The translations under genes were made by a program, and so were the position numbers. Below are positions 1 through 32,000 of a DNA stretch of 32,000 nucleotides, one piece after another; positions within the stretch are counted from its first letter, which is position 1, and the number at the start of each line of letters is the position of its first letter. A model generated the notes under the pieces. The model made no database searches. It worked only from the letters and a program-made list of their open reading frames with translations, and was not told the origin of the DNA. This DNA comes from Oceanicella sp. SM1341. Lineage in GTDB: Bacteria; Pseudomonadota; Alphaproteobacteria; Rhodobacterales; Rhodobacteraceae. The stretch lies in assembly GCF_003448965.1 (NCBI RefSeq), contig NZ_QRGC01000030.1:6991-38990 (forward strand), given 5' to 3'.

Positions 1-2
1 TC

Positions 3-1325
3 GTGTCGCCCGAGGATGCGGCGGACCTTGCCGACCTCAAGGGCTTCTCGCGCGATCTGATGGGCCAGATGGAGAAAGATCTTGGCACGCCGCTCGACTG
101 GGTCGGTGTCGATCACTGGAACACCGACAATCCCCATGTGCATATCATTCTGCGCGGACGGATGGAGGACGGCCAGGACCTTGTCATCTCCCGCGACTAT
201 ATCAAGGAGGGGATGCGCGCGCGGGCTGCCGATCTCGTCACCCAGGAACTCGGACCCCGCACCGATCTCGACATCCGGCGCGATCTGGAACGCCAGGTGG
301 AGGCCGAGCGCTGGACCCGGCTCGATCGCCAGCTCCTGCGCGATGGACGTGCAGCCAGCGTGATCGATACGGCGCCGGTGCCCGATCGCCAGCCCGACGA
401 ATACCAGCCGCTCAAGGTTGGCCGTCTGCGCAAGCTGGAAACCCTCGGTCTCGCCGCCGAGGTCGGCCCCGGCCAATGGGTGATCGACGACAAGGCCGAG
501 GCGACCCTGCGCGAGCTCGGCGAGCGCGGCGACATCATCAAGCGCATGCACCGGGCGCTGACGGAGCGCGGGATCGACCGTGGGTCGGCAAGCTATGTGC
601 TGGCCGCCGAAAGCCTCGACACGCCGATCATTGGTAAGCTGGTCGACCGCGGACTCGACGATGAGCTGAAGGGTACGGCCTATGCCGTGGTCGACGGCGT
701 CGATGGACGCACCCATCACATCCGCCTGTCCGATCTCGATGCAGCCGGGGATTCAGCGCCCGGCTCGATCGTCGAGTTGCGCCGGTTCGACAATGCGAAG
801 GGAGAACGGCGTGTCGCCCTCGCAGTGCGCTCCGATCTCGACATCGAGCGGCAGGTGACGGCGCCCGGCGCGACTTGGCTCGACCGGCAGAACGTGGCCC
901 GCGATCCCGCGGCATTGTCCGATGTCGGCTTCGGCGCCGAGGTGCGCCATGCCCTCCAGCGGCGCGCCGAACATCTTGTCGGTGAGGGCTTCGCCGAACG
1001 GACCGGTCAGCGCATCCGGTTCACCAGCAATCTGATCGACAGGCTGCGCAACCGCGAGGTGGAGCAACTCGGCGAGAAGCTCGCCGCCGAGACCGGCTCG
1101 ACCTTCAACCGTGCCGGCAGCGGCGATTATGTCGCCGGCGCCTATCGCCAGCGTTTCTCGCTCGCCTCCGGTCGCTTCGCCATGATCGATGACGGCCTCG
1201 GCTTCCAGCTTGTGCCCTGGACCCCGTCTATCGAGAAGCAACTCGGCAAACATATCTCCGGCGTCGCCCGCAACGATGGTGGCATCGACTGGAGCTTCGG
1301 TCGCAAGCGCGGCCTCGGTCTCTGA
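3..1325 (+). CDS. Relaxase/mobilization nuclease with DUF3363-type C-terminal region (5'-truncated by window edge)
   Basis: The ORF is open to the window start. It carries the relaxase histidine motif HWNTDNPHVHIILRG (HxDxxxPHxH). The long C-terminal region ends in GRKRGLGL, typical of relaxase+DUF3363 proteins found directly upstream of traG in Trb-type elements. Confidence 0.8.
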   Translation: MSPEDAADLADLKGFSRDLMGQMEKDLGTPLDWVGVDHWNTDNPHVHIILRGRMEDGQDLVISRDYIKEGMRARAADLVTQELGPRTDLDIRRDLERQVEAERWTRLDRQLLRDGRAASVIDTAPVPDRQPDEYQPLKVGRLRKLETLGLAAEVGPGQWVIDDKAEATLRELGERGDIIKRMHRALTERGIDRGSASYVLAAESLDTPIIGKLVDRGLDDELKGTAYAVVDGVDGRTHHIRLSDLDAAGDSAPGSIVELRRFDNAKGERRVALAVRSDLDIERQVTAPGATWLDRQNVARDPAALSDVGFGAEVRHALQRRAEHLVGEGFAERTGQRIRFTSNLIDRLRNREVEQLGEKLAAETGSTFNRAGSGDYVAGAYRQRFSLASGRFAMIDDGLGFQLVPWTPSIEKQLGKHISGVARNDGGIDWSFGRKRGLGL

Positions 1326-1352
1326 TCCAACAAACAGGAAAGGCCATCACCC

Positions 1353-3344
1353 ATGTCCGGTACCAAGATCCTCTGGGGGCAGATCCTCACGGTCTTTCTG
1401 ATCGTTCTTCTCACCACCTGGGGCGCGACCGAATATGTCGCCTGGAGGCTCGGGTTTCAGGCGCAGCTCGGATCGCCCTGGTTCATCCTGCTGGGCTGGC
1501 CGGTCTATCTGCCGCCGTCCTTCTTCTGGTGGTGGTATGCCTACGATGCCTATGCCCCCGACATCTTCGTCCGCGGCGCCTTCATCGCCGCGTCGGGCGG
1601 TTTCCTCGCCATCGCTGTCGCGATCGGCATGTCGGTCTGGCGCGCACGCGAGGCCAAGAAGGCGGAAACCTATGGCTCGGCGCGTTGGGCAGAGGCGCAG
1701 GAGGTGAAGTCGGCCGGGCTGCTGCGCCCCGATGGCGTGGTGCTCGGGCAATATAATCGTGACTATCTTCGCCACGACGGGCCGGAGCATGTCCTGTGTT
1801 TCGCGCCGACCCGATCAGGCAAGGGCGTCGGTCTCGTCGTCCCGTCGCTGCTGACCTGGCCCGGATCGGCGATCGTCCACGACATCAAGGGTGAGAACTG
1901 GCAGCTCACCTCCGGGTTCAGATCGCGCCACGCCCGCGTGCTCCTGTTTGACCCAACCAACGCCAAATCCGCCGCCTACAATCCGCTGCTCGAAGTGCGG
2001 CGCGGCGAATGGGAAGTGCGCGATGTCCAGAACATCGCCGACATCCTGGTCGACCCCGAAGGCAGCCTCGAGAAGCGAAACCATTGGGAGAAGACCTCTC
2101 ATGCGCTCTTGGTCGGCGCCATCCTGCATGTGCTCTATGCCGAGACGGACAAGACGCTGGCCGGTGTCGCCGCCTTCCTCTCCGACCCAGGGCGGCCAAT
2201 CGAGTCGACGCTGGCCACCATGATGAAGACGGCGCATCTGGGGCAGGGGGGACCGCATCCCGTCATCGCCAGCGCGGCGCGCGAACTGCTCAACAAGTCC
2301 GACAACGAGCGCTCGGGCGTGCTCTCCACGGCCATGTCGTTCCTCGGCCTCTATCGCGATCCTGTGGTGGCCGAAGTTACCCGGCGCTGCGACTGGCGCA
2401 TCGGCGACATCGTGGGCGCAAAAGACCCCACCACGCTCTATCTCGTCGTTCCTCCCTCCGACATCAACCGCACCAAGCCGTTGATCCGCCTGATCCTCAA
2501 TCAGGTGGGCCGTCGACTAACAGAAGATCTGCAGGCGAAAGCGGGCCGCCACCGGCTGCTGCTGATGCTCGACGAGTTTCCGGCGCTCGGCCGGCTCGAC
2601 TTCTTCGAGAGCGCACTCGCCTTCATGGCCGGTTATGGGCTGAAAAGCTTCCTGATCGCGCAATCGCTGAACCAGATCGAGAAGGCCTACGGCGCCAACA
2701 ACTCGATCCTCGACAATTGCCATGTTCGCGTCAGCTTCGCGACCAACGACGAACGCACGGCCAAGCGCGTCTCCGATGCACTCGGCACGGCCACGCAGAT
2801 GAAGGCGATGAAGAACTATGCCGGACACAGGCTCAGCCCCTGGCTCGGGCACCTCATGGTGTCGCGCTCGGAGACCGCGCGGCCGCTGCTCACCCCCGGC
2901 GAAATCATGCAGCTTCCGCCGAGCGACGAGATCGTCATGGTCGCGGGCACACCACCGATCCGGGCGAAGAAGGCCCGCTACTACGAGGACGCGCGCTTCA
3001 GCGAACGCATCTTGCCGCCACCGGCACACAGCGCGCCGAATGAGGGCCGCCCGGATGATTGGACCACGCTTCCATTGCCGGCGCGCCCGGCAGTGGCTGA
3101 GACGAAGGGTGCAACAGTGTCTCAGGACGAGGATACGACCGACTCCGAGCGCCGCCGTCAACCCGAACTCAGCCGGGTGAAGCCGGTGGAAAAGAAGGTA
3201 CCGATCGACAACCCCTTCGAACTGGATGCTGATCGAGACGAGGAGCTCGACGATGCTGCAACGCGCAATCAGCGCATGACCGGGCTCATGCAAGGGGTGG
3301 CGCGGCAGGTCTCGCTTGATCCGAACGACGGCATGGAGCTGTGA
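1353..3344 (+). CDS. traG: Type IV coupling protein TraG (VirD4 family)
   Basis: 663 aa with N-terminal hydrophobic segments. Walker A is APTRSGKGVGLVVPS and Walker B is LLLMLDEFPALG. SD AGGAAAGG lies upstream of the ATG at 1353. Confidence 0.95.
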   Translation: MSGTKILWGQILTVFLIVLLTTWGATEYVAWRLGFQAQLGSPWFILLGWPVYLPPSFFWWWYAYDAYAPDIFVRGAFIAASGGFLAIAVAIGMSVWRAREAKKAETYGSARWAEAQEVKSAGLLRPDGVVLGQYNRDYLRHDGPEHVLCFAPTRSGKGVGLVVPSLLTWPGSAIVHDIKGENWQLTSGFRSRHARVLLFDPTNAKSAAYNPLLEVRRGEWEVRDVQNIADILVDPEGSLEKRNHWEKTSHALLVGAILHVLYAETDKTLAGVAAFLSDPGRPIESTLATMMKTAHLGQGGPHPVIASAARELLNKSDNERSGVLSTAMSFLGLYRDPVVAEVTRRCDWRIGDIVGAKDPTTLYLVVPPSDINRTKPLIRLILNQVGRRLTEDLQAKAGRHRLLLMLDEFPALGRLDFFESALAFMAGYGLKSFLIAQSLNQIEKAYGANNSILDNCHVRVSFATNDERTAKRVSDALGTATQMKAMKNYAGHRLSPWLGHLMVSRSETARPLLTPGEIMQLPPSDEIVMVAGTPPIRAKKARYYEDARFSERILPPPAHSAPNEGRPDDWTTLPLPARPAVAETKGATVSQDEDTTDSERRRQPELSRVKPVEKKVPIDNPFELDADRDEELDDAATRNQRMTGLMQGVARQVSLDPNDGMEL

Positions 3345-3793
3345 ACGCGATGACCGAACGCAAGAAGAAGGCGCAGATCTCCGTCTATCTTGATCCCGGA
3401 ATCATGGAGATGCTGGCGGATTATGCCGCGCGCCGGGATCAGCCGCAGTCGATGATCGCTGAAGCCGCCATCGCCTCGTTCCTGTCGCCTGACGCCGCTG
3501 AACGGCGCGAAGCGGTGATCGTCAAACGTCTCGACCAGATCGACCGGCGCATGACCCGACTCGAACGTGACATGGGCATTGCCATCGAGAGCCTGGCCGT
3601 GTTCATCAAATACTGGGTGGCCACCACACCGGCATTGCCGGAACCGGCCGCCCAGGCCGCTCGCGCCAAGGCCGGGGAGCGCTACGATCAATTCGTCACG
3701 GCGCTCGGCCGCCGTCTCGCGAAAGGCCCGAAACTTCGACAGGAAATATCTGAAGACGTTGGGCAGACGCAGGAATCGGGCAGAGGAACCTGA
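3341..3793 (+). CDS. Ribbon-helix-helix (CopG-like) protein of the traG-trbB intergenic position
   Basis: The start is a GTG overlapping the traG stop (GTGA at 3341-3344), with an alternative ATG at 3350. The N-terminus KKKAQISVYLDPGIMEMLADYAARRDQPQSMIAEAAIASFL fits a beta-strand/helix/helix RHH fold. The gene sits at the conserved position between traG and trbB. Confidence 0.7.
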   Translation: MNAMTERKKKAQISVYLDPGIMEMLADYAARRDQPQSMIAEAAIASFLSPDAAERREAVIVKRLDQIDRRMTRLERDMGIAIESLAVFIKYWVATTPALPEPAAQAARAKAGERYDQFVTALGRRLAKGPKLRQEISEDVGQTQESGRGT

Positions 3794-3899
3794 TCAGTTG
3801 CTGATTTAAAAGCTCGCTTCGCAGATCGGAGACGATCGCTGGCACGTGCAAGCTCACGCTTCGACCGCCGCCGTTTTCCTGTATTTGCACGCCACGCTA

Positions 3900-3999
3900 C
3901 TACGACGCTAAATACTTGTTGAATCAGCTATAAATCAGGCTCTTTTAATCATCCCCGCATGGGGGTCGCCTTTTTGTCCCCGTTGGAATCGGGGATCGG
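3900..3999 (+). promoter_or_regulatory. Candidate trbB promoter/operator and structured leader
   Basis: This is the only sizeable non-coding gap in the transfer module. It has AATCAG direct repeats at 3922-3927 and 3933-3938, 11 nt apart, flanking TATAAA (3929-3934). TTGAAT lies at 3919-3924. Alternating C4/G4 tracts run from 3953 to 3994 and the last one overlaps the trbB SD. Confidence 0.35.
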
Positions 4000-4989
4000 A
4001 TGGCAGCCTCACATCACAATTCGGAAGGGATCGCTCGAGGCGCGCGGATGCTGCGCACCGCGCTCGGTCCGGCCATCGCGACTTTCCTGGAAGACCCAGG
4101 AGTCGTCGAGGTGATGCTGAACCCGGACGGACGGCTCTGGATCGATCGCCTCTCCGAGGGACTGTCCGATACGGGCGAGCATCTGTCATCGGAGGATGGC
4201 GAACGGATCATCCGTCTTGTCGCCCACCATGTCGGTGCGGAGGTCCATACCGGAAGCCCCCGCGTCTCGGCGGAACTGCCCGGAACGGGAGAGCGGTTCG
4301 AGGGACTTCTGCCGCCAGTCGTGGCGGCGCCGGCCTTCGCCATCCGAAAGCCGGCCGTCGCGGTGTTCACGCTGCTGGACTACGTGGCCGCCGGAATCAT
4401 GAGCGCCGAACAGGCCAATGTTTTGCGCCGCGCCGTCTTCGACCGCGCCAACATCCTCGTCGCAGGCGGCACTTCCACCGGCAAGACGACGCTGACCAAT
4501 GCGCTGCTCGCCGAGGTGGCGAAGACCTCTGATCGCGTCGTCATCATCGAAGATACCCGCGAGTTGCAATGCGCCGCGCCCAACCTTGTCGCCATGCGGA
4601 CCAAGGACGGCGTCGCCTCGCTCTCCGATCTCGTCCGCTCCTCGCTGCGCCTGCGCCCCGACCGAATTCCGGTCGGCGAGGTGCGTGGCGCCGAGGCGCT
4701 GGACCTTCTCAAAGCCTGGGGCACCGGCCATCCCGGCGGCATAGGGACCATCCATGCCGGCAGCGCCATCGGCGCGCTGCGCCGCATGGAACAGCTCATT
4801 CAGGAAGCCGTCGTCATCGTGCCCAGAGCGCTGATCGCCGAGACAATTGACCTCGTGGCGGTGCTCTCCGGCCGCGGTGCCGCGCGCCGGCTCTCCGAAC
4901 TCGCCCGCGTCGAGGGCCTCGGCACGGACGGCGATTACCGCATCGTGCCCGCCACCACTCATCTCCAGCCCGAAGAAGGAACCTCCTAA
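4000..4989 (+). CDS. trbB: Conjugal transfer ATPase TrbB (VirB11 family)
   Basis: 329 aa with Walker [12 protein letters not shown], plus the EDTRELQ and [12 protein letters not shown] motifs typical of VirB11/TrbB secretion ATPases. Confidence 0.95.
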
Positions 4990-5345
4990 TGATGCCCGTT
5001 GTTCAGCACCCGCGCCTGTCGCGTCTTCACCAACTGCCCGATCGTCTCACGATGGCGGCATCCGTCGCCATGCTGAGCGTGTGCATGGCCGCACCCGCCC
5101 ATGCCTCCGGCTCGTCCATGCCTTGGGAAGCGCCGTTGCAGAGCATCCTCGAATCCATCGAGGGGCCGGTCGCCAAGATCATCGCCGTCATCATCATTAT
5201 CACCACGGGCCTGACTCTCGCCTTCGGCGACACCTCCGGCGGCTTCCGGCGGCTGATCCAGATCGTCTTCGGCCTGTCGATCGCCTTCGCGGCCAGTTCG
5301 TTCTTCCTTTCCTTCTTCTCCTTCAGCGGCGGGGCGCTGGTCTGA
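4989..5345 (+). CDS. trbC: Pilin precursor TrbC (VirB2 family)
   Basis: 118 aa. The ATG overlaps the trbB stop (TAATG). A long signal-like leader ends in AHA, followed by two hydrophobic helices, and the gene has the conserved position after trbB. Confidence 0.85.
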   Translation: MMPVVQHPRLSRLHQLPDRLTMAASVAMLSVCMAAPAHASGSSMPWEAPLQSILESIEGPVAKIIAVIIIITTGLTLAFGDTSGGFRRLIQIVFGLSIAFAASSFFLSFFSFSGGALV

Positions 5346-5626
5346 TGCCGGGCGGTGTAGATCAGGGTGGAGACGTTCCCGGCTATTCGGTCCCGCTGCA
5401 CCGGGCGCTCAGCGAGCCGATCCTGCTTGGCGGCGCACCGCGTGCCATCGCCATCCTGAACGGCACACTCGCCGGAGCGGTGGGTCTCGGACTGCGCCTC
5501 TGGCTCGTCGGCATCGCCATCTGGGCGATCGGGCATTTCGCGGCGGTGTGGGCGGCCAAGCGCGATCCGCTCTTCGTCGAGGTCGGCCGCCGCCATCTGC
5601 GCATTCCCGCGCATCTCACGGTCTGA
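5345..5626 (+). CDS. trbD: TrbD (VirB3 family)
   Basis: 93 aa. The ATG shares one nt with the trbC stop (TGATG). The sequence PLHRALSEPILLGGAPR followed by a hydrophobic hairpin is typical of TrbD. The longer track ORF from 4847 is an upstream extension that overlaps trbB and trbC. Confidence 0.85.
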   Translation: MPGGVDQGGDVPGYSVPLHRALSEPILLGGAPRAIAILNGTLAGAVGLGLRLWLVGIAIWAIGHFAAVWAAKRDPLFVEVGRRHLRIPAHLTV

Positions 5627-5640
5627 GGGGAAGCGCCGCC

Positions 5641-8127
5641 ATGATGAACCTCGCCGAATACCGCAATAGAAACGCCCGTCTCGCCGATTACCTCCCCTGG
5701 GTGGCGCTGGCCGGTTCCGGCATCGTGCTCAACAAGGATGGCAGCTTCCAGCGCACGGCGCGGTTTCGCGGTCCCGATCTGGATTCCGCGGTGCCGGCGG
5801 AGCTGGTCGCGGTCGCGGGCCGTCTCAACAACGCTTTCCGCCGGCTCGGTTCGGGCTGGGCGATCTTCGTCGAGGCGCAGCGCAATCCGGCCGCGGTCTA
5901 CCCCGTCAGCACGTTTCCCGATGCAGCGTCCGCATTGGTCGATGCCGAGCGCAAAGCGGATTTCGAACAGGCGGGGTCACATTTCGAATCTTCGTATTTC
6001 CTGACCTTCACCTGGCTGCCGCCGGCCGAGGACGCCGCCCGCGCCGAGACCTGGCTTTACGAAGGCCGCGAGAAGACCGGCATCGATGCGCACGAAGCGC
6101 TGAACGGCTTCGCCGATCGCACCGACCGGCTGCTCAACCTGATCGAAGCCTTCATGCCGGACTGCCGCTGGCTCGATGACGGCGAGACCCTGACCTACCT
6201 GCATGGCTGCATTTCCACGCAGCGCCATCGCGTCCGTGTCCCCGAGACGCCCATGTATCTTGACGCGCTCTTGGCCGATCAGCCGCTCACGGGCGGGCTG
6301 GAACCGCGTCTGGGATCGGCGCATCTGCGCGTTCTCACAATCACCGGCTTTCCGACTGCGACGACGCCGGGCCTGCTGGACGAGTTGAACCGGCTGGCCT
6401 TTCCCTATCGCTGGTCCACCCGGGCGATCCTGCTTGACAAGAGCGATGCGGTGAAGCTGCTGACGAAGATCCGCCGCCAGTGGTTTGCCAAGCGCAAGTC
6501 CATCGCCGCGATCCTCAAGGAAGTGATGACCAACGAGCAATCCGTGCTCGTGGACACAGATGCCTCCAACAAGGCGGCCGATGCTGATCTCGCGCTGCAG
6601 GAGCTTGGCGCAGACTATGCCGGCATCGCCTATGTCACCGCGACGGTCACGGTGTCCGACGCCGATCCACGCATTGCCGACGAGAAGCTGCGCCTCGTCG
6701 AGAAGGTGATCCAGGGCCGCGACTTCACCGCGATGGCCGAGACCATCAATGCGGTGGACGCTTGGCTCGGCAGTCTACCCGGTCATGTCTATGCCAATGT
6801 CCGGCAACCGCCGATCAGCACTTTGAATCTCGCCCACATGATCCCCCTGAGCGCTGTGTGGGCGGGGCCGGAACGGGGAGGTCCGAGCAGTGATGGGCAT
6901 TTCACAGCGCCCCCGCTGCTCTTCGGCAAGACCGAAGGCTCTACCCCGTTCCGGTTTTCCCTTCATGTCAGCGATGTCGGGCATACGCTCGTCGTCGGCC
7001 CGACCGGCGCGGGCAAGTCCGTGCTGCTGGCGCTTATGGCGCTGCAGTTCCGCCGATATGCCGGTGCCCAGGTCTTTGCCTTCGACTTCGGAGGGTCGAT
7101 CCGTGCCGCCGCGCTCGCCATGGGCGGCGACTGGCACGATCTTGGTGGCGGGCTCAGTGAGGGATCAGAATCTTCCGTCAGCCTGCAGCCGCTCACCCGC
7201 GTCGATGACAGCGCCGAGCGCGCCTGGGCTGCCGACTGGATCGGCGCGATCCTGAAGCGCGAAGGTGTCGCGGTCACGCCCGAGGTGAAGGAGCATCTCT
7301 GGACGGCGCTGACCTCGCTGGCCTCGGCGCCGGTCGAGGAGCGCACCATCACCGGGCTGTCAGTCCTCCTTCAATCCAACGACTTGAAGCAGGCCTTGCG
7401 TCCCTATTGCTTCGGTGGCGCCTGGGGGCGGTTGCTGGATGCCGAAGACGAACATCTGGGCCATTCCACGGTCCAGGCTTTCGAGACGGAAGGGCTGATC
7501 GGGACCGAGGCGGCCCCCGCCGTGCTCGCCTATCTGTTCCACCGGATCGAAGGTCGCCTCGACGGTTCGCCGACGCTGATCATCGTCGATGAAGGCTGGC
7601 TCGCGCTCGATGACGAGGGGTTCGCCGACCAGCTCCGCGAGTGGCTGAAGACCCTTCGCAAGAAGAACGCCTCCGTCATCTTCGCCACCCAGTCGCTGAG
7701 CGACATCGATGGTAGTCCGATCGCGCCGGCGATCATCGAGAGCTGCCCGACCCGGATACTGCTCCCGAACGAACGTGCGATCGAGCCGCAGATCACCGCC
7801 ATCTATCGCCGCTTCGGCCTCAATGACCGCCAGATCGAGATCCTCGCACGGGCCATGCCCAAGCGCGACTACTACTGCCAGTCGCGGCGTGGAAATCGCC
7901 TGTTCGAGCTGGGCCTGTCGGAGGTGGCGCTGTGCCTTTGTGCCGCGTCGTCGCGCCAGCATCAGCAGCGCATCGCCGAGATCCACGCCCGAACCGGCAC
8001 CGACGGCTTCCTCCACGATTGGCTCGCGGAAAACAGCCTCGCCTGGGCGGCCGACATGATCGCCGACCTCACCAACCTCGCGTCCCGGTCTCCCATGCCC
8101 ACCACCAACGAGGAAGTTCCGACATGA
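5641..8127 (+). CDS. trbE: Conjugal transfer ATPase TrbE (VirB4 family)
   Basis: 828 aa counted from ATG 5641 (MMNLAEYRNRNARLADYLPW). Walker A is VVGPTGAGKS and the Walker B-like segment is LIIVDEGW. The position after trbD is conserved. Confidence 0.95.
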   Translation: MMNLAEYRNRNARLADYLPWVALAGSGIVLNKDGSFQRTARFRGPDLDSAVPAELVAVAGRLNNAFRRLGSGWAIFVEAQRNPAAVYPVSTFPDAASALVDAERKADFEQAGSHFESSYFLTFTWLPPAEDAARAETWLYEGREKTGIDAHEALNGFADRTDRLLNLIEAFMPDCRWLDDGETLTYLHGCISTQRHRVRVPETPMYLDALLADQPLTGGLEPRLGSAHLRVLTITGFPTATTPGLLDELNRLAFPYRWSTRAILLDKSDAVKLLTKIRRQWFAKRKSIAAILKEVMTNEQSVLVDTDASNKAADADLALQELGADYAGIAYVTATVTVSDADPRIADEKLRLVEKVIQGRDFTAMAETINAVDAWLGSLPGHVYANVRQPPISTLNLAHMIPLSAVWAGPERGGPSSDGHFTAPPLLFGKTEGSTPFRFSLHVSDVGHTLVVGPTGAGKSVLLALMALQFRRYAGAQVFAFDFGGSIRAAALAMGGDWHDLGGGLSEGSESSVSLQPLTRVDDSAERAWAADWIGAILKREGVAVTPEVKEHLWTALTSLASAPVEERTITGLSVLLQSNDLKQALRPYCFGGAWGRLLDAEDEHLGHSTVQAFETEGLIGTEAAPAVLAYLFHRIEGRLDGSPTLIIVDEGWLALDDEGFADQLREWLKTLRKKNASVIFATQSLSDIDGSPIAPAIIESCPTRILLPNERAIEPQITAIYRRFGLNDRQIEILARAMPKRDYYCQSRRGNRLFELGLSEVALCLCAASSRQHQQRIAEIHARTGTDGFLHDWLAENSLAWAADMIADLTNLASRSPMPTTNEEVPT

Positions 8128-8885
8128 TCCGCACCCGATCCAGCGCCCGGCGCTTCGCCCTGGCGCTTCTCAGCGCGCCCGTTCTTCTGACCCCGATACT
8201 GGCGACGCCCGCCTATGCGATCATCGTGTTCGATCCCTCGAACTACGCACAAAACGTCCTGACGGCGGCGCGCGCGCTCGAACAGATCAACAATCAGATC
8301 ACCTCGCTTCAGAACCAGGCGCAGATGCTGATCAACCAGGCCCGCAACCTCGCGAGCCTTCCGTTTTCCTCGCTGCAACAGCTTCAGCAATCCGTGCAGC
8401 GCACCCAGCAACTTCTCGCCCAAGCGCAGAACATCGCCTACAACGTGCAGCGGATCGATCAGGCGTTTCAGACCAAATACGCCAATGTCTCGATGTCCGC
8501 ATCGGACGCGCAGCTCGTCGCCGATGCCAGAACCCGCTGGCAGAACACCGTGGGCGGCCTGCAGGACGCCATGCGCGTACAGGCAACCGTCGTCGGCAAT
8601 ATCGAGACCAACCGCCAGCAGATGTCGGCGCTGGTGGGCGCGAGCCAGTCAGCGACGGGCGCTCTCCAGGCGACGCAGGCTGGCAACCAGCTTCTCGCCC
8701 TGCAGGCCCAGCAGCTCTCCGACCTCACAGCCGTCATCTCCGCGAATGGTCGCGCGCAGGCCCTGCACGATGCCGAGCAGGCCGCCGCGGCTGAACAGGG
8801 CCGCGAACAGCGTCGCCGCTTCCTGACCCCCGGTTCGGGCTACCAGCCCGGCAACGCCCGGATGTTCCCGGGCAGCGACAGTTGA
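8124..8885 (+). CDS. trbJ: TrbJ (VirB5-like)
   Basis: There is an ATGA overlap with the trbE stop. A signal peptide (LLTPILATPAYA) is followed by a Q/L-rich coiled-coil-like sequence typical of TrbJ. Confidence 0.85.
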   Translation: MIRTRSSARRFALALLSAPVLLTPILATPAYAIIVFDPSNYAQNVLTAARALEQINNQITSLQNQAQMLINQARNLASLPFSSLQQLQQSVQRTQQLLAQAQNIAYNVQRIDQAFQTKYANVSMSASDAQLVADARTRWQNTVGGLQDAMRVQATVVGNIETNRQQMSALVGASQSATGALQATQAGNQLLALQAQQLSDLTAVISANGRAQALHDAEQAAAAEQGREQRRRFLTPGSGYQPGNARMFPGSDS

Positions 8886-8895
8886 GGGCAGGGCG

Positions 8896-9165
8896 ATGGA
8901 CGGCAAGACCCTCGCACGCATCGGCGCCATCGTCTTCGTCGCGGTCGCGATCACCGCCACCGTGATCCAGATGACCCGCAAAGATGCGGTGCCTCCAGCG
9001 CCCGCCGCGTCCTCCGCGCCGACGGCGGACAGGCAAGATCCGCTGAGCGCGGAGCTAACCCGATGCAGCCAGGCCGGAGAAGCCGCCACACATGATCCAG
9101 CCTGCCTTAATGCCTGGGCCGAGAACCGTCGGCGTTTCCTCGGTCACAGCAGCGAAGGGCGCTGA
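8896..9165 (+). CDS. trbK: Putative entry-exclusion protein TrbK-alt
   Basis: 89 aa. The N-terminal TM segment is LARIGAIVFVAVAITATVI and the C-terminal motif is CLNAWAENRRRFLG. It sits between trbJ and trbL. Confidence 0.6.
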   Translation: MDGKTLARIGAIVFVAVAITATVIQMTRKDAVPPAPAASSAPTADRQDPLSAELTRCSQAGEAATHDPACLNAWAENRRRFLGHSSEGR

Positions 9166-9229
9166 ACGTGAAAGTAGAGATGAAGCGCTCCATCGCCTTC
9201 CGGAGACGAGTTTCTCTATCCCTCTTCCC

Positions 9230-9263
9230 GAACCGGACATGCAGGTTTCCAAGCATCCGGCTC
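9230..9263 (-). ncRNA. Group II intron domain V
   Basis: The minus strand reads GAGCCGGATGCTTGGAAACCTGCATGTCCGGTTC. This is a 34-nt hairpin with the AGC triad, a G-U wobble, a 2-nt bulge and a GAAA-type apical loop. Confidence 0.9.
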
Positions 9264-9299
9264 TCCATGCACGGGCGGTCGTCAGCCCGTGGGTGTGCC

Positions 9300-10826
9300 T
9301 CAAACGCGTCTGAGGCGCGCGAACGCAGTCCAGAAGTCAAGCAGGGTTTCCCGATGCCTGTTTTCCCATCTTGCGTTCCATCCGTTCGGTTTCTCGATTC
9401 GCTGTTCCGGGTAACGCATGGTTCCTCCGTCAGTGAAGAACCGCAGGCGTCTGGACCCTTCGGTCCATTGCCGTCGTTTTCCGGGGGCGCTGAGATGATA
9501 GCGGCGCCGCAGGGTCGGCCAACCCGCATTGCCGTGCTTCATCTTCAACCAGCGCCCGACGCGCTGCCATATCCAGAAGTCGAGATGGCTGAACCGACCG
9601 TGCGCGCCTGTGGCGTAACGGTAATAGTTCCTCCACCCCGTGATGACCGGATTGAGCCTGTCGATGACGTAGGCAAGGTCGCGTCCCGTGGGGATGCCCC
9701 TCACCATGACCTTGATCTTGTGGCGCAGGTCGTTCAGCTTTCCCTTCGGGATGAAGAGATTGCCGACCCATCGGCCTGTCCGACAGGCTCTGGTCTGCGC
9801 CACCCGGTAGCCGAGGAAGTCGAAGCCTTCCCTGACATCGGTGATCCGGGTCTTTTCCATCGACAGTTCCATGCGAAGCTCCGTCTTCAGGAACTCCGCC
9901 AGCGCGAGCTTTTCCGCTTCCGCCTGCTCCCGCGTGCCATCCACGAGAACGACGAAGTCGTCCGCGTATCGCACCATGTAGAGCACCGGCCGACCCCTCT
10001 TGTGGTCTCTGACCCTTCGGGCCGCCGGATTGATGCTCGGTTCGCGGGGGCGGCCTGTCCACCATCCATACCGCTCGTCGATGGCTGTCAGGTAGATGTT
10101 CGACAGCATCGGCGAGATGATCCCGCCTTGCGGCGAGCCGGTGACGGGGTGGCGTTCGGTCCCTTCGACCATCACACCGGCTTTCAGGAACGAGAGGATC
10201 AGCGCCAGCACCTTGCGGTCGCCGATGCGTTTCCGGACCCGCTCCATCATGACGTGATGATCGATGGCGTCGAAGCAGCCCTTGATGTCTCCCTCTATGA
10301 CATAGCGATAGACCGAGGGTCCGCGCTTTGTCGGGTGAAGGAACCTCTGGATTCTTGCCAGAGCATCGTGGGTGCTTCGACCGCGCCGGAACCCGTAGGA
10401 GGTCGGATAGAAGTCCGCCTCGAAGATAGGCTCCAGGACCAGCTTCAAAGCCATCTGCACCAGACGATCGACCAACGTTGGAATGCCGAGTGGCCGGAAC
10501 TGCCCCGGTTTGCCGGGCTTTGGGATAAGCCGCTGCCTGACCGGTTGGGGACGATAGGTTCCGTTGCGAAGCACCTCGCGTATCTCATCGAGGAACCCTG
10601 CTGCGCCACCGGGACGCTGTTCGACCATGCGCCGCGTCACCCCGTCGGTGCCGGGTGTCTGGCTGCCCCGATTACCGGACAGCCTTCGCCACGCCTCCTC
10701 AAGGAATCGGCGGTCGCATACGAGATTGAACAGACCAGCGAAGACCTTGTCGGGGTCTTCGTTGCTCCACCGATACAGCTTGCGCTGCATGTCGAGGACG
10801 AACAAGATATTCATCTCGTTGGACAT
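9300..10826 (-). CDS. Group II intron reverse transcriptase/maturase (no En domain)
   Basis: 508 aa from the ATG at 10826, preceded by AGGAGG with a 7 nt spacer. RT motifs present: IPKPGKPGQFRPLGIPTLVDRLVQ, DIKGCFD, GSPQGGIISPMLSNIYL, RYADDFVVL. The maturase X motif is ITGWRNYYRYA. The C-terminal ~90 aa contain no Cys and no HNH signature. Confidence 0.93.
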   Translation of the reverse strand: MSNEMNILFVLDMQRKLYRWSNEDPDKVFAGLFNLVCDRRFLEEAWRRLSGNRGSQTPGTDGVTRRMVEQRPGGAAGFLDEIREVLRNGTYRPQPVRQRLIPKPGKPGQFRPLGIPTLVDRLVQMALKLVLEPIFEADFYPTSYGFRRGRSTHDALARIQRFLHPTKRGPSVYRYVIEGDIKGCFDAIDHHVMMERVRKRIGDRKVLALILSFLKAGVMVEGTERHPVTGSPQGGIISPMLSNIYLTAIDERYGWWTGRPREPSINPAARRVRDHKRGRPVLYMVRYADDFVVLVDGTREQAEAEKLALAEFLKTELRMELSMEKTRITDVREGFDFLGYRVAQTRACRTGRWVGNLFIPKGKLNDLRHKIKVMVRGIPTGRDLAYVIDRLNPVITGWRNYYRYATGAHGRFSHLDFWIWQRVGRWLKMKHGNAGWPTLRRRYHLSAPGKRRQWTEGSRRLRFFTDGGTMRYPEQRIEKPNGWNARWENRHRETLLDFWTAFARLRRV

Positions 10827-11464
10827 GGGTCCACCTCCTGCCTGCTCGCTGTATCCACTGCCTTCCTTCGCCATGTGGACGGCTTTCCCGTCCCCGGACT
10901 ACTACGAAGGCTCCGCCCCTCACCATCGCGGTCGCTGGTCGCTTCAGCCATCCGGGGTCCGACTGTTCCGGAAGCGACGGCAAGGTTCTTAGGTTCCGTA
11001 ACTGATCTCTCGCCTGCTTTAGGCGCCGACTTTACCCCGTGTGGATTCCGACCCCGATACCGCGCAAGCTCATATCGAGGCTGGCGCACGGCACGCCGCA
11101 CACCCCCAGCCCATGTGTCCATAGCACGGGCCAACGCTCCACAAATCTGCGGTTCGCACCACAGACCGACCCGCCGACTTCCGAGTTGGCGTGTCTCCGC
11201 GCGTAACGAGGCGTCCGCCATCGGTTCGGTTTCCCTCGCCATGGCAGGCTCGCTGGCCGGACCACGTACGGGATCGGAAGTCCCCGCCCGTCCGGCTTTG
11301 ATGGGTTCTGCTGATTTATGGCTCCCCGGAAGCACCCGGTTTGCCTCACCCATCGGCTTGTCACCGCATGTTGCGCCACACGGTGCGCGGGGCCTTTCAT
11401 CCCGCGAGATCAGAAACGACAATAAAATCAAAGCACTCCTTTCTTTGATCAGGACCTAACGCAC

Positions 11465-12796
11465 ATGGGCAACACCGGCGTCATCGATCACTTCCTCGAT
11501 GTCTTTACCCGCTACATCGACGGCGGCTTCGGTCTGCTTGGCGGCGAGGTCGGTTTCATCGCCACCACGCTGATCGTCATCGACGTGACGCTGGCCGCGC
11601 TCTTCTGGTCCTGGGGCGCCGACGACGACATCATGGCGCGGCTCGTCAAGAAGACGCTTTTCGTCGGTGTTTTCGCCTACATCATCTCCAACTGGAACAA
11701 TCTGGCCCGGATCGTTTTCGAAAGCTTCGCGGGGCTCGGCCTGAAGGCGTCCGGCACGGGCTTTACCACGGCCCAGCTTCTCCAGCCCGGCAAGGTCGCC
11801 CAGACCGGCCTTGATGCGGGGAGGCCGCTGCTCGATTCCATCTCGAACCTGATGGGCTATTGGTCCTTCTTCGAGAATTTCATCCAGATCGCCTGCATGT
11901 TCTTCGCCTGGGCGCTGGTGCTCTTGGCCTTCTTCATCCTCGCCATCCAGCTCTTCGTCACGCTGATCGAGTTCAAGCTGACGACGCTCGCCGGCTTCGT
12001 GCTGATCCCCTTCGGTCTCTTCGGCAAGTCCGCCTTCATGGCCGAGCGGGTGCTCGGTAACGTCATCTCCTCGGGCATCAAGGTTCTGGTGCTCGCCGTT
12101 ATCATCGGTATCGGCTCGACACTCTTTTCCGAATTCGCCGCAGGGTTTGGCGGCGCGACACCGACCATCGACGATGCGATGGCGATCGTGCTGGCAGCCC
12201 TTTCACTGCTTGGCCTCGGCATTTTCGGCCCCGGTATCGCAACGGGGCTCGTCTCCGGCGGTCCCCAGCTTGGCGCCGGATCGGCGATCGGCAGCGGTCT
12301 TGCTGCCGGCGGCATGGTCGTCGCGGGCGGCGCGGCGCTCGGGGCTGCGGCCTCCGGTGGCGCATCTCTCCTTGGCGGAGCGGCGGCAGCCGCCCGTGGT
12401 GGGGCCGCGCTCGCGGGCGGGGCATCCACCGCCTACAGCCTCGGCGCCGCCGGACAGACCGGCGCGTCCGCCGTTGCATCTGGCCTCGGCAATGTCGCCA
12501 GCACCGGCGCATCGCAGGCTGGATCTGCCTTGGTCAGCCCGCTCAGACGCGCCGCGGGATCGATGCGCGGCAGCTTCGAGGCCGGTGGGCGTGCCGTCTC
12601 CGGCGAAGCCGCTGCCGATGAACGTGCATCGGCCGCAGCCGCAGCCTCATCTGCGCCCGACAGCCCGCCTGCCTGGGCAAAGCGCATGAAGCGCTCCCAA
12701 GCCATGTCCCACGGGATGCAGGTCGCAGCCCATTCCGTCCGCAGCGGCGACAGCCACGGCAGCGGCTCTTCCGTCAACACCTCCGAAAGCGACTGA
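11465..12796 (+). CDS. trbL: TrbL (VirB6 family)
   Basis: 443 aa. The N-terminus GVIDHFLDVFTRYIDGGFGLLGGEVGFIATTLIVIDVTLA is typical of TrbL. It has multiple TM segments and a Gly/Ala-rich C-terminal tail. Confidence 0.93.
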   Translation: MGNTGVIDHFLDVFTRYIDGGFGLLGGEVGFIATTLIVIDVTLAALFWSWGADDDIMARLVKKTLFVGVFAYIISNWNNLARIVFESFAGLGLKASGTGFTTAQLLQPGKVAQTGLDAGRPLLDSISNLMGYWSFFENFIQIACMFFAWALVLLAFFILAIQLFVTLIEFKLTTLAGFVLIPFGLFGKSAFMAERVLGNVISSGIKVLVLAVIIGIGSTLFSEFAAGFGGATPTIDDAMAIVLAALSLLGLGIFGPGIATGLVSGGPQLGAGSAIGSGLAAGGMVVAGGAALGAAASGGASLLGGAAAAARGGAALAGGASTAYSLGAAGQTGASAVASGLGNVASTGASQAGSALVSPLRRAAGSMRGSFEAGGRAVSGEAAADERASAAAAASSAPDSPPAWAKRMKRSQAMSHGMQVAAHSVRSGDSHGSGSSVNTSESD

Positions 12797-12798
12797 CC

Positions 12799-13479
12799 AT
12801 GTTCAAGCGATCCGCCACCCACTACGGCAAATCCCCTCAGCCTGAGACACCCTACCAGCGGGCGGCGCAGGTCTGGGACGAACGCATCGGCTCCGCCCGC
12901 GTCCAGGCGAGGAACTGGCGCCTCATGGCTTTCGGCTGCCTCATTCTGTCCGGTGGACTTTCGGGCGCACTGGTCTGGCAATCGCTGAGTGGCTCAATCG
13001 TGCCGTGGGTGGTGCAGGTGGACAAGCTCGGCCAGGCCCAGGCCGTCGCGCCCGCGACCGCCGACTACACACCGAACGACGCCCAGGTCGCCTGGTATCT
13101 CGCCCGCTTCATCGAGGAGGTCCGCTCGATCCCGGCCGATCCGATCATCGTCCGGCAGAACTGGCTTCGGGCCTATGACTTCACCACGACCGCGGGCGCG
13201 CAGGCGCTCAACAACTATGCCCGCGCCAACGATCCCTTCGCCAAGGTGGGCAAGCAGCAAATCGCGGTGGGGGTGTCGTCGGTCATTCGCGCCTCACCGT
13301 CGAGCTTCCGCATCGCCTGGGTCGAGCGCCGCTATCAGGACGGTTCGCTCGCCAGCACCGAGCGCTGGTCGGCGATCCTCACCGTCGCGGTCCAAGCACC
13401 GCGCGATGCCGACACGCTGCGAAAGAACCCGCTCGGAATCTACGTCACCGCAATCAACTGGTCGAAGGAGCTTGGATGA
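12799..13479 (+). CDS. trbF: TrbF (VirB8-like)
   Basis: 226 aa starting 2 nt after the trbL stop. It has a single N-terminal TM (WRLMAFGCLILSGGLSGALVW) and the conserved position. Confidence 0.9.
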   Translation: MFKRSATHYGKSPQPETPYQRAAQVWDERIGSARVQARNWRLMAFGCLILSGGLSGALVWQSLSGSIVPWVVQVDKLGQAQAVAPATADYTPNDAQVAWYLARFIEEVRSIPADPIIVRQNWLRAYDFTTTAGAQALNNYARANDPFAKVGKQQIAVGVSSVIRASPSSFRIAWVERRYQDGSLASTERWSAILTVAVQAPRDADTLRKNPLGIYVTAINWSKELG

Positions 13480-14546
13480 TGACGCCGACCTTCCGCAAAT
13501 CCGCCACCGGAACAGCGGGACGCCCGACTTTCCGTATTCACGCCATTCCGGCTTTCCGCAAATCCGGCTTGCCGGTATTCCTGCTTTGCGCAACCGCGCT
13601 TGCCGGTTGTGCGGCTCATATGCCGCCGCCCGAGATTTCCTATGACCATGCCGCGCCGGCTGTATTCAAAGCCGATCCGCCGGCGCCCGTGCGGGTCGTC
13701 ACCCTGCCTAAGCCCCTGCCTCTTCCGGGCCAGTTGAAGCCGGTCGGCAAGGACGGCAAGGCAACGCCCCAGGCGAAAGACCCCCAGCAGCGGGTCAACA
13801 ACGCCAATGCCGCCGCACGCATCCAGCCCGTGCGAGACGGGTTCATAAATTCCATGCAGGTCTATCCCTTCGTCGAAGGCGCGCTCTATCAGGTCTATGC
13901 GTCACCGGGGCAGATCACCGACATCGGGCTCCAACCCGGCGAACAGCTTGTCGGCTCCGGTCCCGTGGCCGCCGGGGATACGGTGCGCTGGATCATCGGC
14001 GATACCGAGAGCGGCGCGGGCGCGTCGAAACAGGTGCATATCCTCGTCAAGCCGACCCGGCCGGAACTGATGACCAATCTCGTTATCAACACCAATCTGC
14101 GCACCTATCACATGGAACTGCGCTCGACCGAGAAGACCTATATGGCCTCGGTCTCCTGGCAATATCCGCAGGACCAGCTCATTGCGCTGCGCCGCCAGAA
14201 TCGTGAGGCGGAAACCTCACGACCAATTTCCGCCGGCGTCGATCTGTCGAAGGTCAATTTCCGCTATGCGATCACCGGCGACCGCGCCCCGTGGCGGCCG
14301 CTGCGCGCTTTCGACGATGGGCGGCAGGTGTTCATCGAGTTTCCGCGCGGCATTGCCCAGGGCGAAATGCCGCCGCTCTTCGTCGCCGGTCCCGAGGGCA
14401 AGACCTCCGATCTCGTGAACTACCGCGTGCGCGGCAATTACATGATCGTCGACCGGCTCTTCGCGGCCGCCGAGCTGCGCTTCGGTTCGGGCAAGCATCA
14501 GAAGCGCATCCGTATCTCCCGGACGGATGGGAGGCGCGCATCGTGA
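13476..14546 (+). CDS. trbG: TrbG (VirB9 family) with extended repeat-containing N-terminus
   Basis: There is an ATGA overlap with trbF. A lipobox-like LLCATALAGC is followed by a VirB9-like body (YPFVEGALYQVYASPGQITDI, TYHMELRST). About 30 extra N-terminal residues carry three P(T/A)FR(K/I) repeats. Confidence 0.88.
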   Translation: MMTPTFRKSATGTAGRPTFRIHAIPAFRKSGLPVFLLCATALAGCAAHMPPPEISYDHAAPAVFKADPPAPVRVVTLPKPLPLPGQLKPVGKDGKATPQAKDPQQRVNNANAAARIQPVRDGFINSMQVYPFVEGALYQVYASPGQITDIGLQPGEQLVGSGPVAAGDTVRWIIGDTESGAGASKQVHILVKPTRPELMTNLVINTNLRTYHMELRSTEKTYMASVSWQYPQDQLIALRRQNREAETSRPISAGVDLSKVNFRYAITGDRAPWRPLRAFDDGRQVFIEFPRGIAQGEMPPLFVAGPEGKTSDLVNYRVRGNYMIVDRLFAAAELRFGSGKHQKRIRISRTDGRRAS

Positions 14547-15772
14547 GCGAGATCGATCCCGAAAAGGAGGAAAGGGACGAATCCGCGGAGGATAGTGGTC
14601 GGCCGCTTACCGGCGAGCCGCTTACGTCCATGCGGCTTCGACCGGCGCCGCCGCGGGTCACCCGGCTGTCGCGCAAGGTGCTCGCGGGACTCGGCCTCGC
14701 GGCCAGTCTCGGCATCGGCGGTGCGCTGATCTATGCGCTCCAGAACGCGCATCCCGGTAGCCAGGGCAAGGAACTCTATTCCACCGACAATCGCGCCACA
14801 GCGGACGGTCTGGCAGGGTTGCCGAAGAATTATGGCGATGTCCCCAAGCTCGGTCCACCGCTGCCGGGCGATCTCGGCCGTCCGATCCTCAGCGCGCGGA
14901 ATGGCGGACAGTCGGTCCCGGCACCGGCCGTCGCTACGCCTGGGCAGGGCGTCAGCGAGGAAGAACGCCGGCTCCTTCAGGAGATCGAGGCCGCCCGGAC
15001 GGCCAAGCTCTTCGCCCAGACCGATGTGAGGCCCGGCAGCGCCGCGACCGCCACAACCATCGCGCCGGGAAGCATAACGCCGGACCTTACAAGTCTGGGT
15101 CTCGCACCGCAGCCCGCGACGCCTACAGCCCAGGATCGGCAACAGGACTTCCTCGACAAGGCGGCCGACAAGCGCACCGTCTCGCCCGATCGTGTCGCGG
15201 CACCTGCATCGGCGAATATCCTTCAGGCTGGCGCGGTCATCCCGGCGGCCCTCATCACCGGCATCCGCTCCGATCTGCCCGGTCAGATCACCGCGCAGGT
15301 GACAGAGAATGTCTATGACAGCCCCACGGGGCAAATCCTGCTCGTGCCGCAGGGTACGCGCGTCATCGGCCAGTACGACAACGGCGTCGGCTTCGGTCAA
15401 CGCCGCGTGCTTCTGATGTGGACCCGATTGATCTTTCCGAATGGCCGGTCAATCGTGCTGGAACGCCATCCCGGTGCGGACAGCCAGGGCTTTGCCGGTC
15501 TCGAAGACGGTGTCGACTATCATTGGGGGGAGCTCTTCAAAGGCGCGATCCTCTCGACAATCCTGAGCATCGGCGCGGAAGCGGGCTCTTCCAGCGACGA
15601 CAGCACGATCGTCCGGGCTCTCCGTCAGGGCGCCTCCGACAGCATCAGCCAGACCGGCCGTCAGATCGTGCAGCGCCAACTGAATATCGCTCCGACGTTG
15701 ACCATCCGGCCAGGCTTCCCTGTGCGGGTGCTGGTGACGCGCGATCTCGTGCTCGAACCCTATGGAGGCTGA
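14543..15772 (+). CDS. trbI: TrbI (VirB10 family)
   Basis: The GTG start overlaps the trbG stop (GTGA). The sequence has MRLRPAPPRVTRLSRKVLAGLG followed by a TM, a Pro-rich linker and a conserved C-terminal domain (GFGQRRVLLMWTRLIFPNGRSI). The track ORF start at 14291 is an upstream extension inside trbG. Confidence 0.9.
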   Translation: MSEIDPEKEERDESAEDSGRPLTGEPLTSMRLRPAPPRVTRLSRKVLAGLGLAASLGIGGALIYALQNAHPGSQGKELYSTDNRATADGLAGLPKNYGDVPKLGPPLPGDLGRPILSARNGGQSVPAPAVATPGQGVSEEERRLLQEIEAARTAKLFAQTDVRPGSAATATTIAPGSITPDLTSLGLAPQPATPTAQDRQQDFLDKAADKRTVSPDRVAAPASANILQAGAVIPAALITGIRSDLPGQITAQVTENVYDSPTGQILLVPQGTRVIGQYDNGVGFGQRRVLLMWTRLIFPNGRSIVLERHPGADSQGFAGLEDGVDYHWGELFKGAILSTILSIGAEAGSSSDDSTIVRALRQGASDSISQTGRQIVQRQLNIAPTLTIRPGFPVRVLVTRDLVLEPYGG

Positions 15773-15774
15773 CC

Positions 15775-16014
15775 ATGACCAAACTGAAACTTGGGCCACT
15801 CGCCGACGACAAGCCGGTCAAGGTCACACTGGAGCTGCCCGCCAGCCTGCACCGAGACTTGACCGCCTATGCCACAATCCTTGCCCGAGAGGTGGGGCAG
15901 CCCGCCGCCGATCCTACTCGCCTGATCGTCCCCATGCTGGAGCGGTTCATCGCGACGGATCGCGGCTTTGCGAAGGCCCGGCGGACATTGCCGAGAGAAT
16001 CTCCGCCGGGCTAG
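15775..16014 (+). CDS. DUF2274 family protein (conserved last gene of Trb-type transfer modules)
   Basis: 79 aa, MTKLKLGPLADDKPVKVTLELPASLHRDLTAYA..., starting 2 nt after the trbI stop. Both the position and the sequence are characteristic of the family. Confidence 0.8.
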   Translation: MTKLKLGPLADDKPVKVTLELPASLHRDLTAYATILAREVGQPAADPTRLIVPMLERFIATDRGFAKARRTLPRESPPG

Positions 16015-16927
16015 GGTCGCTTGCGCTATGGGATTTTGCCATCTGGCGCGCCATGCTGATCAGACGCCGACTGGCAGGATTGTCATTGTGCGGCGACCAG
16101 ACTGCGCTGAAGGGCAGCACCTCACCCTGGATCGGCCGATAGACGACGCCTGGAAACTGCGCGGCCGTCGTCGCTTCGCTGGTCAAGGTCAAGCCACGAC
16201 CGATCGCGACCAAGGTCATGAGGTTGTCCCTTCCAACACTTTGCGCCTCAATCTCTGGGTGCCGACCAAGCTCGGCGAGCCGCTGCATCAGAAAATCGTG
16301 AATCTCCGGCCCTGGGGCGGAATCGCTAATGATGAAACGCTCTCCTGAGACATCCGTCCACTCGATCTCGTCGAGTTGCGCCAGCGTATGTTGGAGCGGG
16401 AGAACCAGAAAGACGCGCTCGCTCCAGAGGTGCATGGTATCGCAGCCTCTCCAAGCCGCTGTCCCAGTTATGAACGCGACGTCGAGCCGAAGCTGACGCA
16501 CCGCGGCAACATGTTCCGCCGGATTGCCGTTGATCAAATCAATCGAGACACCAGCATGGGCCCGATCATAGGAATTGAGCAACTCGTGAAGAAAGCCGGA
16601 CGCCAGCGATGAAAATATTCCGATCTTGATTTGCCCTTCTTCCGATCTGCCGATGCCTGCAACCTCGTTGGCGCCTTGATGGACGCTTTTCAGAGCCGTT
16701 CGGGCTCGGACCAAAAAGCGCTGTCCAGCCACCGTCAGGAGCACACCAGTGGTCCTGCGTTGGAATAGCGATGCGCCTAGCATGTCTTCGAGATCGCGAA
16801 GACGGCGGCTGACAGCGGACTCCTGCATGCCAAGCGCCTTCGCAGCCTTGCGGAAACTGCCTTGTTCCGCTGCAGCTACGAAATATCGGAGATGCCTAAG
16901 TTCTATGCGGAGATCGCATCTGGCCAT
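15947..16927 (-). CDS. LysR family transcriptional regulator
   Basis: The N-terminal wHTH is LRHLRYFVAAAEQGSFRKAAKALGMQESAVSRRLRDLE, followed by a LysR substrate-binding domain. The last ~22 codons run antisense into the DUF2274 gene. Confidence 0.88.
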   Translation of the reverse strand: MARCDLRIELRHLRYFVAAAEQGSFRKAAKALGMQESAVSRRLRDLEDMLGASLFQRRTTGVLLTVAGQRFLVRARTALKSVHQGANEVAGIGRSEEGQIKIGIFSSLASGFLHELLNSYDRAHAGVSIDLINGNPAEHVAAVRQLRLDVAFITGTAAWRGCDTMHLWSERVFLVLPLQHTLAQLDEIEWTDVSGERFIISDSAPGPEIHDFLMQRLAELGRHPEIEAQSVGRDNLMTLVAIGRGLTLTSEATTAAQFPGVVYRPIQGEVLPFSAVWSPHNDNPASRRLISMARQMAKSHSASDPSPAEILSAMSAGPSQSRDPSR

Positions 16928-17228
16928 GGCGCAGCTCTAAACAAGGCCACTTCGGCAACGCTGAAAACAACATCTGGCCGCTGTGCGAGACCCGCATGAT
17001 CGCAATTGGGTATGAGTGGAATTGGGGCGAACGGTACCGCGGATTCTCCTTCAGCCTTTGCCTTCATTTGAGAGATCCCCAAGTCATTTTGTCGAATAAG
17101 GTGTGCCGTATTTCGCCTGCACACGTAACAGCGGCACCCGAAATGTAACCGAGGACCGGATCGCTGTACGTCTAGCCACACACGGTGCGCCTGTAATTTC
17201 TGCGATGGAGAAGGTGGGTTTCATGCTG

Positions 17229-18011
17229 TCATGCCGGAATGGAAATGCCTGACAGTTTCCGACATTTTTCGATCAGCTTGTCCTGCAGATCGCAATCGCT
17301 TGCCTCGGGATTGGCAGAACGTTCACGCATGTGATGAAAATAGCGCCCCGTCACTCGGGCCGCGGCATCATCGCTCGTTGCAAGCCAGGCCTGCGTTCGA
17401 TGCGCCTCGTCCAGATCATCTGGGGCGCTGGGGCCACCCATGCGGGTTGGAACCCAGCCCGGCTCCAGCGCATTCGACAGCACCGATGTCCAGCGACGCG
17501 CTATTGCGAAAGCGAGCAATACGTCATGCAGTTTGCTCTCAGAATAGGCTTCGGAGCCATCCCATACGCGTTTGCGCCATTCCAGGTCGTCAAGGGCCGC
17601 GCCTGCCCAGTGATGCATGCCGGAGCTGAGATAGACAAGCCGATCGGGCCTTTCGATCAGGGCCGTCAGTGCATAGGGCGCCAAGACATTTACCGCAAAC
17701 ACATGCGGCAGACCCTCCTCTGTTTCGAGCCGCCGCCGCTCCCGATATCCGACCCCGGCATTGTGAATAATCGCGTTGAAGCGTCCAAGCCTGTTAACCT
17801 GTTCGGCAACTTGGCGGGCACCCGCGACACTCGAAAGATCGCCTACGACCACAGCCTCCGCCATTGGCAATGCTTGAAGGGCATCCTTGGCTCGCGCTTC
17901 GTTTCGTGCATGAAGGACGACCTGATGGCCTTGCTCGACCAGCAACTGGCCTGCCATAAGCCCAAGTCCTGTCGACGATCCGGTAATAAACACTCTGCGC
18001 ATCTGCGACAT
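17229..18011 (-). CDS. SDR family NAD(P)-dependent oxidoreductase
   Basis: Rossmann motif VFITGSSTGLG, NAG motif IHNAGV and catalytic YSESK. SD GGGGA lies upstream of the start. Confidence 0.9.
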   Translation of the reverse strand: MSQMRRVFITGSSTGLGLMAGQLLVEQGHQVVLHARNEARAKDALQALPMAEAVVVGDLSSVAGARQVAEQVNRLGRFNAIIHNAGVGYRERRRLETEEGLPHVFAVNVLAPYALTALIERPDRLVYLSSGMHHWAGAALDDLEWRKRVWDGSEAYSESKLHDVLLAFAIARRWTSVLSNALEPGWVPTRMGGPSAPDDLDEAHRTQAWLATSDDAAARVTGRYFHHMRERSANPEASDCDLQDKLIEKCRKLSGISIPA

Positions 18012-18025
18012 GTCTGTTCCCCGGC

Positions 18026-18883
18026 CTACTGAGCGACCAGTGTCTCGATCACGGTGTCGAGCGTTACGGTCCCGGTTCGGTGTTCCGCGCTGCCGCCTTC
18101 GAAATCGACCCAGCCTTCGTTGAAACCGTCAAGCATACGGATCCGCAGCGTTGGATTATTCATCCCTTGTGCGCGGAAGAGGGCTTCCCAGCTGTCGTGC
18201 GGCACGGGTTCCGTTGCCACGGGATGGCCGAGAGCCGCGGCAAAGGCCGAGGCGATGTCATTGGCGCAATAGCGTCGCGGCCCCTCGAGCTCGACAATAC
18301 GTGTTCCGCCCCAGGTTTCACGCAGGAGACTGGCTGCAGTCCGGCCGATGTCGCTTGTTGCGACCATCGGGATCGGGTGATCGAGCGGTTGCAGGAAGGA
18401 GGGAATCGTGCCCTCACGGGCGGACGCCAGATCCCATTTCGCATTGTCCATGAACCAAGCGGCGCGCAGAAAACATACCGGGATAGGGAGGGCGCGCAAT
18501 GCTTCCTCCATCATCCTCGAATTGTTGAGAAGCATCGGCTCCGCCACATGCGCGCCGACCGTCGATAGAAACAGCAGCTTGCCGGGCTGGGCGGTTTCAA
18601 CTGCCGAGGTGACGACGGCAATGATCTGCGCCGTCTGCGGAAAGCCCGGTTCAGGATCGTAGTTTGGCGGCATCAGCAGGAAGACGCCCTCGGCGCCGCC
18701 AAACGCCGCTGCCAACGCATCGGCATCAAGGATATCGGCGATGGCAATCTCACAGCCCTTCGCGGCCCAGATCGCTCCCTTTTCTGCATTGCGGACGACG
18801 GCGCGAACGGGAAGGCCCGCGTCGAGCAGAGTTTGCGCGACGATCGCTCCGACTTGTCCGGTAATACCTGTGACGACGTACAT
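18026..18883 (-). CDS. NmrA-like NAD(P)-binding protein
   Basis: The start is set at MYVVTGITGQVG (GGAGA SD upstream), which avoids overlap with the upstream SDR. It has the atypical-SDR/NmrA architecture without YxxxK. Confidence 0.8.
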   Translation of the reverse strand: MYVVTGITGQVGAIVAQTLLDAGLPVRAVVRNAEKGAIWAAKGCEIAIADILDADALAAAFGGAEGVFLLMPPNYDPEPGFPQTAQIIAVVTSAVETAQPGKLLFLSTVGAHVAEPMLLNNSRMMEEALRALPIPVCFLRAAWFMDNAKWDLASAREGTIPSFLQPLDHPIPMVATSDIGRTAASLLRETWGGTRIVELEGPRRYCANDIASAFAAALGHPVATEPVPHDSWEALFRAQGMNNPTLRIRMLDGFNEGWVDFEGGSAEHRTGTVTLDTVIETLVAQ

Positions 18884-18906
18884 CTGTGTCTCCGTGTCTT
18901 GTGAAT

Positions 18907-19644
18907 TCAGAAGGTCCAGGGCGAACCGGCATCCCATAGGGCTTGGCTCATCGCCTCAAGCTGCGAGGGATCGTCTCGCACCATTGCCCACAAATCCTCG
19001 GCGGCCTGATCTGCGTAGACGTGATCGATGCGGCTCGCGAGACCATCGAGAGTCCGCTCCGCGACCTGGGAGGGCGGAGTCTTTTCTGCCTCGACGGCGG
19101 CGGCCATCGCCGTATCGATAAACCCAGCATAAACGCCAACGACGTCGATGTTCTGGGCCTTGAGCTGCACTCTCAGGGCGTTGGTGATCGCCAGGCCGGC
19201 AAATTTCGTGGCGCAATAGGTGGCGTTGAACGGATAGACATACCAGCTAACGACCGAGAGCATATTCGCGATCGCACCGCCGCCGTTTTGCGCGATGACA
19301 GGCGCGAAGGCCTGTGCCATGCGAAGCATACCGAAGACGTTGACCTCCAGTTCAGTGCGGAGCGCCGTTTCTGCCTGCGGATCGAGGATAGGCGTGGCGA
19401 GCATGGTGCCAGCGTTGTTGATCAAAAGATTCACATCGGGACATGCAGCGACGGCCGCCGTAATGTGCTCAGGCGAGGTTACGTCGAGTTGCAGCGACGT
19501 CACGCGGTGATCCGTGATCGTCGAGGGATCGCGGGCACCAGCATAAACTTTTGCCGCGCCGCGCGCGATCAGCGCGTCAGCATAGGCTTTCCCGAGTCCG
19601 CGATTAGCGCCCGTCACGAGGGCTGTGCAGCCTTTAATATCCAT
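18907..19644 (-). CDS. SDR family oxidoreductase
   Basis: Motifs ALVTGANRGLG, NNAG and YCATK; 245 aa. Confidence 0.9.
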   Translation of the reverse strand: MDIKGCTALVTGANRGLGKAYADALIARGAAKVYAGARDPSTITDHRVTSLQLDVTSPEHITAAVAACPDVNLLINNAGTMLATPILDPQAETALRTELEVNVFGMLRMAQAFAPVIAQNGGGAIANMLSVVSWYVYPFNATYCATKFAGLAITNALRVQLKAQNIDVVGVYAGFIDTAMAAAVEAEKTPPSQVAERTLDGLASRIDHVYADQAAEDLWAMVRDDPSQLEAMSQALWDAGSPWTF

Positions 19645-19772
19645 TGCTCACTCCATTTGAGTGCATGGATACAACAGTGAGCAGAGAGACTTTAGTGCGC
19701 CTTTGTCAGCACATTGATGACGGAATGGGTGGAATGATTGGGTTATGCGCAACCATGTGCTTGAAGAACCCG

Positions 19773-20717
19773 TTACCCGGCGTTGTGGCGTTGCGCTCGC
19801 GCAATCTCGCTACAGAAGTCGATGAAGGCGCGAACTTTGGCAGCAGGATGCCGACGGGACGGATGGACGATGTACAGCGGGAACCTCTCTCCGGGCCAAT
19901 CGGGAAACAGTTCGATCAGATCGCCCCTATCCAACAGGTCCTGAATGCCGAACGCCATGACCTGGGCAATTCCCGCGCCCGCGAGGCAAGCGCCCAGCAT
20001 CGTTCCCACATCTGTGACAAGTAGTGGCCCCGATGTCCGGACCGGGGCGATCTTCTTCCCGCGATGCAACTCCCACTCGAAGGGGCGGCCGGTCAATGGA
20101 TCCCGGTATTGAATGCAGGCGTGCTTCATCAAGTCTGACGGCGTCGACGGTCGACCGTGTGCCGCCAAATAAGACGGAGCCGCAACTGTGAGGATACGGG
20201 TCTCGACGAGGAGCCGCGTGATTTTCGACGACCCGGCCTGCGGCCCGAACCGAACGGCAACGTCAATCCCTTCCGCGACCAGGTCGCCCATCACATCGCT
20301 GGTGAACAGCTCAATACTTATGTCAGGATATCTTCGGAGAAACTCCGACAGTCGCGGCGCCAGTACGAGCCGCGAGAAATAGGGATCCACGTTTACGCGC
20401 AGCCGGCCCCGCACGGTTTTCGAGGAACCGGAGGCCAGAATCGCCGCTTCCTCGATACCGTCGAGATGCGGCAGGACGTCCCCGTACAAACGTGCACCCT
20501 CATCGGTTAGATGAAGTGCCCGCGTCGTCCGGTCGAGAAGTCGCACACCGATGCGGCTTTCCAACCGCGAGACTGCTCTGCTGACGCCGGACGCGGAAAG
20601 GCCAAGTACCTCGGCGGCCTTCACGAAACTGCCATTCTCCACCACGGCCGCCAGAACGCTCACGCCGGCCAATATCCTTCCGTCAAACGCCATCATCAAT
20701 TCCGCACTATTTGTCAT
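19773..20717 (-). CDS. LysR family transcriptional regulator
   Basis: wHTH FVKAAEVLGLSASGVSRAVSRLESRIGVRLLDRTTR followed by a CrgA-like substrate-binding domain ending in AKVRAFIDF. The start could instead be the Met at 20696 or 20693. Confidence 0.88.
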   Translation of the reverse strand: MTNSAELMMAFDGRILAGVSVLAAVVENGSFVKAAEVLGLSASGVSRAVSRLESRIGVRLLDRTTRALHLTDEGARLYGDVLPHLDGIEEAAILASGSSKTVRGRLRVNVDPYFSRLVLAPRLSEFLRRYPDISIELFTSDVMGDLVAEGIDVAVRFGPQAGSSKITRLLVETRILTVAAPSYLAAHGRPSTPSDLMKHACIQYRDPLTGRPFEWELHRGKKIAPVRTSGPLLVTDVGTMLGACLAGAGIAQVMAFGIQDLLDRGDLIELFPDWPGERFPLYIVHPSRRHPAAKVRAFIDFCSEIARAQRHNAG

Positions 20718-20730
20718 GAATTATATGACA
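20712..20730. promoter_or_regulatory. Perfect 6-bp inverted repeat TGTCAT-N7-ATGACA at the LysR start / divergent promoter region
   Basis: The repeat is read directly from the sequence. It overlaps the ATG at 20715-20717, and the minus strand carries TATAAT within the spacer. Confidence 0.35.
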
Positions 20731-20902
20731 GAAGGGCGTTTGGATCAAAAGTGAAAATCAGACCATGATCTCGCGCAGCGTAATCGAGAGAACAAGAATG
20801 GTCCAAAAGCAAGTCGGCCACGGCCGAGAGGAAGTAGCGACTCCGGGCGCCTCACAGGAATGTCCATTGGTCCGTGAGCCATCGGCACCAGAACGAGGGG
20901 AA

Positions 20903-21727
20903 ATGGCCAGCCCCCTCATGCTCGGCTTGCTGACCGCAAGCGCGGCGCTCGTCGCGGCGGGAAGCTATTTTGCTCAGCCCATCGCTTACACGATTAGCGA
21001 CACTCTCGGGATATCGAGCATAGTTGCCGGGTTCGTCGTTACCGTAGGACAAATCGGTTATGTAATCGGCTTGCTCTTTCTCATGCCGTTGGGCGATCTG
21101 ATCGAGATCCGTCGGTTCCTCTCTGTCTTGCTCGTCGGATCCATCGCCTGCCTCGTCGCCATAGCGATCGCTCCGAACAGCACGACATTCTTCGTTGCGT
21201 GCCTTGGGATCGGCATTTCCTCCGTCTCGGTGCAAATTCTTGTCATGCTTGCCGCGTTCATGAGTTCGAGCGAGCGGCGGGGACAGGCTGTTGGGACCGT
21301 AACTGGCGGGCTCTTGATCGGTATCCTTCTTGCCTGGCCTGTTGCCACCTTCGTTTCGGCCCGTCTGGGTTGGCGCGCGCTCTATGGGCTGGACGCTTTG
21401 GTTTTCACGATACTCGCCACCGCGTTGCGTCGGTCGCTTCCGTCACGTCGGGTTCATACACAGCAGCGCTATGTGACGCTCGTCAGGTCGCTTTCGCAGC
21501 TATGGGTGGGCGAGCCGGAATTACGACATCGGGCCATACGGCAAGCCTTGCTCTTCTTCGGATTCAGCCTCTACTGGACGACGGTGCCCGTCGAACTGCG
21601 CGAACAGAACGGCCTGGGTCCGAACGGGATTGCTCTGTTCGGCCTGATCGGTGGTGCCGGCGCGCTCGTCGCTGTATCTATGCAGCAACAAAGGCTGCGA
21701 TCCGCAATTTCGCCCGGAGCTGGATGA
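20903..21727 (+). pseudogene. MFS transporter, 3'-truncated (about 8 TM segments retained), reading into foreign sequence
   Basis: GAGGGG SD precedes the ATG at 20903. The sequence is MFS-like (GQIGYVIGLLFLMPLGDLIE, SSERRGQAVGTVTGGLLIGILL). Recognisable similarity ends near 21672 after GLIGGAGALVA, followed by 18 unrelated codons and a stop. Confidence 0.7.
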
Positions 21728-21981
21728 TCGAGTTGGCGCCTCGACATATCCGCGTCAACGTACTGGCGCCGGGTGCAACGTCCACACCCGGTTGGCATGG
21801 TCTCGCCCCCGACGAGAAGACCCATCAGGCGATGCTGGATAGCGTAGCCCGCACGACGCCGTGGGGCGAGCTCGGAGACCCCGCCGATGTGGCCGCAGCC
21901 GCGCTCTTCCTCGCGTCCGATGATGCCCGCTTCGTCAACGGCAGCGAGCTCTTCGCCGATGGTGGCTCCGCTCAAATCTAG
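21673..21981 (+). pseudogene. SDR oxidoreductase, 3' fragment only (starts at the catalytic YxxxK)
   Basis: This is a different frame from the MFS ORF. It reads IYAATKAAIRNFARSWMIELAPRHIRVNVLAPGATSTPG...FLASDDARFVNGSELFADGGSAQI. The Rossmann N-terminal half is absent. Confidence 0.75.
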
Positions 21982-22032
21982 CCGGCGGACGCATGCACTC
22001 ATCGCAATACACGTCCATTCAAAGGAGGTCAC

Positions 22033-22458
22033 ATGTCGCAGATCGATCCTCTTTCCATCGCGCACGAATTCCTGCACCGGCTCGGTTCAGGAGCTGAGCC
22101 GGCAGCCGTCGCCGAACTATTCGCAGAAGATATAGTGTGGGAGATTCCCGGCGATACCCGCGCCTTCCCCTGGATCGGCCAACAGTCCGGGCGCCAAGCA
22201 GTGCTTACTTTCCTAAGAGAGACGTCAGCTCGAATAGAGAGGGTTAGACTCGACGTTGACGACGTACTGGCGAACGAGAAGCGAGCAGTGATTCTGGGTT
22301 CTCTCGCTTCGCGCGTTAGAAGCACCGGAAAGCTGATCGAAACAAGCTTCGCTATTGTCCTTACCATCCAGGAGGGGCAGATTGCACATTTCCAAATGTT
22401 GGAGGACAGCTTCGCGGTTTCATGCGCAGCTACATTGGGAAAATCGGAGAATCGCTAG
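22033..22458 (+). CDS. SnoaL-like / NTF2-fold (ketosteroid isomerase-like) protein
   Basis: 141 aa with a strong AGGAGG SD. The sequence pattern AHEFLHRLGSG..AELFAEDIVWEIPG...GKLIETSFAIVLTIQEGQIAHFQMLEDS is typical of the NTF2-like family. Confidence 0.7.
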   Translation: MSQIDPLSIAHEFLHRLGSGAEPAAVAELFAEDIVWEIPGDTRAFPWIGQQSGRQAVLTFLRETSARIERVRLDVDDVLANEKRAVILGSLASRVRSTGKLIETSFAIVLTIQEGQIAHFQMLEDSFAVSCAATLGKSENR

Positions 22459-22495
22459 TTTCCATTCAGGATGCGAGCCACCATCCGCTTATCGA

Positions 22496-22517
22496 TGCAA
22501 CCGCGCGCTGGGTTGCA
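22496..22517. terminator. Hairpin between convergent genes (TGCAACC-N8-GGTTGCA)
   Basis: A 7-bp GC-rich stem read from the sequence, lying between the 3' ends of the SnoaL-like and 2-hydroxyacid dehydrogenase genes. There is no clear U-tract. Confidence 0.3.
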
Positions 22518-22542
22518 GGGAACCGAACTGAAGAAAAGTAAC

Positions 22543-23568
22543 CTATCCGTTCTTCGCCCAGCGCCGCAACCAGACCTCGCGAACAGCTTGGTTACGAAGG
22601 CGCAGCGGTAACTCGCCTTTCAGAAGATGCGTTACGTTCTCAATGGCGAGGCGGATCAGTCCCGTACCTGTCTCCCGTGTCTGGCCGACGCGATGAGGTG
22701 TAAGAACGGCGTTCGGAAGCGAGCGTAGTGCGCTGGTCGGCGGCAACGGTTCTTCCTCGAAGACGTCAAGGGCAATCCTGCCGATCCGTCCTTCGCGCAC
22801 GGCATCGCAAAGCGCTGCTTCATCCACGATGCCGCCGCGCGCCGTATTGACGAGAATCGCGTCCGGCTTAACCAGCTTCAACGCTTCGCGATCCAGTAGA
22901 TGACGCGTTTCATCATTCAGGCCGAGATGGATCGAGATGATATCGCTTTCGTGCAGGAGCGTTGGTAGATCGATGGTCTGAACGTGAGGATTGGCGATCG
23001 GACTGCGGTTATAGACTAATAGTCGCACGCCCCAAGGTGCGAGCAGGTCCGCGACGCGGCGGCCGATATCTCCGAAGCCGATAATGCCGACCGTGCGCCC
23101 CCGCATCATCCGTGCCGAGGGGATGGCAGGTCGCGGCAGGCTATTGCGCAGCGCGTCCTCGCTGCCATGCAGGTCGTAGAGGCAAGCGAGCATCAGCATC
23201 ACGGTCGCTTCGGCGATGCTCTGGCTGTTCTCGTCCGCCTGGCCATTGGCAACCGCGATCCCGAGATCCGTAGCGGCGGCTTCATCGAAACCTTCGGTTC
23301 CGGTCCAGGGGCTCACCACGCCACGCAACCGCTGATTGGACGCCATGAGATCGCGCGAGCAGGGAAAGGTGCCATAGGCGAGAAGGACGTCGGTCGATCG
23401 CCATAACTCCGCCGTCGCGTCGAGGTCGCCGGAACTGCGAAGATGCGTCACCTGCTCGACTTTCGCGCGGATTGCTTCCTCCATCTTGCTAATCAGAGCG
23501 GCCGAGGACGGCTCGCTGAGGATCAGGACATGACCCGGAATACGCGAAGTCTCGGCCGGTTCGTCCAT
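22543..23568 (-). CDS. D-isomer-specific 2-hydroxyacid dehydrogenase family protein
   Basis: NAD motif GRTVGIIGFGDIGRRVA, plus NTARGGIVDEAAL, LDVFEEEP and TPH. The start is set at MDEPAETS, 1 nt after the upstream SDR stop. Confidence 0.88.
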   Translation of the reverse strand: MDEPAETSRIPGHVLILSEPSSAALISKMEEAIRAKVEQVTHLRSSGDLDATAELWRSTDVLLAYGTFPCSRDLMASNQRLRGVVSPWTGTEGFDEAAATDLGIAVANGQADENSQSIAEATVMLMLACLYDLHGSEDALRNSLPRPAIPSARMMRGRTVGIIGFGDIGRRVADLLAPWGVRLLVYNRSPIANPHVQTIDLPTLLHESDIISIHLGLNDETRHLLDREALKLVKPDAILVNTARGGIVDEAALCDAVREGRIGRIALDVFEEEPLPPTSALRSLPNAVLTPHRVGQTRETGTGLIRLAIENVTHLLKGELPLRLRNQAVREVWLRRWAKNG

Positions 23569-23569
23569 A

Positions 23570-24304
23570 TCACCATGCCCTCGCGCCGTCGGCTGTGAAA
23601 AATCCGCCAGATGGACCGTCATCACCGATCAACGCGTACTCCACAGCCGGGCGAACGCCTTCCTCGATGGAAAGGTAGCCGCCGCCCTGATTCATCTCCG
23701 TCATGACATAGCCCGGGCAAACCGCGTTCACCTTGATCGGTGTATCGCGCAGTTCGTAGGCGAGTTGAACCGTCAGCATGTTGACCGCTGCCTTCGAGGC
23801 ACAATAGCCCAGCCATTTGTTGTCCGGCACTGGGCAATTCGGATCGGTGTTCCACCACAGTGAGCCGAGGCTGCTCGAAACGTTGACGATCCGCCCGGCG
23901 CGCGACTTACGAAGAAGCGGCAGCATCTTCTGAGTGACAATCGCAGTGGCAATAAAGTTGATCTCGATAGTCTCGCGCATCGCAACCGGATCGGCAACGC
24001 TCGGGAAGCCATCCTTCTCCAGCAACAAGATGCCGGCATTGTTGACGAGGATGTCGAGGCGACCATGGCGCTGCTCGATCTCTTCCGCAGCGCTGCTTAT
24101 CGAGGCTTCGTCCTTCAGGTCGATCCGTATGACCGACACGTCAAGCCCGTCGTCGCGGAGTAAGGCGGCTTGCGTCTCACCCGCTTCGATATTCCTCGCA
24201 CCCAGGAGCACGGTCACGCCTTGCTGGCCAAGTTGGCGCGCCGTCTCCAAGCCCAAGCCACGCGTTGCGCCTGTCACCAAAGCTATGCGTTTGTTGTCGG
24301 TCAT
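23570..24304 (-). CDS. SDR family oxidoreductase (carbonyl-reductase-like)
   Basis: Motifs ALVTGATRGLG, NNAG and YCASKAA. SD GAGGTG lies upstream of the start. Confidence 0.9.
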   Translation of the reverse strand: MTDNKRIALVTGATRGLGLETARQLGQQGVTVLLGARNIEAGETQAALLRDDGLDVSVIRIDLKDEASISSAAEEIEQRHGRLDILVNNAGILLLEKDGFPSVADPVAMRETIEINFIATAIVTQKMLPLLRKSRAGRIVNVSSSLGSLWWNTDPNCPVPDNKWLGYCASKAAVNMLTVQLAYELRDTPIKVNAVCPGYVMTEMNQGGGYLSIEEGVRPAVEYALIGDDGPSGGFFTADGARAW

Positions 24305-24339
24305 TCTTCACCTCATCACCGTTCGATGGAGGCAAAATA

Positions 24340-24360
24340 TGTCACTTACTGACAAATGTC
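24340..24360. promoter_or_regulatory. Operator-like motif copy A (TGTCACTTACTGACAAATGTC) inside a TTGACA-N17-TATTTT promoter for the SDR operon
   Basis: It matches the copy upstream of tetR at 18 of 21 positions. It contains TGTCA-N5-TGACA and TGACA-N2-TGTC dyads. On the minus strand the -35 is TTGACA (24362-24357) and the -10 is TATTTT (24339-24334). Confidence 0.5.
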
Positions 24361-24382
24361 AATTTGCGACAAATATTGTGAT

Positions 24383-24694
24383 CTAATGGCTACCCGTCGC
24401 GAGATTGTTAAACGAGAAGCTCCACCGCTTCACCTGAGTGAAAATGTATAGGCCCTCGCTGACGAATGGATCACCCGCCACCAGGGCTTCGGCTTCGTCG
24501 AGCGACTCTGCATCCAGAACCATAAGAGAGCCGTCCATGTTGTCGCGAGCATCGAACAGCGCGCCAGCAAAAACGAGTTTCTCACCAAGGCTTTTCAGAT
24601 ACGCGAAATGACGATCCCGCAAGACAAGCCGTTGGTCGCCGGCATTAGGATTGTCTTGCGCAGTAACAGCATAGTACATTGGGCTCGTTCTCAT
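24383..24694 (-). CDS. YciI family protein
   Basis: The sequence MYYAVTAQDNPN...RDRHFAYLKSLGEKLVFAGAL...GSLMVLDAESLDEAEALVAGDPF is typical of YciI. The start is ambiguous (24694, 24679 or 24754). Confidence 0.75.
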   Translation of the reverse strand: MRTSPMYYAVTAQDNPNAGDQRLVLRDRHFAYLKSLGEKLVFAGALFDARDNMDGSLMVLDAESLDEAEALVAGDPFVSEGLYIFTQVKRWSFSFNNLATGSH

Positions 24695-24760
24695 ATAGTT
24701 TTCAGGGTCAAGTGGGGGCGGCAGTTGAGATTTTCCTTGAGGCTTCCCCTGCACCGGCTC

Positions 24761-25345
24761 TCATACCCGCGCTGGTCTTACGACCGAGCTGGCATCTTCG
24801 AATATGTCGAGAAGCGCTTGCCGGCCCTCGGCGGCCACCCAGGCATGAATTGTGGCCCGGATCATCGCGAACACGGTGCCGGTCAATACGTCGCATGAAA
24901 GCGCATCCGGCGCGTCCCTGCCGGGACGCCCTCTCAGGATTGTCACTACATCCTGTGCCAGTGCTTCCATCATCTGCTGTTTGCGCGCCGCGACGGATGG
25001 CGATGTGGCAATCACGCGCTCAATGGCGAGGAAGAAGTGGGCCCGAGCCTGATAGGAGGCGAGCATAGCCCGCGCCGAGGCGAGGAGGGTGTCGAAAGGT
25101 GGCGCCATAGCCTCCCGCTTCACAAGGGCATCTCGAAAGACACCCATGCCATCCTCCACCCAGCTTACAATCACGTCTTCCTTGGTGGGAAAATATCGGA
25201 GCAGAGTGCGAGGCGACACCTGCACCTCGTCGGCAATCTGGTTGATGGTGGTCTGCTCGAACCCGTGGCGCGAGATCAGCGCCAAAGCCGCCTCGAGCAG
25301 TTGGGTTTTGGTTCGGTCCTTCTTTGCCTCACGCAGGCCGGACAA
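24761..25345 (-). CDS. TetR/AcrR family transcriptional regulator
   Basis: The HTH is TQLLEAALALISRHGFEQTTINQIADEVQVSPRTLLRYFPTKEDV. The start is a TTG preceded by GAGGAG with a 7 nt spacer. Confidence 0.9.
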   Translation of the reverse strand: MSGLREAKKDRTKTQLLEAALALISRHGFEQTTINQIADEVQVSPRTLLRYFPTKEDVIVSWVEDGMGVFRDALVKREAMAPPFDTLLASARAMLASYQARAHFFLAIERVIATSPSVAARKQQMMEALAQDVVTILRGRPGRDAPDALSCDVLTGTVFAMIRATIHAWVAAEGRQALLDIFEDASSVVRPARV

Positions 25346-25377
25346 TTATCTGCTCCTCGGCATCTTGCAAACGGAAG

Positions 25378-25398
25378 TGTCATTCATTGACAAATGTC
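25378..25398. promoter_or_regulatory. Operator-like motif copy B (TGTCATTCATTGACAAATGTC) upstream of tetR
   Basis: It lies 33 nt upstream of the tetR start and matches copy A at 18 of 21 positions. On the minus strand TTGACA (25410-25405) is followed after 17 nt by ATGAAT. Confidence 0.5.
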
Positions 25399-25452
25399 GC
25401 TCGATGTCAATCCCTTCAGTCCCTTATTTAGAATGCTATCAATCCCGCGAGT

Positions 25453-25809
25453 GTGGCATTTACTACTTGCCGACACGGACGGTGGCGAACCGCAACGTGC
25501 CCGCGAAGCAGTCCATTCTGTTTGAACTGGGTGGGATCGCTTCGCCCAAATACTCAGCACGCTATGATCGCTCGAAAACTCTCCGACATGACGCTGCAAG
25601 AATACATCTGCTTGCGCCGGGAGCTGGGCTTTGCCTATGCGCTGGACCGGCGCTCGCAAGAAGAGGTGACACATTGCGATGGAATTGGATTGCCCCAATG
25701 GTCCTTGCCCAGACCGGCCTTCTGCGCGTGCTACGCGAGCCGCAAGCAGATCGACCCGGGCCTGCGCGAGTTGATCGTAATGATCCGCAGGCGCGACGGC
25801 CTGGTCTGA
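25453..25809 (+). pseudogene. LysR-family regulator, 3' remnant (C-terminal substrate-binding part only)
   Basis: The tail LPQWSLPRPAFCACYASRKQIDPGLRELIVMIRRRDG aligns by eye with LPGWASEGAPLTIYYPSRRQVPPGLHELIAMIRVEQG of the LysR at 29980-30957. No HTH-encoding 5' part is present. Confidence 0.55.
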
Positions 25810-25833
25810 GGTGCGAGTCCCGACCGCGTTGGT

Positions 25834-26892
25834 TCAGCTTTCTAGAAACGGCGCAATCAGAGCCAGATCCGCCGGGGACAGGCGATCTGACGCAGTCGAT
25901 TTCTGGTGCCAGTAGGGATAAAGGAGCGGCGGTCGGCTGACCGTTTCGAGTTGCGCGATTTCCTCTGCCGACAGCACCAACTCAGCGGCCTTCAGATTGT
26001 CCGCGAGCTGCTCGTCCGTTCGTGCGCCGACGATTAGCGAGGCGATGCCTGGCCGGGTGAGGAGCCACGACAGTGCGACCTGGGCCGGGCTTGCGCCCTT
26101 CTGCGCCGCGATATCAACCAGCGCTTCAACAATGTCGTACAATGCCTCCACATCGCGCACGGGAGGCTCATTCCATTGCGCAGCCTTGCGGGTCCCTTCC
26201 GGCTCCGGTTTCCCCCGGCGATACTTGCCCGAAAGTAATCCGCCGGCGAGCGGCGACCAGACCACAATATCGACGCCCTGATCGACGGCGATGGGCATCA
26301 GTTCATACTCCGCCTCGCGCGCTTGCAGCGTGTAATGGATTTGCTGCGCCACGGGCTTCACCAGCCCGTCGCGCTCCGCGATGCCCAGCGTCTTCATCAG
26401 ATGCCAGCCTGAGAAGTTCGACGCGCCGACATAGCGGATCTTGCCAGAGCGAACGAGGTCGTCCAGCGCCGCCAGCGTCTCCTCCAGCGGCGTCTGCCCG
26501 TCCCACTCGTGCATCCAGTAAAGGTCGATATGATCGGTGCCGAGCCGCTTGAGGCTCGCTTCGCAGGCGCGCACGATATGATGGCGCGAGAGGCCGCGGT
26601 CGTTCGGACCACCCTCGAACATGGGGAAGCGCGCCTTGGTCGCGACGAGCAATCGATCGCGCATGTCGGCGATCGCCTCGCCCACGATCTCCTCGGAAAG
26701 GCCGGAGGAATAGATATCGGCCGTGTCGATGATGTTGACACCGGCATCGATACACATGGCGATCTGGCGCTTCGCACCGGCCAGATCAGTATTGCCGGTC
26801 TTGACGAAATTACCCCTTCCGCCGAAGGTCATGGTCCCGAGAGTAAGGGCGGAGACTTTGAGGCCGGAGCGGCCAAGCGAGCGATAGTGCAT
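25834..26892 (-). CDS. Aldo/keto reductase
   Basis: The start is set at MHYRSLGRSGLKVSALTLGTMTFGG (AAGGA SD upstream). AKR motifs present: IDTADIYS, HIDLYWMHEWD, IRYVGASNF. Confidence 0.9.
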   Translation of the reverse strand: MHYRSLGRSGLKVSALTLGTMTFGGRGNFVKTGNTDLAGAKRQIAMCIDAGVNIIDTADIYSSGLSEEIVGEAIADMRDRLLVATKARFPMFEGGPNDRGLSRHHIVRACEASLKRLGTDHIDLYWMHEWDGQTPLEETLAALDDLVRSGKIRYVGASNFSGWHLMKTLGIAERDGLVKPVAQQIHYTLQAREAEYELMPIAVDQGVDIVVWSPLAGGLLSGKYRRGKPEPEGTRKAAQWNEPPVRDVEALYDIVEALVDIAAQKGASPAQVALSWLLTRPGIASLIVGARTDEQLADNLKAAELVLSAEEIAQLETVSRPPLLYPYWHQKSTASDRLSPADLALIAPFLES

Positions 26893-26938
26893 TACGCTTT
26901 TCCTTGTGGCTGTTGTGATAGGGGAGCGCCAGGTAGGC

Positions 26939-27514
26939 TCAGGCTTCTTCGCTGATCGCCGAACCACTGCTTTCGATATTGCGCAAGAGATCGTCGATGC
27001 CCTCACTTAGAAAGCCGAGCGTCGCAGCATCGACAAGGCGACCATCGCGGATCTTGTCGTGAACGGCGCCGACGACGGCCTGTGGGCGGAGGACGAGCGG
27101 CGCGCCAATCGCCGTCAAGGTCTCGTTCAACTGCGCTTGGGCACGCACGCCGCCCGTTGCCGCAGGCGATGAACTAAGCGTCAGAACCGGCTTTCCTGTG
27201 AGTGTCGACTGGCCGAAGGGCCGCGATGCCCAGTCCAACGCATTCTTGAGGACGCCGGACATGCCGTGATTATATTCGGGCGTGGCGATGACCAGGCCGT
27301 CCGCCGCGCCAATCGCAGCCCGCAGCCGTGCGACCGCTTCCGGCGGCGTCGCCGTATCCTTGTCCTCATCATAGAGAGGGATGTCATGGAGCGGAAACAG
27401 CTCCAGCGCTGCGCGATCGGCAATGCTGTCGGCCAGCCCCTTGAGGATGGCTGCGTTGAAGGAGGCCCGCCGGATGCTGCCGGAGATGCCGAGAAGTTTG
27501 ACTTTAGTGTTCAA
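26939..27514 (-). CDS. NAD(P)H-dependent FMN reductase family protein
   Basis: The sequence reads LLGISGSIRRASFNAAILK...GLVIATPEYNHGMSGVLKNALDWASRP. The start is a TTG preceded by AGGAGA with a 7 nt spacer. Confidence 0.88.
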   Translation of the reverse strand: MNTKVKLLGISGSIRRASFNAAILKGLADSIADRAALELFPLHDIPLYDEDKDTATPPEAVARLRAAIGAADGLVIATPEYNHGMSGVLKNALDWASRPFGQSTLTGKPVLTLSSSPAATGGVRAQAQLNETLTAIGAPLVLRPQAVVGAVHDKIRDGRLVDAATLGFLSEGIDDLLRNIESSGSAISEEA

Positions 27515-27571
27515 GGTGAAGTCTCCTACAAAGGTAGAATTTTCGGTGAAAAAAGAACGCCGTCTTGAAGT

Positions 27572-28444
27572 TTAGAGACCCGCATCCTTGGCAATGACCG
27601 CGCCGATGCCGGACCAATCGATATCTTCCCCCTCCCTTGCGATCGCTGACAGCAGATGGTCGCGCACTACGCCCAGCAGCGGCAGCGGCACGCGGGCAGC
27701 CTCAGCTGCCTGACCCACCAGTCGCATGTCCTTGAGCCCCAGGGGTGCTGCAAAACCAGCCGGCCGGAACCGCTCCTCCGCCAATATTCCGCCATAGGTG
27801 TGGTAGACCGGCGCGCCGAACAGGGTGCTCGTCAAAACCTCCAGCAGAGCCGAACGGTCGATGCCATTCTTGGCCGCCAGCGTCATGGCTTCTGCCATGC
27901 CTTCGATGGCGGACATGATGAGGAAATTGCCACAAAGTTTAACGATATTAGCCTGGGCTGGCTGATCGCCGACCACGAAATGGCGCTGCCCCACCGCATC
28001 GAACAACGGCCGGCAGACGGCGAGATCGGCCTCCGCCCCTGCGGTGACGACGAACAGCTTGGCTGCCGCCGCAGCATCTGGTCGCCCGAAGACAGGCGCA
28101 GAAATATAGCGTCCGCCTGCGTCAGCATGGGCTTGGGTCAACCGTTCGGCTAGATCAGTGCTGATCGTACTCATCGAAACATGCAATGGCTTGGCCCGGG
28201 CGGCCAATATACCGTCATCGCCGAAAGTGACGGCGGACACCGCGGCGTCATCGCCGAGCATGGTGAACACGACATCCACGTCTGCAGCCTCGGCGGGGGT
28301 TTGCGCCCGCCGCGCTCCCGCCTCCACCAGCGCCTGTGCCCGTTCCGGAGTCCGGTTCCAGACCGTGAGTTCGTACCCGGCCTTCAGTAGATTGGCGGCA
28401 ATCGCATGGCCCATATTGCCCAGTCCGATAAAACCAAGATTCAT
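27572..28444 (-). CDS. NAD(P)-dependent beta-hydroxyacid (3-hydroxyisobutyrate-type) dehydrogenase family protein
   Basis: The N-terminus is MNLGFIGLGNMGHAIAANLLKAGYELTVWNRT, with a 6PGDH-like NAD-binding domain and a C-terminal helical domain. SD AGGAG lies upstream. Confidence 0.9.
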   Translation of the reverse strand: MNLGFIGLGNMGHAIAANLLKAGYELTVWNRTPERAQALVEAGARRAQTPAEAADVDVVFTMLGDDAAVSAVTFGDDGILAARAKPLHVSMSTISTDLAERLTQAHADAGGRYISAPVFGRPDAAAAAKLFVVTAGAEADLAVCRPLFDAVGQRHFVVGDQPAQANIVKLCGNFLIMSAIEGMAEAMTLAAKNGIDRSALLEVLTSTLFGAPVYHTYGGILAEERFRPAGFAAPLGLKDMRLVGQAAEAARVPLPLLGVVRDHLLSAIAREGEDIDWSGIGAVIAKDAGL

Positions 28445-28776
28445 GGCAAACAGCTCCTAAATTAGGACAAGTCTCCGACGAGCAATGTCAGGACCCCGCC
28501 GTATCCACGCTCGCGCTCATAGCCGCCACAGCGCCGCTTTGCGCGGCAAACGGACCGTTGCCGGAGGGACACACCGCCCTCTACGGCATCTCCACTACCA
28601 AGCAGCCCTCATCGCCACACCCCATACTCAAAGCCTTCGCGCTTCGACGGCGTCACGTTCGAAAATCGCACAAGGTCATCATCACTGCGGTCGCGCTCAG
28701 GCTTGTTGCTATCGCTTAAACGCTACGCAAAGGACGCCGAGCATCGGGCCTTTAGGGCGTCTGACAAAGACAGCTT

Positions 28777-29808
28777 CTAGAGGGATGCCGATTCCTTCCA
28801 GAAATCGGTGCCGCTATCCTTGGCATAGTGCTCGATCTCCGCGAGCTCTTCGGCAGAAAACGCAAGGCCGTTCAGCGCGCCAAGCGAGTTTTCAAGCTGC
28901 TCGACCGTGCGCGCACCGATGAGCGAGGAGGTGACGCGCGGATCCCGCAGCGTCCAGGCGATGGCCATCTGCGCCAATGTCTGGCCACGGCGTTCCGCAA
29001 TGCCGTTCAGGGCCCGCACCCGCTCCAGAACCTGCGCCTGCAGATCGCCGTCGCGCAGCAGGCGCCCCTTCTCCCCCCGCGCGCCCGCAGGCACGCCACC
29101 CAGATATTTCGAGCTGAGCAGCCCCTGCGCCAGCGGCGAAAAGGCGATGCAGCCGGTGCCGAGATCCCCCAGCGTGTCAAGCAGACCATCCTCAATCCAG
29201 CGGTTGAACATGGAATAATTCGGCTGATGGATGAACAGCGGCACCCGTTCCTCGCGCAGGATCGCGGCGGCCTTGCGGGTCAGTTCCGGCGAATAGCTGG
29301 AGATGCCCACATAAAGCGCCTTGCCCTGCCGGTGAAGATGGGCGAGCGCGCCCATCGTCTCTTCCAGCGGCGTATCCGGGTCGACGCGATGCGAATAGAA
29401 GATGTCGACATAGTCGAGCCCCATCCGCTTCAGCGATTGATCGAGGCTGGCAATCAGATATTTGCGGCTGCCACCGATGCCACCATAGGGCCCGGGCCAC
29501 ATGTCCCAGCCCGCCTTGGTCGAGATGATCATCTCGTCACGATAGGGGGCGAAGTCCTGCGCCATGACGCGGCCGAAATTCTCCTCTGCCGAGCCATAGG
29601 GAGGGCCGTAATTATTGGCCAGATCGAAATGGGTGACACCCAGATCGAAGGCGCGACGCAGGATCGCGCGGCCGGTCTCGAACACATCCGCGCCGCCGAA
29701 ATTGTGCCAAAGCCCCAGCGATATCGCGGGCAGGTCGATGCCGCTGCGGCCACAGCGGCGATAGGTCATGGCGGTGTCATAGCGGTCGGGGGCAGCATGG
29801 TAGGGCAT
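28777..29808 (-). CDS. Aldo/keto reductase of the YghZ (L-glyceraldehyde-3-phosphate reductase, AKR14) type
   Basis: From MPYHAAPDRYDTAMTYRRCGRSG it reads LPAISLGLWHNFG, FDLANNYGPPYGSAEENFG, STKAGWDMWPGPYGGIGGSRKYL, DYVDIFYSHRVDPDTPLEET and GKALYVGISSYSP. This is near colinear with E. coli YghZ as I recall it. Confidence 0.88.
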   Translation of the reverse strand: MPYHAAPDRYDTAMTYRRCGRSGIDLPAISLGLWHNFGGADVFETGRAILRRAFDLGVTHFDLANNYGPPYGSAEENFGRVMAQDFAPYRDEMIISTKAGWDMWPGPYGGIGGSRKYLIASLDQSLKRMGLDYVDIFYSHRVDPDTPLEETMGALAHLHRQGKALYVGISSYSPELTRKAAAILREERVPLFIHQPNYSMFNRWIEDGLLDTLGDLGTGCIAFSPLAQGLLSSKYLGGVPAGARGEKGRLLRDGDLQAQVLERVRALNGIAERRGQTLAQMAIAWTLRDPRVTSSLIGARTVEQLENSLGALNGLAFSAEELAEIEHYAKDSGTDFWKESASL

Positions 29809-29979
29809 GGGGCTCTCTCGGGGCTGTCTGGGGTCGATGCCGGCATCGTGGATCCGCGCGGGCGGAACCCGGGGCGATGGGCGATTGCGGTGCATATGCC
29901 AGCAAGGATTACCCGGGCGGCGCGGTCACCGGCAAGCCTCGGCGGCGCCACATCCGCTCAACACGATATTGAGCGATTC

Positions 29980-30957
29980 TCAACCATGGCTAGGGGCGGT
30001 GGTGGTCTCCGGCGGCACTTCTTCGGCTTTGCCCCCGCCGATCGCAAGCCGGGGCAGACCCTGCTCTACGCGGATCATCGCGATAAGCTCATGCAGACCC
30101 GGCGGAACCTGCCGGCGGCTGGGATAATAGATCGTGAGCGGCGCCCCTTCAGAGGCCCAGCCCGGCAGCACGACCTGCAGCCGCCCCTCAGCGATCAGCG
30201 GTTTCAGCAACTCCTCAAGGCAATAGAAAAAGCCCACGCCGCCAAGGGCCGCATCCATCGCATGCTGGGTTTCGTTGGTGCAAAGCGCCCCGCGCACATC
30301 CAGCCGCCGCAGGGCGTCGCCATTGCCCAACTCCCACGGATAGCGGCTGTTGTCGCCCACCCGCATCTCGATGCACGGCCGGCTCAGCAGATCGTCAGGC
30401 ACCATCGGCACCCCCACCCGCGCAATCAGCGCAGGCGCGCCGGCGACGACCCATTGCAGAGGTTTCGACAGGGTGACGCCGATCATATCCTGCGGCACCC
30501 GGTCGCCATAGCGAATGCCCGCATCGAACCCTTCGGCGACGACATCCACAAGATGATCGTCGACCGTGATGTCGAGATGCATTTCCGGAAATTCCGCCAG
30601 ATAGCGCGGCAGGATCGGCCCGAGCAGTAGCCGCGAGGCATCCTTGGGCGCGTTGATCCGCAAATGCCCGGATGGCACATTGCGATGCCGTGCCAGCATC
30701 CCAAGGCTATCCTCGATGGTCTGCAGCCCCAGCTCCAGCCGCTGCGCCAGCGCCGCTCCCGCCTCGGTCGGCGTCAGCGACCGGCTCGTCCGGTTGAGAA
30801 GCCGCACGCCCAGATCGGCCTCCAGCTTGCGCATGCGGTGACTGAGGGCCGAGGTCGTCACGCCCAGCTCGATCGCCGCCTGCCGCATGCTGTGGCGGCG
30901 CACGATGGTGACGAAAACCGTCAGATCGGCGAGCAGGGAACGGTCAAAGCCGCGCAT
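29980..30957 (-). CDS. LysR family transcriptional regulator
   Basis: wHTH MRQAAIELGVTTSALSHRMRKLEADLGVRLLNRTSR plus a substrate-binding domain. The start is ambiguous: 30957 has the best SD spacing, and 30963 or 30996 are alternatives. Confidence 0.85.
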   Translation of the reverse strand: MRGFDRSLLADLTVFVTIVRRHSMRQAAIELGVTTSALSHRMRKLEADLGVRLLNRTSRSLTPTEAGAALAQRLELGLQTIEDSLGMLARHRNVPSGHLRINAPKDASRLLLGPILPRYLAEFPEMHLDITVDDHLVDVVAEGFDAGIRYGDRVPQDMIGVTLSKPLQWVVAGAPALIARVGVPMVPDDLLSRPCIEMRVGDNSRYPWELGNGDALRRLDVRGALCTNETQHAMDAALGGVGFFYCLEELLKPLIAEGRLQVVLPGWASEGAPLTIYYPSRRQVPPGLHELIAMIRVEQGLPRLAIGGGKAEEVPPETTTAPSHG

Positions 30958-31058
30958 CGGCATCCTCAGGGGAGGTATTTGAGCTGAATTCAACATTCTG
31001 AAAGTTGGGCAAACATCCGATCCTTCAAAACAGCAGCGACATCGGCAAATCAGCCGCC

Positions 31059-31124
31059 CTATATGCCGCGCCAGCGGCTTCGTTCAATCCCCACAGACCC
31101 TAGTCCGAAAAAACTAAGTTTCAT
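31059..31124 (-). pseudogene. 5' remnant of a second beta-hydroxyacid dehydrogenase gene
   Basis: The minus strand encodes MKLSFFGLGSVG, compared with MNLGFIGLGNMG of the gene at 28444, and then degenerates to a stop after 21 codons. The 27 nt upstream of the ATG also resemble the intact gene's leader. Confidence 0.5.
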
Positions 31125-31227
31125 GACATTCATCTCATAAATTAGGACAACTATGCGCGCGGTGGGGGACAGATAAGTAAAAGGAAAAAACCGTTCCCAG
31201 TTGATATGTAGTGACCACACGCTTACT

Positions 31228-32000
31228 TCACGGTTGTGCCCATTTCATGCCAGTCATCTTTTCGCTCAGGCTCCAGAGTTTATATGCAAGCTCCGGATCG
31301 ACGGCATAGTCACGTACGGTGTTGGCCAGCGGGCTGTCGCTCGTGACGACTGGAGATATATCACAGTCCGCGCAATAGGCGCCGCCCATGCCGTCGAGTT
31401 GATCGCTCAATGCGGCCCAGACCTGGGTCGCCGCCCCTTCGGCGATGCTTTTGACATAAACCTTGGAAAACCACAGCAGCGGCATCGCCAGCAATTCCTT
31501 GAAGGTAAGGAACCGCTTCAGGTTGGTCGAAGGAATCCGGCCGGGGTGAACGGCGAAGGCGCGGATGCCGAAGGCCCGGCCTATCGTGTCCAGATGTACC
31601 GCGAATAGGGCATTTGCGGTCTTCGACTGACCATAGGCTTCCCATTTGTGATAGTGGCGCGTTTCAAAATTGGGGTCGTCAAAATTCATCGATGAATAAC
31701 GGTGGCCGTAGGAGGATAGCGTCACGACGCGTGCTCCGTTTGCCCGCTTCAAAGCATCCCAGAGCAGCGCAGTGAGATGAAAATGCCCGAGATGATTGGT
31801 TGCGAACTGTAGCTCATATCCCCGACTGTCCCGGTGGAGCAGGGGCAAGGCCATGATGCCGGCATTGTTCATCAATATGTCGATGCTGTCGCACTCGGCC
31901 AAAACCTGCTGCGAAAACGCCACGACCGAAGCGGGATCCGCCAAATCCAACCGGTACGCTTCAGCGGTGGGGATGTCCGAGAGGGCCGTCCGCGCCTTGT
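31228..32000 (-). CDS. SDR family oxidoreductase (retinol-dehydrogenase/WWOX-like), 5' end beyond window
   Basis: NNAG motif (ILMNNAGIM) and catalytic YGQSKTA. The frame stays open to the window end (…KARTALSDIPTAEAYRLDLADPASV). The TGxxxGxG part must lie outside the window. Confidence 0.85.
   Translation of the reverse strand, partial: KARTALSDIPTAEAYRLDLADPASVVAFSQQVLAECDSIDILMNNAGIMALPLLHRDSRGYELQFATNHLGHFHLTALLWDALKRANGARVVTLSSYGHRYSSMNFDDPNFETRHYHKWEAYGQSKTANALFAVHLDTIGRAFGIRAFAVHPGRIPSTNLKRFLTFKELLAMPLLWFSKVYVKSIAEGAATQVWAALSDQLDGMGGAYCADCDISPVVTSDSPLANTVRDYAVDPELAYKLWSLSEKMTGMKWAQP

Follow-up and report, generated by a model that had tools for sequence, protein, structure and literature searches.

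In bacterial operons, termination and reinitiation take place at overlapping or abutting stop and start codons, and translation suppresses Rho-dependent polarity. Bacterial group II introns that run against the transcription of integron cassettes have been described, group IIC-attC introns with internal outward-oriented promoters, termed Pout (Leon, Quiroga, Centron and Roy, 2010; PMC3001079), and translated antisense ORFs have been reported in Pseudomonas aeruginosa (PMC8850804). The locus analysed here lies in a 32,000-nt stretch of DNA from Oceanicella sp. SM1341 (the window), in which a group II intron is inserted antisense at the trbL start within a trbB-trbI conjugation operon, and one frame in the operon direction is open from end to end of it. 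No published description of such a conserved antisense bridging frame was found in the literature.

The features of the locus are listed in Table 1. The intron lies between the trbK stop, 2 nt away, and the trbL ATG, and trbF, trbG and trbI (VirB8, CagX and TrbI matches) follow tightly 3' of trbL. The limits of the intron were placed at 9168 and 11464 because the Rfam match to domains V and VI covers 9265-9168, the 5' end reads GTGCG at 11464-11460 and the boundaries (5' GTGCGTTAGG, 3' ...CTACTTTCAC) align with those of relatives; they are also supported by the trbK-trbL junction, which is uninterrupted in intron-less homologues. The length is 2297 nt, correcting the 2291 nt of an initial sequence-only reading. 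The Rfam D1-D4 class models gave no match to the intron.

Table 1. Features of the trbK-intron-trbL region (window coordinates).
Feature	Position	Strand	Details
trbK (entry-exclusion lipoprotein gene)	8896-9165	+	Pfam TrbK, E=2e-36; stop TGA 9163-9165
GAAGGG, Shine-Dalgarno-like motif	9154-9159	+	8 nt upstream of GTG 9168
Group II intron	9168-11464	-	2297 nt; antisense to trb operon; Rfam RF00029 and aligned boundaries
Domains V and VI (catalytic core, 3' end)	9168-9265	-	Intron_gpII, 54.9 bits, E=2.5e-8
Antisense open reading frame	9168-11459	+	763 codons; GTG start, TAA stop; codon-aligned with RT
In-frame ATG	9180-9182	+	Reverse complement of conserved domain VI ...CTTCAT
Intron-encoded reverse transcriptase/maturase (RT)	9300-10826	-	508 aa from M17; Pfam RVT_1 and GIIM; TIGR04416, 339 bits
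Second stop-free frame, sense strand	10811-11431	-	206 codons from a TTG, with AAAGGAG 5 nt before it
5' ribozyme part, domains I to IVa	10827-11464	-	Non-coding for RT; alignment with relatives
Candidate EBS1 loop (ATGGGC / ATGGAC)	11109-11122	-	Complementary to exon GCCCAT
Candidate EBS2 (GACAC)	11191-11195	-	Pairs with exon GTGTT (trbL codons 3-5, other strand); by eye
AGGA	11451-11454	+	10 nt upstream of trbL ATG, within last codons of antisense frame
TAA stop of antisense frame	11457-11459	+	Reverse complement of TTA, intron positions 6-8; 5 nt before trbL ATG
trbL (VirB6-like)	11465-12796	+	Pfam TrbL, E=8.5e-57; ATG at 11465

The RT open frame reaches 10874, and the gene itself probably starts at M17 (10826), as called by gene finders and by PGAP at the equivalent position of homologues; with this start, the ribozyme occupies 638 nt on the 5' side and non-coding sequence 132 nt on the 3' side. 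Profile searches detected no endonuclease domain in the RT/maturase. In relatives, the candidate EBS2 loop and the exon change together (GACACC/GGTGTC, CAGTGG/CCACTG and GACTTGAAC/GTTAAGGTC, read by eye), and the candidate EBS1 loop, whose exon partner is the start of trbL (ATGGGC) in reverse complement, reads AUGAGU or GUGGAU in relatives where the exon is GTTCAT or GTTCAC. As a separate observation from that on the antisense strand, the sense-strand stop-free frame spans the 5' ribozyme part and ends 13 nt beyond the RT ATG; its presence shows that the ribozyme region is under constraints only partly understood.

In the operon direction, the frame with codon starts divisible by 3 has a TAA at 9108-9110, is open from 9111 and meets its first stop just before trbL, exactly as initially read, and within the intron the remaining two frames are interrupted by 27 and 28 stops. 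Its first start codon is the GTG at 9168-9170, followed by the ATG at 9180. As the intron ends at 9168, this GTG is the reverse complement of the last three intron bases (CAC); the equivalent of the ATG is the start in relatives without the terminal GTG. GTG-AAA is intron sequence, and the proposal that trbL had begun at this GTG before insertion (MKMGNTG...) is refuted by intron-less homologues, which read a stop, 2-4 nt and then ATG GGN AAY ACS GGC GTC ATC GAC (MGNTGVID). The GAAGGG motif, at a spacing of 8 nt from the GTG and not 7 nt as first counted, was the trbL ribosome-binding site before insertion; an intron-less Paracoccus homologue reads agcgaagggcggTAG GCAC ATG. At the far end, the AGGA is a weak ribosome-binding site with long spacing, kept in most trbL-site copies and replaced by GGGA in one variant, and the TAA stop is common to seven further variants. 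Opposite the RT gene the frame runs in codon register with it, so that its stops there would correspond to the RT sense codons TTA, CTA and TCA.

From the window, the probability that the non-coding intron parts stay open is 0.0078 (0.022 x 0.36; dinucleotide-preserving shuffles). The probability of an RT with zero TTA, CTA or TCA codons is 0.012 under sister-intron codon usage and 0.12 under host usage, for a joint value of about 1e-4 to 1e-3. For a post-hoc observation this is rare but short of decisive, and it is the comparative data that settle the matter.

Ten distinct variants of the intron (79-92% nt identity, several genera) were found antisense at the same trbL-start site. The frame is open throughout in all ten and terminates ahead of the trbL start, at a distance of 5 or 16 nt; it is conserved in every copy found at this site. 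All the looked-up RTs with at least 78% identity belong to antisense introns with the 5' end adjoining the trbL start codon, as does a copy from a metagenome scan (L081). The close relatives are hosted by Bradyrhizobium, Sphingopyxis, Mesorhizobium, Methylocapsa, Agrobacterium vitis, Sphingomonas and several metagenomes, and the sole stops in their aligned antisense frame lie 5, 13 or 16 nt from the intron 5' end; in a subclade with a 1-nt deletion the frame ends at a TGA 16 nt before the start. trbL and trbF are undamaged at every intron-bearing locus examined. The upstream junctions are of the types TGA-AC-GTG, CC/GTGA (stop and start overlapping) and TAG, 7 nt, ATG, the start signal being a GTG at +0, an ATG at +11 or +12, or a frame open far upstream, and the downstream junction is TAA-CGCAC-ATG in eight variants.

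Whole-intron antisense frames also occur in relatives inserted ahead of traA and ahead of a phage capsid gene. L001 and L203 stand 11 nt before the ATG of traA; the frame of L203 opens 38 nt inside the intron 3' end, and that of L001 continues for 112 nt past the traA start, in a reading frame other than that of traA. L006 lies between prohead protease and major capsid genes, and an RT tree places L002 and L006 outside the core clade, amid closed-frame lineages. Open copies at the trbL and other sites diverge by 8-35% of nucleotides, and stops among the open variants are confined to the terminal 5-45 nt, whereas sister introns in the same hosts have 3-17 stops in this frame. Sister introns at a DUF736 site have the same antisense insertion without an open frame, and therefore the open frame is not required for such a lifestyle. 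One chromosome carries two identical intron copies in two different trb clusters, and RT and TrbL identities are incongruent among copies; the intron moves between trb operons, and the open-frame trait travels with it.

The RT codons TTA, CTA and TCA are absent from the 13 open variants (0/744; TTA 0/50, CTA 0/548, TCA 0/146) and present in ten sister introns (48/609; TTA 12/87, CTA 16/395, TCA 20/127), whereas the remaining A-ending codons are used equally in both groups. This contrast (Fisher p = 8e-18) is uncorrected for phylogeny and is confounded by it, since a single clade contains 11 of the 13 open variants. In a phylogeny-aware stop-gain test, the observed substitutions were re-placed. 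Among 268 distinct substitutions in the ribozyme, 6.6 new in-frame stops were expected, and one was found on the consensus background and none in the real sequences (P(0) = 0.0014), while gains in the other two frames were near expectation (4 vs. 5.1 and 10 vs. 7.9 expected). For 367 synonymous RT substitutions, 15.5 new stops were expected against one (consensus background) and zero (real sequences); the within-clade coding test reaches only moderate significance once general CTA/TTA avoidance is allowed for. Stop-triplet events in the ribozyme numbered 0 in the antisense frame and 8 and 16 in the others, with control triplets uniform. Internal indels of the core clade measure 3 and 6 nt, with the exception of a single 1-nt deletion, which lies 114 nt before the frame ends and is followed by a new stop.

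We consider that the open frame is probably a selected translational bridge (anti-polarity, coupling) that keeps the downstream transfer genes expressed. An intron lineage without endonuclease would retrohome antisense, a few nt upstream of a start codon; in this wrong orientation it is not spliceable from the operon mRNA, and the lineage would have evolved one stop-free antisense frame over its whole 2.3 kb, kept by purifying selection. Ribosomes finishing trbK would restart at GTG 9168 or ATG 9180 by means of the former trbL site GAAGGG, read about 760 meaningless codons, terminate at the TAA and reinitiate at the trbL ATG, aided by the AGGA. Such unbroken translation would mean that the long antisense RNA is not an untranslated stretch exposed to Rho termination and decay, and it would restore the translational coupling that preceded insertion; the benefit may be relief of Rho polarity, coupling, or both. 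The data show the anatomy of the locus, its conservation and a signature of selection against stops with none on the amino-acid sequence; translation of the frame, and the preservation of trbL-trbI expression by it, we infer from these. Several observations weigh against this reading: the upstream start signals differ between variants, the AGGA is weak and long-spaced, the L001 frame overruns the traA start, the sister introns at the DUF736 site do without an open frame, the second, sense-strand frame points to further constraints on the ribozyme region, and the C>G bias seen in the antisense RNA does not exceed that of the flanking genes. The initial suggestion that the frame helps the operon to tolerate an unspliceable antisense intron is thus favoured by comparative conservation, stop avoidance and junction placement, shorn of its GTG start for trbL and its intron length.

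The same evidence of selection would fit a frame translated for a benefit other than trbL expression: ribosomes might keep the operon RNA from pairing with the intron sense transcript and silencing it, or might protect operon RNA in general. The L001 frame, overrunning the traA start, makes precise coupling impossible there, and the conserved sense-strand frame ending at the RT start hints that translation of the ribozyme matters to the intron. We regard this reading as unlikely, given the precise placement of stops and starts at both junctions in all trbL-site copies and the association of the trait with insertion in operons, or in leaders of genes on which a conjugative element or phage depends (trbL, traA, capsid). 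It is quite unlikely that an outward promoter in the intron 5' region drives trbL-trbI, leaving the frame irrelevant to expression. As a precedent, Pout promoters lie in domains I-II of introns that run counter to the transcription of integron cassettes (PMC3001079), and a conserved AT-rich stretch with TAAAAT at 11423-11428 lies 37 nt upstream of the trbL ATG, but no -35 match stands at the right spacing from it, a sigma-70 consensus scan of the intron plus strand was negative, and a promoter leaves unexplained both the exclusion of stops over 2.3 kb and the end of the frame 5 nt before trbL.

A genuine overlapping gene, encoding a protein of roughly 760 aa with its own function, is very improbable. 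The ORF is long, its length is conserved and it has start codons and ribosome-binding-site-like motifs; moreover, GC-rich bacteria are reported to contain translated antisense overlapping genes (PMC8850804). Against this, the product matches nothing in Pfam or NCBIfam and is rich in Arg, Pro and Ala, the junk-like composition noted at the outset. Variability in the ribozyme part is equal across the three antisense codon positions (0.49, 0.43 and 0.42), without a third-position excess; where it overlaps the RT gene, the product is changing more quickly than the RT itself (64-82% vs. 80-91% identity); its last 38 codons are replaced in the 1-nt deletion subclade; and both its N and C termini vary between insertion sites. 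The constraint is thus on the absence of stops and not on a protein sequence. Finally, a chance shadow ORF, in which GC-rich genes rarely use TTA, CTA and TCA and the ribozyme is luckily stop-free, is close to refuted, and the initial view that the frame 'could equally be chance' is rejected: although the codon-aligned frame is the one most often open opposite GC-rich genes, long antisense ORFs are frequent elsewhere in the window and whole-intron open frames also occur in several high-GC actinobacterial relatives, chance is at odds with the window probability, the diverged open copies, the terminal confinement of their stops, the closed sisters and the stops expected but essentially not found.

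As with the group IIC-attC introns, this is a bacterial group II lineage with a fixed target site. Those introns are of class C, target attC sites and have a promoter in domains I-II as their remedy, whereas the present lineage targets start codons within operons or leaders, and in place of a consensus promoter there is a conserved stop-free antisense frame with stop/start junctions at both ends. The intron resembles RmInt1-type rhizobial introns (PMC4075523) in its encoded protein, with RT and maturase and without endonuclease domain, its alphaproteobacterial hosts, its association with mobile DNA, its EBS/IBS target recognition and its multiple copies; Sinorhizobium meliloti ltrA copies (RmInt1-type) were matched at about 46% identity. 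It differs in its longer protein (508 aa) and length (2297 nt) and in its antisense target at a gene start, and a whole-length antisense frame is not known to have been reported for RmInt1.

Like the shadow ORFs of GC-rich genes, the frame is codon-aligned over 1.5 kb opposite the RT gene, its potential stops being the rare TTA, CTA and TCA. Unlike them, it runs on through 770 nt of non-coding ribozyme, is conserved in diverged copies and lost in sister introns, and the critical codons are absent and not just rare, while the encoded amino acids bear no sign of selection. Its ends are those of translational coupling: an upstream stop 2 nt from the next start or overlapping it (TGA-AC-GTG, GTGA), and at the far end TAA-5 nt-ATG, where the upstream frame itself contains a motif resembling a ribosome-binding site. 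Intron-less homologues have trbK and trbL coupled in this same manner. It departs from usual coupling in that the middle cistron is the antisense of a ribozyme and an RT gene, the sole apparent requirement for which is that it can be translated.

The minus-strand element opposite the antisense frame was identified as a group II intron from both its RNA and its protein. Domains V-VI matched the Rfam family RF00029 at 9265-9168 of the minus strand (54.9 bits, gathering score 40), and the intron-encoded reverse transcriptase/maturase (RT) matched Pfam RVT_1 (2.7e-31) and GIIM (2.7e-15) and the NCBIfam equivalog TIGR04416 for group II RT/maturases (339 bits, cut-off 300). The Rfam class models for D1-D4 gave no match even at E<=1, the DV/DVI families alone being matched, and a search of plasmids for near-identical DNA returned partial matches only and no copy of the window intron. 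Alignment with relatives placed the 5' end (GTGCGTTAGG) from 11464 downwards and the 3' end (...CTACTTTCAC) finishing at 9168. As both ends, GTGCG at 11464-11460 and TTTCAC at 9173-9168, were kept in the relatives and fit the group II boundaries 5' GUGYG and 3' AY, the intron spans 9168-11464, that is 2297 nt, which corrects the 2291 nt of the sequence-only reading; the GTG at 9168 corresponds to the final three intron bases as read on the other strand. Homologous RTs were started by gene callers and PGAP at the equivalent of M17 (window 10826, with GGAGGTG ahead), and this start leaves a 5' ribozyme of 638 nt and a 3' non-coding part of 132 nt. Candidate loops for the exon-binding sites EBS1 and EBS2 were complementary to the 5' exon and covaried with it across variants, as read by eye from an alignment, which leaves the exact loop limits uncertain; the EBS1 candidate reads AUGGGC, AUGAGU or GUGGAU, i.e. 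the trbL start on the opposite strand.

The intron lies in a row of conjugation genes, namely a DUF3363 relaxase-like gene, traG, trbB, trbE, trbJ, trbK, trbL, trbF, trbG and trbI, followed by cargo genes. The RT gene (minus strand) runs against the trb genes (plus strand), and in all relatives too the orientation is opposite to host transcription. The cargo genes downstream of trbI (15947-31950), most of them minus-strand, encode three LysR regulators, several short-chain dehydrogenases, two aldo-keto reductases, a 2-hydroxyacid dehydrogenase and an MFS transporter. The antisense frame is preceded by a TAA at 9108-9110, is open from 9111 and meets its first stop, a TAA, at 11457-11459 (+). 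Its first start codon is the GTG at 9168, with the next in-frame ATG at 9180, and it appeared in the ORF listing of the window as 9168..11459 (+), 763 aa; the two other plus-strand frames carry 27 and 28 stops across the same stretch.

The usual view is that bacterial group II introns persist through gene avoidance or splicing, and a backward intron inside an operon is expected to cause strong polarity and to be lost quickly. One way around this would be an outward promoter in domains I-III of the intron, of the kind present in group IIC-attC introns, which would drive trbL. A lone TAAAAT was the sole promoter-like element on the intron plus strand, and a consensus scan of the operon (+) strand between 8800 and 11700 found no sigma-70-like promoter, although such a scan covers alphaproteobacterial promoters poorly. 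In the same interval, no intrinsic-terminator-like hairpin was found on either strand, against 2.0 expected from shuffles. The C>G bias that marks rut sites was confined to the 638-nt part opposite the 5' ribozyme (C 0.36, G 0.26), the intron plus strand as a whole being no more C-rich than the flanking genes, which is weak support at best. Local folding around the trbL start (z = -0.85) gave no sign that the start is locally sequestered; that the trbL start pairs at long range with the EBS1/EBS2 complements in the operon RNA is a speculation.

To place the intron among its relatives, genomes, metagenomes, viral contigs and plasmids were scanned and a protein search was added, yielding >200 loci (selected ones are listed in the table). 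Wherever the RT was at least 78% identical and the DNA was fetched, the intron was antisense, its 5' end abutted the trbL start (CAT/GTGCG or CAC/GTGCG, the slash marking the boundary) and trbK or trbJ lay on its other side; L081, from the metagenome scan, was also antisense at the trbL start. Introns at this site were 79-92% identical in pairs, and every intron-bearing locus retained intact trbL and trbF. Two 100% identical introns were present in different trb clusters of a single Sphingomonas sp. QA11 chromosome (L201 and L202), with TrbL proteins 78% identical and differing flanks, which is direct evidence of recent retrohoming to the trbL start. The identities of RT and TrbL were also incongruent: between L180 and L194, TrbL is 96% and RT 82% identical, and between the window and L180, RT is 91% and TrbL 70% identical, so that, by these comparisons, the intron moves between trb operons. 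At two of the trbL-site loci, L081 (1912-4206) and L199 (1863), the first intron base was mutated (CTGCG and GCGCG, respectively), which should impair splicing; their RT and antisense frames were still intact.

Features of the window and of loci carrying related introns
Feature or locus	Position	Strand	Host	Remarks
trbK, window	8896-9165	+		Pfam TrbK
trbL, window	11465-12796	+		Pfam TrbL
Sense stop-free frame, window	10811-11431, open from 11455 to 10814	-		Frame +1 relative to RT, 206 codons
L180, trbL site			Bradyrhizobium	
L181-185, trbL site			Sphingopyxis	
L186-193, trbL site			Metagenomes	
L194-195, trbL site			Mesorhizobium	
L196-198, trbL site			Methylocapsa	
L199-200, trbL site			Agrobacterium vitis	
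L201, trbL site	CP098774.1 4372245-4378771		Sphingomonas	
L202, trbL site	CP098774.1 4070548-4077074		Sphingomonas	
L207, trbL site				
L001, intron	2414-4706			Antisense-frame stops: none
L203/L204, intron	1908-4206			Antisense-frame stops (L203): one 5 nt from 5' end, one 38 nt from 3' end
L006, intron	2077-4344			Antisense-frame stops: one, 31 nt from 5' end
L002				Antisense-frame stops: two, in last 15 nt
L208				Antisense-frame stops: one, 220 nt from 5' end

Somewhat more distant relatives were found in comparable positions at other genes. L001 and L203/204 lie antisense 11 nt upstream of the ATG of traA (MobA/MobL relaxase), in the divergent traA-traC/traD region, which normally holds oriT, and L208 sits 12 nt ahead of the ATG of a further gene. 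L006 is antisense between the genes for an HK97-type prohead protease and the major capsid protein in a prophage-like region, adjoining GGAGGAAGAATCATG, and its antisense ORF has 741 codons. In the RT tree the trbL-site and traA-site copies formed one clade, and L002 and L006 fell among lineages in which the frame is closed. A sister group (L161-L164, L018, L082, L212 and L213), present in Shinella, Bradyrhizobium and Pseudomonas aeruginosa, targets the start of DUF736 genes (MATIGTF...), where it is again antisense and sits 10-11 nt before the ATG, with 5' ends near locus positions 2434, 2441, 554, 1865 and 271. On plasmid p2 of Agrobacterium leguminum (L165), two group II RT genes, 414-2108 and 3049-4575, follow each other in tandem in one orientation with about 900 nt between them, and may represent a twintron or adjacent insertions.

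The distribution of the open frame among these introns bears on a second alternative, that it is a compositional shadow ORF. For the window alone, the frame stayed open over its two non-coding stretches in 2.2% and 36% of dinucleotide-preserving shuffles (joint 0.0078). Because the antisense frame shares its codon register with the RT, any stop in it along these 1.5 kb would require a sense TTA, CTA or TCA codon, and the probability of an RT lacking all three was 0.012 with the codon usage of sister introns (same alphaproteobacterial family, frame closed) or 0.12 with that of the window's host genes. The joint chance was 1e-4 to 1e-3, a low value that is not decisive on its own for a post-hoc feature among nature's many introns.

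The relatives were more informative in this respect. Stops in the same frame of other copies, which had been named beforehand as evidence against the idea, were absent across the entire intron in 10/10 trbL-site variants, the only ones lying 5, 13 or 16 nt from the intron 5' end and thus immediately ahead of trbL. In the sister introns, the DUF736-site group (2-9 stops) included, 2-17 stops were spread over the intron, and the distribution of stop counts was bimodal. Outside this family, five actinobacterial relatives with RTs 42-45% identical (L030, L037, L046, L069 and L043) also had no stop in the aligned frame from one intron end to the other. In a set of 50 introns of the actinobacterial type, absence of stops opposite the RT went with absence opposite the 5' ribozyme (5/7 vs. 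7/43, Fisher p=0.006); in these open frames, high GC raises the likelihood of chance.

Codon usage in the RT genes followed the same division. The RTs of 13 open variants used TTA in 0/50 TTR, CTA in 0/548 CTN and TCA in 0/146 TCN codons, compared with 12/87, 16/395 and 20/127 in ten sister RTs, whereas GTA, GCA, GGA, CGA and ATA were used equally in both groups; the groups compared are phylogenetically non-independent. At four-fold sites of the core clade, A occurred in some variant at 55/115 columns of the other codon families, vs. 0/25 for CTN and 0/6 for TCN, a naive comparison with all A-ending codons that overstates the case. Since the hosts avoid CTA and TTA anyway, sister introns were taken as the reference and a re-placement simulation was used, in which distinct core-clade substitutions, excluding those shared with the window, were reassigned to random positions carrying the same base. 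The 367 synonymous RT substitutions were expected to create 15.5 new stops and 1 was seen, or 0 in the real sequences, in a simulation that holds no term for the general avoidance of CTA and TTA; allowing for it by rough estimates, the within-clade coding test gives about 0.003-0.15, i.e. moderate support.

The ribozyme test stands on its own. In ribozyme columns 46-638, triplets that would be antisense stops arose at 24 alignment columns; the antisense frame had 0 of these and the other two frames 8 and 16, with control triplets even across frames. Re-placing 268 ribozyme substitutions predicted 6.6 new stops, compared with 1 observed on the consensus background and 0 in the real sequences (P(0) = 0.0014), and the other two frames behaved neutrally (4 vs. 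5.1 and 10 vs. 7.9 expected). This larger set was used instead of an earlier frame-count test on four relatives only, which was too weak (p ~0.04). Indels in the core clade were of 3 and 6 nt, apart from a 1-nt difference at the extreme 3' end of the intron and one 1-nt deletion 114 nt from the end of the frame, after which a new stop is used 16 nt before trbL. With a joint probability of 1e-4 to 1e-3, the frame retained against 6.6 plus 15.5 expected new stops, and sister introns closed, base and codon composition alone do not explain the openness of the frame.

A gene for a conserved protein was rejected, given the uniform variability of codon positions and the lack of matches to Pfam and NCBIfam families. 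Across the ribozyme, variability did not differ between the antisense codon positions (0.49, 0.43 and 0.42), and in the RT overlap the antisense product changed faster than the RT (64-82% vs. 80-91% identity). The constraint is on the absence of stops and not on a protein.

A second stop-free frame, on the sense strand, was called as a gene of 206 aa by several pipelines. From a TTG start 5 nt after AAAGGAG it runs through the 5' ribozyme to a stop 13 nt beyond the RT ATG. By phase, events creating sense stops numbered 33, 5 and 30, with uniform controls. The frame was found in most alphaproteobacterial relatives, always ending at +1, +4 or +16 of the RT start, and was absent in the actinobacterial ones; it showed no constraint at the amino-acid level and matched no family. 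That it is a by-product of the antisense constraint was rejected, because TGA is still permitted in that phase and lineages with a closed antisense frame have it too. Coupled to translation of the RT, it might serve as a leader ORF.

Many plasmids have the same trb junction without intron. The intron-less site reads ...agcgaagggcggTAG GCAC ATG GGC AAT ACC in Paracoccus p2 and ...gcgcgcTGA CC ATG GGA AAC in an Enterobacter plasmid; these empty sites join exactly, as stop, 2-4 nt and ATG, and in both plasmids trbL begins MGNTGVID. Removal of 9168-11464 from the window in silico gave ...GAAGGGCGC TGA AC ATG GGC AAC. Thus, trbL always started at its ATG, with GAAGGG at the trbK end, and the suggestion in the sequence-only reading of an older trbL start at the GTG was rejected.

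With the intron in place, the window reads TGA-AC-GTG upstream and TAA-CGCAC-ATG downstream, a stop lying within a few nucleotides of the next start at both ends. The upstream junction (trbK TGA, 2 nt, GTG) was the same in L196; in L194 and L199 the intron end completes trbK (...CC/G TGA), which overlaps the GTG start as GTGA, and in L180 and L181 trbK ends ...CC/G TAG, with a conserved in-frame ATG 7 nt later. In L081 a 39-codon upstream ORF ends in a TAA 2 nt before the conserved ATG (GGATAAGTATG), and L201, L202 and L207 have the same sequence. Downstream, eight variants read AGGACCTAACGCAC directly followed by ATG (or GTG), with AGGA 10 nt and TAA 5 nt upstream, and the subclade with the 1-nt deletion has TGA, 16 nt and GTG. 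In this anatomy, two stop/start junctions flanking the antisense frame take the place of the former trbK-trbL coupling.

These junctions would let ribosomes leaving trbK reinitiate on the antisense frame, cross the intron and terminate beside the trbL start; such translation would shield the operon RNA from Rho and decay and would restore trbK-trbL coupling. Such a bridge is favoured by the intact trbL and trbF of every intron-bearing locus and by the spread of the intron among elements whose own spread needs these genes. Against it, start signals vary between variants, the AGGA before trbL is weak, the frame of L001 overruns the traA start by 112 nt and out of frame, DUF736-site introns live antisense without an open frame, and trbL may be served by an outward promoter that the scan did not detect. 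We put the chances as even that this is an intron lineage specialised on antisense insertion at start codons in conjugative and phage operons, whose stop-free 2.3 kb bridge frame neutralises polarity by letting host ribosomes carry expression across an unspliceable intron, possibly with an RT-coupled sense leader ORF, in which case one RNA sequence would be shaped by a fold and by translatability on both strands.

Many conjugative elements of alphaproteobacteria carry this widespread lineage backwards inside their transfer operons, and its sequence bears the signature of another solution, that of being translatable on the wrong strand. If confirmed, the bridge would be a new route for a selfish element to cut the cost to its host and a natural instance in which selection favours "an open frame and nothing else". 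It would also be an extreme of overlapping constraints, one stretch of DNA combining a ribozyme fold, an RT gene and frames open on either strand. As RT-silent stop codons can be placed at will, the system is suited to separating translation-dependent anti-polarity from coupling. For annotation, it is a warning that long antisense ORFs here are neither genes nor pure noise.

The literature search yielded no paper on an intron at trbL or on a group II intron with an antisense frame running through it; the window intron is classed as a group II intron whose adaptation had not been described before. The nearest concept is that of the group IIC-attC introns with an outward-oriented promoter, Pout (PMC3001079), which are likewise inserted opposite to host transcription and meet the same problem with another remedy; in contrast to them, the window intron targets the trbL start codon and not attC or a terminator-like stem-loop. 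Along the RT gene, the antisense frame is similar to shadow ORFs of GC-rich genes (PMC8850804), but it differs from them in that it also covers non-coding RNA and is maintained without constraint at the protein level.

Follow-up and report, generated by a model that had tools for sequence, protein, structure and literature searches.

How might a conjugation operon remain functional when a group II intron has inserted into it backwards? The question is raised by a locus of Oceanicella sp. SM1341 (GCF_003448965.1, NZ_QRGC01000030.1:6991-38990), analysed here as a window of 32,000 nt from whose first nucleotide all positions are counted. In this window the entry-exclusion lipoprotein gene trbK (8896-9165, + strand; Pfam TrbK, E 2e-36; stop codon TGA at 9163-9165) is separated from an intact trbL (11465-12796, + strand, 443 aa; Pfam TrbL) by a complete group II intron of 2297 nt (9168-11464, - strand), antisense to the trb operon. 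The genes trbF, trbG and trbI (Pfam VirB8, CagX and TrbI) follow trbL, tightly packed and intact. Given its reversed orientation, the intron cannot be removed from trb mRNA by splicing.

The element has the features of a mobile bacterial group II intron, judging from its domains, boundaries, target pairing and signs of mobility. Ribozyme domains V-VI (9168-9265, - strand) are recognised by Rfam RF00029 (54.9 bits, E 2.5e-8; gathering score 40), with a branch-site A placed by homology with relatives 8 nt from the intron 3' end. The intron encodes an RT/maturase of 508 aa (9300-10826, - strand; Pfam RVT_1, E 2.7e-31, and GIIM, E 2.7e-15), the length at which its homologues are annotated, and the Pfam search of this protein reported no endonuclease domain. 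Domains I-IVa occupy the remaining 638 nt (10827-11464, - strand); this part can be aligned with relatives and its variability shows no period-3 pattern, and the Rfam D1-D4 families gave no match to the intron even at E up to 1. Pairing and covariation across relatives identified ATGGAC at intron nt 343-348 (11117-11122, - strand) as the candidate EBS1, a second perfect match being ATGGGC at intron nt 351-356 (11109-11114). The partner, IBS1, is GCCCAT, the complement of ATG-GGC at the start of trbL.

The exact boundaries of the intron matter for what follows. Its 5' end is GTGCG at 11464 and its 3' end is TTTCAC, ending at 9168, so that it is flanked by the AC after the trbK stop on one side and by the trbL ATG on the other. 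In relatives the intron ends at the equivalent of 9168, the match to a metagenome contig with a different flank begins exactly there, and nine intron-less junctions read trbK stop, 2-3 nt, then trbL ATG-GGN. From these three lines of evidence it follows that the GTG at 9168 is the complement of the last three bases of the intron, and that an earlier estimate of 2291 nt for the intron was 6 nt short. The same reading, made from the sequence alone, had proposed that trbL originally started at this GTG (MKMGNTG); this does not hold, as the GTG belongs to the intron and 9/9 intron-less homologues use ATG-GGN.

The fetched relatives with an RT identity of at least 79% represent 13 distinct host operons, the window included. 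In all 13 the intron is antisense, with its 5' end adjoining the trbL start codon (ATG or GTG). The relatives (RT identity 79-91%) were found in Bradyrhizobium, Sphingopyxis, Mesorhizobium, Methylocapsa, Xanthobacter and Sphingomonas (two operons) and in metagenomes. EBS1 recognises the complement of the ATG and of the three bases after it, with 6/6 IBS1-EBS1 pairs in most members and compensatory changes, and this lineage homes to the trbL start codon of conjugative elements, on the antisense strand. In a sister lineage the antisense intron lies 11-13 nt before the relaxase gene traA. Identity is 79-92% between the introns of the invaded trb operons but only 44-87% between the TrbL proteins of these operons, and two diverged trb operons in one genome carry introns that are 100% identical; these identity contrasts and identical copies indicate an actively mobile intron. 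In 12 invaded operons trbL is complete. Where the intron is lacking, trbK and trbL are coupled, with a stop, 2-3 nt and a start, or with an ATGA overlap in some hosts, and GGAG/GAGG-like motifs precede the trbL ATG at an equivalent position.

On the operon strand, the intron is bridged by a single ORF of 763 codons (9168-11459, + strand). Its start is the GTG complementary to the intron-terminal CAC, and its stop is a TAA (11457-11459, + strand), the complement of intron nt 6-8, located 5 nt before the trbL ATG at 11465. No other stop interrupts the frame from 9111 onwards; upstream of this, the in-frame stop is a TAA at 9108. The ORF listing and the sequence agree here with the sequence-only reading, which had given the same limits, the same length and the same distance to trbL. 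In the 3' end of trbK, GAAGGG (9154-9159, + strand), the former trbL ribosome-binding site, lies 8 nt upstream of the intron-derived GTG, rather than the 7 nt given previously, and relatives have a like arrangement. An in-frame ATG 12 nt inside the intron (9180-9182, + strand), the complement of a CAT in domain VI, offers an alternative start. At the other end, a Shine-Dalgarno-like AGGA (11451-11454, + strand), antisense of intron nt 11-14, stands 10 nt before the trbL ATG; the relatives have AGGA, GGGA, GGGG or GGAA at this position.

This geometry is largely shared. The terminal GTG is in frame and at native spacing behind a host ribosome-binding site in 8/13 trbL-site members, the window included, and is replaced by GTA or GCA in the other 5/13, while the in-frame ATG is kept in 14/14 aligned introns. 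The bridging frame stops 5 nt before the trbL start in 10/13 members, 16 nt before it in 2/13 and in an ATGA overlap in 1/13 (L224, which lies outside the 14-intron alignment and whose TGA overlaps the trbL ATG). Within the alignment the stop occupies intron nt 6-8 in 11/14 (TAA in the 10 trbL-site introns, TGA in L222) and nt 17-19 in two (TGA in L220 and L126), and one intron (L002) has no stop inside. The Xanthobacter copy has gained 15 nt with the frame preserved. A stop near or overlapping a start, with a Shine-Dalgarno-like motif nearby, is the arrangement of termination-reinitiation, and it is conserved in the relatives.

Is the frame open for a reason? The bridging ORF shares the codon register of the RT exactly, and no TTA, CTA or TCA codon occurs in the RT of the window. 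After dinucleotide shuffling, 2.8% of trials had an open 5' ribozyme part and 36% an open 3' part, and of the gene-like ORFs of 500-599 codons in this genome 38% are open in the in-register antisense frame, so that the joint chance of the full open frame in a single sequence is about 0.003, or some 3 in 1000. The open frame is not confined to one copy. It extends from junction to junction in 13/13 distinct members at the trbL site, and the sisters at the traA site also keep it open, which answers the question, raised when the frame was first described, of whether other copies carry stops in it. In the 5' ribozyme part the 14 aligned introns (maximum-likelihood tree length 1.415 substitutions/site) have 0 interior stops in the bridging frame; 4.4 are expected from phase-specific composition, and the other two antisense frames contain on average 4.36 and 6.36 stops per sequence.

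We also re-placed the observed substitutions of seven phylogenetically independent pairs randomly at sites of the same class. No new stop was observed in the bridging frame, against 10.0 expected in the ribozyme parts (product of P(0) 2.5e-5) and 27.9 in the RT (1.8e-14), where the antisense-stop expectation hinges on ordinary codon bias against CTA/TTA and falls to 1.27 stops per sequence with own-genome family shares. As calibration, the control frames gained 8 stops for 16.9 expected, 20 for 25.8, 37 for 31.4 and 32 for 36.8, compared with 0 for 19.6 in the bridging frame; in one control frame (A1, 8 against 16.9) the random-placement null predicts about twice as many gains as were seen. 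Codon use in the RT agrees: CTA is used in 0/600 chances, TCA in 0/163 and TTA in 0/42 (0/805 in total), while other A-ending codons are used freely (GTA 7%, ACA 14%, GCA 14%, CCA 10%, GGA 24%, CGA 16%, ATA 53/353). Among wider relatives, 58/73 carry 1-12 TTA/CTA/TCA codons, many of them in higher-GC hosts.

The product of the frame, in contrast to its openness, is without constraint. In the ribozyme part pN/pS of the bridging frame is 0.87, within the range of the controls (0.68-0.89), and the variability of this part shows no trace of codon periodicity; over the RT it is 1.32, compared with 0.25 for the RT frame. The Pfam search found no match to the bridging-ORF product at E up to 0.01. The lack of new stops, combined with an unconstrained amino-acid sequence, shows that the openness of the antisense frame is itself under selection.

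The best explanation, and in our judgement a fairly probable one, is that translation across the intron relieves polarity in the trb operon. The intron-terminal CAC would place a GTG at the former position of the trbL ATG, behind the ribosome-binding site in the 3' end of trbK, where ribosomes leaving trbK, or binding that site, would start at the GTG or at the conserved ATG 12 nt further on. They would cross the antisense intron by translating 763 junk codons, stop at the TAA 5 nt before the displaced trbL ATG, beside the intron-borne AGGA, and reinitiate on trbL. Continuous translation would keep the C-rich 2.3-kb insert (33% C and 28.5% G on the + strand) from serving as a Rho entry site, and the bridging frame would restore the translational coupling of trbK and trbL; no terminator-like site was found in 8800-11800. 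If this is true, the downstream genes trbL, trbF, trbG and trbI stay expressed and the conjugative element, which is the vehicle of the intron to new targets, remains transmissible. We infer that the frame is translated, that polarity is thereby relieved and that selection acts on that relief. The central idea that the open frame lets the operon tolerate an unspliceable intron, already put forward before relatives were compared, gains support from those relatives, the absent stops, the unconstrained amino-acid sequence and the conserved geometry.

Some observations weigh against this explanation. The 5/13 members without the junction GTG would need to start at the internal ATG, which lacks a good ribosome-binding site, by reinitiation after the stop of the upstream gene. 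Translating 763 junk codons is costly. Moreover, because the intron appears actively mobile, the intact downstream genes could partly reflect recent insertions instead of tolerance. Finally, ORF S1, of 206 codons on the sense strand across domains I-IVa (10811-11431, - strand), which is preceded by AAGGAG (11436-11441) and a TTG and whose TGA overlaps RT codon 5, is also kept stop-free, with 1 new stop against 17.1 expected. As its openness is not explained by polarity relief on trb mRNA, another force must act on the 5' region.

An alternative that we regard as unlikely but deserving attention is that openness is selected for ribosome transit as such and not for trbL: ribosomes may block annealing of trb mRNA to intron RNA, thereby shielding intron expression or splicing from antisense inhibition and RNase III, or may stabilise the long mRNA. 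An open frame with no amino-acid constraint would suit any function that depends on transit, and the conservation of S1 hints that the passage of ribosomes matters on both strands. However, this alternative leaves unexplained why the ORF starts at the displaced trbL start position behind the host ribosome-binding site, why, in the trbL and traA lineages alike, its end overlaps the start of the host gene or precedes it by 5-16 nt, and why a Shine-Dalgarno-like motif stands 10 nt before trbL. It is improbable that the frame is an antiparallel overlapping gene with a functional product, e.g. a disordered Arg/Pro/Ala-rich factor serving the intron or the conjugative element. Its length, conserved openness and plausible start with a ribosome-binding site are what such a gene would show, but its pN/pS equals that of stop-filled frames in the ribozyme part and is higher still over the RT, periodicity and a Pfam family are both missing, and in more distant open-frame relatives the 5' part measures 638, 635, 613 and 619 nt, length differences by non-multiples of 3 which imply that no homologous protein is conserved. 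It is likewise improbable that a shadow ORF arose by chance in GC-rich DNA and persists in close relatives through phylogenetic inertia alone. In favour of this, in-register antisense frames are often open in this genome, a 5.7-Mb genome contains 5359 stop-to-stop ORFs of at least 1200 nt, ribozyme antisense strands are generally stop-poor (1.5-2 stops per 150 codons in 76 relatives) and full-length open frames in the wider set (11/73) cluster on the tree. Against it, the 14 introns are separated by 1.4 substitutions/site, the roughly 10 (ribozyme) and 28 (RT) expected new stops are absent where control frames behave near expectation, the RT takes up even rare A-ending codons without ever using TTA, CTA or TCA, and the geometry of start and stop is conserved and an indel preserves the frame, so that the earlier view that the frame could equally be chance is rejected.

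Several known systems share part of this arrangement. Ll.LtrB of Lactococcus lactis lies in sense orientation inside its host gene, and its splicing is required for relaxase. It is also a mobile group II intron in a conjugation cluster, where the relaxase gene ltrB of the conjugative element carries it, and its spread is tied to conjugative transfer as seems to be the case here (PMC6003770). Unlike Ll.LtrB, the intron of the window is antisense, unspliceable from host mRNA and located precisely where a gene starts, and it would have to be crossed by ribosomes for the host gene to be expressed. RmInt1 of Sinorhizobium meliloti is a group II intron without endonuclease whose intron-encoded protein has RT and maturase domains; it resembles our intron in this domain make-up, in its alphaproteobacterial hosts, in EBS/IBS recognition and in homing into mobile DNA, and differs in that it homes into an insertion sequence (PMC4075523, PMC4181065). 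Sinorhizobium plasmid RTs are about 46% identical to the RT of the window. In the literature searched we did not find an antisense open frame or the bridging of a host operon described for RmInt1.

Group IIC-attC introns of integrons are typically opposite to the transcription of surrounding genes, an orientation shared with the intron of the window, yet they target attC stem-loops and not start codons, and we know of none with a conserved full-length antisense ORF coupled to a neighbouring gene. In yeast mitochondrial aI1 and aI2 the intron ORF continues the frame of the upstream exon through ribozyme domains I-III, and there too ribozyme sequence is kept stop-free for ribosome read-through; their frame runs along the sense strand and encodes the intron protein, whereas here the whole antisense strand is open and the product seems meaningless. 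S1 is the nearer analogue of that frame, yet it is out of frame with the RT. Long antiparallel 'shadow' ORFs are known in GC-rich prokaryotic genomes (bioRxiv 10.1101/724807) and, like the bridging ORF, lie in register with an opposite-strand gene and bear no sign of a functional protein; they are by-products decaying among relatives, whereas the bridging ORF also spans 770 nt of non-coding ribozyme and is actively kept open. The closeness of stop and start (5 nt, or an ATGA overlap), the Shine-Dalgarno-like motif ahead of the codon for reinitiation and a long insert, rich in C, that would be a Rho substrate if untranslated all resemble ordinary operon coupling. Bacterial operons use translational coupling, and translation shields their mRNA from Rho-dependent polarity; the difference is that the coupling ORF here would be the reverse strand of a mobile element, 763 codons long.

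The conjugation module of the window lies on the + strand and includes traG (1353-3344), trbB (4000-4989), trbE (5548-8127), trbJ (7932-8885), trbK (8896-9165), trbL (11465-12796), trbF (12799-13479), trbG (13476-14546) and trbI (ending at 15772). Between trbK and trbL, on the minus strand, is a complete group II intron of 2297 nt (9168-11464), with its 5' GTGCG at 11464, an RT/maturase ORF (10826-9300; Pfam RVT_1 and GIIM) and domains V-VI (9265-9168; Rfam RF00029); no domain I-IV family was matched in the intron by Rfam at a permissive threshold. The sequence-only reading had noticed a long antisense ORF reaching trbL, and this was borne out: the bridging ORF (9168-11459, + strand) has 763 codons, starts at a GTG and ends at a TAA located 5 nt upstream of the trbL ATG. 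Its register coincides exactly with that of the RT codons, none of which is TTA, CTA or TCA in the window. We refer to this antisense frame as A0, to the other two as A1 and A2, and to the sense-strand frames of the intron as S0, S1 and S2.

The 3' end of the intron was placed at 9168, as the introns of relatives finish ...CCCTACTCTAC at the equivalent position and the match to a metagenome contig with an unrelated flank starts exactly there. All nine intron-less trbK-trbL junctions, including those of Sphingobium pCHQ1 and of the second trb operon of the window's own genome, consist of the trbK stop, 2-3 nt and ATG-GGN (MGNTG or MGGTG), and in silico excision of 9168-11464 gives TGA-AC-ATG, in agreement with them. 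It follows that the GTG at 9168 is the complement of the terminal three bases of the intron, which refutes the earlier suggestion that trbL started at this codon before the insertion. The GTG occupies the exact former position of the ATG, 8 nt downstream of GAAGGG (9154-9159). Contigs of four DNA metagenomes agree with the intron boundaries and with the empty sites, and the 37 variant letters from metagenome contigs (a fraction of 467) make no stop in the bridging frame. The intron is single copy, as no further copies were found in its own genome. There, the trbK-trbL junction of the second trb operon (G000:C2:23584-23825 and downstream) is empty: the IBS1 implied by the sequence at its start (ATGGGC...) is GCCCAT, identical to that of the occupied site, but no intron is present. 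Neither strand of the interval 8800-11800 has an intrinsic-terminator-like site (shuffled sequences have 1.9 on average), and a single weak promoter-like site was seen on the minus strand (9522-9495). On its + strand the insert contains 33% C and 28.5% G.

Close relatives were sought among 5.8 billion proteins, of which 954 matched at E <= 1e-100; this gave RTs 66-91% identical, and the DNA was taken for those on long contigs. At RT identities of at least 79%, all introns are antisense, with the intron 5' end abutting a trbL start codon (ATG or GTG) and a trbK- or trbJ-like gene upstream. Their hosts are Bradyrhizobium, Sphingopyxis, Mesorhizobium, Methylocapsa, Xanthobacter, Sphingomonas (with two invaded trb operons) and several metagenomes, and one such RT protein is also annotated in Agrobacterium vitis. 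A sister lineage (RT ~75% identical), found in a Mesorhizobium MAG and in Novosphingobium pokkalii (L002:1866-4158; L222 and L223, intron 5' end at 2408), is inserted antisense before the MobA/MobL relaxase gene traA, 11-13 nt upstream of its ATG, and its antisense frame is likewise open over nearly the whole intron. Intron nt 343-348 pair with the last six bases of the 5' exon, that is, with the complement of the start codon and of the three bases next to it, and these EBS1/IBS1 pairs vary in a compensatory manner (ATGGAC/GTCCAT, ATGGGT/GCCCAT, ATGGAT/GTTCAT, GTGGAT/GTTCAC). The introns are 79-92% identical, versus 44-87% for the TrbL proteins of the invaded operons, and two operons ~300 kb apart on one Sphingomonas chromosome (L220 and L221) carry introns that are 100% identical beside TrbL proteins that are 70% identical, which indicates recent homing within one genome. 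We regard this as evidence of genuine homing to trbL starts by an active intron, and comparison of the loci establishes the anatomy, site specificity and mobility of the element. Further searches added little: an order-level search with the antisense protein gave no loci beyond those with the RT identities of L002 and L020, counted as the same loci; a class-level DNA search of 400 genomes found no additional copies; a metagenome scan with the RT returned mostly distant relatives and just one at 79% identity; and among PLSDB plasmids no relative exceeded 70% identity. At intron nt 1-5, L218/L219 have GCGCG and L126 has CTGCG in place of the 5' splice-site consensus GTGCG; these copies may no longer splice, yet their antisense frame is open.

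We aligned 14 non-redundant introns (12 from trbL sites and 2 from traA sites; 2294-2300 nt, almost no indels), for which the maximum-likelihood tree length is 1.415 substitutions/site. The terminal stop of A0 is at intron nt 6-8 in 11 of them and at nt 17-19 in L220 and in L126, which has a second stop at nt 14-16; the only other A0 stops are two near the far end of one traA-site copy. No trbL-site copy has an interior stop, a comparison that the sequence-only reading had proposed. In the 5' ribozyme part, the mean number of stops per sequence was 0 (interior) in A0, 4.36 in A1 and 6.36 in A2, with 4.4, 3.95 and 6.6 expected from phase-specific composition, respectively. Using seven phylogenetically independent tip pairs, we re-placed the observed substitutions at random on sites of the same type and class, upon which the expectation for new A0 stops was 10.0 over the ribozyme parts and 27.9 over the RT; none was observed in either, the products of P(0) values being 2.5e-5 and 1.8e-14. 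When this test was calibrated on the ribozyme parts in six frames, with both directions summed, the new stops observed against those expected were 0 and 19.6 in A0, 8 and 16.9 in A1, 20 and 25.8 in A2, 37 and 31.4 in S0, 3 and 24.3 in S1 and 32 and 36.8 in S2. The shortfall in A1, seen in the 5' ribozyme part (equivalent to window 10827-11444), is due either to a miscalibrated null or to weak constraint. Among RT codons CTA (0/600), TCA (0/163) and TTA (0/42) are absent, and general codon bias does not explain this, because other A-ending codons are frequent (GTA 7%, ACA 14%, GCA 14%, CCA 10%, GGA 24%, CGA 16%, ATA 53/353). A 15-nt insertion in the Xanthobacter copy preserves the reading frame. 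These comparisons show selection against stops in A0.

The low count in S1 corresponds to an ORF of 206 codons across ribozyme domains I-IVa (10811-11431, minus strand), called as a gene in many relatives. It is preceded by a TTG (intron nt 34) and by a conserved Shine-Dalgarno-like AAGGAG (11436-11441, minus strand; intron nt 24-29), and it terminates at a TGA that overlaps codon 5 of the RT (ATGA or GTGA). Excluding substitutions that would make antisense stops left 1 new S1 stop versus 17.1 expected, and we rejected the idea that S1 is open purely because A0 is; the converse test, with S1-stop-making substitutions excluded, gave 0 in A0 versus 12.5 expected. S1 is kept stop-free independently across the lineage and, with a pN/pS of 0.81, without sign of amino-acid constraint; one or two stops each are present in 3 of the 14 introns. 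An AGGAGG belonging to the RT itself lies 7 nt before the RT start, and a -1 frameshift fusion of S1 and RT was dropped, as the 16-nt overlap has no slippery motif.

Both ends of A0 are placed with respect to host translation signals. In 8 of the 13 distinct trbL-site members the intron ends ...TTTCAC, the complement of which supplies a GTG in A0 that replaces the trbL start 8-11 nt behind the host ribosome-binding site (GAAGGG, AGGAG, GAGGA or GGGAGGG). The remaining five have GTA or GCA at the junction; in the four GTA copies both non-A0 frames are shut there by TAG or TAA, and in the GCA copy (L126) a TAA closes one of them and the other continues for 14 more codons. In all five, A0 runs on as far as an in-frame ATG that lies 12 nt into the intron and is present in 14/14 aligned introns. 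A0 exits at a TAA 5 nt before the trbL start in 10/13 members, at a TGA 16 nt before it in 2/13 and at a TGA overlapping the ATG (ATGA) in Xanthobacter, and the trbL start is preceded, at a distance of 10 nt, by AGGA, GGGA, GGGG or GGAA; in the Novosphingobium traA-site copy the TGA is 16 nt upstream of the relaxase ATG. Empty sites have the trbK stop, 2-3 nt and the trbL start, with an ATGA overlap inferred for some hosts, a spacing by which trbK and trbL are coupled. In hosts with such an overlap (L117, L118, L124) the insertion removed the trbK stop, and trbK now extends by one base into the intron, whose ...CTAC end provides a TAG that terminates it.

As splicing cannot remove the intron from the trb mRNA, its reverse strand would be kept translatable, and a ribosome bridge across it is the best-supported reading. 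Ribosomes due to start trbL would begin instead on the end of the intron, cross it, terminate beside the displaced trbL start codon and reinitiate there; such a crossing would preserve coupling and shield 2.3 kb of C-rich RNA from Rho. Selection could act at the level of the intron itself, since a copy silencing trbL, F, G and I would strand its own vehicle. We infer the translation of A0, the relief of polarity and this agent of selection from the arrangement and its conservation. Ribosome transit could serve another function, such as blocking sense-antisense RNA pairing or stabilising the mRNA, and would be compatible with the observed selection, but it does not account for the geometry of start and stop.

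That the bridging ORF encodes a functional protein is contradicted by its substitution pattern. Column variability by phase is flat in the 5' part (0.147, 0.151, 0.159; RT: 0.129, 0.101, 0.281), and pN/pS for A0 is 0.87 in the ribozyme part, where stop-filled frames give 0.68-0.89, and 1.32 across the RT, where the RT frame itself gives 0.25. A Pfam search of the product gave no match. What A0 excludes is stop codons alone, and the comparison shows no amino-acid constraint.

For a single sequence, an open frame across the RT part is by itself nothing unusual: in the genome of the window TTA, CTA and TCA together make up 0.25% of codons, and the in-register antisense frame is open in 38% of gene-like ORFs of 500-599 codons. 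Dinucleotide shuffling, a control of the kind proposed in the sequence-only reading, kept the 5' ribozyme part open in 2.8% of trials and did so for the 3' part in 36%; the joint probability is ~0.003. Of 73 wider relatives, with RTs 41-76% identical, the frame is open over its full length in 11, and in 58 the RT-matched part alone contains 1-12 stops. The open-frame relatives cluster on the RT tree, and the 5' parts of the nearest ones differ in length by non-multiples of 3, so that no homologous antisense protein is conserved. Chance followed by inheritance looked sufficient on these data, but is contradicted by the substitution tests. One relative (L007:1882-4149, RT 62% identical) lies antisense between two co-directional host genes with its antisense frame fully open, 12 nt upstream of an ATG and immediately before the GGAGGAAG ribosome-binding site of that gene; L004-L006 and L008, about as distant, have stops in this frame. 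Antisense orientation as a family-wide habit was dropped, as the orientation of flanking genes is mixed over 80 wider relatives.

Combining these elements, we propose a lineage that homes backwards onto the starts of conjugation genes (trbL and, for its sister, before traA), and whose reverse strand would be a meaningless translatable ORF that takes over the host ribosome-binding site and returns ribosomes at the displaced start, with one ribozyme segment of 640 nt carrying a catalytic fold and two stop-free frames on opposite strands; the chances that this whole composite holds are, in our judgement, evenly balanced. If true, it would give a retroelement a new route to being harmless without splicing, with selection shaping the non-coding reverse strand of a ribozyme and RT element into a ribosome bridge, and would explain the persistence and spread of an unspliceable insertion within its own transfer machinery. 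It would also be a case from nature in which translatability as such is selected and no protein function is involved, and it would allow transcription-translation coupling to be tested as a constraint on mobile DNA. For annotation it would be both a caution and an opportunity, as long antisense ORFs over introns would not always be noise, and the stop-free design could guide non-polar antisense insertions with targetron tools.

Group II introns in bacteria are thought to be tolerated through splicing out or avoiding genes, and an intron lying backwards in an operon is expected to be a polar, dead-end insertion. The literature searched describes no trbL-site intron, no selected antisense ORF in a group II intron and no such polarity-relief device. 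In its parts the element is a mobile group II intron of the ordinary kind; its novelty appears to lie in homing antisense onto a start codon and in a reverse strand kept clear of stops.

Follow-up and report, generated by a model that had tools for sequence, protein, structure and literature searches.

The usual explanation for the tolerance of group II introns in bacteria is that they either remove themselves by splicing or insert outside genes. Group IIC-attC introns, found in integron cassettes, target attC stem-loops and lie against the direction in which the surrounding gene array is transcribed; they are not known to carry an antisense reading frame. The intron of Oceanicella sp. SM1341 described here shares this orientation opposite to the surrounding transcription, but the attC-directed introns belong to another intron class, with an attC stem-loop as target. 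Its anatomy is that of the endonuclease-less bacterial group II introns, e.g. RmInt1 of Sinorhizobium meliloti, which (PMC4181065) likewise combine a 5′ GUGCG, domains V/VI and a 3′ AC with a reverse transcriptase (RT) and maturase ORF in domain IV and with EBS/IBS pairing to the 5′ exon (candidate pairing in the present case), and which sit in mobile elements outside housekeeping genes. Unlike RmInt1-type introns, the clade of the present intron lies antisense, 0–13 nt before start codons in conjugative or phage operons. A group II intron among conjugation genes is also known from the lactococcal relaxase gene, where Ll.LtrB affects their expression (PMC6003770, PMC7293003); however, Ll.LtrB is sense-oriented and spliced out, whereas the present intron, being antisense to the trb genes, is not spliceable from the operon mRNA. 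A backward intron in an essential operon can neither splice out nor sit outside genes. Full-text literature searches turned up no account of such introns with antisense frames, whether whole-length and stop-free or otherwise.

The intron and its antisense frame

The window, i.e. the whole stretch of 32,000 nt that was analysed (GCF_003448965.1 NZ_QRGC01000030.1:6991-38990), holds a tightly packed P-type conjugation set in the order trbB-C-E-J-K, intron, L-F-G. The intron is 2297 nt long, rather than the 2291 nt given in a preliminary description, and lies exactly at the trbK/trbL junction, after the stop codon of the one and before the ATG of the other. The features are as follows:

8896–9165, plus strand: trbK, TrbK-alt entry exclusion protein (PF20084, 2e-36; TIGR04360), ending in TGA 9163–9165
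9154–9159, plus strand: GAAGGG, Shine-Dalgarno-like, 8 nt before GTG 9168
9168–11464, minus strand: group II intron, with 5′ GUGCG the complement of 11460–11464 and 3′ ...UUUCAC the complement of 9168–9173
9168–9265, minus strand: domain V/VI core of the intron (Rfam RF00029, 54.9 bits with the gathering cut-off at 40, E 2.8e-9)
9168–11459, plus strand: antisense open frame of 763 codons, GTG 9168 to TAA, stop-free stop-to-stop from 9111
9300–10874, minus strand: intron-encoded reverse transcriptase/maturase, 524 aa (RVT_1 2.7e-31, GIIM 2.7e-15; TIGR04416 339 bits against a cut-off of 300 bits)
10875–11464, minus strand: non-coding ribozyme domains I–III and the start of IV (from alignment with relatives and 5′-exon pairing)
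11116–11124 and 11191–11195, minus strand: candidate EBS1 loop and candidate EBS2, assigned by eye from 5′-exon pairing
11451–11454, plus strand: AGGA, a putative signal within the intron 5′ end, 10 nt before the trbL ATG
11465–12796, plus strand: trbL (PF04610; PRK13875 profile positions 1–442, matched from residue 1)
12799–13479 and 13476–14546, downstream of trbL: trbF and trbG (VirB8 and CagX matches)

The intron boundaries (GUGCG, 11464–11460; ...CAC, 9170–9168) agree with those of relatives and with the intron-less junction, as excision in silico yields TGA-AC-ATG, cf. TAG-GC-ATG in the intron-less operon of pCHQ1, which has the same 2-nt stop-start junction. A profile search did not find an endonuclease domain in the intron-encoded protein, and the Rfam class models for domains I–IV gave no match on the intron. 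Judged by eye, the candidate EBS loops pair over 5 of 6 bases (IBS1) and 5 bases (IBS2), and relatives covary at the same candidate loops, likewise assigned by eye. The host genome carries one copy of the intron; relatives are multi-copy.

A stop scan bore out the earlier account of a frame open from 9111 to the TAA at 11457–11459 with GTG 9168 as its first start: in the plus frame with position mod 3 = 0, stops occur at 9108 and 11457 with none between, and the remaining two plus frames carry 27 and 28 stops within the intron. An in-frame ATG follows at 9180. The register is codon-for-codon opposite the RT gene, from which TTA, CTA and TCA are absent by codon counts, and beyond the RT the frame crosses 722 nt of non-coding ribozyme. 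The suggested stop/start coupling geometry is real, with a 2-nt gap at the entry (TGA 9163–9165, AC, GTG 9168; TGA-AC-GTG, 9163–9170) and a 5-nt gap at the exit (TAA 11457–11459, CGCAC, trbL ATG 11465; TAA-CGCAC-ATG, 11457–11467), and it recurs in the diverged trb operon that carries the related intron L100.

The GAAGGG reported near the GTG is present, 8 nt before it; it is probably the former trbL ribosome-binding site, given that pCHQ1 has GAGG ~10 nt before its trbL ATG. The AGGA near the exit has a counterpart in L100 (AAGGA, at the same distance from the trbL start). The proposal that the GTG was the pre-insertion trbL start, with GTG-AAA in frame with ATG-GGC of trbL, is refuted. The intron-less pCHQ1 already uses the ATG: it reads TAG-GC-ATG-GGG-AAC-ACC, and its TrbL begins with an identical MGNTGVIDHF. 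In the present operon, the first position of the TrbL profile falls on the ATG. The GTGAAA is part of the intron 3′ end and has its counterpart in the 3′ ends of related introns in an alignment. A promoter and terminator scan of 8800–11800 gave nothing on the plus strand and a single weak promoter-like site on the minus strand.

Openness in this copy and among relatives

The length of the frame alone says little, because 1,054 open frames that reach 700 codons and look non-coding occur in the GC-rich host genome (70.8% GC); moreover, 70% of host genes of 400–600 aa are without TTA, CTA and TCA. These figures are what would be expected of a chance shadow ORF, i.e. a frame that is open opposite a GC-rich gene in which the three codons are rare, extends through the ribozyme by luck and is inherited by close relatives. 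The exact codon alignment with the RT, the low-complexity product without homologues and the many relatives, some of them antisense, that carry stops point the same way. However, the intron is only 61% GC with an RT GC3 of 0.76, yet CTA accounts for 0/41 and TCA for 0/10 of the respective RT codons, the A-ending share in the other four-fold families being 3–26%. The probability of openness was 0.022 for the RT part (family-pooled synonymous usage), and 0.030 for 560 nt of the 5′ ribozyme and 0.62 for the 3′ part (both from dinucleotide shuffles), giving a product of ~4e-4 for the whole frame in this copy. In so GC-rich a host, the argument against chance presupposes that such nulls treat a 61% GC element fairly.

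The comparative evidence against chance is stronger than these single-copy nulls. In a family-wide test, for which the data are independent, end-to-end openness was observed in 11/114 relatives, against 0.26 expected (≤0.8 with empirical base rates). This 15–40-fold excess over the prediction from composition is restricted to frame 0, and the fully open relatives are spread over at least five lineages of the tree; many of the other relatives carry stops in the frame. Where the RT antisense is open, the ribozyme is also open in 12 sequences for frame 0, compared with 0 and 1 for frames 1 and 2. Two separate four-member clades hold the frame open (71–86% nucleotide identity, dS 0.5–0.9), its persistence spans dS 0.5–1.3, and relatedness-preserving tests gave P ~1e-4 for the ribozyme part and again ~1e-4 for the RT part. 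Within the clade of the present copy (this intron, L100, L002 and L020; 76–80% nucleotide identity, dS 0.5–0.7), stops occur in 19 columns of the 5′ ribozyme when it is read in frames 1 and 2, and 16 of these columns vary, whereas frame 0 has no such column outside the last ~35 nt (column permutation, P = 1.5e-4). In the same clade, the 130 distinct Leu/Ser codon states include no TTA, CTA or TCA (P = 2.7e-4). The preliminary description had allowed that the frame "could equally be chance"; with these relatives, and two more at dS above 1, remaining open, that explanation is disfavoured and we regard it as unlikely.

The stops that end the frame vary in relatives, lying 8–34 nt from the exit, and some relatives have none; what delimits the frame is therefore the end of the intron rather than a conserved stop codon. 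In five open actinobacterial introns (2166, 2166, 2175, 2175 and 2172 nt), sub-segments as well as total lengths are multiples of 3, and the frame tiles the intron exactly from the first to the last antisense base. A general rule that open introns have multiple-of-3 lengths was rejected, since it holds for these five and fails for the alphaproteobacterial ones. The 35 non-open introns with mapped ends are distributed 9/12/14 over the three length classes mod 3.

Product, insertion contexts and a possible ribosome passage

The 763-aa product is low-complexity, had no match at E ≤1e-5 among 5.8 billion proteins, and Pfam and NCBIfam profiles found nothing on it; the initial impression of junk has stood up, as neither constraint at the amino-acid level nor a homologue or domain was found. 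Gene callers evidently never call this antisense frame, and a product search is therefore useless for gathering further copies. Substitutions in the ribozyme part are without codon periodicity (variable columns 0.38/0.35/0.35 and 0.38/0.38/0.38), and compositional codon periodicity was likewise not detected there. Consequently, only openness ("no stop") is kept, and the conserved property appears to be the absence of stops, i.e. a passage rather than a protein gene.

A genuine antisense protein-coding gene of the intron, as in retroviral antisense genes, would explain the conservation of openness across lineages, the openness of sense-inserted copies and the starts near the entry (GTG 9168, ATG 9180, and an ATG at antisense nt 12–16 in the clade relatives L100, L002 and L020 and in L025). 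The even distribution of variable columns over codon positions, the aperiodic composition and the empty family and homologue searches argue against it, and the position of the stop is not conserved, several introns having no internal stop, so that the flanking sequence determines the ends of the ORF. The conserved entry ATG, moreover, sits in domain VI, and the ribozyme explains its conservation. We consider such a gene very improbable.

All alphaproteobacterial open copies with known context are antisense to an adjacent mobile-element gene; for the present intron, L100, L002 and L025, the insertion falls between closely packed genes. L100 is inserted at the same site, the start of trbL, although the TrbL of its trb operon shows only 53% identity; its entry reads TAA-GT-ATG (2-nt gap) and its frame stops 14 nt before the trbL GTG. 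Comparison of the two introns gives a dS of 0.64 for the RT (80% identical) and 0.88 for trbL, and EBS2, as assigned by eye, covaries with each exon; repeated homing to the same trbL site would be at least as likely as vertical inheritance. L002 is flanked by a Peptidase_S26 gene and a DUF736 gene, L025 lies 12 nt ahead of a phage capsid gene, and L020 lies 11 nt ahead of a MobA relaxase gene. L021 is present as three copies within an SLT gene, where the antisense frame exits in frame with the remainder of the gene. Overall, the gene on the 5′-exon side is antisense in 7/9 open vs 24/74 non-open introns (Fisher p = 0.012, with kinship ignored and a crude GC3 gene filter).

Beside the observed anatomy, non-random persistence of openness, lack of protein-level constraint and operon contexts, we propose that selection keeps the frame free of stops as a passage through the intron, neither a protein gene nor a chance shadow ORF, by which ribosomes bridge trbK and trbL. 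We put this reading forward tentatively, with confidence somewhat short of even. The operon transcript would pass through the antisense strand of the intron; ribosomes ending trbK at TGA 9163 would restart 2 nt on at GTG 9168, via the former trbL ribosome-binding site, translate 763 codons whose product is irrelevant, stop at TAA 11457 and restart 5 nt on at the trbL ATG. With translation unbroken, the long foreign RNA would not offer Rho termination or decay an untranslated target, and trbL would stay coupled to upstream translation. Translation of the frame, restarts at both ends (judged by geometry) and protection of downstream expression are what this mechanism would entail.

The evidence from contexts is mixed. 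The anti-polarity and re-initiation mechanism fits the alphaproteobacterial copies with their placement in tight operons. Against the bridge, the open actinobacterial copies (L049, L056, L062, L065 and L088) are sense insertions in tnpB, AlbA_2, MerR (3′ end) and DDE transposase genes, where no host operon reads the intron antisense strand, and several antisense relatives beside DUF736 genes are not open. The latter, multi-copy introns on Shinella and Bradyrhizobium plasmids, lie 10–11 nt before the DUF736 genes with 8–11 stops in the frame, and L022, L023 and L026 carry stops as well; an intron can therefore reside antisense without the passage. L020, in turn, has no clear co-directional gene upstream. 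Inspected post hoc, these DUF736-side copies have no abutting upstream gene.

The sense-inserted introns, equally open over their whole length, suggest that openness may instead be kept by a frame-aware constraint of the intron lineage itself, independent of host operons, with the trbK/trbL geometry incidental. This could take the form of selection that makes every insertion less harmful, whether antisense or in frame, or of another role for ribosomes on antisense transcripts. The exact tiling in multiples of 3 and the recurrence of openness in at least five lineages agree with such a constraint, but no mechanism is known by which a sense-inserted intron would have its antisense strand translated, the open introns of alphaproteobacteria have lengths that are not divisible by 3, and their consistent placement antisense to mobile-element genes, mostly in tight operons, is unexpected if context is irrelevant. 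We consider the lineage constraint somewhat less probable than the ribosome bridge. The broader form of the ribosome-passage proposal is slightly more tentative than its application to trbK and trbL: some group II intron lineages may have evolved a whole-element stop-free antisense frame in which ribosome passage matters and the product is meaningless, allowing unspliceable residence in tight conjugative or prophage operons without polar effects.

Relation to described systems

In operons, termination-reinitiation at close stop and start codons couples translation of neighbouring genes, and Rho-dependent termination causes polarity. The 2-nt (trbK-frame) and 5-nt (frame-trbL) gaps resemble such couples; unlike in the usual coupled operons, the intervening cistron would be a 763-codon filler from the antisense strand of a parasite, with coupling proposed from geometry. 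If true, the intron would keep its cost to the host low by a new route for mobile elements, distinct from splicing and from hiding in intergenic DNA, and the frame would be a natural example of selection for translatability, not for protein. Even if the operon bridge fails, the excess of whole-intron open frames in sense and antisense lineages needs explaining.

Over the RT, the frame is like the shadow ORFs of GC-rich bacteria (PMC8850804), lying codon-for-codon antisense and needing only the absence of TTA, CTA and TCA. Unlike them, it crosses the non-coding ribozyme, extends no further than the intron itself and has been retained in diverged relatives far above the expectation from composition. 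A further parallel is asp of HIV-1 (PMC8781085, PMC10846101), a retroelement antisense frame argued from stop depletion and lineage-specific conservation to encode a protein. The intron frame differs in covering the entire element, where asp covers a segment, and in its lack of protein-level constraint; if the passage reading is true, it is a caution for antisense-gene discovery, as stop-codon depletion need not mean a functional protein.

The intron within the conjugation operon

The plus strand of the window encodes a P-type conjugation operon whose gene junctions overlap or nearly touch, and between trbK and trbL a group II intron of 2297 nt is inserted on the minus strand (9168-11464).

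Features of the operon and the intron (window positions)
1353-3344, plus strand, TraG
4000-4989, plus strand, TrbB
4989-5345, plus strand, TrbC
5548-8127, plus strand, TrbE
8124-8885, plus strand, TrbJ
8896-9165, plus strand, TrbK-alt
9168-9265, minus strand, intron domain V/VI (Rfam RF00029, 54.9 bits)
9300-10874, minus strand, RT/maturase ORF, 524 aa
11465-12796, plus strand, TrbL
12799-13479, plus strand, TrbF/VirB8
13476-14546, plus strand, TrbG

A trbI gene is expected downstream of trbG; no coding-like ORF passed the GC3 filter at window positions 14546-17331. The GC content of the transfer region is ~60-65%, compared with 70.8% for the host genome (GC3 0.94 in its long genes), which indicates a recently acquired element.

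The intron boundaries were set from the point where the Rfam match stops, the alignment to the ends of related introns and the intron-less trbK-trbL junction of the Sphingobium plasmid pCHQ1. This junction reads TAG-GC-ATG-GGG-AAC-ACC, corresponding to TGA-AC-[intron]-ATG-GGC-AAC-ACC in the window, and positions 11460-11464 complement the GUGCG at the intron 5' end. The host genome holds a single copy.

The stop-free plus-strand frame noted in the preliminary description was confirmed: the register with position mod 3 = 0 (frame 0) contains no stop between 9108 and 11457, and the other two plus frames (frames 1 and 2) contain 27 and 28 stops inside the intron. The resulting ORF runs from GTG 9168 to TAA 11457-11459 (763 codons), in codon-for-codon register with the RT gene, so that its stops would read as sense TTA, CTA or TCA, codons that the RT gene lacks entirely. 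Outside the RT gene it spans a further 590 nt in domains I-III and 132 nt at the 3' end. Its start and stop are arranged as first described, the one exception being that GTG-AAA forms the 3' terminus of the intron itself. Since, in addition, the match of TrbL to its family profile begins at profile position 1 on the ATG, the proposal that trbL started at this GTG before the insertion is refuted.

Openness of the frame in this copy and in relatives

In this host, frame length alone is worthless as evidence: TTA, CTA and TCA are absent from 70% of its 400-600 aa genes, and the genome contains 1,054 non-coding-like open frames of ≥700 codons. The intron itself has a GC content of 61% (RT GC3 0.76), and its RT codons include CTA in 0/41 and TCA in 0/10 cases, compared with 3-26% A-ending codons in the other four-fold families. 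The probability of an open RT part was 0.022 when synonymous codon usage was pooled from 139 related RT genes. In dinucleotide shuffles, a 560-nt stretch of the 5' ribozyme stayed open with probability 0.030 and the 3' part with probability 0.62; the three values multiply to ~4e-4.

Related loci (160) were gathered from species-representative genomes and metagenomes; the RT was intact in 139 and the full core present in 114. An intron was scored as open when no stop occurred between a point 110 nt past the RT stop and one 560 nt ahead of the RT start. Fully open introns numbered 11/114, against 0.26 expected, or ≤0.8 using empirical base rates from the non-open majority and the control frames; outside this set the counts agreed with the null. 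The excess is frame-specific, as openness antisense to the RT was accompanied by an open ribozyme part in 12 cases in frame 0, none in frame 1 and one in frame 2. Among the other relatives, a gene with an IstB-like P-loop (GGTGTGKT) replaces the 5' part of the truncated intron L024 (1-1450) and looks like an IS21-family element. On Agrobacterium leguminum plasmid p2 (L230:2197-6358), two annotated group II intron RT genes lie 940 nt apart on the same strand, in introns that may be tandem or nested.

Open introns occupy at least five places on the RT tree, two of them being clades of four introns, all open. Clade 1 comprises the window intron, L100, L002 and L020 (76-80% nucleotide identity, dS 0.5-0.7), and clade 6 the actinobacterial L049, L062, L056 and L065 (71-86% identity). 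In the 5' ribozyme of clade 1, frames 1 and 2 contain 19 stop columns, 16 of them variable, and frame 0 contains none apart from four private stops within the final ~35 nt; clade 6 shows 17 versus 0, and its frame-shifting indels of 1-2 nt, at differing columns, reach an equal total in three lineages. Permutation of alignment columns with relatedness kept gave probabilities of 1.5e-4 (clade 1) and 2e-4 (clade 6) that all four members are open. Likewise, the lack of TTA, CTA and TCA among distinct Leu/Ser codon states had P = 2.7e-4 and 2.6e-4, respectively. Two introns at dS >1 from the window copy are open as well, L021 apart from two stops in its first 13 nt and L025 apart from one stop 34 nt from the exit. 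From these comparisons we conclude that the openness is maintained, not merely inherited. The preliminary description had considered that the frame could equally be chance; given the nulls, the family excess and the relatedness-preserving clade tests, such an origin seems unlikely.

The absence of stops is the sole conserved property of the frame. No codon-position bias of variable columns was found in the ribozyme part, where these are spread evenly over the three positions, nor any compositional periodicity. The predicted product contains ~10% each of Ala, Arg and Pro, and no domain or homologue of it was found. Across introns the stops near the exit lie at differing positions or are missing, and the frame therefore ends with the intron, not at a conserved stop codon. 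In combination, these observations argue against an antisense protein gene and in favour of passage across the intron.

Genomic contexts and a possible translational bridge

The open alphaproteobacterial copies all lie antisense to adjoining genes of mobile elements. L100 is inserted at the trbL start, at the same site as the window intron, in a trb operon encoding a TrbL with only 53% identity; a small upstream ORF ends with a TAA 2 nt before the ATG of the frame, and the frame stops 14 nt upstream of the trbL GTG. This copy (metagenome contig Ga0207828_100009, L100:880-3240) has atypical ends, 5' CUGCG rather than GUGCG and 3' ...UCCUGC without AY, and an intact, 80% identical RT; it may be an immobilised resident. 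L002 is flanked by a Peptidase_S26 gene that ends 24 nt ahead of it and a DUF736 gene that begins 11 nt beyond it, L020 lies 11 nt ahead of a MobA/MobL relaxase gene, and L025 has a 187-aa ORF on one side and an HK97-type capsid gene on the other. Three copies are present in the L021 genome, each within an SLT lytic transglycosylase gene and each with the frame exiting in frame with the remainder of that gene.

Candidate EBS2 loops of L002, L020 and L025 (intron ~265-285) all contain ATGG or ATGA, pairing with the reverse complement of the region around the neighbour's start codon (CCAT, at a distance of 12-15 nt from the insertion point); by this pairing, the three introns seem directed to the surroundings of start codons on the antisense strand.

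These alphaproteobacterial contexts fit the bridge proposed in the preliminary description, in which ribosomes would cross the intron along the antisense frame, keep the operon RNA translated and be delivered to the next start codon. No promoter-like or terminator-like site was predicted on the plus strand between 8800 and 11800 of the window, which agrees with the same idea.

Such a bridge does not extend to every open relative. In the actinobacterial lineages the open introns are inserted in the sense orientation (tnpB, AlbA_2, a MerR 3' end and DDE transposase genes); their lengths of 2166 or 2175 nt (2172 nt in L088) are all multiples of 3, and the frame tiles them exactly. Actinobacterial open-frame introns are multi-copy (L188, L189, L193, L194, L204 and other contig-end loci of genomes G401-G403) and home in sense into a TACAAG(T)-containing site of tnpB (OrfB_IS605) and AlbA_2.

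Multi-copy relatives on Shinella and Bradyrhizobium plasmids lie antisense 10-11 nt before DUF736 genes and carry 8-11 stops; the frame also has stops in L022, L023 and L026, the last located before a terminator-like hairpin. On the 5'-exon side of L022 (800-905) and L023 (95-180), a conserved hairpin-rich spacer of ~75-85 nt separates the intron 5' end from the start of the next antisense gene. Post hoc, in a small sample, these non-open copies were found to have no abutting upstream co-directional gene; if this pattern holds, there would be no upstream translation needing carriage across them. A literature search found no earlier description of stop-free antisense frames in group II introns. 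For the window locus, a translational bridge is the best available reading of the frame's proposed function, put forward tentatively and with somewhat less than even confidence.

Follow-up and report, generated by a model that had tools for sequence, protein, structure and literature searches.

A backwards group II intron between trbK and trbL that may be translationally transparent to its host operon

Group II introns inserted antisense to a gene are normally taken as unconditional polar knock-outs, as is assumed in targetron mutagenesis. RmInt1 is a group II intron lacking the endonuclease (En) domain, and the IIC-attC introns are oriented opposite to cassette transcription. The intron described here resembles Ll.LtrB and similar site-specific introns in combining a ribozyme with a reverse transcriptase (RT)/maturase and in homing, guided by EBS–IBS pairing, to one conserved site, and it resembles the site-specific introns of conjugative elements in residing in conjugation genes and spreading by conjugation; among the T4SS loci of conjugative systems, about 9% contain an intron (PMC7306698). 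Unlike the present intron, however, Ll.LtrB lies in its relaxase gene (ltrB) in sense orientation and is spliced from the mRNA. A described intron that keeps its antisense strand translatable was not found in our literature searches.

A reverse open reading frame (ORF) opposite a polymerase gene is known from the ambigrammatic narnaviruses, where it faces the RdRp gene (DeRisi et al. 2019, PMC6884476; Retallack et al. 2021, PMC8316113), and according to a further report the sequence of the reverse product is apparently not what is selected (PMC8155312). The intron shares with these viruses a reverse ORF of full length, in codon register with the polymerase gene and open through avoidance of UUA, CUA and UCA, as well as an openness that is conserved in relatives and patchy on the tree. 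It differs from these eukaryotic RNA viruses in being a bacterial DNA retroelement, in that its open frame also crosses non-coding ribozyme and has defined junctions with host genes, and in that operon polarity offers a concrete rationale for it in bacteria. In the literature searched, the ambigram concept was not found applied to bacteria or introns.

The window analysed here is a stretch of 32,000 nucleotides from Oceanicella sp. SM1341. It contains a group II intron of 2297 nt (9168..11464, minus strand; Rfam RF00029, 54.9 bits vs a gathering score of 40), which lies antisense to the trb operon and whose insertion site falls exactly between the stop of trbK and the ATG of trbL. The boundaries were set from relatives and from intron-less junctions; the initial annotation had given a length of 2291 nt. 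The 5′ end GUGCG (11464-11460) matches the consensus GUGYG, the 3′ end, ...CUACUUUCAC, at 9168 aligns with that of relatives, and domains V and VI occupy 9168..9265 (minus strand; Rfam Intron_gpII, E 3.1e-9), with the bulged A of domain VI near the 3′ end. The intron-encoded protein (IEP), an RT/maturase, is read from the minus strand at 9300..10874 as an ORF of 524 aa (Pfam RVT_1 2.7e-31, GIIM 2.7e-15). Its true start is likely the ATG of M17 (10826-10824), which would give 508 aa; an AGGAGG at 10839-10834 precedes this codon, and the database homologues have 508 aa. No En domain was detected in the IEP with Pfam. Variable alignment columns of the IEP gene cluster at third codon positions, with 346 there vs 149 and 193 at the other two. 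A separate conserved stop-free frame runs on the sense strand through ribozyme domains I-III (10811..11431, minus strand; 206 aa, TTG start) and stops 16 nt past the IEP ATG; no Pfam family was found for its product.

The 5′ exon of the intron, and thus its homing site, is formed by the first trbL codons read on the other strand. EBS1 (AUGGAC, 11122-11117, minus strand) pairs with IBS1, which is antisense to trbL codons 1 and 2; it pairs with GUUCAU and has one A.C mismatch vs the window's own GCCCAU. Across copies EBS1 covaries with the 5′ exon, also at a different target site (traA). The GUGYG end, domains V and VI, an RT with maturase and EBS1–IBS1 pairing, as found in bacterial mobile group II introns, are all present, and the element is best described as a putatively live, endonuclease-less mobile intron. 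The apparent homing target of its lineage is specifically the antisense strand at the start codon of trbL, which is why the intron always lies backwards in the trb operon and is predicted to be unspliceable from the operon mRNA.

Upstream of the intron lies the entry exclusion gene trbK (8896..9165, plus strand; Pfam TrbK, E 2e-36; stop TGA 9163-9165), and downstream trbL (11465..12796, plus strand; Pfam TrbL, 8.5e-57), to which intron-less homologues align from residue 1, is followed by tightly packed, intact trbF (VirB8), trbG (CagX) and trbI (12799..15772, plus strand; Pfam). The same downstream trb genes are intact after the intron in every related locus, and no terminator-like sites were found in 8800-11800. 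When the intron is removed in silico, the junction reads TGA-AC-ATGGGC, like that of the intron-less homologues, four of which have the trbK stop, 2-4 nt and then ATGGG.

The antisense strand of the intron is spanned by one ORF of 763 aa (9168..11459, plus strand), which runs from a GTG at 9168 to a TAA at 11457-11459 and covers all but 5 nt of the intron. The frame is stop-free from 9111, the preceding in-frame stop being TAA 9108-9110. It is codon-aligned (-0) with the IEP gene and extends through about 720 nt of non-coding ribozyme. Both ends are intron-borne: the GTG is the reverse complement of the last three intron nucleotides (3′ end ...CUUUCAC) and the TAA that of intron nucleotides 6-8; an alternative in-frame ATG lies at 9180. 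The ORF thus bridges trbK and trbL, its TAA ending 5 nt before the trbL ATG at 11465, and its extent and position agree with the initial annotation. That annotation had also proposed that trbL once began at the GTG (MKMGNTG...), which does not hold, since GTG-AAA is intron sequence and the intron-less homologues start with ATGGG. The product is Ala-, Arg- and Pro-rich and of low complexity; no Pfam family was found for it, nor any homologue (0) among 5.8 billion predicted proteins.

At its upstream end the GTG is separated from the trbK TGA by 2 nt. The GAAGGG at 9154..9159 (plus strand), the former Shine-Dalgarno sequence (SD) of trbL, now lies 8 nt, rather than the 7 nt noted earlier, upstream of the GTG. 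At the downstream end an AGGA (11451..11454, plus strand) of intron origin stands 10 nt before the trbL ATG and is kept as AGGACC/GGGACC in most copies; it may serve as the trbL SD. The arrangement resembles translational coupling in that the upstream stop adjoins the start (TGA-N2-GTG, or GTGA) and the ORF ends next to the following start, TAA-N5-ATG in the window, and it follows the logic of engineered non-polar cassettes, in which downstream genes are kept translated. In contrast to both, the spacer is a natural ORF of 2.3 kb over a putatively functional retroelement, with a mode of action that we infer. In the other copies the exon SD lies 8-10 nt ahead of the GTG, and the junction itself (GTGA or GTAG) provides trbK with a stop wherever the two trb genes had overlapped. 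The intron-borne start is either the GTG at the first antisense nucleotide or AGG(G/A)-N5-ATG. Ten copies end the ORF with a TAA 5 nt ahead of the trbL start, two with a TGA 16 nt ahead of it and one (L206) with an ATGA overlap.

The search of other copies for stops, suggested with the initial annotation, shows the antisense frame open throughout in 12/12 distinct copies elsewhere (Bradyrhizobium, Sphingopyxis, Mesorhizobium, Methylocapsa, Agrobacterium, Xanthobacter, Sphingomonas and metagenomes), all at the same trbK|trbL site, with open lengths of 2276-2312 nt of about 2296. The intron copies are 81-91% identical in nucleotides, against just 65-77% for the host trb operons and flanking genes, and two diverged trb clusters of one genome carry identical copies. 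These identities and duplicates, together with the covariation of EBS1 and IBS1, indicate that the intron moves between operons and takes the ORF along; it has spread horizontally and site-specifically. From these comparisons the open frame appears as a heritable design of a mobile intron lineage and not as the one-off tolerance of a single operon. A second lineage built in the same way (L006, L211, L212, L216), inserted antisense about 13 nt before a capsid or ParB start, has 0 CTA, TCA and TTA codons in 4/4 members and a frame open up to the last 34-41 nt, its ORF stopping about 50 nt short of the ATG. At traA, the ORF of L001 overlaps the relaxase start by some 100 nt and that of L209 has one early stop. 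In sister lineages with an equal GC content (0.62) the antisense frame is interrupted by 3-9 stops, and among 88 distant relatives the frame is open across the IEP in 7 and across the whole intron in 3.

The proximate cause of the openness, the absence of TTA, CTA and TCA from an aligned -0 frame, is that of the shadow ORFs of GC-rich DNA. These, however, stop where the gene stops and lack conservation, whereas the present ORF spans non-coding RNA, persists in copies of 20-40% divergence and displays a codon-specific avoidance beyond GC3. The IEP gene in the window has 0 TTA, CTA or TCA codons, and in the 14 IEPs of the clade CTA occurs in 0/609, TCA in 0/173 and TTA in 0/44 cases, while other A-ending codons are in use (GTA 7%, CCA 10%, ACA 12.5%, GCA 15%, CGA 17%, GGA 27%) and the flanking host genes have CTA at 2.4%, TCA at 10.8% and TTA at 6.5%. 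Counted by alignment column, which avoids repeat counts of inherited states, A-ending codons are found in 119/390 control columns vs 0/118 Leu/Ser columns (P = 2e-19; P = 5e-9 at the lowest control rate). In ribozyme domains I-III there are 0 derived stops in the ORF frame vs 14 and 5 in the other antisense frames, with 62 one-step opportunities to create a stop in the former and 59 and 33 in the latter, and 0/5000 column permutations were stop-free.

The initial annotation had considered the open frame to be equally well explained by chance, and the comparative evidence that openness is under selection leads us to reject this. In favor of chance, the aligned frame is the antisense frame that stays open most readily, and 7/88 distant relatives have it open across the IEP. 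For the window alone, the non-coding parts are rarely open in the ORF frame (p = 0.010 in 20,000 dinucleotide shuffles), the IEP part would be open under host codon usage with a probability of about 0.09 (arithmetic), and the joint chance is about 1e-3. Set against the 12/12 copies, the 4/4 of the second lineage, the codon test at P 5e-9 or less, the 0 derived stops vs 19 in control frames and the closed frames of sister lineages of equal GC content, a compositional shadow ORF has a negligible probability. Sense-strand causes of the codon avoidance, such as rare tRNAs or nuclease sites, acting together with the sense upstream ORF, would make antisense openness a by-product. In favor of this, the sense +1 frame is also stop-free in domains I-III, UUA, CUA and UCA are among the rarer codons of GC-rich hosts, and a deficit of T at one phase (0.12 vs 0.18-0.22) eliminates two of the three kinds of antisense stop. 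But four relatives (L082, L084, L184, L179) keep the sense upstream ORF and yet have 2-5 antisense stops in domains I-III and IEPs that use CTA and TCA; the hosts use TCA at 10.8%, and the avoidance is complete and limited to exactly the three stop-mirroring codons, so that we consider this origin highly improbable.

That the ORF is a true overlapping gene for a functional protein is suggested by its length, its start codon with an SD and an openness kept in two lineages. The lack of any homologue or domain and the low-complexity composition speak against it, as does the pattern of substitutions: over 570 nt free of IEP constraint these are equal at all codon positions, with no 3-periodicity, and the synonymous fraction is 0.24 in the ORF frame vs 0.26 and 0.24 in the control frames. 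The product also diverges more rapidly than the IEP (62-82% vs 79-91% identity), and a 1-nt indel in L081 and L207 shifts the frame of the 30 C-terminal codons without closing it. We therefore regard a functional protein as very unlikely; the lack of amino-acid conservation is consistent with the "junk" product described earlier, and these patterns argue that it is the openness of the frame that is under selection and not its amino-acid sequence. A near-full-length -0 reverse ORF and a forward ORF lacking UUA, CUA and UCA across relatives, the hallmarks of an ambigram, are thus both present. It is conceivable, though rather unlikely, that ribosome coating serves the intron's own RNA biology instead of trbL expression, the translated operon-strand RNA being stabilised or kept from annealing to the intron/IEP transcript (dsRNA, RNase III cleavage, IEP silencing). 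This would parallel the role in RNA stabilisation or dsRNA avoidance proposed for the narnavirus reverse ORF, and the narnavirus-like signature (codon alignment, UUA/CUA/UCA avoidance, protein not conserved), the travelling of the feature with the intron and not the operon, and the ORF ends at the traA and capsid/ParB sites, which do not lie tightly beside the next start, are all in line with it. However, the start and stop lie precisely at the trbK and trbL junctions, the trbL SD is reused, and active multi-copy sister introns manage without the ORF.

The explanation that we favor, with a probability of roughly 0.65, is that a translated bridge of start, open frame and stop prevents polarity on trbL. 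The lineage has evolved an ambigrammatic body, with its entire reverse strand one stop-free frame aligned with the RT gene and with the intron-borne GTG taking the former position of the trbL ATG relative to the trbL SD. Ribosomes arriving from trbK, or loaded at the old trbL SD, would translate a meaningless polypeptide of ~760 aa over the 2.3-kb insert and so maintain transcription-translation coupling, which in this proposal avoids Rho-dependent polarity or mRNA decay. They would finish beside the trbL start, and expression of trbL-trbF-trbG-trbI would therefore persist, leaving the conjugative element, and the intron with it, still able to transfer. The anatomical part of the ribosome bridge put forward in the initial annotation fits, with the SD 8 nt before the GTG and the stop 5 nt before trbL; translation of the ORF, a role of Rho in the suppressed polarity and reinitiation at trbL are inferred. 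Given the ORF ends at the traA and capsid/ParB sites, where coupled junctions were not found, tight stop-restart coupling is not a general rule, and these cases fit anti-polarity better than reinitiation.

Several observations stand as counterpoints to the bridge. The AGGA before trbL could permit independent initiation, the antisense RNA, judged by its C/G content, resembles a Rho substrate no more than the neighbouring trb genes do, and local RNA folding around the start of trbL shows nothing unusual (z = 0.68). Producing a junk protein of 763 aa has a cost. Related introns with antisense stops also persist antisense before genes, both in front of DUF736 (L179-183, which are multi-copy and intact) and in front of TrbI (L009 and L086, although with broken IEPs).

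In a wider sense, we consider the odds slightly in favor of some group II introns being translationally transparent, that is, lying backwards at or just upstream of operon starts with a meaningless but selected antisense ORF, having its own start and stop, that abolishes polarity, the target operons belonging to conjugative elements and prophages; such introns would be the first ambigrams known beyond the RNA viruses and would represent a novel means for a mobile element to offset the effect of its own insertion. Such transparency suggests the design of non-polar retargeted introns, and for annotators it would mean that long "junk" ORFs can be genuine translated features. If true, it would provide a genetically tractable model for long ORFs kept open without a functional protein, would extend the ambigram phenomenon from narnaviruses to bacteria, where it is directly testable, and would represent a new strategy by which selfish DNA, inserted antisense inside essential transfer or phage-structural operons, reduces its cost to the host.

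The open reading frame that the initial annotation had described between trbK and trbL is confirmed by the ORF list and the sequence. This bridge ORF runs from a GTG to a TAA on the + strand (9168..11459, 763 aa), in a frame that is without stops from 9111 onward, the preceding in-frame stop being the TAA at 9108-9110. On the opposite strand lies a group II intron, whose domains V/VI (9168-9265, -) are recognized by the Rfam model Intron_gpII with 54.9 bits, whose 5′ end GUGCG is found at 11464-11460 (-), and whose intron-encoded protein (IEP, with RVT_1 and GIIM domains) is encoded at 9300..10874 (-). Upstream, trbK (+; Pfam TrbK, E 2e-36) ends with the TGA at 9163-9165, and downstream trbL (+; Pfam TrbL, E 8.5e-57) starts with the ATG at 11465. 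The trbL, trbF, trbG, and trbI genes that follow are undamaged in the window, as they are at every related locus. The IEP gene and the bridge ORF are codon-aligned, and the mirror-stop codons TTA, CTA, and TCA, which read as stops on the opposite strand, are all absent from the window IEP.

Alignment with relatives places the 3′ end of the intron, ...CUACUUUCAC, at 9168. In all four intron-less homologues examined (Sphingobium pCHQ1, Sphingopyxis pMC4, an Indioceanicola plasmid, and a Mesorhizobium huakuii plasmid), the trbK stop is followed after 2-4 nt by ATGGG, and removal of 9168-11464 from the window leaves TGA-AC-ATGGGC, i.e., the same layout. The intron is accordingly 2297 nt long, not 2291 nt, and the GTG at 9168 belongs to the intron, as the reverse complement of its terminal CAC; it is not the former trbL start that had been suggested. 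The TAA of the bridge ORF is the reverse complement of intron nucleotides 6-8, so that the intron itself provides the whole ORF, start and stop included. An AGGA located 10 nt 5′ of the trbL ATG is likewise intron-derived, and the former Shine-Dalgarno sequence (SD) of trbL, GAAGGG (9154-9159, +), is now found 8 nt 5′ of the intron-borne GTG. A scan for promoters and terminators, which is weak evidence as it used sigma-70 consensus patterns only, gave no + strand promoter and no terminator. The predicted RNA fold at the trbL start is unremarkable, and we therefore claim no sequestered start; similarly, the C>G content of the antisense RNA does not distinguish it from the trb genes, so that no argument is made for rut sites (Rho loading). 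The antisense product matches no Pfam family and has no homologues.

How surprising the open frame is was evaluated first for the window alone. In dinucleotide-preserving shuffles, the two non-coding parts of the intron are open in the bridge frame with p = 0.36 and 0.030, jointly 0.010. With the codon usage of the flanking host genes (CTA 2.4% of CTN, TCA 10.8% of TCN, TTA 6.5% of TTR), an IEP having 41 CTN, 10 TCN, and 4 TTR codons would lack all three mirror-stop codons with p ~0.09 by our own arithmetic. The joint chance of ~1e-3 is suggestive but, for a feature found post hoc, not decisive.

The other copies of the intron provide a much stricter comparison. One antisense frame is open over 2276-2312 of ~2296 nt in 12 of 12 distinct introns at the trbL site, so that the stops which could have spoken against the bridge are found in none of them. 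Among 14 IEPs of the clade (7415 codons), CTA occurs in 0 of 609, TCA in 0 of 173, and TTA in 0 of 44 cases, while the other A-ending four-fold codons are in use (GTA 7%, CCA 10%, ACA 12.5%, GCA 15%, CGA 17%, and GGA 27%). Counting alignment columns, chosen such that inherited states are not counted repeatedly, gives an A-ending codon in 119 of 390 control columns versus 0 of 118 Leu4/Ser4/Leu2 columns (P = 2e-19, or 5e-9 with the lowest control family). The 570 nt of domains I-III, which are under no sense-protein constraint, behave in the same way. At least 333 changes have occurred there among the 14 sequences, with no derived stop in the bridge frame versus 14 and 5 in the other two antisense frames, the one-step opportunities for stops being comparable, at 62 versus 59 and 33, respectively. 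Permutation of the alignment columns yields 12.2 stop columns on average, and zero stops in 0 of 5000 trials. Sister lineages of equal GC content (0.62), which include the multi-copy Shinella/Bradyrhizobium intron (L179-183) and an Agrobacterium leguminum intron locus (L184), have 3-9 stops in the bridge frame, and CTA and TCA are in use among their codons. Of 88 relatives further removed, 7 keep the frame free of stops over the IEP and 3 over the entire intron, against a background mean of ~4 mirror-stop codons at GC 0.60-0.70.

The amino acid sequence of the bridge product appears to be of little consequence. In the non-coding parts, each antisense codon position has a similar share of variable columns (97, 86, and 82 of ~190 each), the synonymous fraction of codon differences is 0.24-0.26 and equal in all frames, and the antisense product reaches 62-82% identity as against 79-91% for the IEP. 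Two trbL-site copies (L081 and L207) have lost 1 nt, which puts the final ~30 codons in a different frame and moves the end of the ORF to an alternative stop, 16 nt 5′ of trbL. Selection thus acts on the length and openness of the frame and not on the protein sequence.

A second stop-free frame is present on the sense strand (window 10811-11431, -; 206 aa), at +1 relative to the IEP. It extends from about intron nucleotide 10 across domains I-III to a point 16 nt past the IEP ATG, and in the window it has a TTG start 4 nt after AAGGAG. Within the clade it has acquired only 3 derived stops, whereas the remaining sense frames show 21-26 distinct stop columns. No amino acid conservation is seen, and the frame is found family-wide (L002, L006, L082, L084, L179, L183, L184, and L009), also in lineages with a closed antisense frame. 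It may represent a leader ORF coupled to IEP translation. We have considered that the openness of domains I-III on the antisense strand is a by-product of this ORF, but relatives that have it still carry antisense stops, and the explanation was rejected.

A near-identity DNA search of plasmids returned distant copies only. The window IEP has many homologues at 78-91% identity, and wherever the contig was fetched the intron is at the same site, antisense, with its 5′ end adjoining the trbL start, downstream of trbK or, where no trbK gene is called, of trbJ. The hosts are Bradyrhizobium sp. Arg314, Sphingopyxis, Mesorhizobium, Methylocapsa, Agrobacterium vitis, Xanthobacter agilis, and Sphingomonas sp. 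QA11 (two copies), together with several metagenomes. The introns are 81-91% identical to the window copy versus 65-77% for the flanking trbJ/E and trbL DNA, a difference that led us to reject a single ancient insertion followed by vertical inheritance. On the Sphingomonas QA11 chromosome (CP098774.1), two identical introns (L207 and L208) reside ~300 kb apart in trb clusters that are only 73-76% identical, a pair that indicates recent intragenomic homing. EBS1 pairs with the last six exon nucleotides (IBS1), the complement of trbL codons 1 and 2, and the covariation holds across copies, including a different target in a sister lineage. The window EBS1, AUGGAC (11122-11117, -; intron sense nt 343-348), matches the common trbL start ATGAAC perfectly, but against its own exon, ATGGGC (11465-11470), it shows a single A.C mismatch, suggesting that the window copy came from an operon with a TrbL starting Met-Asn. 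The constant site, the identity gap between intron and flanks, the QA11 pair, and the EBS1 covariation together argue that the intron is an active homing element aimed at the antisense strand of the trbL start, and one that by this reading takes the bridge ORF along into every new operon.

The junctions vary among copies. One variant of the intron 3′ end, ...CUUUCAC, reads GTGAAAG on the operon strand and places an in-frame GTG in the position of the former trbL ATG, 8-10 nt past the exon SD; it also holds a TGA at nucleotides 2-4, which ends trbK where trbK and trbL overlapped as ATGA (L199, L204, and L206). The other, ...CCCUAC or ...UCCUAC, reads GTAGG(G/A), in which the TAG ends trbK and AGGG or AGGA lies five nt ahead of a conserved in-frame ATG (L185, L186, L207, and L081). 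At the distal end, 10 of 14 aligned sequences (nine trbL-site copies and the traA-site copy L209) have as ORF stop a TAA 5 nt ahead of the trbL start; two copies have a TGA 16 nt before trbL, and L206 has an ATGA overlap. Two trbL-site copies, L081 (intron 2412-4706) and L204 (intron 2364-4659), have the 5′ ends CUGCG and GCGCG instead of GUGCG, and in L081 the 3′ end is also altered (...CCUGC). Both are probably splicing-impaired, yet they retain an open IEP and an open antisense frame.

Relatives at 59-77% IEP identity are also antisense insertions in operons of mobile elements, located 0-40 nt 5′ of a start codon. Their sites precede the relaxase gene traA (L001 and L209), DUF736 (L018 and L179-183), trbI (L009), a phage major capsid gene after the prohead protease (L006), and ParB_N genes (L211 and L212-216). 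L082 is likewise among these insertions into conjugative elements and prophages, and in this wider family the 5′ exon is the antisense of a ribosome-binding/start region. The uniform orientation could speculatively stem from reverse splicing into the single-stranded transfer or lagging strand. In the capsid/ParB lineage, whose IEPs are 74-82% identical to L006 and ~62% to the window IEP, CTA, TCA, and TTA are absent and the aligned frame is open save for the last 34-41 nt. Judging from these sequences, the trbL clade and the capsid/ParB lineage both maintain the ambigrammatic state, i.e., a reverse strand kept as a stop-free frame. Closed-frame lineages fall between the two in the IEP tree, but its backbone is weakly supported, and independent origins are therefore not claimed. 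Three distant relatives, L170, L043, and L069, with 41-45% IEP identity and one of them from a viral contig (GC 0.56), have the aligned frame open across the IEP plus >650 nt on its 5′ side and may be further ambigrammatic lineages.

Some loci show other rearrangements. In L005 (~1860-2430), the 5′ part of the intron is replaced by sequence that, read by eye, resembles an IS21 IstB ATPase gene, and L184, on A. leguminum plasmid p2, has two different group II introns in tandem (414-2108 and 3049-4575). Some introns have the motif GCGCAGCCCTCT(A/C)ACTCTC immediately within their 5′ end, and others have it in the adjoining exons (5′ ends/3′ exons of L003, L004, L009, L084, and L086). It could derive from the intron end by partial duplication, or be a target element that is repeated. 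Because of it the 5′ boundaries are uncertain in L003 and L004, and these two were used for stop counts only.

The aligned reverse ORF and the avoidance of UUA, CUA, and UCA in ambigrammatic narnaviruses match the signature of the intron (PMC6884476; PMC8316113). Among the matches listed, the literature under the term "ambigrammatic" concerns RNA viruses, save for one preprint on long overlapping ORFs in Pseudomonas. Waldern et al. reported introns in 9% of conjugative T4SS loci and did not discuss their orientation (PMC7306698), and searches of the group II intron literature for trbL, antisense orientation, polarity, Rho, and overlapping ORFs gave no account of a bridge ORF. We class the feature as a genuine group II intron whose antisense strand is ambigrammatic and bridges the operon.

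An antisense intron is not spliceable from the operon mRNA. A 2.3 kb stretch of untranslated RNA in a translationally coupled operon should, from what is established of transcription-translation coupling in bacteria, give Rho-dependent polarity. The simplest account is hence the translated bridge across the operon put forward in the initial annotation, raised from a property of the operon to one borne by the intron; here we infer the translation of the bridge ORF, the role of Rho, and the reinitiation at trbL. A pure stop-restart model for the last of these is disfavored by the AGGA as a possible independent SD for trbL, by the less tightly placed ends of the ORF at the traA, capsid, and ParB sites, and by sister introns that carry antisense stops and yet persist ahead of DUF736. 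It might instead be that a coat of ribosomes guards the RNA biology of the intron itself, as proposed for the narnavirus reverse ORFs, an explanation that we consider unlikely. With the intron-borne bridge, the benefit would fall to the intron through its carrier: an element that abolished the transfer of its carrier would not spread, and the built-in translated bridge would avert such a loss.

Follow-up and report, generated by a model that had tools for sequence, protein, structure and literature searches.

An antisense-resident group II intron with a stop-free reverse strand as a possible ribosome relay in a conjugation operon

A mobile group II intron inserted antisense into the trb operon of Oceanicella sp. 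SM1341 carries on its reverse strand one reading frame that is open over nearly the entire element. Comparison of the window, i.e. the analysed stretch of 32,000 nucleotides, with related introns documented the anatomy of the element, a shared homing pattern and selection for the open frame. As best explanation we favour, by a slight balance of judgement, an ambigrammatic intron: ribosomes translating its antisense strand would be relayed over the insertion, and polarity would be avoided. For the wider statement, that an intron lineage resides antisense in conjugation and phage operons and keeps its reverse frame free of stops so that host ribosomes relay translation, we consider the case evenly poised.

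The insertion follows the 2-nt spacer of trbK and trbL and directly precedes the start codon of trbL (Table 1). On the upstream side the intron adjoins trbK, which ends with a TGA at 9163-9165; downstream of trbL follow trbF, trbG and trbI, also intact. No integron context was found around the intron, its flanks are trbK and trbL. The operon mRNA holds the intron backwards, therefore it is not spliceable from the host mRNA. On the minus strand the element begins with GTGCG at 11464-11460, in agreement with the 5' GUGYG of group II introns. Its 3' end ...CTACTTTCAC at 9168 was set by relatives and by an empty site: the relatives share GTGAAAG (operon strand; CTTTCAC in intron sense) beside unrelated flanks, which marks the boundary, and both the empty site of the intron-less pCHQ1 and the end of the Rfam match agree with this position. 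The first-pass annotation had given a length of 2291 nt, six nucleotides short, which corresponds to an end at 9174. Since the intron spans 9168-11464, the GTG at 9168 is the antisense of its last three nucleotides. This bears on the earlier suggestion that trbL once started at this GTG (MKMGNTG), which had to be abandoned: the GTGAAA is intronic, other trb operons carrying GTGAAAG behind unrelated flanks. As old trbL start the GTG was also rejected on pCHQ1, which reads TAG-GC-ATGGGGAAC (stop, 2 nt, ATG), and on the TrbL profile NF010449, which matches the ATG-started protein from its first residue onward.

Table 1. Features at the trbK-intron-trbL junctions of the window.
Feature	Position	Strand	Basis
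trbK (entry-exclusion TrbK-alt)	8896..9165	+	PF20084 TrbK E 2e-36; TIGR04360 96.5 bits
GAAGGG, Shine-Dalgarno-like, former trbL SD	9154..9159	+	read from sequence; copies at same site agree
complete mobile group II intron, 2297 nt	9168..11464	-	5' GTGCG; relatives; empty site; Rfam end
antisense ORF, 763 codons, GTG start	9168..11459	+	ORF listing; codon-aligned with RT gene
ribozyme domains V-VI	9168..9265	-	Rfam RF00029 Intron_gpII 54.9 bits vs cut-off 40, model 1-77 of 77
intron-encoded RT/maturase, 508 aa from M17	9300..10826	-	PF00078, PF08388; TIGR04416 339 bits vs cut-off 300
non-coding ribozyme domains I-III and IVa, 638 nt	10827..11464	-	alignment of relatives; stop counts per frame
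AGGAC, Shine-Dalgarno-like	11451-11455	+	9 nt before trbL ATG; read from sequence
trbL (VirB6-like), intact	11465..12796	+	PF04610; NF010449 704 bits, 1-443 to 1-442 of 443

The longest reading frame of the reverse transcriptase (RT) extends to 10874, with M17 (window 10826) as likely start; database relatives of the protein have mostly 508 aa. The translation contains the motif YADD, and its nearest matches among solved structures are 6ME0, 5G2X and 6AR1. Profile searches found no HNH/endonuclease (En) family in the 508-aa protein, which points to an En-less lineage. The sense strand of the 5' ribozyme region contains 11 stops in the register of the RT gene, thus this region is not a sense coding extension. 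The element appears to be an active, endonuclease-less group II intron. It resembles the En-less mobile introns around RmInt1 of Sinorhizobium meliloti in the 5' GUGCG, the domains V and VI and the RT and maturase ORF in domain IV. Further shared traits are the missing En and, according to PMC1802570 and PMC4181065, site-specific homing into mobile elements and spread with conjugative DNA. Unlike introns of the RmInt1 type, the window intron lies antisense inside an operon and its antisense strand is one ORF; a literature search found no paper describing an ORF over the whole antisense strand for any group II intron.

The same junction, at the base before the trbL start, is occupied in at least nine diverged trb operons. 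In six RT clusters of 79-91% identity every copy is located antisense between trbK or trbJ and trbL, and the operons are intact. Two 100% identical intron copies were present in one genome, within trb operons only 75% identical, and in all but one pair the intron identity (79-92%) exceeded that of the flanks (45-75%). In P-type conjugation operons the lineage thus homes, always antisense, to the base that immediately precedes the start of trbL, and its sister lineages home to sites a short way ahead of relaxase or capsid genes or other genes of mobile elements.

In operon direction the frame is open from 9111, behind a TAA at 9108-9110, to the TAA at 11457-11459, with 27 and 28 stops in the other two frames of this strand over the same span. 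The first-pass annotation had described this frame correctly, including the GTG at 9168, the 763-aa product and a stop 5 nt before the trbL ATG at 11465. Its spacings at the upstream edge required small corrections: the GTG is close to the trbK stop, with a gap of 2 nt (AC) instead of 3 nt, and GAAGGG precedes the GTG by 8 nt, not 7. The ORF covers 2292 of the 2297 intron nucleotides in register 0 with the RT gene. It had also been recognised that about 630 nt of 5' ribozyme are included; taking M17 as RT start, the non-coding share of the open frame becomes 132 + 630 nt.

A frame of this kind may be a by-product of composition, a GC-rich 'shadow' ORF or pseudo-ambigram opposite a gene of high GC3 that continues by chance through the ribozyme and was inherited by the relatives. 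In a codon-aligned antisense frame, stops correspond to the rare codons TTA, CTA and TCA, and the RT gene of the window (GC3 0.76) contains none of the three; with the codon usage seen in the window genes themselves, the RT part alone would be open with a probability of about 0.17. Extreme GC3 bias is a known mimic of ambigrams (PMC13262655). Among 118 distant relatives, mostly actinobacterial (GC 63-70%), 15 lack any stop opposite the RT, seven of these also in the 540 nt upstream. The non-coding part argues against chance, its 254 codons remaining open in only 0.85% of dinucleotide shuffles. Of 20,000 codon-position-preserving shuffles of the whole frame none was open, and stops averaged 15.6, so that the shuffle control named in the first-pass annotation returned open frames rarely. 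For this one sequence the probability is about 1e-3.

Related introns provided a stronger test of this view. The comparison set consisted of 13 introns, the window and 12 relatives, with 65-92% pairwise nucleotide identity and a tree length of 1.77 substitutions/site. Antisense ORFs of 721-890 aa, covering 98-100% of the intron length, were present in L101, L001, L002, L006 and L181-L198; stops in this frame in other copies, which the first-pass annotation had named as a refuting outcome, were not found. Over about 600 nt of non-coding ribozyme, no antisense-stop site falls in the RT register within the interior of the 5' part, against 9 and 16 distinct sites in the other frames, corresponding to 0 versus 12 and 28 parsimony changes. 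If these 25 sites were scattered randomly over three frames, the probability would be (2/3)^25, about 4e-5. The 5' ribozyme and RT parts are without interior stop, and one 3' interior site was found (L197, 38 nt from the 3' end). Through indels, L002, L101 and L006 differ in phase from the window across 50-300 columns of the alignment, and each frame is still open; hence openness is conserved, not a peptide. In the RT genes of the 13 introns, CTA is absent among 544 CTN codons and TCA among 144 TCN codons, and TTA is absent versus 49 TTG, although codons ending in A otherwise account for 7-24% of their families in the same genes. Seven relatives without the open frame do use these codons (TCA in 13.8% of TCN codons, CTA and TTA four times each). 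On the RT tree the open trait needs at least three changes, being found in a clade of 10 (100/99 support), in L002 and in L006, the latter two each beside a non-open relative. Relatives of similar GC content (59-64%) hold 3-9 stops in the frame. The frame is not obligatory for an antisense lifestyle, because non-open relatives that also lie antisense just upstream of genes carry stops: 7-8 in L102, L199, L202 and L206, two in L203 and one in L205.

Maintenance of the open antisense frame by selection is therefore well supported by the comparison, and so is the designation of the lineage as ambigrammatic, the frame running through the RT, in which CTA, TTA and TCA are never used, and through about 770 nt of non-coding ribozyme. 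Chance and composition are largely refuted as explanation, we assign them next to no probability. The earlier assessment that the frame could equally be chance does not hold for a diverged clade that keeps it open in ribozyme and RT parts alike; of the overall interpretation in the first-pass annotation, an open frame beyond a GC artefact and a geometry suited to a relay were retained, the parity with chance and the trbL start at the GTG were not.

Selection on the frame could indicate a second intron gene encoding a functional protein of about 760 aa. The length of the ORF and its conserved openness would agree with such a product, as would the in-frame ATGs at 9180 and 9267 (+12 and +99), which are kept in relatives. 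However, the translation matched no Pfam family, and no homologue was found among 5.8 billion predicted proteins of 419-1336 aa. Its richness in A, R, P, L and S fits the reverse of a GC-rich gene. Moreover, start and end differ among the copies, the ORF beginning sometimes in the flank and sometimes overlapping the next gene. The lineages read parts of the ribozyme in different frames, therefore a peptide is not conserved there. The analogous reverse ORF of narnaviruses was also judged to be non-coding with respect to function (PMC8155312). A functional protein is thus highly improbable.

The geometry of the open frame is what a ribosome relay or an anti-polarity device would need. At the trbL site, copies with a junction GTG have it 8-9 nt behind the native Shine-Dalgarno sequence (GGAG, AGGAG or GAGGA, 8-9 nt ahead of the junction in copies at this site) and 2 nt after the trbK stop or overlapping it (GTGA, L190). 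The start contexts vary, however, a point against the relay: the junction GTG is missing from five of nine trbL-site copies, which would depend on the ATG at +11/12 at a distance of about 20 nt from the Shine-Dalgarno sequence, and copies at relaxase sites have no gene upstream for coupling. Downstream, every copy at the trbL site has its frame terminate 5 or 16 nt ahead of the trbL start; in the window, AGGAC and the TAA of the antisense ORF both derive from the intron 5' end GTGCGTTAGGTCCT, and this layout recurs in all trbL-site copies. Also against the relay, the frame of L001 runs past the start of the downstream gene with an overlap of 101 nt. A long untranslated C-rich insert is expected to be polar by the action of Rho, and the antisense RNA has a composition of C 0.33 and G 0.285. 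Ribosomes that terminate on trbK, or load at the old trbL Shine-Dalgarno sequence, could initiate at the GTG or ATG on the 3' edge of the intron, translate about 760 junk codons, terminate beside the intron-supplied AGGAC and reinitiate at trbL. With such a bridge, translated RNA would take the place of a naked, C-rich stretch of 2.3 kb; polarity through Rho and decay of the mRNA would be avoided, and the expression of trbL-trbF-trbG-trbI would be kept. The conjugative element bearing the intron could then still transfer. Antisense translation, coupling or reinitiation at trbL and an anti-polarity benefit are thus what we infer from the arrangement. A search for RNA runs containing the sequence found none.

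As is the case in group IIC-attC introns, the downstream genes might instead be driven from an outward promoter that the intron carries, and the open frame would be irrelevant to operon expression. [quoted passage not shown] Their homing to this strand puts these introns in antisense orientation to an array that resembles an operon. In our case no promoter-like site was found on the plus strand at 8800-11900 with an E. coli-type sigma-70 consensus, which may not fit an alphaproteobacterium; the scan is insensitive to alphaproteobacterial promoters, and as a check on an own promoter of trbL, raised by the first-pass annotation, the result is weak evidence in favour of its interpretation. A terminator-like hairpin was not found at 8800-11900 either. 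A promoter would leave the selection for an open frame unexplained, and we regard it as quite unlikely. The window intron shares with the group IIC-attC introns the antisense position in a transcribed array and a feature that rescues downstream genes (PMC3001079), the rescue being in this case proposed. It differs in the means, an internal Pout there and here a conserved stop-free frame with no such promoter detected, in the target, the trbK/trbL junction and not attC, and in its larger size and apparently non-IIC type, the 5' region having 638 nt and the intron-encoded protein 508 aa.

Antisense translation may also serve the intron rather than the operon. Ribosomes could keep the abundant operon-derived antisense RNA from pairing with the sense intron RNA, which would lead to dsRNA, RNase III cleavage or blocked folding and splicing, or they could shield the antisense RNA, as proposed for ambigrammatic narnaviruses, in which the act of translation is considered to be what matters (PMC8316113). 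In agreement, the frame is open in copies at relaxase sites, where no upstream gene is available for coupling, and in L002, which lies inside a lytic-transglycosylase-like gene. Within the terminal 45 nt no depletion of stop sites was found (4, 4 and 5 per frame); the open frame does not exceed the others in stops there, so termination near trbL may be incidental and is not statistically enriched near the downstream start. A role for the intron alone leaves unexplained why the ORF starts exactly behind the former trbL Shine-Dalgarno sequence and why the intron resides in intact, presumably functional operons. To our knowledge, ribosome shielding of antisense RNA is without bacterial precedent, a further point against it. 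We consider a purely intron-serving role rather doubtful; the intron-serving and operon-serving ideas are not mutually exclusive.

The open frame has a close parallel in Culex narnavirus 1 and its relatives, in which a reverse ORF, codon-aligned with the gene of the polymerase, spans almost all of the element (PMC8316113). In these viruses, too, CUA, UUA and UCA are avoided, the trait is maintained by selection and polymorphic among relatives, and the product has no homology to known proteins (PMC8155312; 10.1101/761890). Unlike them, the intron is a DNA-borne bacterial retroelement and its frame also crosses about 770 nt of non-coding ribozyme. Translation would act on the host operon transcript, with the expression of flanking genes of the host element as the likely benefit. 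If correct, the relay would represent the first selection for translatability itself in a bacterial DNA element and in the gene of a catalytic RNA, and a novel means by which a selfish element cancels the polarity that it causes. Both junctions resemble those of translationally coupled operon genes, with stop and start 2 nt apart or overlapping as GTGA upstream and 5-16 nt apart downstream; in contrast to ordinary coupling, the relay would pass through a 2.3-kb ORF without valued product, borne by an inserted element.

The window carries a P-type conjugation operon on its + strand, with all listed genes intact, and a complete group II intron on the opposite strand, as listed in the table. It is a mobile, endonuclease-less group II intron; family and profile searches of its RT/maturase protein revealed no endonuclease domain. 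The true start of the RT is probably M17 (window position 10826), since its database relatives are mostly 508 aa long and start with an ATG behind AGGAGG. When plasmids were searched for near-identical copies of the intron, only partial, distant matches appeared, and among 401 genomes scanned in the order of the L001 genome (L-numbers denote loci with related introns) only two contained the intron. The sequencing runs listed for the sequence were exclusively metagenomic DNA runs with partial shares, without any RNA sequencing run. An EBS1 search that simply took the exact complement of the final 6 exon bases gave an ATGGGC match in the window that sits within a hairpin.

Features of the conjugation operon and of the group II intron in the window
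Feature	Position	Strand	Remarks
traG	1353-3344	+	intact
trbB	4000-4989	+	intact
trbE	5548-8127	+	intact
trbJ	7932-8885	+	intact
trbK	8896-9165	+	intact
trbL	11465-12796	+	intact
trbF, trbG, trbI	to 15772	+	intact
Complete group II intron	9168-11464	-	2297 nt; between trbK and trbL
Intron 5' GTGCG	11464	-	
Domains V-VI	9168-9265	-	Rfam Intron_gpII match
RT/maturase ORF	9300-10874	-	RVT_1 and GIIM domains; TIGR04416 above cut-off

Relatives at other sites have a common 3' end, reading ...CTACTCTAC or ...CTACTTTCAC in intron sense, beyond which the sequences diverge. On the operon strand, the same GTGAAAGTAGAG directly follows unrelated flanks in four copies at other trb operons, and the Rfam match terminates at 9168. 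Therefore the intron comprises 9168-11464, and the length of 2291 nt given in the first-pass annotation is corrected to 2297 nt. The GTG at 9168, suggested there as the start codon of trbL before the insertion, is the antisense of the intron's final three bases. Deletion of the intron yields TGA-AC-ATGGGC; in pCHQ1, a homologue without the intron, the sequence is TAG-GC-ATGGGG, likewise with a 2-nt spacer. In a distant trbL search with 176 matching plasmid records, nearly all of the 25 alignments listed begin at the ATG, and the TrbL profile NF010449 aligned from residue 1. Together with the intron-borne nature of the GTG, these observations rule out a former trbL start at 9168. The insertion put an intron-borne GTG at the position of the old trbL ATG, 8 nt behind GAAGGG.

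Relatives were collected by scans of species genomes and metagenomes and by RT protein look-ups. In six RT clusters (79-91 % identity), every copy found was antisense, with the intron 5' end abutting the ATG or GTG of trbL and with trbK or trbJ/DUF4141 on the opposite side, in intact operons. Carriers known by name were Bradyrhizobium, Sphingopyxis, Mesorhizobium, Methylocapsa and Sphingomonas, in addition to metagenomes; strain names from the RT look-ups include Sphingomonas sp. QA11, Methylocapsa sp. D3K7, Bradyrhizobium sp. Arg314 and Mesorhizobium sp. Cs1321R2N1. One Sphingomonas chromosome had 100 % identical introns (L195 and L196) in two trb operons with 75 % identical trbL genes, which indicates very recent homing inside one genome. 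With the exception of one pair, introns were more alike (79-92 % identity) than their trbL genes (61-75 %) and upstream flanks (45-64 %). Homing is active, because identical copies reside in diverged operons and intron identity lies above flank identity; vertical co-divergence as the sole cause of the shared site was rejected on the same grounds. Sister lineages were antisense as well, at other sites: in L001 and L197 the intron lies 11-14 nt upstream of a MobA/MobL relaxase gene, in L006 between the genes for prohead protease and major capsid protein, with 12 nt left to the capsid ATG, in L009 ahead of trbI, and in L199, L202, L203 and L205 ahead of DUF736 or further small genes. Most relatives with at least 59 % RT identity (L001, L006, L009, L102, L181-L206) were antisense to the adjoining gene, be it trbL, relaxase, capsid, trbI, DUF736 or UCP036055; at the junctions that were measured, the intron 5' end preceded the neighbour's start codon by 0-14 nt. 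Conserved first codons of a gene seem to be part of the target, with the insertion itself placed just outside the gene. At least three copies in the Phyllobacterium genome of L002 (L090, L092, L094) share a homologous 3' flank, in antisense reading ...AMGLMQIMPDTWAGLRARYRLGRDP, a lytic-transglycosylase-like motif identified by eye; these copies seem to lie inside a VirB1/SLT-like gene, not in an intergenic position. Pfam searches gave nothing for the flanking ORFs of L102, L090, L094 and L105 or for a 40-aa ORF of L101.

In the operon direction, the ORF listing contained an ORF of 763 aa at 9168..11459 with a GTG start. As reported in the first pass, its frame stays stop-free from 9111 until the TAA at 11457-11459, which precedes the trbL ATG by 5 nt; across this stretch, the remaining two + frames are interrupted by 27 and 28 stops. 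Since the open frame is in codon register with the RT gene, any stop in it would correspond to a TTA, CTA or TCA codon on the sense strand, and none of these occurs among the 45 Leu and 18 Ser codons of the gene. Given the codon usage of the genes in the window, a stop-free RT part has a probability of about 0.17. Open controls were rare: dinucleotide shuffles of the 254 non-coding codons stayed open in 0.85 % of trials, and shuffles preserving codon positions in 0.7 % for the 5' part, in 24 % for the 3' part and in 0 of 20,000 for the whole frame, with a mean of 15.6 stops. The joint probability of the open frame, for this sequence alone, is about 1e-3, which is unusual, yet one such case could arise in a large scan.

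In L101, L001, L002, L006 and L181-L198, the RT-register antisense frame likewise spanned 98-100 % of the intron without a stop, and the ORF tool confirmed ORFs of 721-890 aa on seven of these loci. Pairwise nucleotide identities among open introns were 65-92 %. For the ribozyme, 13 open introns were aligned (tree length 1.77 substitutions per site). In the 5' interior, from nt 46 to the RT start, the RT register had neither antisense-stop sites nor parsimony changes, versus 9 sites with 12 changes in the second frame and 16 sites with 28 changes in the third. For sites distributed randomly among three frames, the chance of 0 of 25 in the RT register is (2/3)^25, about 4e-5. The terminal 45 nt were without stop depletion (4, 4 and 5 sites in the RT register, second and third frame). 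Indels shift L002, L101 and L006 out of the window's phase for about 50 to 300 aligned columns; these introns are nonetheless open, each in its own register, and hence openness is conserved rather than a peptide. The RT genes of the 13 introns had no CTA among 544 CTN codons, no TCA among 144 TCN codons and no TTA versus 49 TTG; GTA, ACA, GCA, CCA, GGA and CGA made up 7-24 % of their families in the same genes. In seven non-open relatives, TCA represented 13.8 % of the TCN codons, and CTA and TTA occurred too. On the RT tree, the open state requires at least three changes, with one clade of ten open introns (support 100/99) plus L002 and L006, each of which adjoins a non-open relative. Intermediates had one (L205), two (L203) or three (L007) interior stops. 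We conclude that selection holds the RT-register antisense frame open. Chance, which the first-pass annotation had considered an equal explanation, did not hold up: the frame-specific stop depletion in the relatives, the codon avoidance in the RT genes, the openness across indels and the at least three changes on the tree make chance or GC bias a very improbable origin of the frame. A functional antisense protein of about 760 aa is improbable. It matched no Pfam family, and no predicted protein of 419-1336 aa proved homologous, the latter search being uninformative because gene callers pick the RT strand; moreover, the frame differs between lineages and the ORF ends vary.

The nearly open introns have their stops at intron nt 221 (L205) or at nt 415 and 1975 (L203/L204), with none or one in the RT part, which suggests a recent loss or an incomplete gain of the trait. 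Among 118 distant relatives, seven with about 42-49 % RT identity and GC 63-67 % were without RT-register antisense stop in the RT gene plus 540 nt upstream (L021, L030, L037, L043, L046, L069, L109; mostly Actinomycetota), where about three would be expected if both parts were independent. Selection or GC content may account for them.

In the window, L186, L190 and L192, the antisense ORF begins with a GTG at the intron's first antisense base, 8-9 nt behind a GGAG-like sequence. This GTG follows the trbK stop by 2 nt in the window and L192, lies 11 nt past the stop of the upstream gene in L186 and overlaps the trbK stop as GTGA in L190. An in-frame ATG is present at +11/12 in most copies and at +98/99 in all; in the window the two lie at 9180 and 9267. 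In all trbL-site copies the frame closes ahead of the trbL start, with TAA at a distance of 5 nt or TGA at 16 nt, adjoining an AGGAC formed by the intron 5' end. As most likely mechanism, with somewhat better than even confidence, we infer a ribosome bridge over the antisense intron. Ribosomes exiting trbK, or loading at the former trbL Shine-Dalgarno sequence, would translate the antisense frame across the intron, terminate beside the trbL start and reinitiate. Translation would cover 2.3 kb of otherwise naked RNA (C 0.33, G 0.285) and could thereby avert Rho-dependent polarity and decay, preserve the expression of trbL to trbI and keep the intron-carrying element transferable. From the first-pass version of this interpretation, the open frame, now known to be selected, and the stop next to trbL persist, while the trbL start at the GTG was lost. 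Start contexts differ among the copies, relaxase-site copies are without an upstream gene for coupling, the antisense frame of L001 runs 101 nt into the next gene, several antisense-inserted relatives are not open and stops within the terminal 45 nt are not enriched in the open frame. A benefit of antisense translation centred on the intron, in which ribosomes could prevent the pairing of antisense RNA with intron RNA, is possible, if doubtful. An outward promoter inside the intron, as in IIC-attC introns, is unlikely. No promoter-like site was found on the operon strand at 8800-11900, in agreement with a trbL lacking a promoter of its own; the scan, based on an E. coli-type consensus, is weak and leaves room for such a promoter, but the open frame would be left unexplained. 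The sole promoter-like site at 8800-11900 was on the - strand inside the RT gene (9522-9495). Terminator-like hairpins were absent from both strands at 8800-11900, versus 2.6 expected from shuffles.

The tolerance of bacterial group II introns is attributed to splicing out or to the avoidance of genes. The lineage described here is successful and homes actively while residing inside essential transfer operons, where it cannot be spliced out. Should the open frame act as a ribosome bridge, a selfish element would limit its own cost by a new strategy, by translation and not by splicing or an outward promoter. Ambigrams, a phenomenon of a few RNA viruses, would then extend to bacterial retroelements, and a structured ribozyme would prove compatible with a reading-frame constraint on the complementary strand across about 600 nt. 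Group IIC-attC introns share the problem of an antisense position in a transcribed array: in integron arrays they obstruct Pc, and the cassette that follows is rescued by Pout (PMC3001079), whereas the conserved feature of the present intron is a different one. Its lineage matches the sequence signature of ambigrammatic narnaviruses. The reports on these viruses describe a full-length reverse ORF in codon register with avoidance of CUA, UUA and UCA, a trait polymorphic among relatives, a reverse ORF without homology, and translation itself as the feature thought to be important (PMC8316113; PMC8155312; 10.1101/761890). In contrast to narnaviruses, the intron is a bacterial DNA retroelement, its constraint runs on through the ribozyme, and it would act on the mRNA of its host element. 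The open-access literature searched held no account of an intron at trbK/trbL, nor of a group II intron with an antisense ORF along its full length. For annotation, such introns need not signal a dead operon. The intron offers a natural system for studies on Rho polarity and long-range translational coupling, easily mutated because RT-synonymous stops are available, and such stop mutations make the bridge directly testable. It also points to a design rule for non-polar antisense targetron insertions.

On the sense strand, the RT-register frame of the ribozyme part has 9-16 stops, and sense coding through domains I-III was thus ruled out as cause of the periodicity. In the 13 introns, sense frame +1 is interrupted by only 0-3 stops; position 1 mod 3 is poor in T, and the non-open L102 and L007 share this depletion. 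Several assemblies annotate as a gene a 206-aa sense ORF across domains I-III, at 10811-11431 (-) in the window and at 2396-3016 (+) in L182, L184, L186 and L193. Rather than a gene, this ORF is probably a remnant or side effect of the avoidance of antisense stops. The trbL-site copy L101 starts with CTGCG instead of GTGCG (1912-1916), a change of position 1 that could hamper splicing or stem from an assembly error. In genome G066, an insert of about 1.9 kb interrupts an intron with 76 % nucleotide identity (L099/L100) at about its nt 1509; the insert is weakly similar to the RT region and may be a nested retroelement.

Follow-up and report, generated by a model that had tools for sequence, protein, structure and literature searches.

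The plasmid trb operon for conjugation (type IV secretion) of Oceanicella sp. SM1341, found in the 32,000-nt stretch of DNA analysed here (the window), carries between trbK and trbL a group II intron in the antisense orientation, and a single reading frame in the operon direction, T2, is open across the complement of the whole element. This arrangement raises the questions of whether T2 is open by chance or has been kept open, whether its product matters, and how the operon could tolerate an intron that is lodged in it backwards.

The intron and its insertion site

The ends of the intron (Table 1) were fixed by a match to the Rfam domain V/VI family RF00029 (E=3.9e-9) together with the GUGYG/AY boundary rules and comparison with 15 relatives. 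They give a length of 2297 nt, replacing the 2291 nt of the first-pass annotation. Pfam searches detected RT and X/maturase domains only and, as in intron classes devoid of it, no En domain in the intron-encoded protein, whose homologues are 508 aa long and begin at codon 17 of the predicted ORF, at about 10826. Domains V and VI fit the consensus, the GUGYG/AY boundaries coincide with intron-less joints, and the encoded protein combines RT and maturase; from its sequence, the element belongs to the RT-containing bacterial group II introns and is placed exactly at the trbL start codon. With this orientation, 2.3 kb of intron complement are built into the trb mRNA and cannot be removed by splicing.

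Table 1. Features of the trbK-trbL region, in window coordinates
Feature	Position	Strand	Basis and remarks
Upstream host gene trbK (entry exclusion in conjugal transfer)	8896..9165	+	Pfam TrbK PF20084, E=2e-36; TGA 9163-9165
GAAGGG, original trbL Shine-Dalgarno	9154..9159	+	Sequence and intron-less reconstruction; now ahead of the intron-derived GTG
Group II intron, 2297 nt, antisense to trb operon	9168..11464	-	5' GTGCG at 11464-11460; 3' ...CAC at 9170-9168
Intron domains V-VI	9168..9265	-	Rfam RF00029 alignment; catalytic domain V with AGC triad
Antisense open frame T2	9168..11459	+	Clade-conserved ATG 9180; TAA 11457-11459; held free of stops by selection in this intron clade
Intron-encoded RT/maturase, 524-aa ORF	9300..10874	-	Pfam RVT_1, E=2.7e-31; GIIM, E=2.7e-15
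Intron 5' non-coding part, domains I-III/IVa	10875..11464	-	Complementary strand forms the C-terminal part of T2, free of stops
AGGACC, weak SD-like motif for trbL	11451..11456	+	From the intron 5'-end complement; near the T2 stop and the trbL ATG
trbL (VirB6-like), downstream host gene	11465..12796	+	Pfam TrbL PF04610, E=8.5e-57; ATG abuts the intron

Removal of the intron in silico restores ...GAAGGGcgcTGAac joined directly to ATGGGC..., and trbL therefore began originally at its own ATG right after trbK. The same junction was seen in intron-less metagenome contigs, where trbK and trbL are joined at 11463/11464. Before insertion the two genes were separated as TGA-AC-ATG here, as TAG-GC-ATG in the intron-less Sphingobium indicum pCHQ1, and overlapped as ATGA in two further loci (L013 and L014). 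These junctions indicate that trbK and trbL were tightly coupled before the insertion. It had been proposed that the pre-insertion trbL started from the GTG at 9168, giving a protein MKMGNTG. This ancestral start is ruled out by the corrected intron length, by intron-less relatives, which use the ATG directly after trbK, and by the position of the intron 3' end at 9168, which makes this GTG complementary to the CAC with which the intron ends.

The frame antisense to the intron

As first read, frame 0 of the plus strand is stop-free from 9111, just past a TAA at 9108-9110, to its terminal TAA, and comprises 763 codons from its first start codon, GTG 9168. T2 is the in-phase antisense of the RT gene plus the complement of about 720 nt of non-coding ribozyme domains. 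The distances at the upstream end needed small corrections, the GTG lying 2 nt (not 3) after the trbK TGA and 8 nt (not 7) after GAAGGG, and the distance from the T2 TAA to the trbL ATG was found to be 5 nt, as annotated. The predicted product is of low complexity and rich in Ala, Arg and Pro (about 10% each); searches with it returned no Pfam domain and no homologue among called proteins.

Is the frame open by chance?

One explanation for a functionless frame of this kind is a shadow ORF antisense to a gene, which is not under selection. GC-rich genes often have an open in-phase antisense frame; in the present genome (71% GC) the share is about 30% among ORFs of at least 300 aa and 17-20% among those of at least 600 aa. 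T2, however, continues beyond the RT gene. In dinucleotide shuffles, a control called for in the first-pass annotation, the 579-nt 5' non-coding part was seldom open (P=0.03), which speaks against chance for this part taken by itself; the 132-nt 3' non-coding part was open with P=0.36.

The comparison with other copies of the intron, also suggested at first pass, was more telling. Scans of genome contigs and metagenomes based on the RT returned mostly distant relatives, and only the copies discussed here were informative. The 15 close copies (85-91% nucleotide identity) come from Bradyrhizobium, Sphingopyxis, Mesorhizobium and Tara and soil metagenomes. They reside on different plasmids, mostly at trbL start codons, and in all 15 the same frame is fully open up to the terminal TAA. 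It is likewise fully open in the copy L020 (77-80%), located at the start of the relaxase gene traA, and in L025 (65%), at the start of another gene, whereas the T2 frame of outgroup copies (72-77%) is broken by 5-13 stops. Stops that the ancestor had at intron positions 41, 383 and 425 have been lost. Within the clade, stops of the other frames in the non-coding 5' part turn over, with 4-13 variable positions each, but none ever arises in the T2 frame. Openness is a property of the intron clade and not of the single Oceanicella insertion, and its presence at the traA and L025 sites implies that selection acts on the lineage wherever it has inserted. Insertions of this family are antisense and lie 0-12 nt from gene start codons (trbL, traA, DUF736 and others), so that every insertion would meet the same problem.

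The domains I-III region has a further, unexplained property: a second frame, on the intron strand at 10811-11431, is also nearly stop-free throughout the family.

The coding part of the intron bears a corresponding signature in its codon usage. Exactly three codons, TTA, CTA and TCA, have stop codons as their reverse complements, and none of them occurs in the RT genes of the open clade (TTA 0/26, CTA 0/256, TCA 0/67; together 0/349). Other A-ending codons of four-fold degenerate families are used there at 8-26% (Val 15/186, Gly 70/273, Arg 52/332), and GUA, GCA, GGA, CCA, ACA and CGA are not avoided; the usage of GUA, which contains TA, is normal. The RT genes of the outgroups contain CTA at 16/239 and TCA at 16/81, and the difference in avoidance between clade and outgroups is highly significant by Fisher's test (p=5e-10), a value pooled and pseudo-replicated that overstates independence because the sequences are phylogenetically related. 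Similarly, where the third base of Leu and Ser codons varies within the clade, it changes to A at 0/30 sites, compared with 46/108 at other four-fold sites. For the Oceanicella intron alone, the absence of TTA, CTA and TCA among 51 Leu-CTN/Ser-TCN codons has P=0.006 at outgroup rates.

The first-pass annotation held that the open frame could equally be chance, and this is contradicted by the conservation in 15 of 15 copies, the codon avoidance and the stop turnover elsewhere. Codon usage alone does not account for the openness, which is conserved beyond what it explains: diverged copies, upward of 15, retain the frame while stops in other frames come and go, and the codons avoided are specific relative to the outgroups. 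Unless the alignment or the set of loci is wrong, the comparative data refute the chance reading, to which we assign hardly any probability. The same data indicate that selection in this clade of introns maintains T2 as an open frame.

Does the T2 protein matter?

T2 is long and conserved, has start codons and ends at a set point, as would a functional overlapping gene with a meaningful amino-acid sequence. Substitutions in the non-coding 5' part are, however, distributed evenly over the T2 codon positions (59/51/59), so that the protein sequence appears not to be conserved, only the absence of stops. Neither the third-position bias of substitutions nor the homologues expected of an overlapping gene were found. 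Against a functional protein also stand the lack of Pfam domains and of homologues among called proteins, the low-complexity Ala/Arg/Pro-rich composition, and a length and end that differ at the traA site of L020. On codon positions, homologue search and composition we reject the view that the frame is open mainly for the sake of a functional antisense protein, and regard such a protein as very improbable.

Other possible sources of selection

The openness resides on the complement of the intron strand, and any constraint on that strand could have produced it as a by-product, for instance avoidance of the motifs UUA, CUA and UCA in relation to RNase or protein binding sites or to tRNA pools. 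The family-wide second frame in domains I-III is in line with such a constraint. Nevertheless, the set avoided consists of exactly the three stop-complement codons while other A-ending codons, including GUA, are used, and the outgroups within the family show no restriction on CTA or TCA, so that the constraint is specific to the clade and to this set. We therefore consider a by-product unlikely.

Alternatively, translation of T2 might benefit the intron itself, if ribosomes prevented the trb transcript from pairing with the intron RNA and thereby forming dsRNA open to RNase III or blocking splicing and retrohoming. Over 2.3 kb the trb transcript is perfectly complementary to the intron RNA, and selection acting directly on the intron lineage would match the openness at the non-trb sites of L020 and L025. 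On the other hand, in an untranslated transcript Rho would likely shorten the antisense RNA, which if anything would favour the intron; duplex formation is not known to limit the activity of group II introns in vivo; and tolerance by the host accounts more directly for the conserved stop beside the trbL ATG. A benefit to the intron seems a minor possibility, if a slightly better one than a by-product.

Start and stop of the frame

In the clade, T2 starts 2-7 nt after the trbK stop, in a region formed by the complement of the conserved 'CGCTTCAT', which is missing from the outgroups L002 and L003. The Shine-Dalgarno sequences for T2 initiation in the relatives are weak or structured (GTAGGG before ATG). 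The T2 start region folds into a structure and may be base-paired, a short-window MFE result that provides no evidence either way. At the other end, every copy at a trbL site has the TAA, derived from the intron 5' end, 5 nt ahead of the trbL ATG, and the SD-like AGGACC is conserved in these copies. At the traA site of L020, T2 enters traA out of frame and ends after 98 nt; reinitiation coupling is thus not a universal geometry, and protection from polarity would still apply there.

Consensus scans, which are weak evidence, found no promoter or terminator on the plus strand near trbL inside the intron beyond shuffle expectation. The intron complement does not differ from the trb genes in C-richness that could make it a special Rho target, and hence the argument from polarity is a general one that draws on no special rut signal.

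A possible mechanism of host tolerance

We consider it on balance probable that the open frame serves host tolerance, by letting ribosomes cross the antisense intron and so sparing trbL and the downstream genes. The first-pass annotation had viewed translation of T2 as a way for the operon to tolerate the intron; the conserved and selected frame and the position of its stop relative to trbL fit this proposal, and translation by ribosomes is what we infer from the pattern of selection.

The insertion has parted the trbL Shine-Dalgarno from its ATG. Ribosomes that finish trbK may reinitiate 2-7 nt further on, at a start supplied by the complement of the intron 3' end, for which the candidates are GTG 9168, at the spacing of the old trbL Shine-Dalgarno, and the clade-wide ATG 9180. 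They would then read through about 760 codons, making a meaningless protein, terminate at the TAA supplied by the intron 5 nt before the trbL ATG, and reinitiate on trbL by translational coupling. On their way they would shield the long transcript from Rho-dependent polarity on trbL and later genes. The conjugation operon would stay functional, and the horizontal spread of the plasmid that bears the intron would be preserved as well.

In a more general form, which we put forward tentatively and at somewhat short of even chances, the lineage has adapted to antisense insertion where translation of conjugation genes is initiated, in that its reverse strand stays translatable from end to end, ribosomes being handed over to the gene downstream; this would be a general, element-encoded avoidance of polarity.

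Comparison with known systems

Like a typical shadow ORF, T2 mirrors a gene, here that for the RT, codon by codon on the opposite strand, and GC-rich codon usage often leaves such frames open; unlike one, it extends into ribozyme domains, is conserved in diverged copies and avoids stop-complement codons. Its ends, 2-7 nt from the trbK stop and 5 nt from trbL, resemble the ATGA and TGATG overlaps of bacterial translational coupling. The coupling here is putative, and differs in that the upstream ORF would be a 760-codon frame through a mobile element, with a product that is apparently unimportant. The physiological logic proposed for T2 is that of translating ribosomes suppressing Rho polarity, with a putative role of Rho.

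Group IIC (class C) introns insert after intrinsic terminators. This insertion strategy has a low cost for host gene expression, and in this respect the present lineage would be similar; in contrast, it inserts antisense in translation-initiation regions and seemingly relies on its own antisense translation. RmInt1, which targets ISRm2011-2, and other En-less alphaproteobacterial introns on Rhizobiales plasmids can be likened to it by domain make-up, the encoded protein having RT and maturase domains and no endonuclease domain. The clade of the Oceanicella intron differs from RmInt1 in targeting start codons of conjugation genes. A literature search found no account of group II introns that maintain an antisense ORF or target start codons.

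The persistence of group II introns in bacteria is generally attributed above all to self-splicing, or to homing into sites beyond genes such as those past terminators. The lineage described here sits antisense at the start codons of essential conjugation genes and is unspliceable from the host mRNA, and its selection signature points to a new way for a mobile element to limit its cost to the host, namely by being translatable. Translation of apparent junk frames across mobile DNA becomes testable by simple reporter and stop-codon experiments. If confirmed, this way of limiting cost would explain the conservation of some long antisense ORFs through mobile elements, and would mean that selection for host expression can reshape the sequence of a ribozyme, stops being excluded from its structured domains too.

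Insertion of a group II intron at the trbL start codon

A trb conjugation operon of the plasmid type (VirB-like; trbE, trbJ, trbK, trbL, trbF, trbG) runs along the + strand of the window, and a group II intron, present in one copy in this genome (5.7 Mb), lies antisense between trbK and trbL. The GC content of the window is 62.6% vs 70.8% for the genome; the lower value of the 83-kb contig fits a plasmid or foreign island. Removal of the intron in silico yields ...GAAGGGcgcTGAac/ATGGGC..., and thus the insertion is exactly at the trbL start codon, between the Shine-Dalgarno (SD) sequence GAAGGG and the ATG. This point is confirmed by the intron-less plasmid pCHQ1 of Sphingobium indicum (trbK-TAG-GC-ATG-trbL, same MGNTGVID start) and by intron-less trbK-trbL junctions, joined at 11463/11464, in the metagenome (Logan) contigs X1-X4. 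Also present in these contigs are short variants of the trbK end and relatives of the intron at low depth. The boundaries correct the intron length from the 2291 nt of the first-pass annotation to 2297 nt.

Features of the trbK-trbL region
Feature	Position	Strand	Remarks
trbE	5548-8127	+	
trbK	8896-9165	+	Pfam TrbK
trbL SD GAAGGG	9154-9159	+	now parted from the trbL ATG by the intron
Group II intron	9168-11464	-	between trbK and trbL; 2297 nt; ends GTGCG / CAC
Intron 3' end ...CAC	9170-9168	-	
Intron domains V/VI	9265-9168	-	Rfam RF00029, E=3.9e-9
Open frame T2	9168-11459	+	GTG start; TAA 11457-11459
ATG within T2	9180	+	
RT/maturase	9300-10874	-	524 aa; RVT_1 + GIIM, no En domain
Sigma-70-like match	9495-9522	-	weak
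ORF overlapping RT start	10811-11431	-	206 aa; TTG start
First 16 RT codons	10827-10874	-	MAKEGSGYSEQAGGGP
AGGACC	11451-11456	+	weak SD-like
Intron 5' end GTGCG	11464	-	
trbL	11465-12796	+	Pfam TrbL

Compared with its homologues, the reverse transcriptase (RT) has 16 additional N-terminal codons; most homologues consist of 508 aa and begin at a position matching codon 17 (MSNEM...). The additional codons probably do not belong to the protein. The weak sigma-70-like promoter match inside the RT region is no more than shuffles would give, and terminator-like sites are absent from 8800-11800.

An open frame across the antisense strand

As the first-pass annotation had stated, frame 0 of the + strand has no stops from 9111 until its terminal TAA (11457-11459), and from its earliest start codon, GTG 9168, it gives a predicted 763-aa product, Ala/Arg/Pro-rich as described. 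This frame, T2, is the in-phase reverse complement of the RT codons and indeed runs on into both non-coding intron parts, ~590 nt on the 5' side (domains I-III/IVa) and ~130 nt on the 3' side (DIV end, DV, DVI). The GTG closely follows the trbK TGA, with a gap of 2 nt, not 3 nt. It is the complement of the intron's terminal CAC, and intron-less relatives start trbL at ATG, so that the proposed pre-insertion start of trbL at this GTG was wrong. The GTG now stands at the old trbL SD spacing, because the intron occupies the former place of the trbL ATG. The TAA, complementary to the UUA at intron positions 6-8, precedes the trbL ATG by 5 nt, as noted before; the SD-like AGGACC is supplied by the complement of the intron 5' end.

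The same annotation had considered chance an equally good explanation. Dinucleotide shuffles leave T2 open in the 5' non-coding part with P = 0.03 and in the 3' part with P = 0.36. Within the RT, a T2 stop would require TTA, CTA, or TCA in the sense frame, found in 0/524 codons; the probability of this is ~0.075 at genome-wide usage of the 71%-GC host and 0.006 at outgroup intron rates.

Copies of the intron in other genomes

A homologous-protein search with the RT, look-up of the encoding contigs, and metagenome scans revealed 15 close copies (85-91% nucleotide identity), among them those of Bradyrhizobium sp. Arg314 (L013), Sphingopyxis genomes (L014-L016), Logan contigs (L017-L019), Mesorhizobium (L100), and Tara and soil metagenomes (L102-L107), nearly all antisense at the trbL start codon. 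T2 is open over the entire intron, save the terminal TAA, in these 15 copies, with the 5' end of L107 considered separately. The latter (1370-1450), at a trbL GTG start, has the non-canonical 5' end CTGCG, not GTGCG, and two T2 stops right there; its RT stretch is otherwise open. T2 is also fully open in L020 (77-80%; start of traA, a MobA/MobL relaxase gene), where it extends 98 nt into traA in a different frame, and in L025 (65%; start of another gene). More distant copies (L002-L004, L021-L024, L028, L037, L108-L112) contain 1-13 T2 stops. The open copies fall in one group on the intron-DNA tree.

The outgroup copies L002 (NZ_CP096252.1), L003, and L004, on Bradyrhizobium and Shinella plasmids, lie outside trb operons, antisense ~2-11 nt from other start codons (e.g. 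of a DUF736 gene). Several assemblies (L014, L102-L106) annotate the 206-aa ORF as a gene, and stops are nearly absent from its frame through domains I-III across the whole family, including the outgroups. Its substitutions show no preference for a codon position; possible explanations are an upstream ORF coupled to translation of the intron-encoded protein or a composition effect.

The pre-insertion arrangement of trbK and trbL was a tightly coupled one (TGA-AC-ATG here, an ATGA overlap in L013/L014). In all trbL-site copies the T2 TAA is 5 nt ahead of the trbL ATG, and the trbK stop and T2 start are 2-7 nt apart. The 2297-nt intron form, ending in ...CTACTTTCAC (this copy, L100, L101, L103-L105), puts a GTG at precisely the former trbL SD spacing; the 2296-nt form, ending in ...CTACCCTAC (L013, L014), supplies G/TAG, so that the trbK TAG derives from the complement of the intron 3' end and follows a synonymous final codon. 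The T2 start, an ATG (9180 here), is the complement of the conserved 3'-terminal CGCTTCAT, which the clade and its neighbours have and L002/L003 lack.

Selection against stop codons

In the RT of the open clade, CTA is found in 0/256 Leu-CTN, TCA in 0/67 Ser-TCN, and TTA in 0/26 codons, vs 16/239 CTA and 16/81 TCA in outgroups. Usage is normal for other A-ending four-fold codons (Val 15/186, Ala 34/192, Gly 70/273, Pro 18/163, Thr 26/164, Arg 52/332); since these include GTA, UpA avoidance is ruled out as the cause. At Leu/Ser sites with a varying third base, changes to A occur in 0/30, and other four-fold sites have A in some clade member at 46/108. That a different intron-strand constraint happens to strike precisely the stop-complement codons is quite unlikely.

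In the 5' non-coding part, clade members have 4-13 variable stop positions in each of the four other frames and none in T2, and ancestral T2 stops that the outgroups share (intron positions 41, 383, and 425) are lost. Taken with the shuffles of the 5' part and the outgroup codon rates, this makes a chance origin extremely improbable; the comparison of copies is more decisive here than shuffles or single-copy codon odds.

In the 5' part, the three T2 codon positions have similar numbers of substitutions (59/51/59); in the RT, most fall on sense third positions (257 vs 102/115). Among called proteins, the T2 product has no homologue. An antisense protein with a function of its own could use such a frame, but the even substitutions, missing homologues, and biased composition render it very unlikely. 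Codon avoidance and the lack of stop turnover, together with these observations, indicate that the absence of stops is kept and the encoded sequence is not, the signature expected where translation through a region matters and its product does not.

Possible role of translation across the intron

Throughout the family, insertion is antisense, 0-12 nt from start codons (trbL, traA, the DUF736 gene, others), which suggests that targeting of translation-initiation regions is a family-wide habit. Each insertion thus parts the SD of a gene from the start codon and adds a long non-spliceable antisense segment to the operon mRNA. Translation across T2 could benefit the intron itself, which we consider unlikely. 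The best-supported explanation, and a somewhat probable one, is that it allows the host to tolerate the insertion. Ribosomes ending trbK would reinitiate on T2 and translate ~760 codons into a product of no importance; termination adjoining the trbL start would restore coupled trbL translation, and ribosome cover would guard the long transcript against Rho-dependent polarity. The conjugation genes would then remain expressed, and the intron-bearing plasmid would keep spreading.

Follow-up and report, generated by a model that had tools for sequence, protein, structure and literature searches.

An antisense group II intron at the trbK–trbL junction carries a conserved, end-to-end open frame on its reverse strand that may serve as a translational bridge

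Introduction

How does a conjugation operon live with a 2.3-kb intron inserted on the opposite strand, between one gene's stop codon and the next gene's start? The question is raised by a 32,000-nt stretch of DNA from Oceanicella sp. SM1341 (hereafter the window), in which a group II intron lies antisense to both trbK and trbL (Table 1), and one frame of its reverse strand is open from end to end. Is this open frame a by-product of sequence composition and descent, a true overlapping gene, or something retained for the sake of being translated? The original prediction, which described the frame from this one copy, held that it could equally be chance. Here, the intron is delimited, its open frame is compared across other copies, and the competing explanations are weighed. 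We found no report in the literature of an antisense open reading frame (ORF) in a group II intron, or of an intron at the trbL site.

Results

An intron whose homing site includes the trbL start codon

The element has the features expected of a group II intron: a 5' GUGYG end (GTGCG, the reverse complement of 11460–11464), a 3' A-Y end, a domain V, a domain VI with a bulged branch A 8 nt from the 3' end (...CUCU-A-CUU-UCAC; 7–8 nt is expected), a reverse transcriptase (RT) with domain X encoded in domain IV, and an EBS1–IBS1 pairing. The full Rfam model RF00029 matches with 54.9 bits (gathering score 40), ending ...CUACUUUcAC at 9168; because this domain V/VI alignment ends there and the domain VI homology with relatives agrees, the intron spans 9168–11464 and is 2297 nt long rather than the 2291 nt first proposed. 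The GTG-AAA next to trbK therefore belongs to the intron, the GTG being the reverse complement of its last three bases. A distance of 590 nt separates the intron 5' end from the start of the RT frame, and domains I–III are of normal length. Within the RT frame, the real start is probably M17 at 10826, giving 508 aa as in most database entries; the nearest solved relatives are the T.el4h and LtrA RTs, and Pfam found no HNH/En domain in the protein.

Table 1. Features of the intron and of the adjoining trb genes, in window coordinates
Feature	Positions	Strand	Basis or remark
trbK, entry-exclusion lipoprotein gene	8896–9165	+	Pfam TrbK, E=2e-36; TGA at 9163–9165, 2 nt before the intron
Shine–Dalgarno sequence GAAGGG	9154–9159	+	sequence
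Group II intron, 2297 nt, between trbK stop (+2 nt) and trbL start codon	9168–11464	-	
Domains V and VI	9168–9265	-	Rfam alignment, fold, homologous ends in relatives
Antisense "bridge" ORF, 763 codons	9168–11459	+	open frame, conserved in the lineage
Intron-encoded reverse transcriptase/maturase	9300–10874	-	Pfam RVT_1 2.7e-31, GIIM 2.7e-15
Upstream ORF (uORF) across domains I–III	10811–11431	-	TTG start at 11431
EBS1 loop ATGGAC, pairs with IBS1	11117–11122	-	covariation over 12 copies
AGGA, possible weak Shine–Dalgarno for trbL re-initiation	11451–11454	+	10 nt upstream of the trbL ATG
trbL, VirB6-like, intact	11465–12796	+	Pfam TrbL 8.5e-57; ATG at 11465
IBS1 GCCCAT	11465–11470	-	reverse complement of trbL codons 1–2

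Over the 12 distinct copies described below, the EBS1 hairpin-loop hexamer matches 5–6 of the 6 IBS1 positions, with compensatory changes between the two (ATG..:..CAT, GTG..:..CAC, ATTTGG:CCAGAT). Since IBS1 is the reverse complement of the first two trbL codons, the trbL start codon is itself part of the homing site. We consider it reasonably probable, judging from the sequences, that these introns form an endonuclease-less lineage that retrohomes into the antisense strand of the trbK/trbL junction of P-type transfer operons.

What did the junction look like before insertion? In intron-less homologues (L174–L177), TrbL begins M-G-(N/G)-T-G, 2–5 nt past the trbK stop, and the sequence upstream is unrelated; the empty site reads trbK-TGA-AC-ATG-trbL. 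It follows that trbL never began at the intron-borne GTG, as had been suggested. By the logic of the same homologues, the GAAGGG that ends 8 nt (not 7 nt, as first counted) upstream of this GTG reads as the former trbL Shine–Dalgarno sequence. Downstream of trbL, the genes trbF, trbG and trbI are all intact (VirB8, CagX and TrbI matches). A scan of 8600–12900 for promoters and terminators found none of the latter and, within the RT gene, one weak promoter-like site; the C/G skew, taken as an indicator of Rho sites, is the same in the antisense intron as in the neighbouring genes.

An open frame that joins trbK to trbL

The original prediction that a single frame in the operon direction bridges the trbK stop and the trbL start is borne out by the sequence: the frame is free of stops from 9111 to the TAA at 11457–11459, 5 nt before the trbL ATG, and its first start codon is the GTG at 9168 (antisense position 1), with an alternative in-frame ATG at 9180–9182. 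The bridge frame shares its codon boundaries with the RT ORF, and it is also open across 132 and 582 nt (714 nt) of non-coding ribozyme; the remaining two forward frames of the intron contain 27 and 28 stops. Both of its ends are spaced as in coupled cistrons, where a stop overlaps the next start or lies within ~20 nt of it.

How often would such a frame arise in a single copy? The non-coding parts of the window's copy were stop-free in 207 of 20 000 dinucleotide shuffles, and the chance that one RT part lacks TTA, CTA and TCA is 0.07–0.22; the product of the two gives ~0.0007–0.0023. None of 3000 shuffles of the whole sequence was stop-free. Thus the shuffling that the original prediction had proposed as a check indicates that the frame rarely arises, and the frame is neither limited to the sense gene nor explained by host codon usage, as a shadow ORF would be. 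On the sense strand, a separate second feature, the uORF across domains I–III, is preceded by AAGGAG at 11436–11441 and ends 13 nt past RT M17. We considered whether compositional periodicity could have opened both the sense and the antisense frame and rejected the idea, phase-preserving shuffles giving 0.8%, 1.1% and, jointly, 0.03%.

Openness is conserved across copies at diverged loci

Eleven further distinct copies were picked solely by RT similarity (75–91%), making a set of 12 with the window's own. Nine of the eleven (RT identity 78–91%) belong to diverged trb operons and directly adjoin the start of trbL in antisense orientation; they come from Bradyrhizobium, Sphingopyxis, Mesorhizobium, Agrobacterium, Sphingomonas and metagenomes. 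The other two lie in the traA leader. Counting the window's copy, the intron 5' end adjoins the trbL start codon in ten, and the trb genes are intact around every copy. Host TrbL proteins are 47–90% identical, whereas the introns are 79–100% identical, and one genome has two identical introns in two different, diverged trb clusters; the introns have therefore spread horizontally, and the copies represent independent insertions, an indirect argument for retrohoming. DNA searches found a single intron copy in the window's own genome and no further copies in 300 genomes of the family and 400 of the class; in a plasmid collection the trbL-site lineage was absent, and only relatives of 66–69% were found.

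The second check that had been proposed, inspection of other copies for stops in the antisense frame, likewise came out in favour of the idea. None of the 11 interrupts this frame, except for L215 with two early stops (at ~positions 2 and 34–38), while the other two frames hold 20–29 stops each. Within the non-coding 5' part of the intron, stop triplets in frame 0 are confined to the first 20 nt, where they are the ORF's own terminal stops; stop columns number 9 in frame 1 and 19 in frame 2, and 25 of these are polymorphic. Over the RT part there are none in frame 0 against 46 and 36 in frames 1 and 2, with 68 polymorphic. Codon usage tells the same story: the RTs of the lineage use CTA in 0 of 474, TCA in 0 of 126 and TTA in 0 of 43 cases, i.e. 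none in 643 Leu/Ser codons. A-ending codons account for 7–27% of the six other four-fold families, and TCA makes up 14% in closed relatives and 9% in host trb genes, from which 16–31 occurrences would be expected. Only the extreme ends of the 12-copy, 2.3-kb MAFFT alignment contain gap runs, 3 in all, versus 29 in five "closed" relatives of equal divergence.

Three lines of reasoning are not relied on here. Indels counted pairwise under lenient gap penalties proved to be an alignment artefact and were replaced by the MAFFT gap runs. A private-stop test on hand-picked open introns is partly circular, the sequences having been chosen for zero frame-0 stops, and was used only to gauge turnover in the control frames. 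A family-wide Poisson excess of zero-stop introns was set aside as proof, rates varying among clades. Additionally, all probability-like numbers are approximate because the copies are related.

Openness is not general to the intron family, since relatives that are further removed and inserted elsewhere (at DUF736 and other sites) carry 3–13 stops spread over the frame, although some distant relatives elsewhere are also open (L003, L007, L221). Nor does antisense insertion alone enforce it, for other relatives lie antisense next to gene starts, yet have the frame closed.

The peptide is unconstrained and the junctions are kept

The predicted product had been called junk, and we agree: dN/dS is 0.5–1.1 (0.53–1.09 in the 190 codons outside the RT gene), the fractions of variable columns at codon positions 3, 2 and 1 are 0.42, 0.45 and 0.49, with neither a third-position excess nor codon periodicity, and Pfam finds no match. 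The ORF does not behave as a protein gene under purifying selection; openness and length are conserved, and the peptide is unconstrained.

The junctions tell more. In L194, L195, L208, L210 and L212, the antisense intron end, GTGA.. or GTAG.., remakes the trbK stop, together with a synonymous last trbK codon. A start, either GTG(1) or ATG(12/13), lies 0–7 nt from the trbK stop; in the window this stop is 2 nt before GTG(1), and elsewhere the stop is at intron positions 2–4 and the ATG at 12. Of the nine distinct trbL-site sequences, only four (the window's own, L200, L208 and L210) have GTG(1), and ATG(12) must therefore serve in the others. At the far end, the frame closes at a distance of 5 or 16 nt from the trbL start, a 1-nt deletion in one sublineage accounting for the difference, and the AGGA, which lies where the intron's antisense 5' end is conserved, is present in all trbL-site copies. 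The geometry is less neat outside the trbL site, as judged from the traA-leader copy L002, whose frame overruns the traA ATG by ~110 nt, and from the early stops in L215.

Discussion

The reading that we favour, and hold to be fairly probable, is that a translated bridge prevents polarity and re-couples trbL to the genes before it. In antisense orientation the intron cannot be spliced from the trb mRNA, and its reverse strand would instead be kept as a translated spacer. Ribosomes that end trbK, or that load at the old trbL Shine–Dalgarno sequence, would start at GTG(1) or ATG(12/13), translate ~760 codons of meaningless peptide and stop 5–16 nt short of the trbL start codon, at which they would re-initiate. 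Unbroken translation would spare the 2.3-kb insert Rho-dependent polarity and restore translational coupling, such that TrbL, TrbF, TrbG and TrbI would still be made and the host element would still conjugate. The intron would share in the benefit because it needs transfer to reach new empty sites. A sister sublineage inserts in the leader of the traA relaxase gene. Site, orientation, pairing and junction geometry are direct observations, as is the fact that openness and length are conserved but the peptide is not; translation of the frame, Rho polarity as the cost avoided and re-initiation at trbL are what we infer from the sequences.

Could the frame be a GC-rich shadow ORF opposite the RT, extended by luck through the ribozyme and then inherited? 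It is aligned codon by codon with the RT gene, as a shadow ORF would be, the absence of three codons from a single RT is no great rarity (7–22%), and in actinobacterial relatives (GC3 > 0.8), where the introns are in sense orientation, fully open antisense frames are about as frequent as chance would predict. However, stops in the control frames turn over fast and frame 0 has none, the three codons are missing from the whole lineage, indels are almost absent, and sister lineages of equal divergence are interrupted by stops. Chance with shared ancestry is strongly disfavoured and, in our estimation, very improbable, and the even-handed verdict of the original prediction does not survive. That the ORF is a true overlapping gene, e.g. 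for a basic or disordered protein with a role in conjugation or in the mobility of the intron, would account for the conservation of its length, start and stop over 12 copies, but the product belongs to no Pfam family, its third codon positions vary least, its dN/dS is that of an unconstrained peptide, the L003 frame is open though ~60% of the region is read in another phase, and the 1-nt deletion alters the C-terminal ~35 residues in one sublineage; we regard this explanation as quite unlikely.

A subtler alternative grants that the frame is translated and places the benefit in the RNA. Here, ribosome cover would block pairing with the intron sense RNA, which could otherwise lead to RNase III cleavage or silencing of the RT/ribozyme, or it would stabilise the mRNA. 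The expected signature of selection is identical, i.e. openness without peptide constraint; the separate uORF hints that ribosome occupancy matters on both strands, and a few relatives are open at other sites (L221, L007). Left unexplained are the start of the frame at the trbK stop and trbL Shine–Dalgarno position, its end so close before the trbL start, and the intron end that remakes the trbK stop; this benefit is possible, though on the unlikely side. Returning to the translated bridge, we lean, somewhat cautiously, toward seeing the intron as a natural "non-polar insertion", whose reverse strand would be a sequence-indifferent bridge ORF with ends mimicking host stop–start coupling and which, together with the uORF, would have both strands shaped by the need for ribosome cover.

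Known systems offer partial parallels. Non-polar insertion cassettes such as aphA-3 are engineered so that translation stops and restarts at their edges and downstream operon genes are expressed, and the antisense strand of the intron follows the same logic; the cassettes are man-made, the insert encodes a useful protein, and the whole insert need not be one frame. Group IIC-attC integron introns, which recognise attC hairpins, consistently lie opposite to the transcription of neighbouring genes, as the present intron does; we know of no antisense ORF or coupling geometry reported for them. As in GC-rich shadow ORFs, 1575 nt of the frame lie opposite the RT gene in the classic codon-aligned register, but a shadow ORF ends at gene borders and follows host codon usage, whereas the bridge frame continues through 714 nt of ribozyme, is open against codon usage and is conserved.

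The groEL introns (Avi.groEL, EcKTE56.groEL) of subgroup IIB1 sit at start/stop codons (Michel et al. 2007, as summarised in PMC12584367) and swap the host stop UAA for UAG on insertion, leaving the host ORF intact. Site-specific retrohoming and insertion in or next to a translation signal are shared with the present intron, as is the remaking of a stop by the intron end. The IIB1 introns described in that source are in sense orientation in housekeeping genes, are spliced and have a 300–700 nt 5'-subterminal insertion (domain I); the present intron shares the start/stop-codon insertion and lacks the sense orientation and the 5'-subterminal insertion, being antisense, unspliceable from the operon mRNA and open end to end in antisense, with domains I–III of 590 nt. 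Ll.LtrB, in the relaxase gene of pRS01, is likewise an intron in a conjugation gene whose spread is tied to transfer; it is in sense orientation, and expression of its host gene needs splicing (PMC6003770, PMC7293003), whereas the genes downstream of the present intron would depend on translation through its antisense strand.

If the bridge is translated as proposed, selfish DNA would coexist with its host by reverse translatability rather than by splicing, and an operon would tolerate a 2.3-kb insert. It would also be a natural case of selection on the openness and length of an ORF alone and not on its product, which is relevant to the way in which long "junk" antisense ORFs are annotated and then dismissed. 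Rho-dependent polarity and termination–reinitiation would become directly testable forces in the shaping of mobile elements, and design rules for non-polar targetron-type insertions are suggested as well. For the Alphaproteobacteria, the work defines a site-specific lineage, antisense at the trbL start and in the traA leader, that would ride ICEs and plasmids across the class.

Architecture of the insertion

The frame said in the original prediction to link the trbK stop to the trbL start is present: one + strand frame runs without stops from 9111 to the TAA at 11457-11459, with GTG 9168 as its first start codon, and the other two + frames hold 27 and 28 stops. This bridge ORF is codon-aligned with the gene for the intron-encoded reverse transcriptase/maturase (RT) on the opposite strand, from which TTA, CTA and TCA are absent. 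The Rfam alignment places the intron's final bases (...CUACUUUcAC) at 9168, and the 3' ends of relatives read ...CCCT-A-CTC-TAC, which puts the bulged branch A 7 nt from the terminus, and their Rfam matches stop at the homologous base; the intron limits tabulated below rest on these two lines of evidence. The intron's last three bases, read as their reverse complement, form GTG 9168, and the bridge ORF is wholly intra-intronic, with the GTG at antisense position 1 and the TAA at 2290-2292. The empty site is trbK-TGA-AC-ATG-trbL, and the place of the trbL ATG is now taken exactly by the intron-borne GTG, 8 nt behind the trbL Shine-Dalgarno sequence GAAGGG. The suggestion that trbL formerly started at this GTG is wrong, since the codon is intronic and intron-less homologues on four plasmids begin TrbL with M-G-(N/G)-T-G, 2-5 nt past the trbK stop, with unrelated upstream sequence.

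Features of the trb region and its intron (window coordinates)
Feature	Position	Strand	Evidence or remark
DUF3363-type relaxase and TraG	3..3344 (as listed)		upstream of trbB-I
trbK	TGA stop 9163-9165	+	Pfam TrbK
Group II intron	9168..11464 (2297 nt)	-	Rfam alignment and homologous ends in relatives
Intron domains V-VI	9168-9265	-	Rfam RF00029
Bridge ORF	9168..11459	+	763 codons
RT/maturase ORF of group II intron	9300..10874	-	RVT_1, GIIM
Sense-strand uORF	10811..11431	-	206-214 codons
Hairpin-loop hexamer	11117-11122		pairs with exon
SD-like AAGGAG	11436..11441		intron positions 24-29
trbL	start 11465	+	Pfam TrbL
LysR regulator	15947..16927 (as listed)		directly past trbI

The transfer module, ICE-like in its arrangement, is complete in the window (DUF3363 relaxase, TraG, TrbB, TrbC/D, TrbE, TrbJ, TrbK, TrbL, TrbF, TrbG and TrbI), and the LysR gene beyond it is divergent. 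A scan of both strands from 8600 to 12900 found no intrinsic-terminator-like site.

An antisense frame kept open across a lineage

How often would such a frame arise by chance in this one copy? Dinucleotide-preserving shuffles left both non-coding parts (132 + 582 nt) without stops in the bridge frame (frame 0) in 207 of 20000 cases, and the RT part is stop-free with a probability of 0.22 or 0.07 when Leu and Ser codons are resampled from host or sister-lineage usage, respectively, for a joint chance of 0.0007-0.0023; among whole-sequence shuffles, 0/3000 were stop-free. Equally open frames are thus rare, yet these single-copy odds are not decisive since the feature was picked by eye.

More telling are the other copies. 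Searching a large protein collection gave more than 100 RT relatives (66-91% identity), and we examined the DNA of twelve, picked solely on identity and size of contig. All seven at 78-91% identity lie antisense with the intron 5' end abutting the trbL start codon and with trbK or trbJ upstream, as does the metagenome copy L094; trbL-site copies come from Bradyrhizobium, Sphingopyxis, Mesorhizobium, Agrobacterium vitis, Sphingomonas (two copies) and two metagenome lineages. In two further lineages, L002 and L215/216 (75-76% identity), the intron is antisense within the leader of traA, the relaxase gene. The proposed search for stops in other copies found the frame open in all 11 further distinct sequences, whose only stop is the terminal one (at 2290 of 2297 nt, or at 2277-2280 where a sublineage has lost 1 nt), except that L215 has two additional stops close to the frame start; their other frames hold 20-29 stops. 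Non-canonical 5' ends replace GUGCG in L210 (GCGCG), L094 (CTGCG) and L004 (TTGCG), which may be splicing-defective, and the antisense frame is still open in L210 and L094.

We aligned the window's intron with these 11 copies; identities are 76-92%, and because the copies are related, exact P values would overstate the case. Within the 590 nt of 5' non-coding sequence, frame-0 stop triplets are confined to the first 20 nt, and stop columns number 9 in control frame 1 and 19 in control frame 2, 25 of these being polymorphic. Across the RT part, frame 0 has no stop column and frames 1 and 2 have 46 and 36. The lineage RT genes use CTA in 0/474, TCA in 0/126 and TTA in 0/43 cases, and A-ending codons make up 7-27% in Val, Pro, Thr, Ala, Arg and Gly. 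The corresponding usage is 2.3%, 14% and 5% in sister introns whose antisense frame is closed by stops and 1%, 9% and 0% in host trb genes, from which 16-31 such codons are predicted versus none observed. Gap runs number 3, all at the extreme ends, versus 29 in five closed relatives of the same divergence. The bridge peptide itself is not conserved: in the 190 bridge codons outside the RT overlap, dN/dS is 0.53-1.09 and the third codon position varies least, in keeping with the earlier description of the product as junk.

Homing site and junctions

The hairpin-loop hexamer pairs with the last six exon bases, and the two covary (ATG... with ...CAT, GTG... with ...CAC, and ATTTGG with CCAGAT in the traA sublineage); the pairing makes the start codon a component of the homing site and shows the antisense orientation to be genuine. 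Identity among host TrbL proteins is 47-90%, against 79-100% among the introns, and TrbL reading frames are intact in all copies. Two trb clusters on one Sphingomonas chromosome carry 100% identical introns (L213 and L214) and their TrbL proteins are only 70% identical, which indicates recent retrohoming within one cell.

The trbK stop and the trbL start overlap at many empty sites (...CC-ATGA...). On its antisense strand the intron begins with GTGA... or GTAG..., which in L194, L195, L208, L210 and L212 restores the trbK stop at an unchanged position and leaves the last codon synonymous; a GTG (position 1) or ATG (12/13) is available 0-7 nt from the restored stop. At the far end, 5 or 16 nt separate the frame's stop from the trbL start, which has a conserved AGGA 10 nt upstream.

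The wider intron family

We scanned genomes, metagenomes and viral contigs for related RTs and obtained ∼170 loci. Frame-0 antisense stop totals are bimodal among 115 intact introns (ten with zero, a dip at 1-2, a mode at 5-6), and a zero-stop RT part goes with a zero-stop 5' ribozyme part in the same frame (12/21 versus 18/110), an association missing in other frames. On the RT tree, the zero class comprises an alphaproteobacterial group that includes the window's intron, a Streptomyces-type clade and one singleton. We do not count the actinobacterial open introns as support, because they are sense-inserted in host genes and their frequency is near the chance expectation given GC3 > 0.8; among actinobacterial loci, L044, L070 and L031 lie in sense within host coding sequence, the 5' exon of L070 translating to ...LLSDLPRKNCW, transposase-like by eye only.

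Relatives at 59-72% identity are antisense too and lie 0-25 nt before the start of a gene carried by a plasmid, ICE or prophage; among these genes are DUF736, a capsid gene and small ORFs. Most have 3-13 frame-0 stops, so openness is a trait of the trbL/traA lineage and a few others (L003, L007 and L221, with L217 open over 2075/2297 nt), not of the whole family. The clade at 59-76% RT identity (L002, L215/L216, L007, L192, L217, L218, L220, L221, L223 and L224) habitually sits antisense 0-25 nt before a start codon in a plasmid, ICE or prophage, the genes behind it including those for traA relaxase, DUF736, phage capsid and UCP036055 as well as small ORFs. This habit suggests that the clade homes to translation-initiation regions, on their antisense strand. 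One 69%-identity relative (L223-L225 and plasmid matches H30-H36) is multi-copy on at least 4 plasmids of one Shinella strain, at DUF736-type and other sites, with a closed antisense frame (9 stops). L006 is likely a disrupted, dead copy, as its 5' part (∼1950-2520) is replaced by unrelated sequence that by eye resembles an IS21-type IstB ATPase gene.

A sense-strand uORF

The intron's sense strand carries a uORF across ribozyme domains I-III, with an SD-like sequence, a TTG start at intron position 34 and an end 13 nt past RT M17, the RT's probable start. Nearly all 12 lineage copies have it free of stops, as do the antisense-closed relatives L097, L095 and L010. Phase-preserving shuffles gave 1.1% for this frame, and phase composition does not explain its conservation; possible roles of the uORF are coupling of RT translation or protection of the intron RNA.

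Interpretation

Specialised IIB1 introns occupy start or stop codons (PMC12584367) and share with the present intron their precision and even stop-codon replacement, but differ from it in structure, in their sense orientation and in being spliced. Ll.LtrB, too, depends on splicing (PMC6003770). Our literature search turned up neither an antisense ORF reported for group II introns nor a trbL-site intron.

What, then, keeps the frame open? Chance is very unlikely, as stops come and go in the control frames far too quickly for the pattern to be the legacy of a single fortunate ancestor. A functional protein is also unlikely, if slightly less so, given a peptide that is not conserved. Stop avoidance is specific to phase and strand and unbroken across coding and non-coding intron sequence, and because length is kept and the peptide is not, the pattern points to translation of the antisense strand. 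Such ribosome cover could meet RNA-level needs, such as blocking sense-antisense pairing, and this main rival has a modest probability. The placement of the frame's start and stop points instead to the trb operon as the beneficiary. With moderate confidence, we favor as the best explanation that the bridge is translated, preventing Rho-dependent polarity and re-coupling trbL: ribosomes translating the bridge ORF would avert polarity over the insert, and the same translation would re-couple trbL.
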